Source: Dipteris shenzhenensis (Eukaryota). From it: DNA of 64,000 bases. The notes beneath the pieces were generated by a model. The model was not told the DNA's origin. It saw only the letters and a program-made list of their open reading frames with translations, and did not search any database. How positions within the stretch are numbered: position 1 is the stretch's first letter; each line of letters opens with the position of its first letter. The position numbers and the translations under genes are program-made. Below are positions 1 through 64,000 of this stretch, piece by piece. The DNA lies in NCBI GenBank assembly GCA_047967505.1, contig CM106538.1. One strand, written 5' to 3'.

Positions 1-255
1 CAGGGGTTTGATATTGGGGCTTCTGGACTCTATGGAAGGATAAAAATCATAGTGTCTTTGGAGATTCCACTTCTTCCAAGTTTTCCTATTTTCGGATGTC
101 ACTAAGGCAATTTTTTTATAATTGCCTCAGTACTCGTTACATAGATTCCTCTCTCTACTTGTCTTATATTGAAATCTTCTGATACTTTGTAAGGGCAAGT
201 TCCCTCTTTGGAATTGCTTCTTGTAATGTAAACAAATGTGGATTTAAAAAAAGAA
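1..255 (+). mobile_element. 3' end of an L1-like LINE, related to the element at 18948-20667, ending in a short poly(A)
   Basis: Translates as ..WTLWKDKNHSVFGD.., matching ..LWKDRNHRVFGD.. near 20380. A7 at 246-252 is followed by (GT)n. Confidence 0.55.
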
Positions 256-275
256 GTGTGTGTGTGTGTGTGTGT

Positions 276-341
<66 letters not shown>
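256..341. repeat. Compound microsatellite (GT)n(GA)n
   Basis: Seen directly. Confidence 0.95.
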
Positions 342-344
342 TGT

Positions 345-1574
345 ATTAATGCCTTTCGGAGGCCTTATGAGTCTATGAGACAAGGTACAATCATAAAAAC
401 TAACTCATACAAGCCATGATGGGATGAGGCAAAGTGCTTGCGAAGGCCCTTGCTAGGTACTATAATCAAAGCACAAAACTAGGCCCTTGCTAGGTACTAT
501 AATCAAAGCACAAAACTAGTACTCAAAATACAAAAACTTGAAATTCCTGAGATGACAAGAGATGTGATCGAGTGTCATCTATGATCTTGGTGCCATGGAA
601 GATCTCCCAGGTGCAAAGTTATTGCATACCTCCCTCTATCGAGTTGTCTCTCGCTGTGGAATGGGGGGTGTAGTCTCCGACATTATACATCTGATGAACC
701 ATTTTGAGAGTGACACCTCGACTCTGGTGGTTCCCTCTAAGTAGAGGTGGGATGGCCTAGACCTCCTTTATGCTTGCTTTGGTCAGCATATGCATCATCC
801 ATGGTCTCTCTATCTTTGGCTTCATAGCTCCATGTTGTCTCTTCTCGTTGATCCACTATGCCCTCATATCAGCTAGCTCCTCCTCTACTCCACTACGTTT
901 TGGGGTTGACTCAAATGCGTAGAAATCTGTGACATGCCACTATGCTCGATTAGACTCTATCACCTGTGGTAATGTCACCCCCTTTTGTTTGATCTATCTC
1001 AATAGGGTCTCTCGATGTTGCCACATCTCAATCATATAGAGACCAATGCAAACCTAATCATGAAGGTGGATCATGCAAGAGAGTGGCCCAAAACCATGTC
1101 CCTTCGGAAAGAGACAATGGTATTGTCCACGGATCTCATAATAGACTAGGCAAGTGCATAGAAAATGCTCCTTTGTCTCCACCTCCTCAAATATGCGTAA
1201 TCTATAGATTTGTTGCTCTCTAGGTGTGCAAATGGTGTGCAAATGGCTATCCTCAGCTAGTGGGATGAGACCCACATCTGTCCAATGGCTATCCTCAATG
1301 GATGTGAGACTCATCTTTCCTCTAGGTACAAGGATCTCCATCCTTTGATACTATCAAAAAGTGGTCGTGATAGAACAAGATCTTGGTGGGGAACTCCTAG
1401 TCCAACCCCCCCTCCCAAAGTCAGTGACATATCGACCTAGAGTAGATCCAATGTATGATGCGGTTGAGCTCATCTGTGGGAGCAAGGGGAACGGGGCATC
1501 CAAGTTGTACTAGAAGGGGGGGGTCGATCCATTTGAATGTCTTGGATGATAAACAATTTGGATACGTGTGCGTA
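345..1574 (-). mobile_element. 3' part of a degenerate non-LTR retrotransposon (host of the nested L1 insertions)
   Basis: Minus-strand ..EEVETKEHFLCTCLVYYEIR.. is a LINE C-terminal Cys/His motif. The element continues at 9644 after the 17 bp TSD. The left boundary is approximate. Confidence 0.6.
444..517. repeat. 37 bp tandem duplication
   Basis: aggcccttgctaggtactataatcaaagcacaaaact at 444-480 and 481-517. Confidence 0.9.
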
Positions 1575-1591
1575 CCAAACCGTGCTAATCC
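1575..1591 (+). repeat. 17 bp target-site duplication, left copy (right copy 9627-9643)
   Basis: ccaaaccgtgctaatcc is identical at both positions. Confidence 0.9.
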
Positions 1592-1604
1592 GTCACGTGA
1601 AAAC

Positions 1605-1616
1605 AGTCACCACCTC
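1605..1616 (+). repeat. 12 bp target-site duplication, left copy (right copy 8059-8070)
   Basis: agtcaccacctc is identical at both positions and flanks the full-length L1. Confidence 0.85.
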
Positions 1617-2036
1617 CCTTGCCCTCCCTCGCCCTCCCTCGCCCCCCCCGCTGCTCTCCCCCTCCCTGTTGCCCCCTTCTCCTCTGCCCTCCCTCTCCCC
1701 CGCCAGCCCACCCGCCCCCTTCTCCTCCCCCGCCCCCTCCCTCCCCCACGCTCTCCCCCCCCCCGCTACTCTCCCCCCCAAGGTGACCCCCCCCGGAAAA
1801 AAAAAAAGTAAATTAAAAAAATTAAAAAACCTCCTCCCTCTCCCTCCCTGCCCCCTTCCTTCCTATCTCAGCTCCCCACGCCTCCCCCTCAGCCTACCTC
1901 TGTCTCCCCTCTCTCCTCCCCTCTCTTTCTCCTTCTTCCTGCCCCTCTCTTTTCCTTCCCTTCCCCTCTCTCCTACCCTCTCTTTCTCCTTCTTCTTGCG
2001 CCCGCGTTCAAGGCGTCCTGGGTAGTAGTTTCACGG

Positions 2037-3602
2037 ATGGAGCTTTTTCAGTGTTGGAATCGGCCTTTTCACATCGATTGGCGAATGGATCCCCATTCAA
2101 CCAATCTCCGTCCACCTCCACCGGCCACGAGAACCGTCATTTTTTCAGAAGACGAGCTGCAGCAGCTCAAGAAAGATGTGGAATTACAGGGCTCCACATC
2201 ACTTTTCGCCCACATCTTTGGGTCACACCCTTCCAGATCACAGGCTAGAGACTGGATTTTGGCGGCGTTACCAGGAGACCTCGCCCCTCACCTCAGGGAT
2301 ATTTGACTTTTGGGACATGGATTCTTCCAAGTGGTTTTCGACTCCCACGAGTCCACAGCCCTTGTTCTCAAAGCTAATCCCCTGGCTTTGGGTTCGAGGA
2401 GGATCTTTCTTTTGCCCTACACCTTGGGCTTCGATCTGGTCAAGGAGGACAGGCAGGTCACATCACTGTTCATTAGGTTTCCTGGTCTTCCTCAGGTCTA
2501 CCATCGACTACTTGCCACTATCGGAGCCACATTCGGAGTGGTCACGGAGATCCCCTCCCTTCCTGGCATGCCTTCTTCCTTGGTAGAGGCAGTCAGTGCA
2601 GACGGGGTGCCTCGTGTTAGGGTCATTGTCTCTGACCCTAACATCTCAGATGACCACATTATGCTTCAACGTCCATACGGGTCTCTCTTTCGATAGAGAG
2701 TCGAGATTTCAGGTAGACAGGACCAGTGCAGGATTTGCAGGACCCTTGGGCACTTTGCTAGAGACTGTCCAAGGAAGAGAAAAAGACCCAAGAGGTCTTC
2801 TGGTGCGGCTCCTTCATGTACTACCGCAAATGCACCTCCCCAGCACCCTGTACCACGCACTCCAGGACCACCAAGAGCAACAGGGCGCCCTGCTTCGTGC
2901 ACCCCAGGACCACCAGGGGCAGCAGGGTGCCCAATGCCCGTAGCACACCCCGTACCACGATGGAGAGCTATCAGAGTGGCTCCCTTACCTCAGGAGACTT
3001 TTGATCCTGTTCAGACAGACGCCTTCCAGACTCCAGAGGTGGATGTTGCTGTAGCCCAGACACTACAGTTCCACATCAAGAGGGGCCTTTAGATCCACCA
3101 GCCCCAGTCACTTTGGTCTCTGACCCCTTGGTTTCTGACCACGAGGGGACTACAGGTACTTCTTCCCCACAGATTGTTCCGGCCACAGTCAGGACAACCG
3201 AGAAAGTGCAGGCGCAGATGAGGGCTCTTGATTCCTCTTCACCCCAGCCATAGGCCTCCTCAACTGCCAGCTCCAGTTCTGCTGATAGAGGTCTGGTAGG
3301 TCCTTCTCCTCCATCTTCCACGAGTCCAGGTCTTCTTTGCACTCCTCGGCCAGACTTGCTTATCAGGAATTCTTTTTCGGCACTGGCAAATTTGGCGACT
3401 TTCATGGATGATGAGGAGTTTGTGCCCTCCACCTTAGGGGTCCCGGTCATTTTCCTTCTGACAGGGCCTCCCTTTCAGTAGGTGTGGGGATCCTTTCACC
3501 TATTGAGTTTCCTACCCTCAGTAGGAGTGTTTCGGCCCAGGGGAAGCTGGTCTCCTCTACTAGGTTGGGTAAGCCTTTCCATCCAGCATCCTCCTGTCGA
3601 TG
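2037..3602 (+). pseudogene. LINE ORF1 (DUF4283-like region plus CCHC zinc knuckle), with in-frame stops
   Basis: FAHIFGSHPSR..GHGFFQVVF, then CRICRTLGHFARDC at 2727-2768 in frame with ATG 2037. Stops at 2304 and 2694. The 3' end is approximate. Confidence 0.75.
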
Positions 3603-6600
3603 AGGATAGTCAGCTGGAACATACAGGGCCTAGGCGGAGTTTCACACCATCGCTGTAGGCAGCTGATCCAGAACCAGCTTCATCCAGGCATCACTGGAGG
3701 TGTTATTGATATCCTTTTCATCCAGGAACACAAGCTAGATGCCAGTGATTGCTCTAAGTCTGGCAAATTGCTTTCAGGACATACCTTCTGGTCGCGTGCT
3801 ATGGGCACAAGGGGAGGTACTTGCATTTCGGTCTCTCTTTCTATTCTCCCCTTGGTTGCTAGTCATGGTATTATCTCCCCTTCTAGAGCTCAATGGATCA
3901 TTATTTTGATTAGAGGGCATAAGATTGGTCTTCTCAATCTTTATGCTCCCAACAACAGAGGGGAGCAGATCTCCTTTTGGAAGGAGTTACTCTCTTGGGC
4001 CCCCATTGCAGATTCTTGGATCATTGGTGGCGACTTCAACATGGTTGAGTTGCCTTCAGACAAAAAGGGAGGCAGACAGGGTGGAATTCATTCTTTGGAG
4101 AGGGCAGCCTGGGATGCCTTTCTCTTTCAGTTCAGTGGCAGAGACACTTGGTTGGATGATGCCTTTCATATTATGCCTTAGTCACTCCTGTACTCTTGGT
4201 CGAACAGGAGAATACACATGCCCATTCATGCACGGATTGATAGATTTTATGTAGATGATTGGGCACTTGACAGAGGAGGATCTGTATGCATTTCTACTAG
4301 GGTTTCCACCTCATATCATTTTCCAATGGTGTTGTAGATTCTTGAGCCTCATCGGAGAGGACGCTTTGCCAGTGTCAGGATTCCGGATGCTTTTTATGCA
4401 GAGGAGAGCCTCACGGAGGATATTTTATAGATTTGGGTTTCTCACATACAGGGTGGAGCTGTCCATCCATCTCAGGTAGCTGCAGCCTTATCCAGAATTA
4501 GTGACTATTATCATTCAGTTGTTGATTCTAGGAGACGTGAGATTCTCAGATGTGAGATTGGTATATGCCAGCAGTTAGCATCCCTTCAGAGGGAAGAGTA
4601 GAAGAGGCCCACAGATGCTTGGATTCAGGAGCGCCTTGCTGTAGCAAGGGCTCATTTGCAGACATTGTTGGATCAGAGAGCAGAGTATGCCTTTCATGCA
4701 TGGGAATCCTTTTGGATTCAGATGGGTGGCAGGGTCAACAAATACTTTTTCTCTACTCATGGGCCCAGACATAGTAGAGATAGTGTTTCACAGCTTTTGT
4801 TGACTCAGATGGGGTGTTACAGTCAGATCTTGAAGCTGTCATGCGTGTAGCTTCAGATTTTTTTGCATCCCTTCTTACTGCAGATCCAGGCACACAGGCC
4901 ATTGATGATGCTAGAGTGGTTATTTGGTAGTGTATCCCTGTACTGGTGAAGGATGAGATGTATGTTTCTATGGATGCACCTTTCACCAATGCAGAATTCA
5001 AGACTGCATTACTTGCCCTTCACAAGGGCAAGTGCCCAGGTTCAGATGGACTTACCCCCTCCTTTTTTATTACTTTTTGGGAGCAGATTGGTGATCACAT
5101 TACATCAGCCCTGCAGGGCGTGTGGGACTCTGGTGAGATGCCGGACTCACTCACAGATGGTCTCATTCATCTCATCCCAAAGGGGGGTAATAGGAATCTT
5201 GTGTCTCAATGGAGACCCATCACTCTTTTGGGCACTTTTTACAAGATTTTGGCGAAAGCCATTGGTCTGCAGCTACAAGTTTTTCTTCCAGATTTGATTC
5301 ATGACACGCAGACAGGGTTTGTGCATGGCAGAAGTATTTTTGATAATATTTTCTCATTTTGGGAGGCCTCAGAATGGGCCATGCAGAGCCGCCAGAGATT
5401 GGCCATTCTACTCTTGGACTTTGAGAAAGCTTACGACAGAGTAGACTGGGATTTTTTAGAGGGTACTCGATCTCGCTTTGGTTTTTCAGATGCATGGATT
5501 AGAGGAGTATCCTCTCTCTACAGATCAGCCCATAGCCAGTTGCTCATTGGGGGGGTAAGAGGAGACAGGTTTTAGATTTCCAGATCCATCCGCCAGGGAT
5601 GTCCTCTTGCCCCGTTTCTTTTTCAGTTTGTGGCGGAAGCTATGAGTATCTACATTAGATCTCAAGCTGATATTTATGGGCTGAGGCTTCCTATCTGTCA
5701 GGAAGAAGAGCTCATGGATAGTGAGTTGGCAGATGACACGGCTGTTTTTTTGGATGCCTCCCCCAGGACACTCACTTCCTTCCAAACAGCCTTGGATTTG
5801 TTTTGCACGGCTGCAGGTGCACACATTAATTGGCATAAATCCAGTGGTTTTTGGATTTGCGAGGATGACACCCTGGATTGGGGTAATGATATTGGCTTCA
5901 CTTGGGTACAGAGGGGCTTCTCTGTTAGATATTTGGGCTGCTAGGTTGGGGTGGTCATCTCTCCCTCATAACAGTTTGCTCCGGTGTTGGAAAGCATCAG
6001 AAGAAAGCTCCTTTTCTGGAGCTCAGCCAAACTTGACTTGGCCTCCAGGGTGGTGGTGGTTAACCAGGTTCTTCTAGCCATAGCATGGTTTGTATGCTCT
6101 TGTTGGTGCCACTCTAGGGATTGTATCACTCAGCTTAAGAGGCCTATACGAAACTTTTTATGGAGTGGTCTAAATGGCACAACTGATGTTACAGCCAGGG
6201 TGGCTTGGGAGACCTTGATTCTTCCTACAAGAGAAGGGGGTTTGAATATCATCGACCCAAATCTACAGTGCAGAGCTTTACTCTACAAGTTCATTGTGAG
6301 AGGGCTTATGCCAGGACAAGAGCCTTGGAAGGATTTTTTAATCAGATGCATACAGTCTCGCACGCCCACTTCAGGAGAGGATTGGACACACAATACTAGA
6401 TGGGTTTTCACCACAGCCCACCTGAGGTCTCCCTCTTCCCCTCTTATGGTTGCTATCTTGAAAGCATGGGCCAGCTTCAGGAGTACTCTTCGCAGGATTC
6501 CCCCATCCACCCGTGAAGAGATTGAAAGGCAGCCTATCATGTGGAATGACAGGATTTTGGATGAGCTTGGCAGACCACTTGGAGCTTCTACTTACATGCA

Positions 6601-7947
6601 GTGGCCAAGATGGGAGAGGGGCCCTGCATCTATAGTGGGAGCATGGAAAGCCTTCAGGAAGCTTCCTGCAGACCAATAGGCCCAAATGGTTCTTAATCTC
6701 AGAGGGAGTGCAGGGAGAGTCCAACAGATTGATGCAGCCTTGCCCTTGGATTAGGTGGACACAAATGACGTGCCTATTACTTGCTCCACCTAGATGGGGG
6801 CATTTTCCAGATTGGGAGTTCCTTTATAGGTGATTTCTTTCTTGACCCACATGAGGATGCCTTAGTATTTGATGTTTCTTGGGGGGGCAGTCTGTCCAGA
6901 TCCACAAACGATATCTTGTTGGAGGTACCGTTTCAGCTAGTCAGGATAGTGGGCTTCATGGAGCATGGCTCTCTTTCACAGTGGTACTTGGATCGTGACC
7001 CGCTTCTCCTCGCCCTTGGCTCATGGAGGCTGTGGCTCTATGGAGGTGTCCCAATTAAGTTTTTGCAGTGGGACCCTGGGGAATGGGAATGGATAGATGA
7101 AGGGCACCGAGAGAAGAGCATCCCCTTTTTTCGTTACACGGTCAGTAATGCCAGGAAATTCCTGCTCAGCTCTAGGGGTTGGAAGCCTACCAAAGCTCCT
7201 CATTGGGAGAACTTTCAGATTTTTGCTGACTTGCAGAGAATTTTTTGGCAGAGGCTATGGAAATCCCACCGGAATAGAAAAATCACTCTCTTCTTTTGGC
7301 TTTTTATTCATGGTGGGATAGCAGTGAACCATTGGAGATCCAAGTTTGAAGCTGACCCTTCTTGCCCTCACTGCCTTTCTGCTTTGGAGACAATACAGCA
7401 CTACCTATGGGATTGCAGACAGGCGAGAATCATATGGAAGGGGATTGCAAGACTTTTCAGCACTTTTGTTCGCCTACCTTTCTATATGACCTGGGGATCA
7501 GTGGCTTGGCTTACTCTTTCAAGGCCCCAGGTATTTTTTGAGAGACTTGACTCCTCTTGGGCTCTTCACATCCGATGACACCTTGTGGAGTCGTGCTCTC
7601 TAGAGGATGTTCCGGCCACTCTTTTCAGGGCTGCTCACTCCTCGGTCGACTCTCCATGGGAGATCCTAGCTAGCATTGCAGCATGGCACATTTGGAGAGC
7701 CAGGTGCACTAAGGCTTTGGAGGTTCTCAAGTTCACCCTTCTTAGATCTTGGCCAGTACTTGGATAGATACGATACACTCTGATGGCCATTTGGGCGACC
7801 ATGCAAGGATCATCTCGAGTAGCCTCCTCCAGGAGAGTTACTTTTCTCAGAGATTGGAGAGACTCTCCCTTCTTTGCTGAGACTTCTACAGGGTTGAGAT
7901 GGCATTTTCAGCCTCAGCCTTGGTTTCTTTCTACCTCATTCCTCTGA
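3600..7947 (+). pseudogene. LINE ORF2 (APE endonuclease, reverse transcriptase, zf-RVT-like), with stops and frameshifts
   Basis: MRIVSWNIQGL, QEHK, GGDFN; WRPITLL..YKILAK, DFEKAYDRVDW, RQGCPLAP, LADDT; CPHC..ETIQHYLWDC. Confidence 0.92.
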
Positions 7948-8070
7948 GGTGTTTTTATTACATGCTTAGCACGGTGTATTTCTGCACAGAGCTTGCTCTA
8001 GCGGGTTTCTTTCTTACTTAATAGAAGTCTCTTTTTTTTTGGGGGGGGGGGGGGGGGAAGTCACCACCTC

Positions 8071-9626
8071 AAAGCTTGGGGGAGCTTCAGGAACACTCTT
8101 CGAAGGGTTCCGCCCTCTACCCTTGAAGAGATTGATAGGTAGCCGATCATTTGGAACGATAGTATACTTGATGAGCATGGCAGACCTCTAGGCACTTCCC
8201 ATTATATGCAGTGATCTGGATGGGAGAGAGTCCCTGCCTACACAGTAGGCACTTGGAAGGCTTTTATCAGGCTACCTGATGATCAGAGACTACAGTTCGT
8301 GAGTCACCTCAGAGGGGTAGCATGCAGGATTCAGCAGATACATGCAGCCATCCCGATGGAATGGACAATTGAGGTGCCTATTACTTCCACCACTTGGATG
8401 GGAGCTTGGCAGTTCCTCTACAGGTGATCGCTCTTCGAGGTTTCGGGGAAGATGCTTTGGTCTTTGACGTTGGGGATGGAGGTATACTCTCTAGATCCAC
8501 GAATGATATTATTCTAGAGCTTGTCTTTCAGCCTGTCAGGATTGCTGGTTTTGTGGACCACAGAGCGGGCTTGCAGTGGTACTTAGACCCTGACCCTTTG
8601 CTCTTGGCCCTGGGATCCTGGAGGTTGTGGTTATATGGAGGTGCACCTATCAAGTGCTTGCAGTGGGACCCAAAAGAGTGGGAGTGGATAGATCATGGGC
8701 ACCAAGAGAGGGGGATTCCCTTCTTTCGTTTCACGGTTGGTAATGCCAGGAGATTTCAGCTGAGCAGTAGAGGTTGGATTCCCTCCAGAGCCCCCCATTG
8801 GGATAGCTTCTTCATCACCGCAGATTTGCGTAGGAATTTCTGGAGGAGGCTCTGGAAGTCCCTCAAAAATAGAAAGATCACTCTTTTCTTTTGGCTTTCT
8901 ATTCATGGAGGGATTGCAGTGAACCTGTGGAGATCACGATTTGGGGCTGATCCCACTTGCCCTCATTGTCATTATGTAGAGGAGTCAATGCGACATTGCC
9001 TTTGGGACTGCAATCAAGCAAGAATTATTTGGAAAAGAGTTGCTTGGATACTCAGCATTTTTCATACTTCCCCTTTCTTCATGACTTGGGGCTCGGTCGC
9101 ATGGTTATCCCTTACTGGACCCTAGCTGTTTTATGAAGGTGAGCCTTCCTCTTGGGCACTCTCGATCCGCCGACAGGAGATACAGCCCTACTCTCTTCAG
9201 GATGTACCACATACTCCTTTCAGAGCTTCACATGTTTCAGTGGACACCTCTTGGGAGATTTTGGCTAGCATTTCCTCTTGGCACATTTGGAGAGCCAAAT
9301 GCACTGAGGCCTTGGATGACACCCAGATACACCCATCACAGGTGTTCACTGGTATTTGGAGTGACACGATTCACACTTTGATAGCCATATGGGCTAGCAT
9401 GCAGGGCCCTTCACGGTAGCCTCTTTTAGGAGGACTGTATTTCTTCGAGTTTGGAGGGGTTCTCCCTTTTTCTTAGAGGTTGCTACCGGATTGAGATGGC
9501 ACTATCAGCCCCAATCCTTTCTTTTTGGCTCTTGATCTTTTCATGCATTGCATGGTGTATCCCGTATTCTTGTATGGAGCTTGCTCTAACGGTTTTCTTT
9601 AATACTTAATAGAAGTCTCTTTTTTG
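8071..9626 (+). mobile_element. Older 5'-truncated L1 of the same family (its first bases lie at 1592-1616)
   Basis: Colinear with about 6460-8040 (WYLDPDPLLLALGSWRLWLYGG, CPHC..HCLWDC), same 3' end, bounded by the 17 bp TSD. Confidence 0.88.
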
Positions 9627-9643
9627 CCAAACCGTGCTAATCC

Positions 9644-10505
9644 CTCTCTTGGCTAGTTGTTAGGATGACTCTTAGCACCAACCTCGGTAGCCTCTAGCTA
9701 GGCAAAGCCCAAATCCTGTGTCTGAAAGATGGCAAAAATCTGGAGTGGTATCATGGTGAGCTTTGCATGTACTATCTGAGGAGGGATTGAGGACATACTC
9801 CAAATCATCTTGGATCCCCTAATCAAATGTAGCCTCCCAAACCTCCGCCAATCGGTCACCGAAAGATACTCCCTCAGAAGGGTGTGCTGCTTACATAGCT
9901 ATCAGCCTCACTAGTGTATCAAAGAGCCATCCTTCGTCGGGGGGTCATGGAAGTGTGCCTGAAAGCACTGTCGCTCAAGCTGGGCTAGAGCTCACTGTCA
10001 CCGTGTAAGCCGTACCCTAGCTACATGAGTCATTGTACAGATTGGTCTTGTAAAGACTGCTCCTAGATAAGTGTATGACTGTACTATCTCCACTTCTCCC
10101 CTCAGTAAGTGACTTTGTGCTGATGAAGTATTGCGAAAATAATAACCTTGGTCTTGCCAAGGTTGACTGTCGTCTCTCCCTGCAAAACACCTCTAGCACA
10201 TTTGGATGTCTCTGCAAGCCTGCCGCTTAAGAGGATATGAGGACTATGTCATCACATACAACAACATCTGTATAATCAGATCAGCAAGCAATGATCCTTC
10301 AAAACTCCTAGGCAATCAATGAAGGTCGTGATCTCATCAATATAGAGCCGAAAGAGTGTTAGTGAAAGGGGGCATCCTTGCTTCACACCGGTCGTGCTCT
10401 CAATCGAATCTGCTGACAGGCGTCCAGGGGCACATACTCTCCCTCTATGCCCCCTAATCATGTCTGCTGGGATCTGCTTCTTCTGAAGCCTCCTAATCAT
10501 GCGCA
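9644..10505 (-). mobile_element. Reverse-transcriptase region of the host LINE
   Basis: GVKQGCPLSLTLFRLYIDE; degenerate YADD region; LQRH..LEVFC; YTYLG. Confidence 0.8.
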
Positions 10506-11309
10506 GAAAGCAGGGTGGAAGAGGTAGAATGCAGGGCAGGATGGCAGAATGGTAGGGGGTTGAGAAGGGAGCAGCAGAAGGCTATATGAAATCCATACAG
10601 CAGTAAGGCATCTGTATATTAGTAAAATTTAAGAGTCTAGAAGGATAGAGGAAGGATTAGCATTACAAGGCAAGAAGGGGGAGAAGCCAGGGACGGGAAG
10701 GGTTGAGGCCTGAGGCAGGCTGAAGGAGATTGAAACACGCTGAGGGAAGAATTGAGAAGGTTTGATTGAGGGAAATGTTGAGGCAGAGGTGGGATGGAGA
10801 GGTATGTTGGAGGAAGCCACGGGATGAGGGAGAAGCGCGCTCAGGGGTCAGTGAGCTCAAGGTCCAAAGTTGACATGAAAGGGGCAAGCCTTATATCTAT
10901 TCTCTACAAACTATGCAGTACAAAAATTGTGGTGGCCCTTGCAGGACATAGGAGGTTTCTCTACAAATGCAAATCCACACATCCAGATTCCTCTTCCATA
11001 CAGCACGATAGATCTTACTGCTAATTGCTGCCACAGCTCATCCCACTTATTGGGAAAAAATTTAGCAGCATGTCTTCACCATTGTTAGATTAGATGAGGC
11101 ATCTTTTTGGTTTGTATTGAAGGCTGAACTATCTCCTTACTCACTCCTTGTAGTGTTTCATAGGTAAGTTGAGTCGAGTGGGTCTTATTGGGCACAACTT
11201 CTTTATTTAAACCTTAAGTTTTCGTATGTACAGTGCATTGTATTTTGTATTATATGCTTAGTTTTCTTGCTGGATTCTTACTCTCATTGTTTGTTGACAT
11301 CTGTTCCAG

Positions 11310-11590
11310 TTATCACAAATAAGAACTGAGCATGCAGTAGAAAGGCAAGAGCTTCAGGTCTGTGTCTGAGCCTCCATCATAATTTTCACAATCATGGGCA
11401 GACTGTCTATACATGATATGTGAAAATGTGACTAACGCCATTTTTGGAACTAAAGGATAAAGTGAAGATATTGGAGTCAAAAGAGCAAGAAATGGAGGAG
11501 TTACTTGGCACACTGGGTCGAACATCAGCTCAATTAGAAACCCAACATGCCATGAATATTGTTCTTATGAACAAAAAAGAGGAAGTAAGT
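11310..11590 (+). pseudogene. Possible exon remnants of a coiled-coil protein gene
   Basis: CAG|LSQIRTEHAVERQELQ|GT (11310-11357) and LELKDKVKILESKEQEMEELL..KKEE|GTAAGT (donor at 11585). No recognisable family. Confidence 0.25.
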
Positions 11591-12239
11591 TGGCTATCTA
11601 CCATTGTGATTCAAGTAAAGCTCTATGTGAACTCTAAAGAATAGTTGTGTTTGTTGTGAAGTCTTTGCAATTTTACATTCTACTGTGAACACATTTTTTA
11701 TTCCACTTAATGTTTTATAAAAGGAGTATAAAAGCACCTACAAGTATATTTATTACTAACGTAGTTTGTCATAATAGTTAGTAAAAGCTTCTAGAATTGA
11801 GAATACCTCTTTCCAAGGATAAAGATGGTTGATGTTATGTGGCATCTTCTGTGCAAATGATAATAACTAGCTTCAACTATGGGAAAAGTAGGACTGAATG
11901 CAACTTGAACAAGCTAAAAGCTAATGAGCTAACCATAATTGAGTAGAGCATCATGTGAATTGAAAAATGATACGTCGGTGACATGTGAAAGGATACAAGT
12001 GATGTTGGAGGCCAACATGAGATAACAAGTCTGACTCTGGTTCAATCTGTCTTTGAGCTCTTGAACATCATAGCACCCAGCTCACACTTACATAAACTCA
12101 GTAGGAGATGTTGCAACACTAGACAAAATACTGTCAACGTAGAGACTCTATGGAATAATATGATCGTTAGCCCTGTCTTAAGGCATGGGATCCTTGCTTG
12201 ACAAGGCCATAGCTCAAGCCTCGAGCATTGAGGCATTTT

Positions 12240-13614
12240 CTTTTCTATGAAAAAGACTTCTATTAAGGATGAAAAATACCCGCTTGAGCAAGCTCAAAGC
12301 GGAAATACATCATGCTGTGCATGAGGAACCCCCCCTAAAACAGAAAACTCAAAATGAGCTGGAAAGAAACCAAGGTTGAGGCTGAAAGTGCCACCTCAAC
12401 CCTGCTGTAGTCTCTAAGAAAAAGGGGGAACCCCTCCATTCCCTAAGCAATATAACCCTCCTGGCTGAGGCTGCCCGGGAAGAACCCTGCCTGCTCGCCC
12501 AATTGGCCATCATAGTGTGAACGGTATCATCCCAAATACTCGCCAGGGTATGCGAGGGATGGACCTAAGATCCATCTAAGGCCTCTATGCATCTGGCCCT
12601 CCAAATCTGCCAAGCAGTGGTGCTAGCCAATATCTCCTAAGCGGTATTCCCATGAGCATGTACTGGCTTTAATAGGAGATAGGCCATCCTCTAGAGAGCA
12701 AGCCTCGACTAAGTGATGTCGAATCGATATGGCCCAAGAAGCATTCTGCCACTTATAGAAGATCTGAGTCCTTGACAGGGAGAGCCAAGCCACTAATCCC
12801 CACGTCATGAAGAAAGGACAATCAAAAGTATTGCGCACCTTGGTAATTCTCATCCAAATGGCTCTCGCATGCCTGCAGTCCCATAGACAATGATGAATCC
12901 ACTCATTAACAGAAAAGCACCTAGGACAAGTGGGGTTTGCCCATGAATAGAAAGCTAAAAAAATAGAGTGACCTTTCTATTTCTTGGAAAAATCTCCAAA
13001 GCCTCTGCCAGAAGACCCTCTGTAAATTAGCGGAAACCTGATAACTCTCCCAATGAGGGGTCTTGGAAGGTCTCCAACCTCTACAGCAGATCTGGAATTT
13101 CTTGGTGTTACCGACCTTGTAATCAAAAAAAGGAAGGCTCTTCTCTTGTTCTTGCAACAATCCATTCCCACTCTCCAGGGTCCCACTGAAGAAACTTTAT
13201 GGGGACTCCTCCAAAGAGCCACAACCTCCAAGAACCCGAAAGAGAAAGATGAGGACTCAGATCAATATGCCATGCAGAGTCCTTGCCCTAATCCAAAAAG
13301 CCTATGATCCAGACACGCTAAAAAGGCATGCCCAAAAGAATATCCTCTGAAGAAATAACTAGACTGCCATCTGCCTGTACATCAAAGACCAAGGCATCCT
13401 CGTGTGCTCCCAAAAAGCCATAACCTGAAGAGGAATGCTTGTCCTCGAGAAAGATTCCATCCACACGGAGCAAACAACGGGCCTATCATCTGTATCCACC
13501 CAATCAAGGGGAAGGGCTGCATCAATATGAAGTATCCTCCTTGCATGTTACGCTCTAGTTGAGGTGGCATGACCTCGGAAGAATCAATCGACATTTCCCT
13601 TAAGGATCTACGTT
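12240..13614 (-). mobile_element. Third, 5'-truncated copy of the L1 family at 1617-8058
   Basis: FFMTWGLVAWLSL and QRVFWQRLW. The reverse complement of the ttaatagaagtcttttt 3' end is at about 12250-12266. Confidence 0.85.
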
Positions 13615-14004
13615 TGTAATATATTTGTTTGCACTTCATGTAAATGATCGGGATGGAATTAATGTCAAGGTTCTAGGTGAGGGTTGATAGCACCAGACTA
13701 GGTGGATCTAAGGCTAAGGGCCTAATGCAAGCAATGTGCCTAGGGGCAAAGGAAATTAAACTATCCCAAGAGAGGGGTGAAAAGATGCATTAGGAAAGGC
13801 CCTATGATGATGACATGTGGCATCTAGATCCATCTAGGGAGATGGGGCTTATTGGAGTTAGTGAGAGAAAGAGAATGGACCTTCATGTGATTTTGGATTT
13901 TCGATTTCTTTGTGAGCTCTCACGCTCTAGCAAGGATTTGGCTGGGAGGATATTCTGTGGTGCTACTCCCGTGATTTGTTGTAGTAAGTAGGAAGTTCGT
14001 TTCA
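13615..14004 (+). repeat. 5' LTR (TG..CA, about 390 bp)
   Basis: Starts TGTAAT where the L1 fragment breaks off, and ends TTTCA 2 nt before the PBS. Confidence 0.7.
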
Positions 14005-14006
14005 TT

Positions 14007-14018
14007 TGGTATCAGAGC
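14007..14018 (+). promoter_or_regulatory. Primer-binding site (tRNA-iMet)
   Basis: TGGTATCAGAGC. Confidence 0.9.
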
Positions 14019-15267
14019 AAAGGATGGAACGATCCTGCGTTGTGTGTCAAGAAGTGACGAGGTGGGATTTCTGGTTTTGACAAGGAAGTGTAGGTAGATT
14101 CCGGTGGTCGTCATCGCGGTTGATCGAAGATTCGCATATCGTTGCAATTGCATGATTCGATGCAGGTTCAAGGGTCAAGCTACCTGGGGTTCTTCGAGTG
14201 CAGAGCACGAGCCTTGCCATTCACACGATATAGTAGTTTCTCCAACTTCGATTCACAGAATCATAGCAATAGCTTGCTATCCAGACTCAACGCTCGCTAA
14301 CTTCGATCGTGAGTTAGAGTTTGTTGACAGCAGGGGAGTAACGGCGACTCGGGGGCTGACGAATACACACAGGGATTCACCGACCAACCATAGACACGAC
14401 AGGAGTGAGTGGACCAGGGAGGCGGAACGCACTTGTGAGCGGAAGCGTGATAGAGATACGTATCGAGGGAGCCCTTTGATACTGGGATTTCAAGGTGCAG
14501 CATGGCGTGACGCATGGTGGAGTGCTACTCGACGAGCAGCTGGCCACAAATTCAGGACTTGGACAGCGAAGGTGCAATTGAACGCACTTCCCTATATCGT
14601 GCACACAGTGGGATTGCATATACAGTGCGGGAGACTGTTGGTTGGATTTGCATGGATCGAAGAGGGAAGCGATTCTGAAGGCTGTGACGAAATCGTTGAC
14701 CAGGGGGCTTCTCAAAATCTCTTTCCCTTTTTATTTTAACTCCTTTCTTGAATTAGAGTTTCGTGAGGTTTTCATTGATCGTGAGCTTGTAAAAAGGTTA
14801 AATGCCATAGCAGGTGGTGGATACCAAGGCAGGGTATGATGCAGGAATTTTCCTAGTACAGGGAAATTGGTTTGGGGTATATTGTGATATATGCTTGTGT
14901 CAAATGCCTAGTTATTGTGAATCTGGGATTGCAGGTATTCCCTAGAATAGGGAATTGTGTCAGAGTGCCAGTATACTGAATTTAGCAGTTTGTAAATACA
15001 GTTTGTAAATACAGTATTCTAGCGATGTTTTAAAAAAACAAAGAACAAAAAACAAAACACCCATTAACCTGAATGGAAGCAGAAGAAGGAGCTTCCAGGA
15101 TAGACTCTGTAGAGTCAGGAGTCCGGCCGACCCAGCAGGTGTCGCACCCAGTAGTTCACACCTTATTTGGCAGGATTGCATTACTTGAGGATGCCCTGCA
15201 GCAGTTATTAGCGCAACAGTTACAGGCAAATGTAGGGTAGTCTGAACATAGAAGAGTGATACACAGT

Positions 15268-16787
15268 ATGTCTGCTAGACCTTCTCGAGATGAGAAAGGA
15301 AAGGCTCCAATGGAACCAGAGTCTAGTGTCCATACGGTCGAGCCTAGGAAGGCTAAAGTACCTAATATTGCCAATTATAGGCCAAAAAAGTATTCTGGTC
15401 GGATGAATGACCGTAGTTCTGATGTCATTGAGACCTGATTACACAAAAGGAACGAGGCGTTCACCATTTGTGAAATCAGAAATGATATCAAGAAAATCCA
15501 CGAGGCCACCCACATGTTTAGCGAGGCAGCGGATCGGTGGTGGATTAAACAACAGAAAGATGGTATTGCATCCACCACCTGGGAGGGGTTTAAAAGGGAA
15601 TTTAGGAAACACTTCTTACCTCCTGACGAAGCATCCCGAGCTTGGGATCAGTATAGAAACCTTCGTCAGAGAAATTTGTCAGTGGTAGAATACACTGATA
15701 AGTTTCGAGAGCATAATGAAGGTTGATGAACCCCTATCTCAATCAATCCAAGTGAAAGATTTCATATTTGGATGGAATGATCGGATTAAAATGGAAGTTC
15801 GGGCTAAGTATGCGAACACGTTGGATGATGCAATAGCCATAGCCTTGAATTATGAAGATGCCAAGGGCAGCAGGCCAAGTGGTATTGTGTGTCTTACGAG
15901 GTGAGAAAGATGTACCTCAAGGACCGTTGGTTTCCGCGATGGAAATCCGAAAAGCTCAAGAAGAGTTTTTATTCCTTTGTACGGCATCGGTAATGCCGGT
16001 TGATGATTCTTCGGCTAGCACTGATATTGTTCAAAGTGGTGAGATGGCCAAGCTGACTAATCTTATAGCAAAGGAGTTCTCTGACTGCTTTAGGGATGAG
16101 CTACCTTATGGGTTACCTCCAGAGTGGAATGTTCAGCATAAGATCGAACTAATCTCGGGGGCAGAACCTGTAAATAGACCTCCCTATCGAATGAGTTTTA
16201 CCGAAGAAGCGGAGGTGCGAAGGCAACTGGAAGAATACCTCAAGTTGGGGCAGATTCAACCAAGTTTCTCACCTTTTGCTTTGCCAATGATATTAAAGAA
16301 GAAAAAGGATGATACGTTTCGCCTTTGTATAGATTACAGAGCATTAAATAATATCACTGTTAAGCACAGGTATCCGATGGCTCGGATTGATGATTTGCTA
16401 GATGCATTACATGGAGTCGTGATTTTCAACAAGATAGATATTAAGTGTGGCTACCATCAGATCTGGATTAGAGCCGAGGATGTGCATAAAACCGCTTTCA
16501 CAAGCAGGTTTGGTCATTATGAGTTTTTGGTAATGCCCTTCGGACTTACCAATGCTCCAACTACATTCGTCATGCTTATGAACGATTTACTGCGTCCGTA
16601 TATCGGAAAGTTTGTAGTACATTTTATTAACGATATCCTAGTGTTTAGTAAAAGTATTACTGAGCATCGTGAACACTTAAGAATAGTGTTCAGTACTTTG
16701 AGGAAAGCGAGTCTTTATGTAAATAAAAAGAAAACTATACTGTGTATGGTTAGGCTTGAATATTTAGGATTCATAGGAATAGGATGA
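15268..16787 (+). pseudogene. gag and RT remnants
   Basis: AADRWW..TTWEGFKREFRKHFLP (retrotransposon gag); RLCIDYRALN, GHYEFLVMPFGLTNAP. The catalytic motif is degraded to FIND. Confidence 0.88.
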
Positions 16788-17199
16788 GCAACCCCATAAT
16801 GGGCAGAATCAATATCTACAACACTCATGTACCTAAATCTTTGATATGCAAATCTATCTTTTTTCAAGCATTGGAATTTGTAACTAGCCTACATGTGCCT
16901 TAACTTTTTCCCGTGGAAAATATTCATGAATATTTAATTGATCTTACTTGGTAAAGTCTTTTTCTCAATGCCTTGTAAATGAGTATGCATCCTTATGTGA
17001 ATTTTCTCATTAAAGTGTCTTTAGCATACATTTCATTGGCATTTTAATAGCTTTATTCTTAATTTTTGAAAATTTTGATAGCTTTACTTGTGTCCCTTGT
17101 TGATCTAGTTCATTGGTTAAAATTTGTGCATTTGAGGATCTTTAGGGAAACACATCTTTTCCATAACACTTCTAGCATTAAATACATTAAAAGATATTC

Positions 17200-17745
17200 A
17201 CATTATTTTTATGTGGATTGCAGATGGAGTGGCTCTACTTGGAAGCAAAAGTTGAAAAAGAGAATCTTCAAAAAAAGTTCAAAGATTTAATTCATAAATA
17301 ATTCTCTCTCTGAGAGAGAGGATCTCTAGCCTCTTAAGGTATTTCCCTCCACCATATTTCTTTTCCTTATCTAATTATTAGCTTTTGGTTTTAAAAGCTA
17401 GTTGCAGATTTGAGGTCTGATTGCTAGATTGTACCTTGGTAGTGAGATCTACATTATAAACCATGGGCAAGTATTTTGATTCAATGCCTTCATCTTATCA
17501 ATTTGGGAAGTTGAAGAGGCATATTGTGCCCTCTATTCAAATAATATCATAGAAACAAAAGTATGGAGCTTTCTCCTTATTGTTAGTTCATTAGTATGAC
17601 AGATTCAATAAGGATCTTTTTAAAAGGATCCCTTTCTTATTGTTGTTTAAACCACATTAAATATTAAATGAGTTTCCTTTGGAAGAAACCCTTCCTTCAT
17701 ATGGCTAACATGTCTTTAGTTGATAGGATCAATTTAGTTTTAATT
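17200..17745 (+). mobile_element. Highly degenerate L1 RT fragment
   Basis: QMEWLYLEAKVEK (compare DRVEW.FL) and MSLVDRINLV (compare LSLAGRI.LV). Confidence 0.3.
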
Positions 17746-18352
17746 TTTTTAGTTTGAAGGATACAAAATTTGAAATTTCTCTCATTCACCTTTCACCTTG
17801 CATCAATCAAGCTATGCCTTTCTTCCTCCTCTCCTCTTTCTCTATCATCTTTTTTTAATTTATATGTATTCAATTGGTGTCTAACTTTCTTATTCAATAA
17901 GATTACCATCAATATTTGTCGATCCTTACAAACAAGATTGTAAATATTGCTTCAATATTGATAAAATTGTAAGTTATACTTTTTGTGATTTCTAATTTTT
18001 TGTTGCTTTGAATATTTACATCCAAGTTAAGTATCAAATCAATCAACTCTAAGCTACTTCATTTTGGGCTCCTCTTTGTTTACATCAAAATATCAGATGT
18101 TTCATGCATGTTCCCTTCATTTTCTCTAAATTAGCTCTTTAGGACTAAGGCTTCGCATTTGAATTGATCAACGAGGTTTCATGTTAAGCTCAGTGGTTGA
18201 TGAATTGTATTGCCTCTAATGGATGTGAATTGCATAATTTTTTTAGTATCTTTTAAGAACATATCATATAATGGTCGGGATTATTTATTTAAATAGAGAA
18301 ATATAATGTATATGATATACATTTGAACAAAGAGTACATCAATTGATCATTG

Positions 18353-20692
18353 ACTTGCGAAAGCCAAATACTAACAAACTAGAGAAAATTTATGTAGTCC
18401 ATGTAGCCGAGGGTGAATGATTAGGGCACCACCACCAACCTAGAGAGGGTGAGACACCTCTTAGAGGTTTATTTCAGTGCTTTGGGAGCCAAGGTCAACT
18501 GGTATAAATTGGTAGTTTTCCTCATAGCATTAGAGAAAGTGCTTCCAAGGGGGTTGCAATCTTGACTTCAATTGGATACCCTGAGGTTAGACTGTGCATT
18601 ACTTGGACTGGTAGGTGCATCTGGATATTCCAGCAGATATGCAAATAGCCTCAGTATAAGAGAGCATGGAAGGAAGCTTCTTCACAGAAGCTCAGCTAGG
18701 CTTTCCCTTATAGGTAGAGCAATTGTTGTGAGCCAGATTCTTTTGGCCACAACAAGGTACATCCCATTGAGCTGGTACTTCCACAGAGGTTGTATGGACA
18801 GATCAGGAGGTTAGTCCAGAACTTTCTTTGGGGCAGGTTTAGATGGCCCACACACAACCAAAGCAAGGATTTCTTAACAGATTGTAGCATTCCCCCAAGC
18901 AGAGGGAGGGTTGAGTGTTATTGATGTAAGACGCTTGTGTGTGTGTGCAACACCTAGCTGCTAGCCTTCATGTTAATTTTAAAAAATCTCCCTTGTTTCC
19001 TTTGCATTCTAAAGATTACCATAGTCTAGTCTGGACGGGGGAAATTGACTCGCCCAATCAATTGATATGCCATCTTGGTTATCCTCTAGGTTGGTCAATT
19101 ACTCATTGTCAACAAATTGATTGGGTTCTTGTCAAATTAATGAAAAAGTTGGAATATTGGAAGTTAGTGACTTGGCCTTTGCATATCCAGCCCATAAATG
19201 TTCAATCTATTTTAGTGGCCTACATTCAATTTTACCTACCATTGAATTTTTACCAAAGGATATATTACATCCTTTATATCCGCCATCATGGAAACTCGTT
19301 TGAAGCATGGTAGGAAAAGTTTGCGCTTGCTTCCAATACAGTGGTTATGTTCACCAAAATTGCATGGGGGGTTGAATATTCTCAACATTCACGTGCACAT
19401 TCTGGCTCATAAAGGGAAAATGATGCTATAATTTCTACATGGTGATCATCCTTGGGCTGCAATGATGCACTTTTTACTCCAACTTTTTTCTCCTACATTT
19501 GGCTATTGGCAACCCTCTCAGTGGGATTTTCTATTTGGTAATATTGAAAGCAAGGTCAAAGGTTGCCCTATTGTTACTCAAATGTTTTTGGATTGGAAAC
19601 ATAATCTCACATTTGGCTTGGCATGGCCGGGATTGCTTCTAGGGTAAATCTTTGAGAGCTAGAAGCATCCGCTGGTCAAGAAGTTTTTCCCAGCCATTGG
19701 CTTTACCAGAGCCTAGACGCTCGTATTTTCTTAATTCAAAAGGAATTTCCTTTGTGGCAGATGTCATTCATGAAGATGGCACTCTTTTATTCTTCCCTTT
19801 GGCTACTGGAAAATATGGTTTGGGAATGCATTATCGCCCTCTATGGTAGATCATTACTCGGATGCTTCAGACATTTCAGCCAGTACCCCCTTTGGAAGTT
19901 CAAGATAGCCTTTAGGATTGGACTCTTCTTCTAGTACACACGTCCATTTGTCCTTTGAAGCTGTCTCATATAACACTCTCATCTTTATATAAAGTTATGT
20001 TGTCTCCACCTCGGGCATCGGATAGGGCTAATCAAATTTGGCATTTGCATCAAATGGTGAAGAAAAAGATTGAAACAAATTTGGCACTCCAAGGTCCCTC
20101 TATGACAACAGGTCTTTCTATGCCGTGTTTTGTTGGGAGTTTCCATCTGGATAGCTTTTATCACGTAGACATATTGCTCTAGCTATTTGTCATAGATGTT
20201 TAGCTCCAAGGGAATCTCCATGTCTCGGGGCACTACCCCGGCCCCCGAGACATGGAGATTCTTGGGCATCCTTCAGCAGAGTTTTCCTCAGGCTTCTTTT
20301 GGCAAGCTTTTTTGGCTATTTGGGATCTATCCTCGACGGCCAGATTTGAGTTGTTATTTACCTAGTTTCGCTCTACTGGGCACTCTGGAAAGATAGAAAT
20401 CACAGAGTCTTTGGTGATAAAGTTTTTTCTACTTTTGTTTTCTTCCGTTGTTCTTTGCAGCAATCGCTCTTCAATTGTCTGCAAACTCACTACATAGATC
20501 ATGATGTATATTTATCCTACACGGAGATTTTCTCTTGGTGTAATCTTTTGGCTTACCAGTTTTTCTATGATAGCTATCTTGTAATATAAAGTCTTCAAAG
20601 TTTTCACTTTTTTTTAAAAAAATAATGTATATATTTTCTAATGAATATTACCTTCTTACAAAAAAAAGAGCACACGCGCGTGTGGGGGGGGG

Positions 20693-20742
<50 letters not shown>

Positions 20743-21019
20743 GTGTGTGTGAGGCATATGTGGATGATTCCTTTTTCTTGTCCCAGAACACTAAAAGGGA
20801 TCTTTCATGCCTCATGCATGCTTTATCTTTATAAGGTTTGGTTGCATGTATGCATGTAAATTTTCAAAAATCTAAAACTTTTGCCTCTCCATGATAAATC
20901 TTGGCATCATATATTATGGCCGGGGGGCATTGTTTTACCCACGCAGCTTGTCAAGCATCTTGGTTACCTTTGGGGTGGAGGGTCACTCGCTATTAGCAAA
21001 AGGAATGGGTTCTTGACAT
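18353..21019 (+). repeat. Copy 1 of a 2.7 kb duplicated block (three LINE fragments plus (GT)n)
   Basis: Colinear with 44481-47214, including all internal junctions. Confidence 0.9.
18948..20667 (+). mobile_element. 5'-truncated L1-like LINE with poly(A), flanked by (GT)n tracts
   Basis: HLGYPLG, CSPKLHGGLNI motifs; poly(A) at 20660-20667; (TG)6 at 18936-18947 and (GT)n at 20695-20751. Confidence 0.75.
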
Positions 21020-21720
21020 GCTCAAGAAGAAGCTGGACTATTGGAAACTAGAAACATGGATGTCAGATACTGCATTGTTCAATCCATTCTGGTTTCCTAT
21101 ATCCAATTTTATTTGCCTATGATGCTATTTACTATGTAGGACATATCCTATCTTATATCGTGACTATCATGGAGCTCTTTTGGTGCTCACACGCTTTTGC
21201 CCAGAAATCCCTTTGGTTGCTTTCAATGGATCACCTTCACATGCCTAGAATGCATGGGGGACTAAATAGTTTAAATATTCACATGCATATTCTCGTCCAC
21301 ATGGGGAAACTGATGCTGCACTTCATGTAGGGTCATAAACCATGGATTTTCATGATGAGCCATTTGATTTTACACTTTTCTTCTCTAGCTTTTGGTCACA
21401 GGCACCCCTGCTTATTGGGACTTTGTTTTAGGTCATAGTGATGGTAGAATAAAGCGATCCCCTTTTTTCTTTCATCTGATTGTTGCTGATTGGAAGAACA
21501 TACTTACCCATCTTAAATGGAAAGCAGGGACACTCTTGTAAGGGACTCCCTGCATCCTGAGAGTCTTCATTGGTCAAAGGCTTTGACACCTCCTTTGTCT
21601 TTATAGGAATCTCACCACTCTTACTTTCTTTTGTCCAAAGGGATTTGCCATGTGGATGATGTGCTTGATGGCTCGAACATATCTTCAAAGGTTTGTATGT
21701 GGTGACCTGAAGCTTGCGGA
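20752..21720 (+). mobile_element. Related LINE fragment starting at the RT YxDD motif
   Basis: EAYVDDSFFL directly after (GT)n, then HLGYLW and MPRMHGGLNSL. The right boundary is approximate. Confidence 0.65.
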
Positions 21721-21739
21721 CACGTAGATATGGGCACAT

Positions 21740-24700
21740 AATCTACAAAAACTAGGGACCAGTGTTGAGGTCAAAGACTATCTCGGATCACAGCCTCTGA
21801 GTGGGAGTGTCTTGCAACAAAATGATAGGCATTCAAAAAATGTGCATGGTGGCTCTAACTGCTGGATCTAGGACAGTTGCAAAAGCTGCATTAAACAACT
21901 CCATTTGTGCCACTAGTGCATAGGAGGTGCCTACTGTTGGAAAGTTGAGCCTTGGAAAATTCTATAGAATGTTTGGGTCTGAGGCCTTCATTGCTTCAAA
22001 ATCTTTATAGGAGCACCGTCTTCTTAGAGACAAGTATGTAGGGTCCACTCGATGGTCAACTCCCATTCAACAGTACATTTGCCAAAATGCCTCGATTTTT
22101 AAAAAGGGAATTTGCCATTGTGGTTGTCGCCCTATGTCCACATCTGTTGTTGACACTTTATTTGGATTCAGGGTTTTGTAGCCGCTGTGGGTTTGCCTCC
22201 GATTGTCTCTCCACCAATTTTGCGAAAACGTTTCTGCATCTCCGTAAGGGCATGAACTTCCATGATAACCTTGCAGCTTAGGTGGAAGCTTTGGAGTTTG
22301 CCTGCCACTTGTTAACCTCTTAAACATCGCCGATCACTCGAAAGGATGTGATTGCTTGATACCATGTGTCATGGTCGGGCAGGGGCTCCTGTGGTGACTG
22401 GCTCTCTTCGTCTTCGTGCGGATTCTCAATGACTTCTTTATGATCTTCCTCCTCGTAAGGACCCTCGATGTCCAAGAAGAGTATGGGATTAAGAATGTTG
22501 TATCATGCGGTATTACCCATATCTTTCAGATCCTTCGTGCCAATAGACTCTGTATGCATCATGTTGTGTCTTTGGGTGGTAGTATTGTGTGGTGGGATGG
22601 TGTGTTGTGAAGGACCAAATGCAAAATGGTAGTGGGGGTGGGGTTAATAGAAGAGTCGATGCCTTGATTGGTGGGAGAGGGAGGGGATGGATGGGATTAA
22701 GTATGCCCCACGTTGTATCGGTATCTACTTCTCATAGACCTATGGGGTTTGCCACATGAGAATCATCAAACTGGCTAAAGCTAGTTTGAATCATATTCTG
22801 AAAGGCTTCATGAATATTTCTATATAGGACAATAATACCCACAGGGTGATAGAGCTGACTATTATTTAGAGTAAGATGCTGTAAAATATACTCAGCGTCA
22901 TGCCAACCATATGATTGAATCCACCCTAGACCGTCAAGGACTGTGGGTTGCAAGCCATGTCCTGCAAAGCATTGGGTTTTAGGAGCTCTCGCATAAGCAT
23001 ATCATTTGAAAGAAGGGAAGAATCTTGGAGGACTCGAATCCATGCCATAAAGTAACATGATGTCCTCGTGAAAATTGGGTGGTAATTGAGGGTCAAAATT
23101 TAAGAATCATCTTGGAGGACGATGTCCTCATGAAAATAAGCCATGGTTGTAATAGAATAGGCTTGGATTTTAGTACGACAGAGTAGGAAGTTGAAGGAAG
23201 CACAAGATAGAGGTTGTGCAAATTTGAGATTGTGCTATGTGGCAACGAGAGAGATGGTGTGGAAGTAGTAGTTGAATTTGTCTTCAATTGTGTGTGGGGT
23301 GAAGGCGAGTGAAGTTGCATGGGTAGATGCATACAAGGTTCTTTCGTGGAGCTCGTCGGGGTTCTATTAAAGGAGGTGGAGGCATTTGCTCCTCTTGCAA
23401 CTGTTCCTAGAGCTGGATGTTTTGTTCATGCTGTCGGTGGCAGAGAAGGGATTGCAAGTCCTCTATTTGGGTGGCCTAGACCGTCAAGGACTGTGGGTTG
23501 CAAGCCATGTCCTGCAAGGCATTGGGTTTTAGGAGCTCTCGCATAAGCATATCATTTGAAAGAAGGGAAGAATCTTGGAGGACTCGAATCCATGCCATAA
23601 AGTAAGATGATGTCCTCGTGAAAATTGGGTGGTAATTGAGGGTCAAAATTTAAGAATCATCTTGGAGGACAATGTCCTCGTGAAAATAAGCCATGGTTGT
23701 AATAGGATAGGCTTGGATTTTAGTACGACAGAGTAGGAAGTTGAAGGAAGCACAAGATAGAGGTTGTGCAAATTTGAGATTGTGCTATGTGGCAACGAGA
23801 GAGATGGTGTGGAAGTAGTAGTTGAATTTGTCTTCAATTGTGTGTGGGGTGAAGGCGAGTGAAGTTGCATGGGTAGATGCATACAAGGTTCTTTCATGGA
23901 GCTCATCGGGGTTCTATTAAAGGAGGTGGAGGCATTTGCTCCTCTTGCAACTGTTCCTAGAGCTGGATGTTTTGTTCATGCTGTCGGTGGCAGAGAAGGG
24001 ATTGCAAGTCCTCTATTTGGGTGGCCTAGACCGTCAAGGACTGTGGGTTGCAAGCCATGTCCTGCAAGGCATTGGGTTTTAGGAGCTCTCGCATAAGCAT
24101 ATCATTTGAAAGAAGGGAAGAATCTTGGAGGACTAGAATCCATGCCATAAAGTAAGATGATGTCCTCGTGAAAATTGGGTGGTAATTGAGGGTCAAAATT
24201 TAAGAATCATCTTGGAGGACGATGTCCTCGTGAAAATAAGCCATGGTTGTAATAGGATAGGCTTGGATTTTAGTACAACAGAGTAGGAAGTTGAAGGAAG
24301 CACAAGATAGAGGTTGTGCAAATTTGAGATTGTGCTATGTGGCAACGAGAGAGATGGTGTGGAAGTAGTAGTTGAATTTGTCTTCAATTGTGTGTGGGGT
24401 GAAGGCGAGTGAAGTTGCATGGGTAGATGCATACAAGGTTCTTTCGTGGAGCTCGTCGGGGTTCTATTAAAGGAGGTGGAGGCATTTGCTCCTCTTGCAA
24501 CTGTTCCTAGAGCTGGATGTTTTGTTCATGCTGTCGGTGGCAGAGAAGGGATTGCAAGTCCTCTATTTGGGTGGCCTAGTAAGCCAGTTGATTCTCCAAG
24601 TCTATACTATGAGCCTGTACTACCTCGTGCTGCTAACGATGGAGGGCAGCCCGGCATTGGAATGCTTCATACTCTGTTGTCATGGCCTCTACCCTGGATT

Positions 24701-24780
24701 TTCTTCTGCTCTCTCTTGGGGTTTAACATCTTGAAGTACGAGAATGGTCTCTAATTGGTATTTCCATGTGCCATAATTGG
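21740..24780 (-). pseudogene. Decayed long ORF, distant homologue of the Athila-like accessory ORF at 54832-58263
   Basis: A coiled-coil segment, then RQPQWQIPFLKIEAFWQMYC*MGVDHRVDPTYLSLRRR, which aligns with the 55.2-55.4 kb peptide. Confidence 0.5.
22925..24579. repeat. Tandem triplication of a 550 bp unit
   Basis: Units start at 22925, 23475 and 24025. CCTAG microhomology at all junctions. Nine variant sites counted by eye. Confidence 0.97.
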
Positions 24781-25539
24781 AGTTGTCTGACTTAGCATAT
24801 GCTTCCAAATTGAGGTTGCTAGTGGTAGACATGATGCAAGAAATGTGTGAAAAACAGTGTCTGAATCAATTGCAATCTGAACTGTCAATGAAGACAGAAC
24901 TGCAGTATATATCAATCTATTACAAGGCTCATGGGGTAGAAGATGCCACGAATAACCAAGAGGCTTTACAAGGCTCAAATGATGTGCACAATGCCAAGAA
25001 AATCACCAATAGGCCTTATAGTGAAGACAAGTGAGTGCAAAATGAAATTATGTGTAATTTTCCCACTGAACAATCTACTAATACTCTAGAATATTCTTAC
25101 TGATGTGTAGGTAGTCAGGTTTCAGGATATGTAATGATGTAAAATCGCATGTGAGCATACAGACTGACTCCGAGTAGGAACTAGTTGGGAATTTTGGGCA
25201 TGGCTTCTATTAGCTGCTTTGGACTTGTCTACTCTATGGATGAACTACAATCCTCTGATCTAGAGCTAGACCAACCATCGATCAAAGAGAAGAAATAAAT
25301 AATTTCTTTCTCTTTTGTTCCTTTTAGGTGCTTGGTCAGATGCATCGATGTAGAGGCTAAAATGTCTGCAAGAAGTGGATTTGATGCCGAGGCTAAAAAG
25401 TGTATGATACAAGCATCAAAATGTGTGTGTGATGTTGCGATGCATAGAGCATTAAAAATTGATCGATTTCTCTTTTTGGAGCACCCTCAAATTCTTCCTG
25501 GATCAAGAGATACAGCTTGATCAAGGTGGAGGGGGCAAA

Positions 25540-26030
25540 AAAGGACAAAATGATGATGTGGCAACTATGTTCACATGCAAAATTGTCTGGCAAGTGGTGT
25601 GCCTATGGAGCACTATGTGATGTGGTAGTTGTGTGCACATGGAAGTGCCTAGGAAGAGATTGTGCCTGCCAAGGGGATGTGTGCCACCTGTTAGTGATGA
25701 CATGGTAGATGATGTGGTTAGAATGACGTGGTTGATGACATGGCATGGTGAGATGGCTGATAATGTGGTAGCTGAGGTGGTGATGTGGCAATGACGATGT
25801 GTTTGTTCATGTGGTAATCGATGATGATGTTGCAATTAGTGTTGATGTGTCAATGGTGATGTGGACCTATGATGATGTGGCTTGCTAAGCTGGCAGATAG
25901 GGTGACATGGGTAGATAGCCTTTGTGGTAGTGTGTCACGTGTCATCGAAGGAGAGTTGATGACCTGGCAAGTGGATAAAATGTGGAGTGCCACATGTCAC
26001 TTTTTGCATGGTACCACGTGTTAAAGGAAA
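25540..26030. repeat. Degenerate TGATGTGG(CA)-rich repeat region
   Basis: Many scattered tgatgtgg/tgacatgg motifs. Probably internal to the minus-strand LTR element. Confidence 0.5.
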
Positions 26031-27270
26031 GGATAGAAGATTTGTCAAAATATTCTAGATTCAAACAAAATCTTCGAAGATTCTATTGAAAGGTAGCGAT
26101 TTCATCGCCTTCTCTATAGCGACGTTGATGGCTGTGTGTGCCCGCCTTGTAGGATGGTTGCAGTTTGTCGCTGTGAGCAGGGCTTGGAGGTGTTGGCATT
26201 GGCGTTGGGGGTTGTAATGACATAGGTGCTAAACCTTGAAGTCGTCATGCTGTTGAAGTAGGCATGGAGGAGCCACTAAAGCCATTTAGAGGCTAGTCGT
26301 GTTCGAGAGGTTAATGGCATTCGTGGTTGTCACGACTGGTGGCCACCTTACTCAAAGCTTAGCATTGTAGTGCTATAGTTGAAGCGTTAGTTGCTCATTT
26401 GGAGGTGCAATTGCTTTCAACTAGTTCTTTGTGGTGCGTGAGAGTCATTAGTGTAGGTGGTTGAAGCTTGTTTGCCATCTACCATGCGTTTGAAGAAGTG
26501 CCACTATAGATGCTGTAGAGAGTCTCCTTACTGGTTGCTTGGTTGTCTGGATGCATTTTATTGGCCGTGTGTTCACTTAGCCGCATGTACATTGCCTTAT
26601 GCCCGATTCTACATGCTAGCTACGTAATAGGGCTGATGGATCATGGTGCAGCTTGTGGCCAAGTCGCTGAGGCTGTAGAGCATCACTACTGCTATGTCGT
26701 TTGCATGAGTTGCATGAGTGGTGCTACTATTGAATTGTGTGCTTAGGTTGTCTTGGCTACGGTGTTGTGGCGTGTGTTGTGTGTAGCCCAATTGTAGAGG
26801 TAGTTGCTAGTGGAGGCGCCTATGAGCTGCGCATTGTAGGTCGAGTCATTTAGGAGCTCACTTTAGTTGCTATAGCAGTGTCGTAGATAGTTTTGTATCC
26901 ATAGCTATGTTGAGTTCCTCTTCATCTATTTGAGCTCAAAGCTCTAATTGAGCTTGTGTAGAGGAGTCGCTCTCTCAAAGAAGTCTATTTTTCTCCCTCT
27001 CTCTCCTTTAAAGAAGAATATGAGAATAGAGATCTCTCCTTAGTCTCTCAAATTCTCTCTCATAGAGATAAGAAACAAGGGACTCTCTCTCATAGTAATA
27101 AAATCTCTCAAGGAAATCTTCATATAGAATAGACAAAAGTTTCAAAAAGAATTAAGAACTCTCAATGATCTAAAATCCTTCACTCGACAGAAGTGAACAG
27201 AATGAATGAATACCTCTCAATCTCTCTTACACTCTCACAAAGATGGCCCCCCAAAGGAAGGTAGAGCCAT

Positions 27271-27502
27271 GCTTTGATACCATGAACAAATATGGAGAGA
27301 GGAGAGGAGAAGAATGAAGATGGAGAGGACACAGCTAGAGAGCACACCACAAATGACTAACTATACACTTGAATTAGTTGAAAATAAGAATATATACAAA
27401 CCGCTTTAGGGTCAGGGTTTCCAACCCTTGTGCCTTTTAGCACTCTATGTGTTAGTGCTATGCACTTGTGATAACACATGATGTTGAGATGAATCCTCAA
27501 CA
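27271..27502 (-). mobile_element. Short 5' LTR (27283-27502) with tRNA-iMet-type PBS (27271-27282) of an LTR element lacking visible gag-pol
   Basis: Minus strand reads TGTTGAGG...TTGTTCA followed by TGGTATCAAAGC. Confidence 0.6.
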
Positions 27503-29220
27503 TACCACCACTACCTTTCCCTCTTTGTCCCCCTTTTCCTCTTTAAAATTTGATCTCTTATCCCTCTTTCCCACGTCTTTCCTTCTTCCTCTCTCTCTCT
27601 CTCCCTCTCTAGATGTCCCCTTAATAGAAGACCCCTCTCTCCCTCGCTCTCTCTCTCTCTCCCTAACATCCCCTCTCTTCCTCTCTCTCCCTCTCTAAAT
27701 GGCCCTTCTTTAAAGTTTCCCTCTCTCTTTCTCTTCATCTCCCTCTCTAAATTTCCCCTCTCTCTCTTCTCTCCCTCTAGGCTCTCTCCCTCCATTTGCT
27801 ATAAATTGTATCAAGTTTTAGGTATTTCCTTGGATTTATCATATGTTCAATTTTATCTAAGATTCATTAATAAGGTCAAAGATGTCTTGGTAGAACTAGA
27901 TCACTTTGAGGCTAGAAGAAGTGCTCTAGATGCTCCAATGATAGCGATAATGATGAGAAGACCAAGAGGCTATCTAAAATCTAAGTTTTGAAAGTGTGAG
28001 AATGAATTCCTCAAGAGCTAGAGATGCAAAGGCTCCATAAAAATCATCAAAGAAAGCCAGCTTCATGCAAATGAATTGATTGGAAGCTCACTTGTAAGGA
28101 GCTAAAACAAAATCTAGATTTCAACAAGTAGGCTCCAAAAGTTAGGTGCATCCCTATGGATTTCAGTGGAATGGATTGATTTTTTGCTGTTTGTAAGCTC
28201 TCTCATTCCCTAAGTCTTCAATTGACTACATATATTTTACAAAACTATTATGTTTACTAAAGCATGTCTTTGTATGAATAGAAAATAAAGGTAAAAGGGA
28301 CCACACATCTGAAGAGGATGATAACAGTTTTCAAAAGGGGACAATCAAGCTCATACCTAGAGGAGAATAAAGGTTAGAAACTCATGGAAGTCATTATGTA
28401 AAAACCCATAAAGCATGTGCAAGTAAGCACATATGTAAAATAACCCTATATTTAAATTTTAACATTTTTTTAAGATAATTTGTTTACCCCTCTTCCATAC
28501 ATATACATGTTGTAATTGTGAGTTTAAAAGTCCCCTCCTTACATGTACATAACATTTTATACTAGATAACTATTTTTCTAAACCCCCCTTGGCTATAAAT
28601 GTCTCATTACTTCTAAAAATTTAAAAATCACCTTCCATGAATGAACCTAATATCTTACATCTTTATAGAGTGATCACCTGGGGGTGAGAAATTTGATGAC
28701 TTCGTCATAAATGTACGTACACTTGACGCAATGATCACTCTCAAGCATTACTTTGTTTTCGCATCCTTTTAAACTCAAAAGCAGTTAAACATTCACATAT
28801 ACTTGTGATAAGCCAAACTTCAAAGAAGATATACTCCTAGAGGACATTAGAGACATCGAGGAAGGGCGTGCAAGGAGGGTAATATGCAGAAGAGGAGGCT
28901 AGCCTAGAAGAGGAGTATTCAAAAGAGGACCAAGAAGAGGATCCAAACCATTAAGAGGGGACATGCTTGTTTTTTATCCTTGTTGGGACTTTTGGGAAGT
29001 TGGGGTTCCACATTGGTAGCTAATAGAATGAGATATTTGAGGAGGTGGGTCCAAAATGTAAAATTTAAAGGATATTTTGTATTGCAATGATGCTCTTCAG
29101 GCTATACAAGCAATGTAAACATGTCACCATTAATAAAAATTATGCATCCCAATTTTTTCATTTCAAAAGGAAAAGCTTTGATAAGCTTACTGAAATAGTA
29201 TAGACACTAACACCAATGTT

Positions 29221-29332
29221 TGTATTGACATTATATTCTTTACAATTATAATGACATCAATATTAATGGAAATGCTTGTATTGACATTATTCTCTTTACA
29301 ATTATAATGACATTAATATCAATGGAAATGCT
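29221..29332. repeat. 56 bp imperfect tandem duplication
   Basis: tgtattgacatta..ggaaatgct occurs twice. Confidence 0.85.
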
Positions 29333-29978
29333 TATTTCTCCAACAGAAAAACAATGCAATAGCATCAAAATGGGCCTTCTTTCCTTGTAGCATATGTTTC
29401 ACAAAAGATCAAAGCTCCTTTTAATAGCATGATGATTCAATCCATACATTTCAAGTAAAATTCTTCATTATTATGTACCATCTTTACAACCAGAGCGGTG
29501 CCATGATGGTATTCTATTTACAAATTAGCTTGAAATTAGACATCCTATTTTGCATTTAAAACGGAATTAACAAATGGATCTTGTACACTCAAAATATATC
29601 CCCTTTCTTAGCCTAGGATTTAAAGAATACGATGTAAAAAAAAGGAATCATGGTTATTCAATTCCATGTTATGACCTTCTAGCTGAAGACTCGACAACAT
29701 CAATACAATTACAAAACAAAGCATCTCAAATTGAACCCTTTACAGATGAGCTTTTATTTTCAAATGCAATGTTTGAAGCATCAAAACTCCTAAATTACTA
29801 GGCCTATAACTAGGGGACAAGACTTGGTTAAATATAAATTGAAAGTAGTTTAAAATTCTTGAAGTGGAATCTCAAGACTTTACTTACAATATGTTGCACA
29901 CCAATTATCAAATAATAACATGGATAATCATTAGCATGCATAGAGATATTATGATATGTAATAATATATGATGTAGTC

Positions 29979-29980
<2 letters not shown>

Positions 29981-30075
<95 letters not shown>

Positions 30076-30162
30076 ACCTTTTTTTTAAAAGCACCGCGCG
30101 TCACACACACACACATACACACACACCCCTATGTGCACACATAAATGCACATGCACATATGT

Positions 30163-30198
<36 letters not shown>
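29981..30198. repeat. Compound (CT)35/(CA)n microsatellite cluster
   Basis: Seen directly. Confidence 0.95.
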
Positions 30199-30200
<2 letters not shown>

Positions 30201-31099
30201 GGTAGTTATATGTTTGTATGGCAAGGCTATATCATTTATATGTTGGAGCCCACTCATGAGTAGATTTTTATAGAAATATATTTGGTGGCATCAAAATTGT
30301 GTACCTCAAGCTTGGGAGAGCTTCAAGGCCTTGGTGGTGGTGGTGATAATGACAAGTAAAGGAAGAAAGCTTCATGTTGACGTTTTATGTCAATGATGTA
30401 GATAGGTGGGCCAACAAAGTGACTGAGATAAAGGATATAAGGGTAGGGATGCACAATAAATAACATTTAACAAAAGGAGAGGTGGGAAGTAGATAGACAC
30501 AATGGATTGCCTTGAACATGTAGAAGGTTTGAAATTGATCCATACACCCTTGATAGTGGAGCCCTGATGTTCTAGGGTGGAGAGTCACATGCTTGAAAAA
30601 TATGAACTTCATACTTATCCTGTGTGCCATACATTATATAAGAGAGAGAGAATGGTGTGGTAGGCAAATTTGAACTCCGTGCTTAACCTCTAGAAAGTGG
30701 AGTACCATATTGTGCACTCATAGAATTATGATTTTACCCTCACCCTTTAAGTAGACCTCTCACAAAAGAAGAAGAGAATGACATACCCCCAAACTTCAAA
30801 AAGCTCACTTCTTTTCAAAACAAGTGTCATGTTGGTATGAAATAGAATTGTTATGAACTGGAAAAAGAATGGAAGAAAGTGCCCTCGAGAAAACAAGCAA
30901 CTAGAAAGCATCGAGCTACCATGATAACGAGTCCCAACCACTTGACGACACAAGCAAAATAATAATAGGAAGGGTGGTGTGTAGGAGCTTTGTGGATTGC
31001 CAACGGGGAGGAAGGTAAAACGAGGTGAGAGGGAGCTAAGCTTCATGTGCGAGGGGAGGGAAGAAACATGAGGGACATGTGTAAAGTGGAGTGCGAAGT

Positions 31100-31790
31100 T
31101 CTAACCCCCCAATGATAAGGAGGATGTGTGCCTTCACGTGCGCACGGTTCACAAAAAAAAACCAATGCGCACGTTAAATGAAGGACACAACTCATTGAGG
31201 AAAATTATTGATCCAAAAGTAATGGGGGGAGGGTTTTCTAATTTAAAAAATTTTACAAAAGGAATATCGCAAGCCGGCGGACACGTGGCGGAGAATCTGT
31301 GGGGGGTTGCGGGGCGTATTATACACACAAACGCGCCTACGAAACAGTAAGTATGCGAGTATTGTACGGCATAGATACGGCGTAGATACAACGAGGGGAG
31401 CATGCGACCTGGGAGACTGCGTATCAGGCAAAAGCGTACATACGATAGAGTAGATATGGGAGTATTTATATGGAGCGCTCGTGCGGGTGGACATTTACAC
31501 GAGACAGATTGGGGGCTATTTCCATAGGGGGAGCGTGAGAATCTAAGGCCTGGGGTTCTTTTGATAATTTAGGCCAGTGTGGCTTTTTCCTCTTTTGCTC
31601 AAAGGGACTGTGACAGCACTTACTCATTACTCTCCTCTCTGTAGCTGTCTCTCGCCATAGCCACTTTTCCCTCAAGCTCAACGTAGAGTGCGAAGCTCGC
31701 AATCGTGCAGCTCGCCATATCTTGCTTTTAGATCGAGATCACAGAGAGAGACACGGAGAAGAGAGAGAGAGAGAGAGAGAGAGACCAGAT
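31100..31790 (+). promoter_or_regulatory. Upstream regulatory region of the TCP gene (G-boxes, GA repeat)
   Basis: CACGTG at 31135-31140, GACACGTGGC at 31280-31289, (GA)n at about 31744-31785. CpG-rich relative to the flanking TEs. Confidence 0.5.
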
Positions 31791-32429
31791 TCAGATCGGA
31801 CATCTACAGAGGTTGAATTGGAGAACAAACCTACATACACACACACATACAAACAGAGCTTTGCGCGGCTACTTACAGTAGTTTGTAATGCCTGTTTGTC
31901 CCTTCATCGTTGCAGATATGCAGTCGTCGCTGTAGCTCAGCTTCTTCTTCTCCTACTGGCTTTGCAACTCAGCTTCCAGCTCCAGTAGTGGCTCAGTAGT
32001 TGCTTTGCTGCATCGCCTCCATAGCTCACCAGCCACCTTCCTCCCCCTCCTCCATTTACCTCCCCTAACGTGCGTCGTGCTCGCTTCCAAATCTCTCCTT
32101 CTTTTCCATCAATTTTGAATGCTTCCTCTTGTTATCACCGTCCAGCCATCCGTCTTACTATAGCTTAGCTTTTAGCTCTCCTTGCCAGCCAGCCAGCCAG
32201 CCAAGCAGCCAGCCAGCCAGCTTGCCGGCCTGCACTTCATCTGCACCTCCTGGAAAGCCTTCCCTTCCACTTTTCCCTTCCCCTCCCAAACAGAAGAACC
32301 ACCCTCTCCCTTGCCATCATCGTCCTTGCCTTCCTCCCTCTGCCCAAAAGGCCGCCCTCCAACTATCTCTCCTCAGCTCGCTTTCCCTCTCACATGGCCG
32401 GAATGATTTCTCTCTTCTCCCTCCCGTCT

Positions 32430-32437
32430 TATAAATA
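32430..32437 (+). promoter_or_regulatory. Candidate TATA box of the TCP gene
   Basis: TATAAATA after a pyrimidine-rich tract, about 440 bp upstream of the likely ATG. Confidence 0.55.
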
Positions 32438-32500
32438 CAGGAGCATCTTGAGATCGGGCTCTTCCCTAGAGGTTGCCGCAGCTTGCTTCACGGGTGGCGG

Positions 32501-32650
32501 ATGACTACTCGATCTCTCCCACCGCGATATGTAGGTCTCCCCCGCCTGGTGACAGGCCACACACTGAGCTGTATGAGTTTCGTAGGTAATGGGTGTAGGG
32601 GTGAAAACCCGCAGGCAGCTGTGCAACCGCATGCCATCCGGAGGCACTAA
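32501..32650 (+). other. Candidate upstream ORF (49 aa)
   Basis: ATG 32501 to TAA 32650: [49 protein letters not shown]. Confidence 0.3.
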
Positions 32651-32876
32651 GCTAGCTGGTGTGGCTTGTACTTCTAGTACTACGGTTTGTAGCTCGCTCT
32701 CTTCTAAAGTCTTAGTGTTTGTATTCGAATTTGACCTTGCCTTTCCGGTTTCACCCTCAGCTACCTCTTGCCAGCTGCATGCCGTTTCATCCCAACCATT
32801 CTGCGAAATATCTGCATGTCGAAGTCAGACTTTGAGCGGAAGATTTACATACATCTGGGCGTATATAGGTTGTAGC

Positions 32877-34541
32877 ATGGACTCCAGAGAGCATGGTCCG
32901 TCCAAATCAGATAGAGATTCTGGGGCAGGAGGTAGTCCAGAGAACAATGTGCCGTTACAGCTAGTGCAGTATCAGAGCGAGGGCAGAAGTACGATCGGAT
33001 ACGCGCGTCCCCAGCAGCATAATTCGCATTTTACTGGAGCTTCGATAGCTCAAGCAATGGCTGCTATGGCTGGTGGCACGGGAATTAGTGCCTCGCAAGT
33101 AGATGCATCACTTGCAATGTCTGCACCAGGTCTAGGGCAAAAGTATTCATCCGAAGGGCAGTTGAGCAGTAGCCTGGGGACTTTATCAGGACAATCGCCG
33201 GCTGCCCAAGCACAATCGCAAGAGTTGGCCATCGCAGGACCCTCATCGGAAGCCGGCCAGCTCGCAGCAAAGAAGCCACCTCCCAAGAGATCCTCTACGA
33301 AAGATCGCCACACTAAGGTAGATGGCCGAGGAAGGCGCATTCGCATGCCGGCAGCTTGTGCCGCTCGAATTTTCCAGCTTACCCGTGAACTTGGACACAA
33401 ATCGGACGGAGAGACGATCGAGTGGCTGCTTCATCACGCAGAGCCTGCAGTAATCGCGGCAACAGGCACCGGTACTATTCCCGCTTCTTTCCAAACATCC
33501 GGTGGCTCTATGCGTTCAACATCGTCAAGCATTTCTGCACCGTTGCACAGGCCCCCTTCCTTCCATGGTGCTCTAGGATTATCAGGGCTCGGCCAAAGGG
33601 ACACATCAGACATGACGGCTGCAAGGTTGGAGCAAGCACGCAGGGCAGAATGGGATGCAGTGGAGGAGAGAGCCATGGAAGCAAACAGGCGAATGGGATT
33701 CAGCATAGGCCAAGGAGACACAGGATTAGGGCAAGATGTCATGTCGGGTTTTCATCACGAGAGCTTGATGGGGGGAGGAACAGACGTTGGAGAGGGGATG
33801 GGAGCCGATTCCTTAGACTCTGGAAACATGAGAAAAAGATTTCGAGGATCTTTGACGCATCTCAAGGAAGAACCTGAAACCACCAGACCCTTGTTTTCGG
33901 TTATGAGGCCCTCCTCTCTTGCTGGTGCGTCCCAAGGCGGAGCTTCCAATCTGATGCCGATGTGGGCAGTGGCTCCTGCACCAGCATTGGCCAGTAACAA
34001 TTCTTTGCCAGGGGCCTTTTGGATGCTTCCCGTTAGTGCAGGTTCTTCCACTCCTGGCGTCGTGGCTGGGCCTTCACATGAGCAGATCTGGGCTTTTCCT
34101 CCAGGGGGTCCGAGTGGAACAATGTACAGAATGGCTGCACCACCTGGCCCTTCAATACATTTGGGATCGTCAGCAGCTGCTGCAACAGCATCAGGAGGAG
34201 CCGGTGGAAGCTCTCCATCTTCGGCGAATTCTATGATGCCTCTCCCTGCATCCATGCTCCCCAGCGCTGTCACGTTTATGCATAGGTTCAATCTTTCCGG
34301 AGGAATGGGTCTGGATCTGCAAGGAGGGCAATATGGGCATATGCCAATTGGATCAATGCTACTTCAACAAGGTTCCCAACAGCTACCAGGAGCTGGATTA
34401 GGTTTGGGAGGAGACCAACAATTAGGCATGCTTGCTGCAGTCAATGCCTATCCGAGTCGTTCTACACAGCAGGATCAGCACTCCATGGGCACAGGTCATC
34501 AGCAGGGAGATAGTGGAGAGGATCCAACGAGTTCTCAATAA
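32877..34541 (+). CDS. TCP: Class I (PCF-type) TCP transcription factor, 554 aa, uninterrupted CDS
   Basis: [62 protein letters not shown] from 33300 is a class I TCP domain. The frame is open from ATG 32589, but MDSREH (32877, context GCATGG) is the likelier start. Confidence 0.95.
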
Positions 34542-35639
34542 CAATAGGTTTTCCTTTGTAGAGTGTGGAGAAACATTAGTTGGCTAGCAGGTATTCTCAT
34601 TCACCTTAATGTACGTAATGATAGCTATCACAAGCAAAGAGCCAATGCAGAAGCACAGAATTCCGGGAAATACCATATTGAGAACCACCCCGACGTGACC
34701 CGTCTATATTGCAGATTGACATCTCTTGCTTCCTGGAAGGAATTCGGATTTTTTCTCTCATTGTTGGATAACTTGACAGATAAAATAAGGTGTTCTTGCG
34801 GCTCGCAGGATACATACTTGCTCAAGCCGTCTGTACAACTTTCCTTTGTACCAGTAGATATATGGCAAGTCGATCCCTTCCGTAGCCAAAATCTAAAGCT
34901 CATGATAGATTCTTCTATTCGTCTTTTCAAGTCTGTTCTCCTTCGATTTGAGTTTTGATTAATTTCTTGGCCCAAAACGGTCAAAACCTACCCACTGTAT
35001 AGGTGCTGGCCAATCAATAGGCATGTTGTAGAGCAGACAGTGTCTAGCTGAGAGCTATTATTCTTTGTTGAAACAGGAAATTGGTTGCTTTCCTATTGGA
35101 ATTCTGAGATTCCTTGGCAGCATTTCTGCCACCTCTTTTGATCGTTCCGGATCGATGTATTGTTTCAGTTTGTGCCCATAATTTGTATTGATCATGGTGG
35201 CATTAAGTCTTGGGATTGTAATTTCAAAGATCTTTGTTTGGAGAACCAGCATCCCAACATTGTTGATGAGGTATTTGGATGGCAATTGGCATGGTTCTTT
35301 GAATTCATTGTGATAGTTAGCTAGTGTTTTTTCACAATGTGGTTCGGAACCCCCTCAGTAGAAAAGACGCTTAAGTTCAAGGACTAATGAGGACCTATTT
35401 ATAAATATCTGCTTGCATGTTTGCTTCCAGGAGTCTGGAAGACCACCGTTTACGATATGGTTGCTTGGGGCTGCCTTGTTCAGCATATGTATTTGTTCCA
35501 TAATTGTAAGTGTGAGCCATGGGCAATTGCAATGTCCAGTATTAAGCCGAGTATTCTGTAGTATACTGCATGTTATAACTTTTATGAAAGGAGCCGTAGG
35601 ATATGTGGCACCGCAAGTTCGATGTTGCCAAGGGGTTGC

Positions 35640-35840
35640 AAACGTGTTCACAAATGGGCGTCTATTGCAAGTTAAACACACAATAGTGTAAAGATAAGAT
35701 AATGGGCGTGTGAAGCGATCCTGCTGCAGGAGAAGGTACTTCGAGCAAACGTGTTGACAATCGGGTCGTCGATTCCAAGTGAAGAACACAACAGTGTAAA
35801 GATAACGCGCAATCCTGGTGCAGGAGAAGGTATTTAGATC
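35640..35840. repeat. Diverged tandem duplication of about 100 bp
   Basis: aacgtgtt..agtgtaaagataa..atcctg.tgcaggagaaggta occurs twice. Confidence 0.75.
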
Positions 35841-36554
35841 GTAGGATGCGTCCACGAGGTAGGAATATAAGGTCAGAACGTGTAAAAGATTTACTCGTGT
35901 CCTCAGAAAGCGGGCTAGCACACATTATATATAATATATCATCAATCGAGAAGCTTGAGTTTGAAGATTTGCTCATTCGAAGTTCGAACTGTTTTTCCGT
36001 GGTGGGTTCGGCATTTTTCGAAAGGTGGGCAGAGTATTGGTGCTCCGTCACGGACCAAAATGTTGTTCCGTGGTGGGTTCAGGAGTGGGCAGCATTGCAG
36101 GTCTGTCGGGGTTTAGAAGTTAGAACTCAGGGAGCGGCTGGGTACATAGGAAGGGAGTCTAATGAGGCGTGTCAGCTGGAGAGGCGACCGAGCTAAACTC
36201 GGAAGGCGTCATGACGGCACTCTAGAGCAAGATATAGTTCGTGAGGAAAATTTCCAGCTGGGGCCCGGCGACATGACGGTGGGAGGAAGGGATGGACGAG
36301 CTGCTGCGACTAAAAAGCGAAAGCCTCATTGAGAAAGTCTAGCTGCCAAAGCTGACGCAAACACTATAGAAAGGCAAGGAGGAAGCTGTAAACGTGGGGG
36401 TTAGTGAAGAAGGATTGGTCGGATGTGCAGACGATGTATTATCCACCTACAGGAAGCTCTGGATAGCCTGCAAAAAGTCTGGCGGATCCGTCGATTTTTG
36501 GTGATACGAGGAATAGATCTGGAGGAAGAAAGAAGCAACGTCGTCGTTACGTCG

Positions 36555-37058
36555 TATTAACCTACCATCAGTCTGAACGAATGGATTGAGCATTGAAGTT
36601 TGGAAGGTAATTGCCATGTGTGCATGCGGTACTCGTTGATGTAGAAAAGAGATGGAGCTTTCAATCAAGTTACCATGAATCTGAACGAATGGATTCGGGA
36701 TTGCCGTGTGTGCATGCGATACTAAGAATTGATGCGTTGACGTAACAAAAATCGTCGTGTTCAATTAAGCTATCATCAATCTGAAATAATGGATAGAACA
36801 TTGAAGTTTGCAACGTAAATAAGGTTCAAAGTGCCGTGTATGCATGCGATTGATGCTTTGACGTAGAAAAGAAATCGTGGTGTTAAATCAAGTTAGCATC
36901 AATTTGGACGAATGGATTGAGCATTGAAGTTTGCAACGTAACAAACGTAAACAAGGTTCGAATCGCCGTAAACGTCAGTAAGGTTTGCAACGTAATAAGG
37001 TTGGAACTGCCGTGTAATGAATTAATGCTTTGACGTAGAAAAGAAATCGTGGGGTTCA
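36555..37058. repeat. Four diverged tandem units of about 100-150 bp
   Basis: Recurring aatctgaacgaatggatt, cattgaagtttgcaacgtaa, tgcatgcg and ttgacgtagaaaagaaatcgt. Confidence 0.8.
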
Positions 37059-37469
37059 CGACATGTGGGTGTGATGGATTGGCACGGCATTACAGAGTCT
37101 TACAGAGAGCGATCGTGTATAATAATTGGTCGTCTTGGATGTTGAATCCTGATCTGGTTGTCTGTTTGCGAAAATTGTGATTTCATCGACGACAATTGAA
37201 GCAATTGTTTGCTAAAATCTCGACGCAATTGCTTGCGAAAATCGTTTGATTTCATCGACACCGAAGCCATTGTCTTTTCTGCATAGTTGTCTAATAATAG
37301 TACGTTGAAATTGAGTAATCGTATATACGAAGAATTCTATATTAAATTTGGATTAATTAAACCACCGCGTGTTTTGGGGGCTATGGATAAGATGGTAAAG
37401 TGTCGTATTAGCGGTAATAACCCTATTAATATAATATATTGCTTTTTGCCTTTTTTAAAACTCGCACTG

Positions 37470-37885
37470 AAGGGTGGCCACGTGGAGGGCCCCACTTCCT
37501 GCCACTTGTCGCAGATGCCCCGCTGCGCACATGCGTGCGCACTCCACGTGGGGCCCGCAGCGCCCTGCAAACAGCGCTTTGGTGGACCCGCACCAATGGC
37601 TCTACACACATGTGCTCGTCATGGCCACCTCACGCGCCGGGCCCGCCTCGATTCCCTCCACGTCACCTTGCTACCACCCAGGTCTTCGCAAGCGTGCGCC
37701 ATACGTAAGGCGCATGTACGCGGACACGTAAGCAGACGCCCGTGTTAACGCCGACACGTCAGCCGGCGCCCCTGGTATAAATTGCTCTCTCACGAATCTA
37801 TGAATGCGCACACACGTCAGCCGGCGCTCTTGTAAAATAAGTGGTGAAATTTTTCAAAGGCCAAAGATCTGAGTGGGGCCCTAGA
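37470..37885 (+). promoter_or_regulatory. GC-rich cis-element cluster (G-boxes, TCP sites, CCAAT, TATA)
   Basis: CACGTG at 37479 and 37545; GGNCCCAC at 37488 (+), 37548 (-) and 37873 (-); GTGGACCC at 37582; CCACGTCA at 37658; TATAAAT at 37776. Confidence 0.55.
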
Positions 37886-39724
37886 TCGCCGTTTCCCTTT
37901 CTTCAGTACCCTCCTTGACCCCTCTTTACCCAACATCGCATTTGCTCGCCCCACGTTTGCTTTTAAAGTGCTCTCTGGCTGCTCCCAAGTGCCCCACTCT
38001 CAACACCCTTCTCTTCTCATAAGCACACCCCCTCCCCGATCACCTCCAACCCCACCCCATCCTAGCTTATCACAATGTTGAGGTGAGTTCCTCCTCAGAC
38101 CTTTTCACAGCCCCACCTTGCCCATGTCATACATGTTGTAAGCATCGTTCGATTCTACATGCATTGCTTGCATTCCATTAACTATAGTTTATGTCCAACG
38201 AGCAAGCTAGTAGAATTTTATCGACACATTGAAGATGTCTTTTAGATGCACCTCTTTATGTACTAAAACTCATAAAACTTTATGAAGCAAAATTGACTCC
38301 ATGATGCCCAACTAAATGCCAAATTCAAATCAAAATCTCAACTCACCTCTCAATTCCAAAGAGGGATAAAATTCCACTTCAATGCCAAATTCATATTTAA
38401 ATTTTATACTCACCTCTCAATTCCAAAGAGGGATAGAAATGATTGTGTCACCTTTCCATAGCTCCACTAGTAGGCGCCCACAATGAGCTTTATTCGTGAA
38501 TTAACAATTAGTCAAAGGGGGAGCAATGGCGTTAACCTAAGCTTTGCCATGGCGATTAATCGACGGCGACAAATTAAGCATAGGGTTATGAAAATTTAAT
38601 AAGTCGGTTTCCAGAAGCTTCGTAAGGCCTCCTTTTCGAGAAACTACTTCTTTAAACCAAGCAACTATATAGAAGGGAAGGGAGAGAGCAGGAAGGGGGG
38701 CTGAGAGGAGAGAGGGGAGGGAGAGAGAGAGAGAGGAGGGAGAAAGAGAGGGGCAGGGAGAGCAGAGTAGTGAAACGAGCGAGAGCGAGACGAGCAGGGA
38801 GAGCAAAGCATAGAGGAGTGAGAGGGGAGGGATATATCTAAGTGGTGGAAGGGGGGGAATAATGGGAGAGGGGGTCGGTTGAGCTGAGGGAGAGGAGAGG
38901 GAGCGGAGTGAGGGAGAAAGGCGATGAGTGGGAGGGGCGGCAAGGCAAGGCAAGGTGCAAGGAGGAGGATCAAAGGCGACGAGGTTAGGCACTTAGGGGA
39001 CTTAGGTTTCTAACTTAGATTAATTGGCTTCTGACAACTAATTAATTGGTCATCTCTCACCTTGCTCTCCCACCCAAAGCTCTCAAGCAGCCTCCCCACT
39101 TGAACCTCCCAGAATTTTGTTCACAACATTAGGAATAGGATGCAAGTGATTCAAGCTGAGAATCATTGTTAGACTAAGAGTTAGGAATTTTAGAAGTAGA
39201 GAGACACGTTAGGAAATATGGAATAGTATCCACATACATACAATCCATTTCATGCATTTTGTAAGTGTTCTTAGAGTTCTACATACATGGCATCCATTTT
39301 CTTAACTCTAGTTCATGTCAAAATGAGCACATTCATAGATGATTGCAATAGAACAGAGCAAGGTATAGGTTAAAGCCATAAGAAATGTACACTAGAGTGG
39401 TGCTAACCCTAACGGCTTGTTCATCCCATGTCAACCACTAACAAGTTCTATATAATAGGATTCCTAACAAAGATGATATATTTTTCAAACTGTGTTCGTT
39501 TATGTGCTTGTCAAGATTTTTACTTTCAAAGTTTTTACATTTCAGTGTATCAAATTTAAACAACATGCAATCGTAATGAAATCACATATTCAAGTTTGCA
39601 AATAAGAAGTATATAACATTCAATACATGAAGTTTGGAACCATGTAGAAAAAGATACTTTAATATATTCTTGGACAATAGATCGATGAATCGAGAGCAAA
39701 AAAATAAGATCATGGTAGGTGTTT

Positions 39725-40421
39725 ACATTAGGAAAAAAGGGAGCTCATTTTGGGGCCCTGTAAGAAATTCACTATTTTCTCTTTTCTCTCTCTACAAAAG
39801 CAAGAAAATATGGATACTTGCGTGAGAAATGTCAATGTGAAAAGGAATAAATATATTCTTTCACATGCTTTAAATTCAATGTTCATATAAGAGCAATACT
39901 TTTTTGTGCAGAATTTGGTGATTCTGACACCGCAGATGCTTCCGGAACGGCCCAAAACCCCAAGAACGGCACTGGAAATGCTGGAATCGGACATCCAGAG
40001 GCCCAGAAATGGCCAAAAAAGGCCGAAAAGTGAGATTTGCAGAAAAATACCTTTTCGGCCTTTTTTGGCCGTTTCTGGGCCTTTTTTGGCCATTTCTCGA
40101 CCTTTCTGGCCGTTTCTGGGCCTCCGGGTGTCCGATTCCAGCGTTTCCAGTGCCATTCTTGGGGTTTTGGGCCGTTTCGAACGCGTCTGCGGTGTCAGAA
40201 TCACCAAATTCTGTACATAAAATAAATTTTTTAAAGATTCAAATTAGATCACCTCATTAATGTGACATGCTTCTATGAACATATAGTACTATTTCTTTTT
40301 CTTATTTTCATCTTCTTTTGTTGAATTTTCAACGTTACATTGGCCCACTCCTGATTGGTTGAAAGCTTATTTTCTCTCTCTTCTAAAAGGCCCCAAAATG
40401 AGCTCCCTTTTTTCCTAATGT
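39725..40421. mobile_element. MITE/foldback-like element with perfect 33 bp terminal inverted repeats and an internal long hairpin
   Basis: acattaggaaaaaagggagctcattttggggcc (39725-39757) is the reverse complement of 40389-40421. Inner inverted repeat at 39905-40217. No clear TSD. Confidence 0.75.
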
Positions 40422-41194
40422 GGTCTGAAATCTATGTAATTAATGATATAGCATATGAGAATTGTGTACTATAAAGGTGAAGTACTAGAAAAACAAGTCA
40501 TAAGTATGCTTATTGCTTGTGAGAAGGCAATTTAATCTCTTCATCCTGATTCCCTAGCCTACTCCAAAACCCTAGAATTAAAATTTCTCACAATATCTTT
40601 ATTGGCCCTTTTCCTCCTCTCTAACTTAAAAGCTAAGACCAATTTATTTAAGCAACTACATCTTCTAAAATGAAGAGAGATACTCTCTCTCTCTCTCTCT
40701 CTCTCCCTCTCTCTCTCTCCAAATTGTGGATCCATCTCCTATCATCCAACTTCATTCGCAAATTGTCTTGCATCTTTGATTGGGCCATCTTTTTCTTTTC
40801 GTTGATACATTATATCTCTTTATATGTGTCCTTTTATAATACATGCTTGCTATGTTCTTTGATATATAAATCATGCACATAGTATTCAAAGTACAAATTG
40901 AACTAAAGTTGCAAATATGACCATTCTAGCTATATTTAAGCATGATAAATCAAGTATTGTTTCTTGAAAATTTCATCATTAGAGAAACCAATTCATATAA
41001 AGCAATATATAGAATTGAAATAAAATGATGAATTCTCTAGATATGGCATACCTCCACCATAGGCTCGATGCCTTTTGCTTGTACAGTGTCTCAAAGAATA
41101 GTATATCCTAGTAGGTAGCCTACTCCCTCTCTACCTTAGTGCGCTCTCATCCAAAATACTTAAGTTAAAAATATAATAGTTTCAAATGAGTGAC

Positions 41195-42250
41195 AATGTC
41201 CCTCCAATGCCCAAGAGTTTGGGTGGGTTGGGCATTGTCAACATTGAGAAATCATTAGTCAAGTTTATGGGGCCATGGATCTTAAAGGACTAGCTCAATC
41301 TTGAAGGTAAGATGGAATATCACTAAGGTTAAGCCTCCGCACTATAAGCACTAGAAGTTCTTCTCATAAGGATTATCTATTTTTGGAGGTGAGCTGTGTA
41401 TGGCTAAATGCTCGAAGTTATGGAACGATATGTGTAGAGCTTGGGAGAGACTGAGGCCCTTGATGGTGTGGAAAGGTTTCTCCAAGAAGGCAGACACTTT
41501 TTGTAGGAAAGATTCTATTGGTTTTTGCTAATATGGAGGGATTTCTCCAATTGAATAAAAAAGGAGTTAAATTCTAGTAGGACTTATGGGATAGACCCAC
41601 TACTTCCTAGAAAGATGGTCAAATTTTGGTAAGAGCCTACAAGCTCAACAGGTTTGACTTGTTACTTATTTAGGAGCAAAGGAGATTGTGGGATAGGGAA
41701 TCCTTGGCATGGATGGGGGTAAGAATCCCACCTTCACCCAAAGAGTTTAGGTGGTCACGCTTGAACAATCTTTTCATCATTTTCCACTAAGTTTAGACTA
41801 CCAAGAGGATCTAGTGATCACCCTTAATAAAAGATGGCACCAAATGGACTCTGTGATATAGTGGATGGCTAGATTTGGAGAGTTTGGACCAAGAACATTC
41901 CTAAAAAATAGGGGTGCTTATTGTGGCTAATATTGCACAAGGCAGTTTGGACCTCTAGTAGAGCTAGAGTGATTGGTCTTAGCGAGGGCACGTGCAAGAC
42001 ATGCAATAAAGACCTAGAGGATATTCCTCACTTATTCATGAACTCCCCTCACTCCCTCTACATATGGAACATGATTCAGAGGCAAATTGTATCCTTCCCT
42101 TTCATTTTGTTGGGCGATAAGCCATCTAGAATGCAAGAGAACTGGACAAAGATCCATAGGTAGGATCTATAGAATATTTGGTTATAATGATGCTATAATC
42201 TTTTTTGAAATGAGTAAGTTGATGCAAGACAAGCCTTTCTAAGATGGTGG
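41195..42250 (+). mobile_element. Degenerate LINE 3' fragment (zf-RVT region)
   Basis: PKSLGGLGIVNIE and WLILHKAVWT..CKTCNKDLEDIPHLF. Confidence 0.7.
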
Positions 42251-43519
42251 CAATGTACATGTGCAGATAAAAATCTGGAAATCCTTTAGAATCTTTCCCA
42301 TCAACTACATGAATGCCTGGAAAGGAGGTGGCCATGGCTAATACTCAAGTCAATCTGAGAATAAAACATGGAACCTACTAGCAAATGTTTTAGATGCAAT
42401 ACAAAAAGTAGACATAACAAATGTGCCTCACGCTCGAGAGGCCACTGAGAAATTGAAGCAAAGCAAAGGTGAAGGCAATCTTGGTAAGAAGGTCTAGGGT
42501 CCTCTTGACAGAGACTTTTCCCCACAACGTCCTCTAAACTAGGTGGCACGATGCTTCTTCCCCACTAGAAAGAGCTATTGAGATGCTCGTCAAGTATAAA
42601 GGACTAGGACACCACAAACTACTATAGAAGGAAGTAGAAAATCAGATCAATTGCAGCAAAGCTATTGGAGAAAAGGGTACATTTCCAAATCCAACAGTGG
42701 CCACACTGGGTCCAACATCAGGCCCTATCCTTGTTAGTGTTGTCAAGCCCTATCCTTGTTAGTGCTAATGTTGTGTTTCACCCGAAGCTACATTTCAAGA
42801 GGAAGAAGAGTGACACTATGTGCTTTTCAAGATTGGTGCTTTCATATGTACTCATCGATGGTATATCACAATTGGTGCTATCAAATCTCCCCTTTTTTGG
42901 ATGTTATGGGGCAAAGTAACACTTTTGTAAAAAGAAAAATATTGACGTACTATAATGTAAACCCTCTTTTCATGGAAAAAAAATCAGTGACAATGATTGA
43001 ACTAGAGAAGAGACATAAAATAGTACTTATATGTACAAATTGAGAAATGAAGGTGCACCTTCCTCATTTTCCCAAGTGTGTCACTACTCCCATTTGCATC
43101 CTTGTTTTTGTTGCATTTTTTGGATTGTCCAATCAGTATGAGAATCACCCCTCTATTGACATGGGATGGGAGAAAACCTTCTTAGCTAGCTACGTTTAGC
43201 ACCACTACTTTTAGTTCTATGTAGCTTTATACAATTCAAAGCCGAACCCATATTCTCCTAGAGTCTTACCATCCTTCATATGCATAACTGCTTCTATTTG
43301 TTCCTTTAGTGTCAAAGGGGCATACATAAGGGATGATTCATACTCTTAGAGAGAGTTTTTCCTCTTGGAAGAGCTACAAATATCTTAATCCTTGTTGTCT
43401 CTATGCCAACATGGACTTAGGTAGCATAGAATGTGTGTGTAGAGTAGCGGTAAAGCTCCACTTATACTTGCATAAGACTAAGGAATAATCTCTCTTAGGA
43501 ATCCTCAACATACATCTCC

Positions 43520-43700
43520 AACATGCAAGTCCTACATGCAAATCCTACATGCATATTCTATATGCAAGTTCTACATATGATTCCTACATGTAGTTTGTAC
43601 ATGCAGCTCCTACATGCATGTCCTACATGCAAGTTCTACATATAATTCCTACATACTCCTACATGCAACTTGTAACTCCTACTTGCAAGTTCTACATGTA
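43520..43700. repeat. Minisatellite with a unit of about 14 bp (tcctacatgcaagt)
   Basis: About a dozen degenerate units. Confidence 0.85.
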
Positions 43701-43759
43701 GAGACAGAATGTCTTATAATTCCTACATGCAGAGAGAGAAGCTCTCCAACTTGTACAAA

Positions 43760-44210
43760 TACCCCATAATGGAATGAAGCCCATACTCTTTGGGGCATTG
43801 TGTTGAGTTATACTTTGGTATTCCAAGCAATTGTCTCCACGTGTACATCCTTCCTTGCACTCCACGTCCAAAAGGATGTCCTAATCTTGCAACTCCTCCA
43901 ACCTTGCAACCCATCCTCTCCCTCTCCTCCTCCCTCCTCCTCCTCCCTTCTCCTCCCTCCTCCTCCTCCCTTCTCCACCCTCTCCTCCTCCCTTCTCCAC
44001 CCTCTCCTCCTCCCTTCTCCTCTTACACCTTCTTTCTCTCCCCCTCCTATGCTTCCCCTACACCCTTAGTCCCTCAACCCTTGACCTCCATGATCTACGA
44101 GGGAGACGAGTTCTCTACTCTACCACATGAACCTTGGATCCTCTGTCTGAACCCTGAACCTCTTCTAAACCTTGGAACCTCCTTCTAAACTCTGAACCTC
44201 CATGTACTAA
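43760..44210 (+). mobile_element. Diverged relative of the CCT-rich LTR family
   Basis: aatggaatgaagc..actctttgggg, the CCT tract and ccctcaaccctt..ggagac match 59550-60025. Confidence 0.6.
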
Positions 44211-44480
44211 CTTTCACGAGCATAGCACTCAAGGGCAAGGAGAGTTTTTTATTTAATCCAACTCTAGCCAAACATATCAACCCAAGCATCAACCTTGGGT
44301 TACTACCTTAACGAATTATCTTTATTTCTTAAAAAGAAACCACTTGAAGAAAAAACCAAGCTGTGTAATGGACACAAATGCGTAGAGCTTGCAATTTCAA
44401 ACATTTCACCTTTTTACAGAAGAGCGATCTGAGCTAACCATGAAAAGTTATGGCCTAGGAAGAGTTTAGGAATAGAGTTT

Positions 44481-46912
44481 ACTTGCGCCAAATACTGATA
44501 AACTAAAGAAAATTTATGTAGTCCATGCAGCCGAGGGTGAATGATTAGAGGAGATGGAGTTTTCTTAGAAGATTGAAATGCATTAATATGGTTGAGTGAG
44601 CAACTCTTTTTGCATGGACTTAGAGTTCGCAATTGACACATCACTTTATGTGCAGGGCACCACCACCAGCCTAGAGAGTGTGAGACACCTCTTAGAGGTT
44701 TATTTTAGTGCTTTGGAAGCCAAGGTCAACTGGTATAAATTGGTAGTTTTCCTCATAGCATTAGAGAAAGTGCTTCCATAGGGGGTTGCAATCTTGACTT
44801 CAATTGGATACCCTGATGTTAGACCATGCGTTACTTGGACTGGTAGGTGCATTTGGATATTCCAATAGATAAGCAAATAGCCTCGGTACAAGAGATCATG
44901 GAAGGAAGTTTCTTTACAGAAGCTCTCAGCTAGGCTTTCCCTTATAGGTAGAGCAATTTTTGTGAGCCAAATTCTCCACAACAAGGTACATCGCATTGAG
45001 ATGGTACTTCATAGAGGTTGTATTGGACAGATTAGGAGGTTAGTCTGAAACTTTTTTTGGGCAGGTTTAGATGGCCCACACACAACCACAGCAAGGATTT
45101 CTTGACAGATTGTAACATTCCCCCAAGCAGAGGGAGGGCTGAGCGAAGATGATTGTGTGTGTGTACACCTAGCTGCTGGCCTTCATGTCAATTTTCAAAA
45201 ATCTCACTTGTTTCCTTTGCATTCTAAAGATTGGCATAGTCTAGTATGGACAGGGAAAATCATCTCGCCCAATCAGTTGATACGCCATCTTGATTATCAT
45301 CTGGGTTGGTCAATTACTCATCGTCAACAAATTGATTGGGTTCTTGTTAAATTAATGAAAAAGTTAGAATATTGGAAGTGAGTGACTTGGCCTTTGCATG
45401 TCTAGCTCAGAATTGTTCAATCTATTTTACTGGCCTACATTCAATTTTACCTACCATTGATCTTTTTTACCAATGGATACATTACATCCTTTATGTCCAC
45501 CATCATGGAAATTTGTTGTCGTTCAAAGCATGGCAGGAAAAGTTTGCGCTTGCTTCCAGTACAGCGGTTATGTTCACCAAAATTGCATGGGGGCTTGAAT
45601 ATTCTCAACACGTGCACATTCTGGCTCATAAAGGAAAAATGATGCTACCATTTATACATGGTGATCATCCTTGGGCTACAATGATGCACCATTTACTCCT
45701 TCAACTTACTTCTCGTACATTTGGCTATTGGTAGCCCTCTCAGTGGGATTTTCTGTTGGGTAATATTGAAGGCAAGGTCAAAGGCTTCCCTATTGTTACT
45801 CAAATGTTTTTGGATTGGAAACATATTCCCACATTTGGCTTGGCATAGCCAGGATTACTTCTACAGTAAATCTCTGAGAGCGGGAAGCATCCACTAGTTG
45901 AGTTTTTCCTAGCCATTGGCTTTACCAGAGCCCAGACGCTCGTATTTTCTTAATTCAAAAGGAATTTCCTCTGTGGCAGATGCCATTCATGATGATGGCA
46001 CTCTTTTATTCTTCCCTTTGGCTACTGGAAAATATGGTTTGGGAATGCATTATCACCCTCTATGGCAGATTATTACTCGGATGCTTCAGCCATTTCAGCC
46101 AGTACCCCCTTTGGAACTTCAAGATAGCCTTCAGCATTGGACTCTTCTTCTAGTACACTCTCCATTCTTCCTTTGAAGCTGTCTCATATAACACTCTCAT
46201 CTTTATATAAAGTTCTATTGTCTCCACCCTAGGCATCGAATAGGGCTAATCAAATTTGGCCTTTGCATCGTCAAATGGTGGAGAAAAAGATTGAAATAGA
46301 TTTGGCACTTCAAGGTCCCTCTACGACAACAACTTTTTCCATGGCATGCTTTGTTGGAGGTTTCTGTCTGGATAGCTTTTATCATGTAGACGTATTGCTC
46401 TAGCTATTTGCATAGATGTTTAGCTCCAAGGGAATTTGTATCTCATATTTTTTGGCACTACCCCAAGACATGGAGCTTCTTGGGCATCCTTTGGCAGAGA
46501 TTTCCTCAGGCTTCTTTTGGCAAGCTTTTTTGGCTATTTGGGATCTATCCTCGACAGCCAGATTTTGAGTTGTTATTTACCTGGGTTCACTACTGAGCAC
46601 TCTAGAAATATAGAAATTAGAGTCTTTGGTGATAAAGTTTTTTCTACTTTTGTTTTCTTCTATTGTTCTTTGCAGCAATCGCTCTTCGATTGTCTGCAAA
46701 CTCACTACGTAGATCATGATGTATATTTATCCTACACTGAGATTTTCTCTTGGTGTAAGCTTTTGGCTTATCAGACCTTTTGGGTTACCAGTTTTCTGGG
46801 ATAGCTATCTTATAATATAAAGTCTTCAAAGTTTTCACTCTTTAAAAAAAAAGAATGTATATCTTTTCTAATGAATACTACCTTCTTACAAAAAAAAAGA
46901 GCACGCATGCAC

Positions 46913-46950
<38 letters not shown>

Positions 46951-47214
46951 CATATGGGGATGATTCCTTTTTCTTGCCCCAAAACACTAAAAGGGATCTT
47001 TCATGCCTCATGCATGCTTTATCTGTATAAGGTTTGGTTGCGTGTCTGCATGTAAATTTTCAAAAATCTAAAACTTTTGCCTCTCCATGATAAAGTTTGG
47101 CATCATATATTATGGCCGGGGGGCATTGTTTTACCCACACAGCTTGTTAGGCATCTTGGTTACCTTTGGGATAGAGGGTCACTCGTTGTCAGCAAAGGAA
47201 TGGGTTCTTGACAT
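44481..47214 (+). repeat. Copy 2 of the duplicated LINE-mosaic block
   Basis: Colinear with 18353-21019 and retains about 107 bp (44548-44654) that copy 1 lacks. Confidence 0.9.
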
Positions 47215-50200
47215 CGGAGGCCGCTCAAGTGACACTTGCAGACGACTCGTGCTATGCATTGCTCCCACAAGGAGTAGCTCAAAGTGGAGGCTCCATTGGC
47301 ATATCTTCAACATCCCCACAACACGTGAGTCTCCACCGAGACCCACAACCCATAGCACATGCCAGGCTAGCTCAACACCATCCAAGGCTGATCTTCGAGA
47401 AGTGCCAGAGTACTTCAAGAACTACACAAGTGGTAGTGTCCCCCTAGCAATGCCAAGGCCCGTAAGAGAATCTGAAGTGCAAGAAACTGATAATATTTGA
47501 GAGACTTCAATCAATGAGGGACCGGCCAAAACTCACACAATAAACCTCACCCTTGAAGAAGAGGAAGAAAAATTGGTATTCATTGTGGGAAATAGCTTAC
47601 ACAAGAAGATGAAACAAAACTCAAAGCACTCCTAATAGAATACCGACACTACCTAGCATGGTCATACAATGAAATGAAGGGAATTTCACTAGAAGTGGTA
47701 GTACACACGATACCTATTAGGGAAGGTGCCCACCCTAAGATATGTGGACCTTATTGAACAAATCCAAAATATGGCACCATGGTCTATGATAAACTAGAAA
47801 AACTCTTAGATGCCCGATTCATCTATGAGATAGAGCACACTGATTGGGTTTCACCCATCTTTATCGTATCTAAATGCAACAAGAATCTAAGAATATGCGT
47901 TAAATTAAAGAATGTGAATGCTGCCACAATCAGGGATCACTATCCCCTACCCTTAACAGAAACAATGTTGGAAAAGGTGGCTAGATCAGAGATATGCAGC
48001 TTCTTGGATGGCTTTAGTGGCTATAACCAAGTGCAAATTGCTCCTATAGACCAATCAAAAATAGCATTTGCAACAGAATGGGGTATATTTGCCAATAGAG
48101 TCATGCCATTCTGCCTTTGTAATGCCCTAGTCACATTCCAGAGAGTCATGTTTACAGCTTTCAAGTCATTTTTGAATATGTTTCTACAGGTGTTCTTGGA
48201 TGATTTGTGCATCCACTCGATCAAAAAAGACAATTCAAATGTCTTGAAGCAGTTCTAATCAAATGCAGGGAGTATGGCATCTCCCTAAATCCAACAAAAT
48301 GCCAGTTCATGGTCACCAATGGAGTTGTTTTGGGACACATAGTTTCTCAACATGGGATTGCCACACTGTCATGGACAAAATCAAAATCATCATGGAATTG
48401 CCTTCTCCTACAAATTCCAAATGTGTTCAAAGTCTTTATGGGACATGCTAGCTATTATAGACGATTTATCTTGCAGTATGCCATGATAGCTAGACCACTT
48501 TACAAATTATTAGTGGAATTCTTATGGACAAAAGAGTGTGATCAACCTTTGAGCTTTTAAAGTGGTTGCCTAATCACAACACCCATCCTTATATCTCCCA
48601 AGTGGGATATTGATTTTCATGTTCATACTGATGGATCCAAGTATCCAATTGGGAGTGTGCTTTGTCAACTTGGTGAACATAAGAAAGACTACCCATTCTA
48701 CTTTGCCGACTACAACTCAATGATGCAGAGATCAACTATACCATGACAGAAGGAGAAGCCCTGTCAATGGTGTATAGTGTTAAAAAATTTTAACACTATC
48801 TACTGGAAAATGACTTTGTCTTCTATATCGACCATCAAACATTACTTTATCTTGTGAACCATTCGTGTATAATAGGAAGAATAACCAGGTGGCTCCTCTT
48901 GCTTCAAGAATTCAAATTCAAAATAGTGGTTCACAAAGGTGCCCAACACTACATTGCCGATCACATGTCTCATGTCAAGTCGAGAGAAGAAGCCACTGGA
49001 GTAGAAGATGACTTGCCAAATGCCACACTATTTCATATAGATGATGTTCCAGATTGGTGTGTAGATATCATTGGGTACTTAAGGGCAGGAAGACCACCCC
49101 CTAAGATGAAAGCAGTAAATGCCAGAAAACTAATTTTAAAAGCTGCACCCTATCAACTCATTGTAGGACAACTATACAAGATGGGCAAGGACCAGGTTTT
49201 AAGAAGATGTGTAATGCCTCATGAGATCATGCCAATCCTTAGTGAAGTCCATGAAGGCATTGTAGGAGGACACTTCTAAGGGAAAGCCATAGCAATAAAA
49301 ATTCTCGCAGGATACTGGTGGCCAACACTTTGGGCAAATGCCTATGAATATGTCGAAAGCTATGATATATGCCAACGGACTACTAAACCACAACACAAAG
49401 TCTTCAATCCCCTAACAACAGTTGTTGTACAAAAGCCATTTGAAAAATAGGGGATTATTATGTGGGTCCCATCCCATCTAGTAAAGAAGCAAAGGGAGCA
49501 TAGGCATGCTACATCATTGTGGCCACTGATTACTTTACCAAATGGACTGAAGCTAAAGCAATTAGTTGGATAGAGGCATGCATTTTGTCAATGAGGTTAT
49601 CCAAGAACTCTTGTCTAGCTTTATGGTAATCCATAAAAAAAGCACACCTTACTAACTTCAAGGGAATGGAGGGGCCAAATCCACCAACAAAATATTATGC
49701 ATTATCCTCACCAAGGTAGTAGAACCACAGTGTTCTGATTGCGCAGAGAAACTAAATGCAGCCTTATGGGCATACCGAACCGTACTCAAGGTCAGTACAG
49801 GGAACACACCTTTTCAATTGGTGTACAGCCTTGAAGCTATGGTCCCATTCAAATTTGTAACACCAAGTCTATACATAGCAGTATAGGAATGCGTGGGAGA
49901 TCATGCATCCCTGAAAGAAAGACTCTATCAATTGGAGAAGCTGCCTACCATGCCATGACAATAGAAAAACGCAAAAGAAAGGCATGGTTTGATAGAAACC
50001 TTAAAGCCAAAGACATTAAGGAAGGTGACCTAGTCTTATTATATAAATGCAAGGGAAAACTCAAGTAGCTAGGTCAAGGACCCTATCGAGCAAGAAAAAT
50101 GAATCCCATTGGAGCTGTGCTGCTAGAAACATTGGATGGATTCCAATTCAACCGAACCATAAACGGAAGCTGACTGAAGTGCTACTACATCAACACGCAA

Positions 50201-51950
50201 GCCATCCCCAGCAAAAATGAAGATTTGGGAACACTATCTTCTTTAGTTAGTATTAGGTTGTATCATGAGCACTCACTTTCATATGTATGTCTTCGCACAT
50301 ATAGGTAGCATCAATCGATTTCAACCTATGCTTGAGTCCTAGCTACCCTATGAAATCCCAGCAACTACAAAAAAAAGCATATAGTTAGTCCCTACCTAGT
50401 TATGCCTAGACATATAGTCGATTGCATGAATAATTATGCCGCACACTTTCATTCCACACTCTCAAAGCATGTGTAAAAATAAGATCTCTCATAATACACA
50501 CACATGTGTCGTACCTGCATACCAACTAATCTAATGATCAATGGTTCACCATGTGAACATGGATGCAAGTTTAGAAACAATGCCACCACTAAAGAGGATG
50601 CGAAGAAAGAGCCCAACGCCTCAGCCACCACGAGATATCCTTTAGAGTTCGTAGCCATCCACCTCCTCTCAACCAAGGTGACCATAGGCATTTGTGGTTC
50701 AAAGCGATAGCTCTTAGGATGATTATGTGCATGACATGAAAATGCAAGAAGTACAAATTCCACCCAAGTCACGCCACCAACCTACACGACCATTTACGAG
50801 GCTTAATCCTTGGAGCTTGTGTGGCCACCTACATAGACTTATGCTCTTTCCAACACAACATCTTTCTTAGAGCAAAGGGGTCTTGTTAGTTTGTATGAGA
50901 GCCTAAAATCCTTGGAGGATAGTCCTACAATGACCACATACATCAGGGACCTTCTCCATTCTTGCCACTCTAGCGATGCACAGGTTGGCAAGTACAGCAC
51001 CATCACTGTACATCAGAGCCAACTCAACATTATCCTCGATAGTACACTAATTCAAAGGGCCTTCTCACTCCCAACTCAAGGTGCAAAATACCATACAAGG
51101 TTGCCAATGCTAAATTTCTCGAAATATAGCCTCTCCTTGCCAAGGGTACCAAGTTCCATAGGGACGGGATATTACTTCGCACCAGCATTAACCCCTGACT
51201 CAAGTAAGTAGCACAATTCCTATCCACAATCTTGGGGGTTACTACTAAACCCAAGTGATTGACTTACCATTGGAACAACCCCCAACAAGTACTACGGAAT
51301 CATCAGGATGGCTACACGAACACCAATCATATCAGCAGTATCGCCAATCCTCATCACCGTACAATTGAAGACTCTAGACAGTTACATGCCAAAGTAGTTA
51401 GTCTAAAAAGCACTAAAGGAAGTGGCCGGAGGACAAGTCAACTAGGCAAAGCTGTTGACTTTGTACATTCAAGACTAGGTGGAGAAGTTGAGGATAGACA
51501 TGCAAAAGGTGTGTCAAGACTCAAGTGGAAGTGCACCCATGCCTTCTCATACAAAGGGTCAAAGAGTTGCCAAGATAGACACCAACCAAAGCAACCAATC
51601 TACTAGACAAATTCTTTGTAGATTCATCATAAGGGTGAGGATTCTGAGATGATGATAGACGGACATGTGCCACAAGGCCTGGTAGTCGAGACCTACAACC
51701 ATGATGGTGGTTGGTGGGGATGTTAGGATAAGGATGGCTAAGGAGATTCGAGCACAAACACAAGTGGCTGAAGGAATCCAAGAAGAAGTCATGGCCAAAA
51801 TGCTATAAAAGGGCATGCCGTCTTTCATGACAAGGGTTGTTGGGTCACATAGGGGATAGACTATATATAACTAGATGGAGGCCGATGTAAAGGTCACCAA
51901 TTCGGTGTTGCACATGTGCAGTTAGGTCAGTCAATGCCCTCAATTGTAAA
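47215..51950 (+). mobile_element. Athila-like (non-chromovirus) Ty3/gypsy fragment: RT, RNase H, integrase, spacer, accessory ORF
   Basis: WVSPIFIV, RDHYPLP, FLDGFSGYNQ, FLDDL; GRITRWLLLLQEF; HEGIVGGHF; ALWAYRT. No additional RNase H was seen. Confidence 0.88.
50559..51900 (+). pseudogene. N-terminal part of the accessory ORF downstream of integrase
   Basis: MPPLKRMRRK..; FLEQRGLVSLYESLKS..KYSTITVHQSQLNIILDSTLIQRAFSLP, homologous to 57421-57890 (-). Confidence 0.6.
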
Positions 51951-52379
51951 GATTTCTAACCCCATTTTGGAAGGCAACCGATAAGCATAACTTGGTTCCA
52001 TTTTTAGTGCATGTAGAATAGAAGCCCAATGCCATAAGAATGATGCAAGTCTCTATTTCTCTCTCCCTCTCACATATGATACCTAGCAATCATGATACCT
52101 GTCCATGAATCTAGAACACAAAAAAAAAAATGGTGCGATTTTTTGTTTCACAACTTTATGTTGATGAATGGGAGATAGAGTCCCTTGGTGAAGAGAGAAA
52201 GAAGCCCCCTCATGAAGGGAAGAAGAAGCCCAATCTTGAGCCCTTAATGAAGGGAATAAGCCCAAGTTTAAGCTCCCATTAGCTTGCGGACTTAATGAAG
52301 GGTTGTCAAAATAGAAAGGAAAGTCACAAATCTGATGGACAATACTTTCTAAGATGTACATATTTAATTATTAATGGAA

Positions 52380-53340
52380 CAATTTTACCAGAGTTCTTGT
52401 AGGTTTAGCAATGAGAACACTAAATTCCTTTATACAATTGTTTTAGGATCAACTACAACCATCGTGTTATTGTAAAATATAATTGGTTTAGGACTGACTA
52501 TAATAACCAGCATGGTGGTTGTACAACTTAAGTGATTCAAGATTAATTGCAACGAGTGTGGTGGTTTTATAGGATTTAGGAGGATTTAAGAGCTTTTTGT
52601 ACCACATTTTAGCAACATTTAAGAACTTTTTTTACACTTTTTAGCACTGTTTAATTGATTTTTAGCATTTTTTAAGCACTATTTGACCACTTTTTAGCAC
52701 TTTTTGAGAATTATTTAACCATAATAAGTTTAAGATTTACTGGATAAATAGAATTCATTTTCCTTGGTTTAGGATTAATTGTAGCCAACAATTTATTTTC
52801 CTCATTTTATGATTAATTGCAACCAGCATGGTGGTTTTAGGAACTAGCACAATTGTTGTACAACTTAACTTATTCAGGATTAACTGTAATTAGCATGGTG
52901 GTTTAACAAGATAAGTGGTTTAGGATTATCTACAACCACTTTAGCATTAATTGGATAAGTAGAATTCATTTTCCTTGGTTTATGATGAACTATAACTAGT
53001 GCGGTAGGTTTAGGATTAAGTACAACCAACACAACTAGTGTATAAGTTAAGTGATTCAGGATTAACTATAAGCAACATAGTGACTTTACAAGATAAGTGG
53101 TTTAGGATTATCTGCAATTATGATAAGTTTAGGATTTATTCAATAAGTGGAATACATTTTCCTTGGTTCAAGATTTATTATAACTGGTGTGGTTGAGTCT
53201 AATGATAAACTATTTGGCATCATTTTATTGTGGATTGTAAACAAACTAATTACACAATGAGAATACATTTTCTTGTATTGTCTTAATCCTCTATGCCAAG
53301 AGAATAGACAATGAGAATGCATTTCCCTATACTATCTTAG
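52380..53340. repeat. AT-rich degenerate tandem repeats
   Basis: Recurring tttaggattaactacaacc, agcatggtggtt, ttttagcac and gaattcattttccttggttt. Confidence 0.75.
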
Positions 53341-53607
53341 TCCTCTACTCTAAGACATTTGATGTTGTGCTCATGTGTGTCTAAATCCATTTTGAAGACA
53401 TTTTGCCCTTCTTTTGTTCAGGCATAGCTTATAGTTGAAACTTAATAGCTCTTACAAATGAGAGTACACATACGTCTGTAGAACTTTTGTAATAGTCTAT
53501 AATTGTGGCCTTTCTTGGATGTTTTTGGTACTAGATACTGTTGTCATTGTTTTACCCAAGTGCAGGTTCCGAGGGTGTTGGTCACCTACAGTCGTGTCAT
53601 CACTCAT

Positions 53608-54831
53608 TGTAGCATAGGTGTTCACAAGTGTAGCATAGGTCCTCGGGTCATGTTCTGGTGAGAGGTGTAGGATAAAGCATGGAAAGCAGATCTCATGCAC
53701 GCATGAATGAGGAAGAGGGCTTGATTATAAACGATTAATGGAGGCTCTCGCCTCCATGGGAGCTCAAGGGTTTAGAAGGGGGTTTCAGGGTTCGAAAGGG
53801 GGACAAGGTTGAGAGAACTAACTAGGAGTTCTAGGGTTCAGAGGGGGTTGCAGGGTTTAGGAGGAGTCCAAGGTTGAGGAGTAGAGAGTTAGTCTCCTTC
53901 GTGGATTCGAGGGGTAAGGGTTGAGAAGGAGGGACAAGGAAGGAGGAGGAAGAGAGAAGAGAGTGGAGGAGGGAGGGAGGAGGAGGAGGAGGAGGAGGAG
54001 GAGGGAGGAGGGGGAGGGAGTAAGAGAAAGGACGAGGAAGGAGGAGGGGGAGGGAGTAAGAGGAGGGAGGAGGAGGAGGAGGAGGAGGAGGGAGGAAGGA
54101 GGAAGGAGGAGGGAGGAAGGAGGAGGAGGGAGGAGGAGGAGGGAGGAGGGAGGAAGGAGGAGATAAGAGGAGGAGGAGGAGGAGGAGGAGGAGGAGGGAG
54201 GAGGAGGAGGAGGAGAAGGAAGGAGGAGGAGGAGGGGGGAGGAGGGAGGAGGAGGAGGAGGAGAAGGAAGGAGGAGGAGGAGGGGGGAGGAGGAGATGGA
54301 GGAGAAGCATGAGGAAGGAGGAGGAGGAGGGAGTACAAGGGTAGAGAGTGCAAGGGTAAGGGCATGCTAGAACACGATAGTGTAAGAGAGCATGGATGCA
54401 ATGGAGATCAATTGCATGAACACAATAGTGAGCTTGAACACTGAACCCCAAAGATTGGGAGCTTCATTCCATTGAGAGATATTTATACATGTTGGTCTCT
54501 ACACAATCCGTAGGTACTTCCGTGGTGGGACCTCTTTTGTAGGAGACCTTTTGGACAGGAGTCCCTCCACTTTTAGGGGGGACCTTTTGGGTCTCTACAC
54601 AAAGTGGGGGGACTTTTTGGGTCTCCACAAAGTGGGGGGACCTTTTTGGTCTCTACACAAAGTGGAGGGACCTCCGAAAGTGTAGGCTTTTAGTATTTCT
54701 CTCTCTAGATTAAGTATTTCTCTCTCTCGATCCTAATTTTGCAAGTATGATTGGATCTTTTCTAGAGAGGATTTTGGCTATCCTCATCCTTTAAGATTTA
54801 TCATACCATCTTTCAAGCTCAAGATATTACA
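53608..54831 (-). mobile_element. LTR of the CCT-rich family, interrupting the accessory ORF
   Basis: Minus strand starts TGTAATATCTTGAGC, identical to the 59193 start. Near-identical to 59193-60027. The 3' end (..GCTACA) is tentative. Confidence 0.75.
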
Positions 54832-57800
54832 CAAACACCGTAGATTGCTTGCTCACTTTTTAAGAAGCTAGTGTCAACCATTTCTTCAAACAAACACACA
54901 TAAAGCCCTTCAAGAGATATGGCCCTTTGAAAGAGGCGACTTGTTGTTTGAGCATCTATCTATTGATTTGGATTGAAGCTGAGGTTGGGCAAATGGTCGT
55001 CAATGGTGAGGGACACCTCCAGGATGACTGCTAAGGCTTCACTGTATCTTGCACTTTCCTTGAGTGTTTTGTCATAACTGCTTTGCATAATTGATGCATG
55101 TCTGTCCAAGGCTCTGATGAGTGTTTCCTGGCTTGTCCATTTGATTTTAGAGTTTCTATTGATTAACAGTCAATTGCAAGGAGCATCTGCATTATCTAGA
55201 TCATGATGATTGGCATCCCACTGGTAGCGACGGGGCACCGCATCAAATGTGGGATGCATGTGAAAGGAAGATGGAGCCTACATGTATTCAAGGAGGTACT
55301 TTTCATTGAGTAGCTTTAGTCTACGCCAAGTAGGCTGTTGTGGCTCCAATTTCATGCTGATGTTTGAAGTGATTTGTGCTTGGCGGCTACTCATTGAAAT
55401 TCCGGAGAGATCCCATCCTCCTCTTGACTGCATGTTTGGGTATTGCCTCCAAAAATCACCAATGGGATTACCAAGCATGGGAATCCTATCTGTATCTAAT
55501 TGCAACTCCCTTATGGGTGTGCAAATTGGATTATCCAATTCTTGAAGCTCATTGATGGAGTCATTGATGGTGTCTTCCATTGAAAACTCAAGGGAGATTG
55601 GAGAAACATGTGGTCTTGGGGGAGAGGAAGAGGTTATAGGGGAAAAGCTTGAGGTCAAAGCAAGTAGTGAATTCGAGAACTTAGAAGTAGGGATGCTAGT
55701 GGAAAGTGGAGGGAGAGCAGGACTAATTGATTTAGCAACTTAATAATCCTCAAGGGATGGATTGTCAAGTGTTGGAAAAAAGTTAGGTGTAACTGGATGA
55801 TAGGAGTTAGATTCTTGGATTCGGCAATAGTGTTGAGAGGCATGGGCAAAGAGGCATGGTAAGGAATATGGATTAGCATGGATTTCTGGAAAGGTATGGA
55901 GGATAGTACTGGAGTTAGGTAGGGATGTGAGTAGATTAGAATAGAGAGTGGCAAGATAAGGCAGATTAGATTGAAGTTAGACCACATATTTCTCTAGTAG
56001 ATCCATGTCACTTCTAGTAGGCATTGACAGCTTTAATTTTGGATTCTTCTAGGAGTTGTATCCCATGGAAGTTGCTGGTGATTGTTGCAGTAAAGGTAGG
56101 AGTCTAGCTACTACTCGAAGAGGGGGGCTTTCCATCAAGCATTCATATAGTAGTATTGCATCAGCCTTTAACCATATGAGATTTGCATGCACTAAGAGAT
56201 AGAACACATTCTTCTCATCTTCATCGATGTGCTGGCATAGATCTCGGAGAGTCTTTGTGCTTACTGGTCTAGTCCAATCAAGACTAGTAGATACTGCATG
56301 TAACATTTTGATTTGCAAGTGTTTCCAGAGTATACGTATTCTTCCTTCAAGGTGATCCTCTTGCTGGAGGACTACAACAAGTTCTTGGTATAATGTAGTG
56401 ATGCCTTGTAGCAAAAGATCTTATGCTGACCCCTCCACATCGTCATCGACTTGACCCAATAGTTGAATTTCCAACTTGGAAATTATTGCTTTTTGATTTT
56501 GCCACTCCATGCACTTATCTTTATACTTACCTAATGTGGAGGTGTATGCAAGCTATAGACTATTGAATTTTGAGCTGATTTTGGATCCCTTGGAAATTGA
56601 TCATTAAGGACATGGAGTTGGAGTATCTCTTGTTCTTGAGCATCCAGTTCTACTTTGGTGTGCACAAGTATCTCTCTTGATGCCATGCATTCCTTCTCTA
56701 GTGCTTGAATTTGACGTTCACCCTCTTTGAGGCTATTCTACAACTCATTGTTTGTGTCTAATGTGGCATGGAGCTGATCCTCTTTAAGTAGTAGTATTTC
56801 ATTTAATTGCACCAAGTCCTTCTTGATATCATCACAAGTGGCTTGCATATGGGAGAGGGATAACTTGACCTTTTCCTTTTGGTTTAAGGCATCAGATAGC
56901 TATAGGTGTTTATCTTGGAGAGAAACCGTGGCTTGTAGGGCATCCTTTCTACTTTCTACTAGAGCATTTTTTGTAAGGAGGTGTTGCTGCATTTGTTCTA
57001 CCATGCTTTCCTTGAGCTTCATAATTTCAGTCTCGGCACCTTGCAATTTGGATTGGAATGATGGGAGCATCTGTCTTTCCATTTCTATTTCATGCTCATC
57101 CGATGCCATGGTAGCAAATAATTGAGACCATTGTTGTAACTGTTGGCTGTGATGTTGTATGATCTGGAATGTGCTATGGCCTTGCTTATATTAGACATAC
57201 AGTTGACTCCCATGTGCCCATGTGGAATGTTGATCTATTTCTTAAATAGTAGTCTATTATATGGTGCCACTAGAGACATTTGGGGGTTGTGAGTTGAGAG
57301 GGGTGTAGAGTCATCCTCTTGCTCTATTGTAAACCCAATTATTATGGCCAATAGATGGGTAATGTAGCTTTTGCCATTATGGGTAGTTGGTTAGCAGCAA
57401 GGATATGTGTTGAGACCAGTCTAAGCCCAGTCTTGTAGTTTTGCTCTACCAAGGAGTGTAAGAGTTTTTACTGACATATAGTTTTTTCTCACTCCTGAAT
57501 GATTGAAAATGTCAGCCAAAAACTTAGTTGCTTCTTTGCATATGGGGTCCAGAATCATATCATGGCGTATTCCCCCACTTTGTGACTTTGTGTGAGGAGG
57601 GGATAAATCTTGAATTTCAGAGAATCTTGCATCCAAATGTTTCTTTGGATATTCTTCTTGTGCCTTTGGAAGTGAGAAAGCCTCTTGCATAGTGGATCTA
57701 CTGAGGTAGATCTGTAAGGGCTTTTCTTTATATGTTATTGTGCCATACTTATCTTTCTCCAACTCTCTGCTTTTATATGATGTTATGAATTGACAAATGT

Positions 57801-58263
57801 ATTCTATCATAGCAAGTGTTGGTAAGAAGGATTTTAGCTTCTAAAAAAGACTACCTAGTCCCTTTGACTGCAAGAAGTTATAAGCATTGGGTGACATGGC
57901 GAACGTTGAGACTCATGGCCATACAAGATGTATTGTTCCATCTGTTGCTAGCTCTTTGTTGGTCTGGTCCTCAAGGTGTTCTACACCTGCATCCTTCATG
58001 GTCAATTGCTCTGGCTCAATTTCTCCTGCCTCTAGTATCCCTTGGTTCTGTGGCATTTCTTCTTGGCATGTTGCATTTATTTGCACATCAATATCACTAT
58101 CCAAAACCACTAGCTGTGGTCATTTTGGTGCTGACCTCTGGGTTGGTTATTCTAGACCGTGTCCTTCTTCAAGTTGGTGATTTAAGGAGGGCTGTTGAGG
58201 TTGAGGCTTGGGCCGTTTGGCATGGTGTCACTTTGTTGATGGCGTTGTAGGCCTTTTTCCCAT
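54832..58263 (-). pseudogene. Accessory ORF of about 3.4 kb (basic N-terminus, PMD/Transposase_32-like block, coiled coil, unknown C-terminal domain)
   Basis: ATG 58263 MGKRPTTPSTK*HHAKRPK. ORF pieces at 57421-57810, 56900-57109, 56049-56414 and 55278-55658 lie in series on one strand. Confidence 0.6.
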
Positions 58264-59055
58264 CTTATTGGACTGTCTTCACTCTAGCATTGCAGACATG
58301 AATTAGGTCCCAGTTTGACAGTGCCAATATAGTACCATGTGCTAAGAGTGCATGTTTCTTTTGTGAGTGGCTAATGCATTTTACTCTTATTGTGATGAGG
58401 GTGTCATGTGTGTGGATCAAAACAAGTATCTCTTGGGGCTTTTATTTGTGCAATTTATTCATGGTGCTCGAAATGTGTAGGTGCACTATGCATGACTAGT
58501 GAGGTGGGCATTCCTCCTATATGCTTAATTTGCTAAGGGAATCATAGGGCAGCTAGGACTCAGTCATCACCTCTGAGCCCTAGGTTGAAATAGATTGAAA
58601 CTACCTATATGTGCAAAGGCGTACATATGCTATAGTGAGTGTTCGTGATACAGTCTACTCCTAACTATGGAAGGCTTGGGGCCCCCAAATCTTCAATATT
58701 GTCGAGGATGGCTTGCATGTTGATGTAGTAGCACTTTAGTTGGCTCCGTTTATTGTTGTTGTGAACTGGACTCCATCCAATGTTTCTAGCAGCACAGCTC
58801 TGATGGGATTCATTTTTTTGACTCTCTAAGGTCCTTGACCTAGAAATTTGAGCTTGCCCTTATGGACTTTGGTATTGTACAGTAGAAACCTTCCTTGATG
58901 TCTTTGTCTTTGTCTTTGAGGTTTCTATCAAACGATGCCTTCCTTCTCCGTTTTTCTATTGTCATGGCATGGTAGGCAACTAATTTGGTCTCTGTATACT
59001 TCTCTAATTGGTAGATTATTTCTTTCAGTGATGCATGATCTCCCATATGTTCTTT
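54832..59055 (-). mobile_element. 3' part of a second Athila-like element (integrase tail, spacer, long accessory ORF)
   Basis: 58690-59055 is homologous to 49885-50230 (GDHASLKE..YQLEK), and the spacer also matches. Confidence 0.8.
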
Positions 59056-59192
59056 GTTGGTGGATTCGGCTTGTTACATAGTACCAAACCCAAACATAAG
59101 GTTGAGGAAGCATTTTAGTATCATTGGGGAACAATATAAGAGAAGTGAGATGCAGTAATTGGATGTGTGTAGAGTAGCATCAAAGCTCCGCT

Positions 59193-62100
59193 TGTAATAT
59201 CTTGAGCCTAAAAGATGGTATGATAAAATACTAAAGGATGAGGATAGCCAAAATCCTCTCTAGAAAAGATCCAGTCATACTTGCAAAATCAAGATCTAGA
59301 GAGAGAAATACTAAATCTAGAGAGAGAAATACTAAAAGCCTACACTTTCGGAGGTCCCTCCACTTTGTGTAGAGACCCAAAAAGTCCCCCCACTTTGTGT
59401 AGAGAGCCAAAAGGTCCCCCCCAAAAGTGGAGGGACTCCTATCCAAAAGGTCTCCTACAAAAGAGGTCCCACCCCAAAAGGTCTCCTACAAAAGAGGTCC
59501 CACCACGGAGGTACCTACGGATTGTGTAGAGACCAGGTATGAATATCTCTCAATGGAATGAAGCTCCCACTCTTTGGGGTTCAGTGTTCAAGCTCACTAT
59601 TGTGTTCATGCGATTAATCTCCATTGCGTCCATGCTCTCTTACACTATCGTGTTCTAGCATGCCCTTACCCTTGCACTCTCTACCCTTGTACTTCCTCCT
59701 CCTCCTCCTTCCTCCCTCCTCCTCCTCCTCCTCCCTCATCCTTCTCCTCCATCTCCTCCTCCCCCTCCTCCTCCTCCTCCTCCTTCCTCCCTCCTCCCTC
59801 CTCCTCTCACCTCCTTCCTCCTCCTTCCTCCCTCCTTCCTGCTCCTCCTCCTCCCTCCTCTTACTCCCTCCTCCTCCTCCTTCCTCTTACTTCCTCCCCC
59901 TCCTCCTTCCTCCTCCTCCCTCCTCCTCCTCCTCCTCCCTCCCTCCTCCTCCACTCTCTTCTCTCTTCCTCCTTCTTCCTTGTCCCTTCTCCTCAACCCT
60001 TACCCCTCAAATCTGTGAAGGAGACTAGCATCTTAAGGAACAGACTAAAACCACCAGAAGTGGCTCAGCCCCCACACTTATGGTGCCCCATTTGCAATGA
60101 TACATGGCATGATGTACATACTTGTTTCTACAATATGAGGGTAGCACAACCCCGACCCCAACAATACCAACAGCCGTCACAAATCCCAGTGTACAGACAA
60201 CCGGGACTGGCACCTAATGCACAAGTGCCACGTCTTAACCCACTCCCAATGAGAACACAAGTGCCTCAACTAATGAGAAATCCCAATCCTCCGCAATATC
60301 CATGGGCTCCCAATCTTGCTCCAGTAGTTTCAGTGCAATAACTCCAACCTGAAGAGCTAGAACCTCACTATGAGTATGAAATAGAATACCCTATGTACTA
60401 CATGAATGATGCTGAAGGACTCATCCCAGTGTATGCAAATCAAGTAATACCCACCACATATCAAACACCCATCAAGTGTTTTGGTTGTGGAGAAAACCAC
60501 TGCATAGCAAAATGCCCACACAAGGGTAACCCCATTTCATTCCAACCTGTGTGCAGGGAATGCAGAGTTGGGCATGCTTGCATGGATTGCCCACTAAGAA
60601 CAAAGCCTCAACCAACCACGGAAGTAAAACCTGAAGTACCCCTGGGGATGATAAGTGTGGAAAATCACAGTGTGGCAACACGAATTATGGCATCACAGCC
60701 AAGCAGTCTTGATCATAACATGACAACAAAAAGAAGCGACATGGCAAAAACACCTTTTCGCTCAAAAAGCAAAGAGCCCTCTAGCAAAATAAGCCATGCC
60801 AATCCCACAACATAGAGAGACTATGCCTAGCACATCCATGAAAAGTGCCACCCAAGGAGCCAAGGAAGCATACCCCAGTGCTGAAACTGAAAAGACGCAC
60901 TACCAAGCCTTGAAGCAATGGGTTCAATAGGAACAAGAAAATTTTGAGGCAGAAAGGATGGCAACAGTAGAGGTCAAAGCACCATCAGCACCCAACATTG
61001 ACACAGTGATTGATCCCAACAACTTCCAAGAGGTAATAGAGCAACATGCAAAACATCCCCAATTGGATGGCACTACACTAGCAAGCTTGATAAGCTGCCC
61101 CGTCACAATGCCAATTGGGACCTTACTAAGAAATTGCCCTACAATGTGGGAAAGTTTCAAGGGATGGATCGGATCTTCACAATACTTCCCCCCACCTGAA
61201 GAAGAGGAAAAGGTAATTTCAGTAAAATTCGGTGCTAGGGATGACATAAAACATGTAACCATCCCGCTGGAGTATAAAGCCTATGGTCAATACCCGGCAA
61301 TAGTGGACGGTGGAGCCAGAGTAAACATTTTGGCAAGAGAGCTATATGAAGAATGGGGCCTGCCTCCAATGCAAGTGGCCACATTTAACATCTGTCTAGC
61401 TGACCACACGAAAATGAAGCCATTGGGTATTGTTGACAATGTGTCAACAATAATTGTTGGAGTAAGATTCAAGCTCCAATTTACTATCTTGGATCTTCCC
61501 AAGGGCGCCACAACATACCAGATATTGTTGGGAAGACCATGGCTTCAGGAAGCATCGGTACTCCATGATTGGGGCACTGATAGGATCACTATCCAAAATA
61601 GAGAAACCGCTGTCAAGATAAATCTGAGAATAGGGGAAATCAAATGCACTATTCCTAGAAATGTTGAAGACACTTCTTCCACTACCGCCACCAGTCATGC
61701 ATCCCCAGTACCTACCAATGAACTAAAGCCCATAGAAGGAGATACACAAAGTGACATCAATAATTGGATACAGACATTGGCTACAGTAGATAATTGTAAA
61801 ACAACACATCTAATATTGCCAAATGTGGATGCCCAAATGATGCAACTAGAAGCACCAATCTGGGATGATGAATCAGAAGTAGTGGAAATGCCAGTCTTCA
61901 TGACAAGCATCGAATGGGACAGTGACCCTAAAAAGTCCATAATAGAAGGCTACGGTGTTGACATAGAGTGGGATCTCAAAATAGAAGCTGATAATGCATC
62001 CTTGGAAGGCCAAGTATTTGACAATGACTTGGCAATCCTATAGGCACTCATGGCCATTTAATACCCCAAGATCGACCCTCCAGCACAATCCAATAGCAAC

Positions 62101-64000
62101 CGGAGAAGGAGGGTGTACAGTGCCAAAAGGCCAAGATAGAGCACTTCAACAAATTTGAAAGAATGCAGACCAGAGTGGTAGAATCATACTTAACTAAGCC
62201 CATAAAAGCACCCGAGTCCCCAAATTTTAAATGGGATCCTAAAGGGCTTGAAGGTGTTTGTATGGCCGAAGAACCACTCCTTGGGAGTGTGACTCCTATT
62301 GAAAATCCATCACTGGTATCACAAAGCAAAAAGCTTAGAAAGTTCAAACCCAATGTGAGAATGAAGAGTGAAAAGGTGAATAGTAACAAAAAAGAAGAAC
62401 AAGGGAACACATGTGAATTGGACCAAATATATTCCAGTGGAGCTAGCAACCAAGCAAGCACCTCAAAGTGCCATGAAGGCCTAAGGGAAGTTCTCTATTA
62501 GTTCAAAAACTACACTAGAGGAGAAGAAACAATAGCAATGCCTAGGCCAATCAGGGAATCAGAGCTCAAAGAAACAAATCGGTGAACAGCTCACTCTAGA
62601 AGAAGAAAATGAATTGAAAGCATTGCTTATGGAATATAGAGATTGCATGGCTTGGTCCTACAAAGAAATGAAAGGGATTTCCCCAGAAGTTGTAGTACAT
62701 ACCATACCAATAAGGGAAGGATCCAAACCAAAGGTATGTGGACCTTACAGGACAAATCCCAAGTATGGCACCCATGTCTATGAAGAACTATAAAAATTAC
62801 TGGAGGCTGGTTTCATTTATGAGATCAAAAATACTGATTGGGTGTCACCAATTGTGATTGTTCCTAAGAAAAACAAGAAGCTCAGAATATGTGTGAATCT
62901 CAAGAACGTCAATGCGACAACAATCAGAGATCATTATCCCCTACCATTGACTAAAACAGTTTTAGAAAGGGTAGCGGGATTTGAAGTGTATAGCTTCTTG
63001 GATGGGTTCAGCAGGTACAACCAAGTACAAATTGCACCTCAAGATCAGGCAAAGACAGTGTTTGCCATAGAATGGGAAATTTTTGCATACAGAGTCATGC
63101 CATTTGGCTTATGCAATGCCCCATCTACTTTTCAAAGGGTAATGTACACCACCTTCAAGGAATTTCTCAACAAGTTCCTACAAGTCTTCCTCGACGACTT
63201 GTGTGTACACTCAGGAAAAAAAGATCACTTGAAATGCCTTGAAGAAGTCCTCAAAAAATGCAGGGAGTATGGAATCTCTTTGAATCCTCTAAAATGCCAA
63301 TTCTTGGTCACACATGGAGTTGTCTTGGGACACATAGTCTCTCGACATGGGATTGCAACTGACATGGACAAAATAAAGATCATCATGGAACTCCCCCCCC
63401 CCCCCGCTAAATGCCAAGGGAATTCAAGTATTCATGGGACATGCCGGATACTATAGAAGATTCATAGTGAGGTATGCCATGATTGCAAGGCCCCTATGCA
63501 AGCTCCTAGTCAGCTTCATCTGGACAAACGAATGCAAACAAGCATTCAAAACCCTCAAGTGGAGATTGATCACAACCCCGGTTCTAATGGCACCAAATTG
63601 GGACATAGACTTTCATGTACATATTGATGGTTCCAATTATGCAATAGGGAGTGTGTTATGTCAACCTGGCAAACACAACAAAGACTACCCAGTATACTTT
63701 GCAAGCAGATAGCTAAATGATGCGGAGGTGAATTACACCACAACAGAAAGAGAAGCCTTGGTAATGATCTACAACGTGAAGAAATTTTGACACTATCTAT
63801 TGGCTACTGACTTTATCTTCTACACAAATCATCAAGCCTTATTATATCTTGTGAATTGGCCATGTACCACAGGCCAGATCACTCGATGGCTTCTACTGCT
63901 ACAAGAATTCAATTTCAAGATCGTGGTGAAAAAAGGAGCTCAACATTTCATTTCCGATCACATTACACGATTGAGGACAGGAGAAGAACCGGAAGGAATA
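59193..64000 (+). mobile_element. Athila-like Ty3/gypsy running off the window: partial LTR fused to gag 3' end, protease, RT, RNase H
   Basis: LTR 59193-60027; zinc knuckles; IVDGGARVN protease; LLGRPWL; RT FLDDL; RNase H FHVHIDGSNYAIGSVL. Several stops and frameshifts. Confidence 0.9.

Follow-up and report, generated by a model that had tools for sequence, protein, structure and literature searches.

A decayed extra open reading frame, probably lineage-specific, downstream of integrase in a Ty3/gypsy retrotransposon of Dipteris shenzhenensis

The window analysed here, a stretch of 64,000 nucleotides from Dipteris shenzhenensis, contains remnants of Ty3/gypsy LTR retrotransposons, designated elements A, B, and C, of which C belongs to the family of B. 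Element B holds the feature under study, an extra open reading frame (ORF) at 58223-54822, for which the minus strand of the window is the sense strand of the element. The features are as follows.

47591..50305, plus strand: pol of element A (reverse transcriptase, RNase H, and integrase; Pfam RT_RNaseH and Integrase_H2C2, tblastn of protein P0008), directly upstream of the extra ORF remnant
50559..51606, plus strand: extra ORF remnant of element A, with a conserved block at 50807-51163
53824..54831, minus strand: LTR-like block, probable 3′ LTR of element B, containing tandem repeats and a conserved core as well as a (TCC)n tract; ends uncertain
54822..58223, minus strand: decayed extra ORF of element B, about 1,134 codons long and interrupted by 14 in-frame stops and two to three frameshifts or more
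58119-57088, minus strand: ORF piece P0004, 344 codons, 5 stops
57190-56534, minus strand: ORF piece P0002, 219 codons, 2 stops
56552-54822, minus strand: ORF piece P0003, 577 codons, 7 stops
57424..57936, minus strand: N-terminal block, P0004 residues 62-232 (about 170 aa), conserved with element A only in residues 62-182
56591..57115, minus strand: coiled coil, P0002 residues 26-200, about 175 phase-coherent residues in unbroken heptads
56052..56420, minus strand: helical region, P0003 residues 45-167, stop-free over 123 aa, predicted (AlphaFold2 secondary structure only, pLDDT below 50)
55533..55739, minus strand: S/P/T-rich linker, P0003 residues 272-340
54822..55532, minus strand: C-terminal region, P0003 residues 341-577
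58224..58667, minus strand: spacer from the pol stop to the probable ATG start of the extra ORF, of which about the first 125 nt alone align with element A
58668..59073, minus strand: C-terminal tail of the element B integrase (blastn, tblastn, and the translation ..LKCYYINMQAILDN..*)
59193..60027, plus strand: LTR-like block of element C; CCHC knuckles, protease, and reverse transcriptase (60100-64000) come straight after it

The initial annotation described a sense frame of about 3.4 kb interrupted by stops and frameshifts, and such a frame is indeed present there on the minus strand of the window. Three frames are needed to read it (with stops read as X); the pieces are joined by two frameshifts, near 57190-57088 and 56552-56534, and the N-terminal 100 nt carry at least one more. 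The block FLQSKGLGSLF..MIEYICQFITSY..KYGTITY..LSRSTMQEAFSLP is located in P0004. In-frame stops number 5, 2, and 7 in P0004, P0002, and P0003, whereas 1000 shuffles per piece gave means of 21, 13, and 31 and minima of 10, 4, and 15, so that 14 stops in 1,140 codons compare with about 66 expected. The remaining five frames contain 9-51 stops per piece; in each segment, a single frame is depleted of stops. No tandem array was found between 54731 and 59294 by TRF; thus, low complexity is not what keeps the frame open. The extra ORF genuinely coded for protein in the past, over about 1,100 codons, and the copy of element B in the window is dead (pseudogenised). Its stop density (1.2 per 100 codons) can be set beside the pol of element A, where about 860 aligned codons include 9-11 stops and the frame changes at least five times. 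As the extra ORF has decayed no more than the pol of neighbouring dead copies, it was probably open when this copy inserted. Its actual stop codon may be the TAG at 54962-54960. The long version is represented by a single copy, itself broken.

The surroundings suggest that this frame lies within the element. The stretch 59045-58542 is 75.7% identical to 49894-50353 of element A (blastn), and residues 980-1027 of P0008, in the integrase tail, match 58885-58742 (tblastn); the pol of element B upstream of the tail is missing from about 59075 upward. The extra ORF starts about 445 nt past the pol stop. On its other side, the LTR-like block is 85.7% identical to 59193-59991 on the plus strand and similar to 43746-44183 of element A, and this block of about 1 kb also precedes gag-pol of elements C and A. 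Clean TG..CA ends and an adjacent polypurine tract are absent from the LTR-like block and its boundaries differ among copies; no primer-binding site (PBS) or target-site duplication could be assigned to the copies in the window. With the integrase tail before it and the LTR-like block after it, the extra ORF reads in the sense direction and is located between pol and the probable 3′ LTR, which bears out its initial placement as an accessory ORF downstream of integrase in a Ty3/gypsy LTR element. That the spacer hides an LTR, which would make this a 5′ ORF, was considered and rejected: the window has three copies of the block that follows the ORF but no second copy of the spacer. Antisense ORFs of at least 80-90 aa in both ORF regions had no Pfam match, which leaves a Retand-like antisense Tr28 ORF unsupported. 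Rfam over 50000-60500 and a tRNA scan of the window returned nothing.

A K/R-rich N-terminus had been claimed for the extra ORF; a short basic patch is found (RRTRSR in element B, KRMRRK in element A), but it is only short and lies in the most decayed part, and it is followed by an acidic stretch with 25% D+E. The claimed coiled coil stands: Fourier analysis of P0002 residues 26-200 gives hydrophobic periods of 3.50 (z 6.1) and 2.33 (z 5.0) with no peak at 3.6, and it separated P0002 from shuffles, whereas a crude count of hydrophobic a/d positions did not. A complex prediction with two copies of a 53-aa stop-free piece of the coiled coil (score 0.02, mark 0.32) is evidence neither way. The S/P-rich linker is likewise confirmed, S, P, and T together making up 45% of its residues. 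As to the Trp-containing C-terminal domain, five Trp residues do occur in 236, but no sign of a fold was seen.

The domains of the extra ORF, of which the initial annotation could not recognise the C-terminal ones, have no known match in Pfam, PDB sequences, or protein libraries. With hmmscan, no piece of either copy of the ORF matched any Pfam family, PF03078, PF20167, PF10536, and PF04195 included, at E≤10 apart from weak hits below threshold, which we take as noise (HTH_56, E 0.05 and, as the sole hit of the N-terminal block, E 0.07; families of coiled-coil type, E 0.02-0.5). P0004 had 0 matches among 1.84 billion protein representatives (phmmer), a word-indexed search with P0003, the C-terminal 577 aa, found nothing in the 'longer' and 'near' length classes, and PDB sequences gave 0 matches to P0004 and P0003 at E≤1. 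AlphaFold2 models of the N-terminal 344 aa, with one homologue as alignment, and of the C-terminal 577 aa had pLDDT of 31.6 and 33.6; both are unusable, and therefore no fold supports any function.

A diverged homologue in a second element had also been reported, and this holds only for about 120 residues (50807-51163 of element A). Over 121 aa the two extra ORFs share 36% identity by tblastn (with the window as target, E is 1e-13; with the region alone, 6e-15), and the conserved block is collinear in the two elements at the DNA level. Past about 51650 no coding signal was seen in element A. Since recognisable coding signal in element A has shrunk to about 1 kb, the 1,100-codon protein is documented in one family only, and the window has no further copy of the long C-terminal part. 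Between the two families, pol is 68-81% identical, whereas for the extra ORF identity is 36% in a single block and no similarity is detectable outside it; by this comparison the extra ORF evolves far faster than pol. Relative to integrase, it has the same place and direction in two diverged element families.

The lineage of the elements is less clear than the label 'Athila-like' of the initial annotation would imply. Pfam finds only RVT_1, RT_RNaseH(_2), Integrase_H2C2, and protease in their pol; there is neither an extra RNase H nor a chromodomain, as in Athila, and RNase H runs straight into integrase (tblastn). The best reverse transcriptase matches are fern, conifer, and liverwort gene models that carry no lineage label, the closest being fern gene models. 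Among the Pfam accessions of the 120 best relatives, PF03078, PF00385, PF00075, and PF13456 were not noticed, the families present being those for reverse transcriptase, RNase H-like, integrase, gag, and protease with a few stray others. The ATHILA PBS, complementary to tRNA-Asp/Asn (ATHILAfinder preprint) and found in 72% plus 12% of Athila (PMC6317226, supplement file 5), is represented by TGGCGCCGTTGCC; it has a match with at most two mismatches only at 2260, far from the elements, whose copies have truncations or deletions where the PBS would be expected. With this PBS absent nearby and PF03078, PF20167, and PF10536 unmatched at E≤10, the Athila assignment is unproven.

Extra ORFs of this kind are well known. 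In a large survey, extra ORFs of at least 250 codons were counted in 3,372 Ty3/gypsy elements and fell into 314 similarity groups, 21.4% with a match to a known domain, and sense extra ORFs between pol and the 3′ LTR were described in plant non-chromovirus Ty3/gypsy elements (PMC6317226). The ORF of element B, as a decayed frame only, is longer than 250 codons, lies outside and downstream of the polyprotein, and reads forward, which corresponds to the class eORF-3′F of that survey (Neumann et al. 2019), and neither tandem repeats nor low complexity account for it (TRF, stop counts). It is thus real but ordinary, a member of a well-known class of feature. It is probably a pseudogenised, lineage-specific extra ORF (eORF-3′F) of a non-chromovirus Ty3/gypsy element without extra RNase H in a land-plant host.

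Three known systems invite comparison. First, Athila-type 3′ sense ORFs are similar in their position between pol and the 3′ LTR, their sense orientation, and their carriage by a non-chromovirus without extra RNase H, and also in an extended coiled coil (PMC13547354), a basic patch, and the lack of a transmembrane-grade segment (PMC11728184). In Arabidopsis, the Athila domain is predicted to form oligomers via extended coiled coils, and accessory proteins of transposable elements have higher dN/dS (PMC13547354); in sunflower, a nuclear location is predicted for the product of an Athila 3′ ORF(+) (PMC11728184). ATHILA ORF-1 or Transposase_32 is found in the 3′ ORF of just 16% of Athila elements (PMC6317226). 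The ORF of element B differs in having no match to PF03078 or PF20167, no ATHILA PBS, and pol relatives that are fern gene models, and at about 1,100 aa it is more than twice as long as the 487-aa sunflower Athila ORF. Second, the env-like ORFs of Calypso, Cyclops-2, and Bagy-2 share position, orientation, and very quick divergence with it (PMC1142308). Indeed, the env-like proteins of the Athila lineage have little mutual sequence similarity, those of Calypso and Cyclops-2 alone being recognisably alike at 29% identity (PMC1142308). They were named env-like for predicted transmembrane domains, whereas none was seen in the ORF of element B. Third, Tat/Ogre elements carry plant-mobile-domain-plus-coiled-coil (PMD-CC) ORFs outside gag-pol, in which a globular domain precedes the coiled coil (Ustyantsev et al. 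2015, PMC4408406), and a coiled coil also follows the N-terminal block here. Unlike them, the ORF of element B has no PMD (PF10536), and the extra RNase H that Tat carries is absent.

The motif G-T-I-T..(I/L)..AFSLP of the N-terminal block presumably resembles motifs of ATHILA ORF-1, Transposase_32, and the plant mobile domain. It could thus be counted in favour of a very diverged member of one of these families, in which case the protein would be of Athila type, or of Tat PMD-plus-coiled-coil type, with no family of its own. Known precedents add to this explanation: the globular-then-coiled-coil layout is reported for Tat PMD-CC (PMC4408406) and the Athila domain (PMC13547354), the sense 3′ position and basic patch recall sunflower Athila 14 ORF(+), which matches PF20167 (PMC11728184), and the families concerned evolve fast (PMC1142308, PMC6317226). 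Against it stand the failure to match PF03078, PF20167, PF10536, or PF04195 at E≤10, the absence of any match for P0004 among the 1.84 billion representatives, and the missing ATHILA PBS and Tat-type extra RNase H. As regards Tat in particular, PMD-CC extra ORFs at the 3′ end are antisense and the sense ones are at the 5′ end, which differs from a sense ORF at the 3′ end as here (PMC4408406). A diverged member of these families is a rather unlikely source of the N-terminal block, if the foremost of the alternatives. That the region is foreign to the element, either a transduced host gene or a nested mobile-element insertion after integrase, is very improbable: the long C-terminal part is single-copy in the window and LTR elements are known to capture genes (PMC7264820), but the N-terminal block is collinear in a second, diverged family, no search with P0004 or P0003 found a host-gene or transposon homologue, and the stretch from integrase to the LTR-like block has no terminal repeats or insertion boundaries. 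An env-like membrane glycoprotein gene, as proposed for Athila, Calypso, and Bagy-2, is very unlikely, for although the sense position between pol and the 3′ LTR and the long coiled coil would suit it, coiled coils occurring in retroviral envelope proteins (PMC1142308), the best 19-residue mean in a crude Kyte-Doolittle scan of this decayed copy, from which a hydrophobic segment may have been lost, is 1.49 and under the transmembrane cut of 1.6 applied here, and the region after the ORF start is acidic and unlike a signal peptide, in agreement with the initial view that the product is not env-like.

If the ORF is a lineage-specific extra ORF, its product would be a soluble modular accessory protein in which a short basic patch and an acidic stretch come first, then a globular N-domain, followed by the long coiled coil and the helical region, and finally the S/P-rich linker and the C-terminal region. 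It would be expressed from a subgenomic or spliced RNA, or by reinitiation past the pol stop. The coiled coil could mediate oligomerisation, and the protein would act in the life cycle of the element itself, where it would be an adaptor that links element products (particles, RNA, or cDNA) to host factors. The adaptor role is modelled on a proposal for the Athila-type 3′ ORF, and the protein would not be an envelope protein; we infer both the oligomeric state and the adaptor role from the layout and by analogy. A nuclear location and a role in anti-silencing or targeting, both suggested by the short basic patch, are speculation. More tentatively, and with some doubt on our part, the ORF might represent an undescribed family of very large soluble coiled-coil accessory proteins, of about 1,100 aa, in non-chromovirus Ty3/gypsy elements from ferns or plants related to them, with the block of about 120 aa common to both element families as a new domain unrelated to PMD, Transposase_32, and ATHILA ORF-1, and such proteins could be oligomeric adaptors of particles or cDNA to nuclear or silencing machinery of the host.

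Of all parts of plant LTR retrotransposons, extra ORFs are understood least, and they fall into hundreds of unrelated groups. The ATHILAfinder preprint leaves the function of the Athila ORF unassigned, and the literature covered assigns a tested function to no extra ORF of a plant LTR element. The text of the extra-ORF survey makes no mention of ferns (PMC6317226), and among the papers listed in literature searches on fern extra ORFs no title or abstract described them. If two diverged families keep a large coiled-coil protein at one position, it would offer a candidate through which to study the dealings of such elements with host factors. The copy in element B matters mainly as an annotation note and a pointer toward intact copies.

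Gene models of ferns provide a last comparison. Related fern gag models (P0037) keep capsid-end sequence upstream of the zinc knuckles and the ORF pieces are unlike them, by which the extra ORF was rejected as the missing capsid of the element. The reverse transcriptase of element C is 57%, 58%, and 58% identical to the Adiantum nelumboides models P0014, P0010, and P0100 (the last over 65% of the query). When the tails of P0014 and P0010 and that of P0008 were compared with the window and the ORF pieces by BLAST and hhalign, nothing significant was found past integrase. These Adiantum models are automatic and skip integrase, and their link to the 3′ region of an element is inferred. Although no sequence similarity to the extra ORF is detectable, the order of parts in the non-pol tail of P0014 is similar, appearing by eye as globular, K/E-rich, coiled-coil-like, and S/P-rich in that order. 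The non-pol tails of the Adiantum models are themselves related, P0010 and P0100 sharing parts of the P0014 tail.

A long decayed reading frame, proposed for this interval by the initial annotation, was recovered on the minus strand of the window by six-frame translation and read-through with X at stop codons. It belongs to element B, one of three Ty3/gypsy elements (A, B and C), and falls into three pieces, the first of which contains every motif quoted in that annotation:

58119-57088, minus: P0004, 344 codons, 5 stops
57936-57424, minus: N-terminal block within P0004, ~170 residues
57190-56534, minus: P0002, 219 codons, 2 stops
56552-54822, minus: P0003, 577 codons, 7 stops

Frameshifts occur between the pieces at ~57190-57088 and ~56552-56534, and at least one more lies within the first 100 nt past the likely ATG at 58223. 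A hydrophobic 145-codon ORF on the opposite strand (57813-58250, plus) overlaps the N-terminal region, where decay is greatest; it lacks any Pfam match and probably arose by chance.

The layout of the elements was worked out from self-comparison of the window, translations, Pfam, and tblastn with related polyproteins:

~43434-44200, plus: element A, LTR-like block
between this block and RT, plus: element A, foreign 2.6-kb repeat
47591-50305, plus: element A, RT/RNase H/integrase, followed by the diverged extra-ORF homologue
59073-58668, minus: element B, integrase tail, its sole pol remnant
between integrase tail and extra ORF, minus: element B, 445-nt spacer
54831-53824, minus: element B, LTR-like block, after the extra ORF
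59193-60027, plus: element C, LTR-like block, 85.7% identical to that of element B
after this block to the window end, plus: element C, CCHC knuckles, protease, RT and RNase H

The elements follow the Ty3/gypsy domain order, RT-RNase H-integrase, and neither an extra RNase H nor a chromodomain was detected in them by Pfam or tblastn. The extra ORF has the sense orientation and sits between pol and a block behaving like an LTR, and therefore probably classes as an eORF-3′F (a sense extra ORF between pol and the 3′ LTR) as the term is used by Neumann et al. (2019; PMC6317226). The LTR-like block is laid out alike in A, B and C, with tandem repeats, a conserved core of ~170 bp, a CT-rich tract and AACCCT-like repeats. 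Its ends are ragged: similarity between B and C begins at TGTAATATC, and that between A and C ~30 nt before, the ~30 nt left of 59193 in element C resembling 43434-43466, left of the element A block. Neither an adjoining polypurine tract nor a recognisable PBS could be assigned. Where the element B block ends on its far side (53740-53775, minus), ..CTCCCA is followed by a palindromic TGGAGGCGAGAGCCTCCA, which may serve as a PBS or form a self-priming hairpin. Long 'PPPSSS' ORFs at 53831-54463 (minus), 59562-60341 (plus) and 43778-44188 (plus) were rejected as artefacts of the (TCC)n-rich tract of the block, which is open in several frames. Element C is without a capsid region; its LTR-like block meets the CCHC zinc knuckles (at ~60100 and ~60500) at ~60027, and the absence of a capsid region or PBS between block and knuckles (59193-60815, plus) suggests that the loss was probably an internal deletion. 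The 2.6-kb repeat, one copy of which lies inside element A, occurs at 18423-21019 and 44654-47214 (plus) with 88% identity and has no Pfam match.

The encoded protein carries a short basic patch near its N-terminus (RRTRSR in element B, KRMRRK in element A), followed by an acidic stretch (D+E 25%) and then by the N-terminal block. The long coiled coil of the initial annotation is borne out by ~175 residues of unbroken heptads (P0002 residues 26-200), with hydrophobicity peaks at periods of 3.50 (z 6.1) and 2.33 (z 5.0) and none at 3.6. Then come a helix-rich region, the expected S/P-rich linker (S/P/T 45%) and a C-terminal region of ~240 residues. The homologue claimed for a second element holds for P0004 residues 62-182 (36% identity over 121 aa, E 1e-13, collinear in the DNA), and the rest is unshared. 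AlphaFold, which had been suggested as a check, gave unusable AlphaFold2 models of both halves (pLDDT 31.6 and 33.6).

As the main alternative, the N-terminal block could be a Transposase_32, ATHILA ORF-1 or PMD domain that has diverged very far, but HMMER gave no support: these and Transposase_28 were all missing from the Pfam lists at E≤10, where no piece of either copy had any significant match. A captured host gene is unlikely. The N-terminal 344 aa had 0 phmmer matches among 1.84 billion representatives, the C-terminal 577 aa retrieved no relative in word-indexed searches, and no PDB sequence matched P0004 or P0003; the protein library contains RT relatives at ~60% identity, so this element group is within its reach. 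Three Adiantum nelumboides gene models (P0014, P0010 and P0100) have RT-RNase H fused to non-pol tails; the tail of P0014 is comparable to the extra ORF in its order of parts, with no similarity between these tails and the extra ORF detectable by BLAST or hhalign. In P0008, the polyprotein of a database relative, a stretch past integrase (residues ~1090-1180) has an aspartic-protease-like LLDSGADANIM motif on which Pfam is silent, and could represent another type of extra domain after integrase among related elements. An envelope-type protein, already disfavoured in the initial annotation, is unlikely by the transmembrane criterion, as the best 19-residue hydropathy mean is 1.49, under the applied cut of 1.6. 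A chance frame is also unlikely: the chosen frames hold 5, 2 and 7 stops versus shuffle means of 21, 13 and 31 and minima of 10, 4 and 15 (1000 shuffles per piece), and the remaining five frames over these segments hold 9-51. Because of this stop depletion, and since Tandem Repeats Finder detected no tandem array between 54731 and 59294, the extra ORF is a true former coding region, neither chance nor low complexity.

We favour reading it as a lineage-specific extra ORF, present here as a dead copy, whose product would be a large, soluble, modular coiled-coil protein in the element's service. From the coiled coil, and by analogy, this protein might act as an oligomer and adaptor; for the Arabidopsis Athila domain, oligomers via extended coiled coils and many host contacts, notably with nuclear trafficking, are predicted (PMC13547354), and the sunflower Athila 3′ ORF(+) is nuclear by prediction (PMC11728184). 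With 1.2 stops per 100 codons and 2-3 frameshifts, the extra ORF is not more densely disabled than the pol of element A, its dead neighbour (9-11 stops in ~860 aligned codons, at least five frame changes), which suggests that the extra ORF was open when element B inserted. Pol proteins are 68-81% identical between the two families; for the extra ORF, identity is 36% within a single block, with no recognisable similarity outside it, and its coding signal in element A is limited to ~50750-51650. Such rapid divergence fits reports that Ty3/gypsy extra ORFs form 314 similarity groups with a known domain in only 21.4% (PMC6317226), that env-like proteins of the Athila lineage have little mutual similarity (PMC1142308), and that dN/dS is higher in accessory TE proteins (PMC13547354).

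In a search with element C's RT, 871 proteins passed E≤1e-20. Among the best 120, the top named relatives come from the fern Adiantum nelumboides (gene models, 42-64% identity), followed by Pinus and Marchantia models, with angiosperm models near 42%; the Pfam lists of these 120 contained no accession for an extra RNase H, a chromodomain or ATHILA ORF-1. The ATHILA primer-binding motif, as given in the ATHILAfinder preprint, is absent near these elements. On sequence criteria they class as non-chromovirus Ty3/gypsy elements without extra RNase H, from a fern-like host, and their 'Athila-like' status is possible but unproven. Sense extra ORFs downstream of pol are a textbook trait of Athila/Tat-type plant elements (PMC7264820, PMC6317226 and PMC4408406), and an unmatched new sequence group among them is the common case; this one stands out by its size (~1,100 codons) and by its host group. 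Among the papers listed by literature searches, no title or abstract described fern extra ORFs; the supplementary tables of PMC6317226 (file 1 and the FASTA) might hold related elements.

Elsewhere in the window, an intronless 651-codon ORF (32586-34541, plus) specifies a transcription factor with a TCP domain (Pfam TCP, E 7e-30), which marks the host as a plant; this is apparently the sole host gene recognised. A LINE-type element (3573-7578, plus) has endonuclease, RT and zf-RVT; its 3′ part recurs incompletely, in direct and inverted orientation, at 8071-9625 and 12250-13545, and a CCHC ORF lies in its neighbourhood (2697-3092). A unit of ~550 bp is duplicated in tandem with 99% identity at 22925-24579, and a separate, unrelated Ty3/gypsy RT fragment (15849-16787, plus; RVT_1, E 1e-33) is ~29-30% identical to fern-type RTs.
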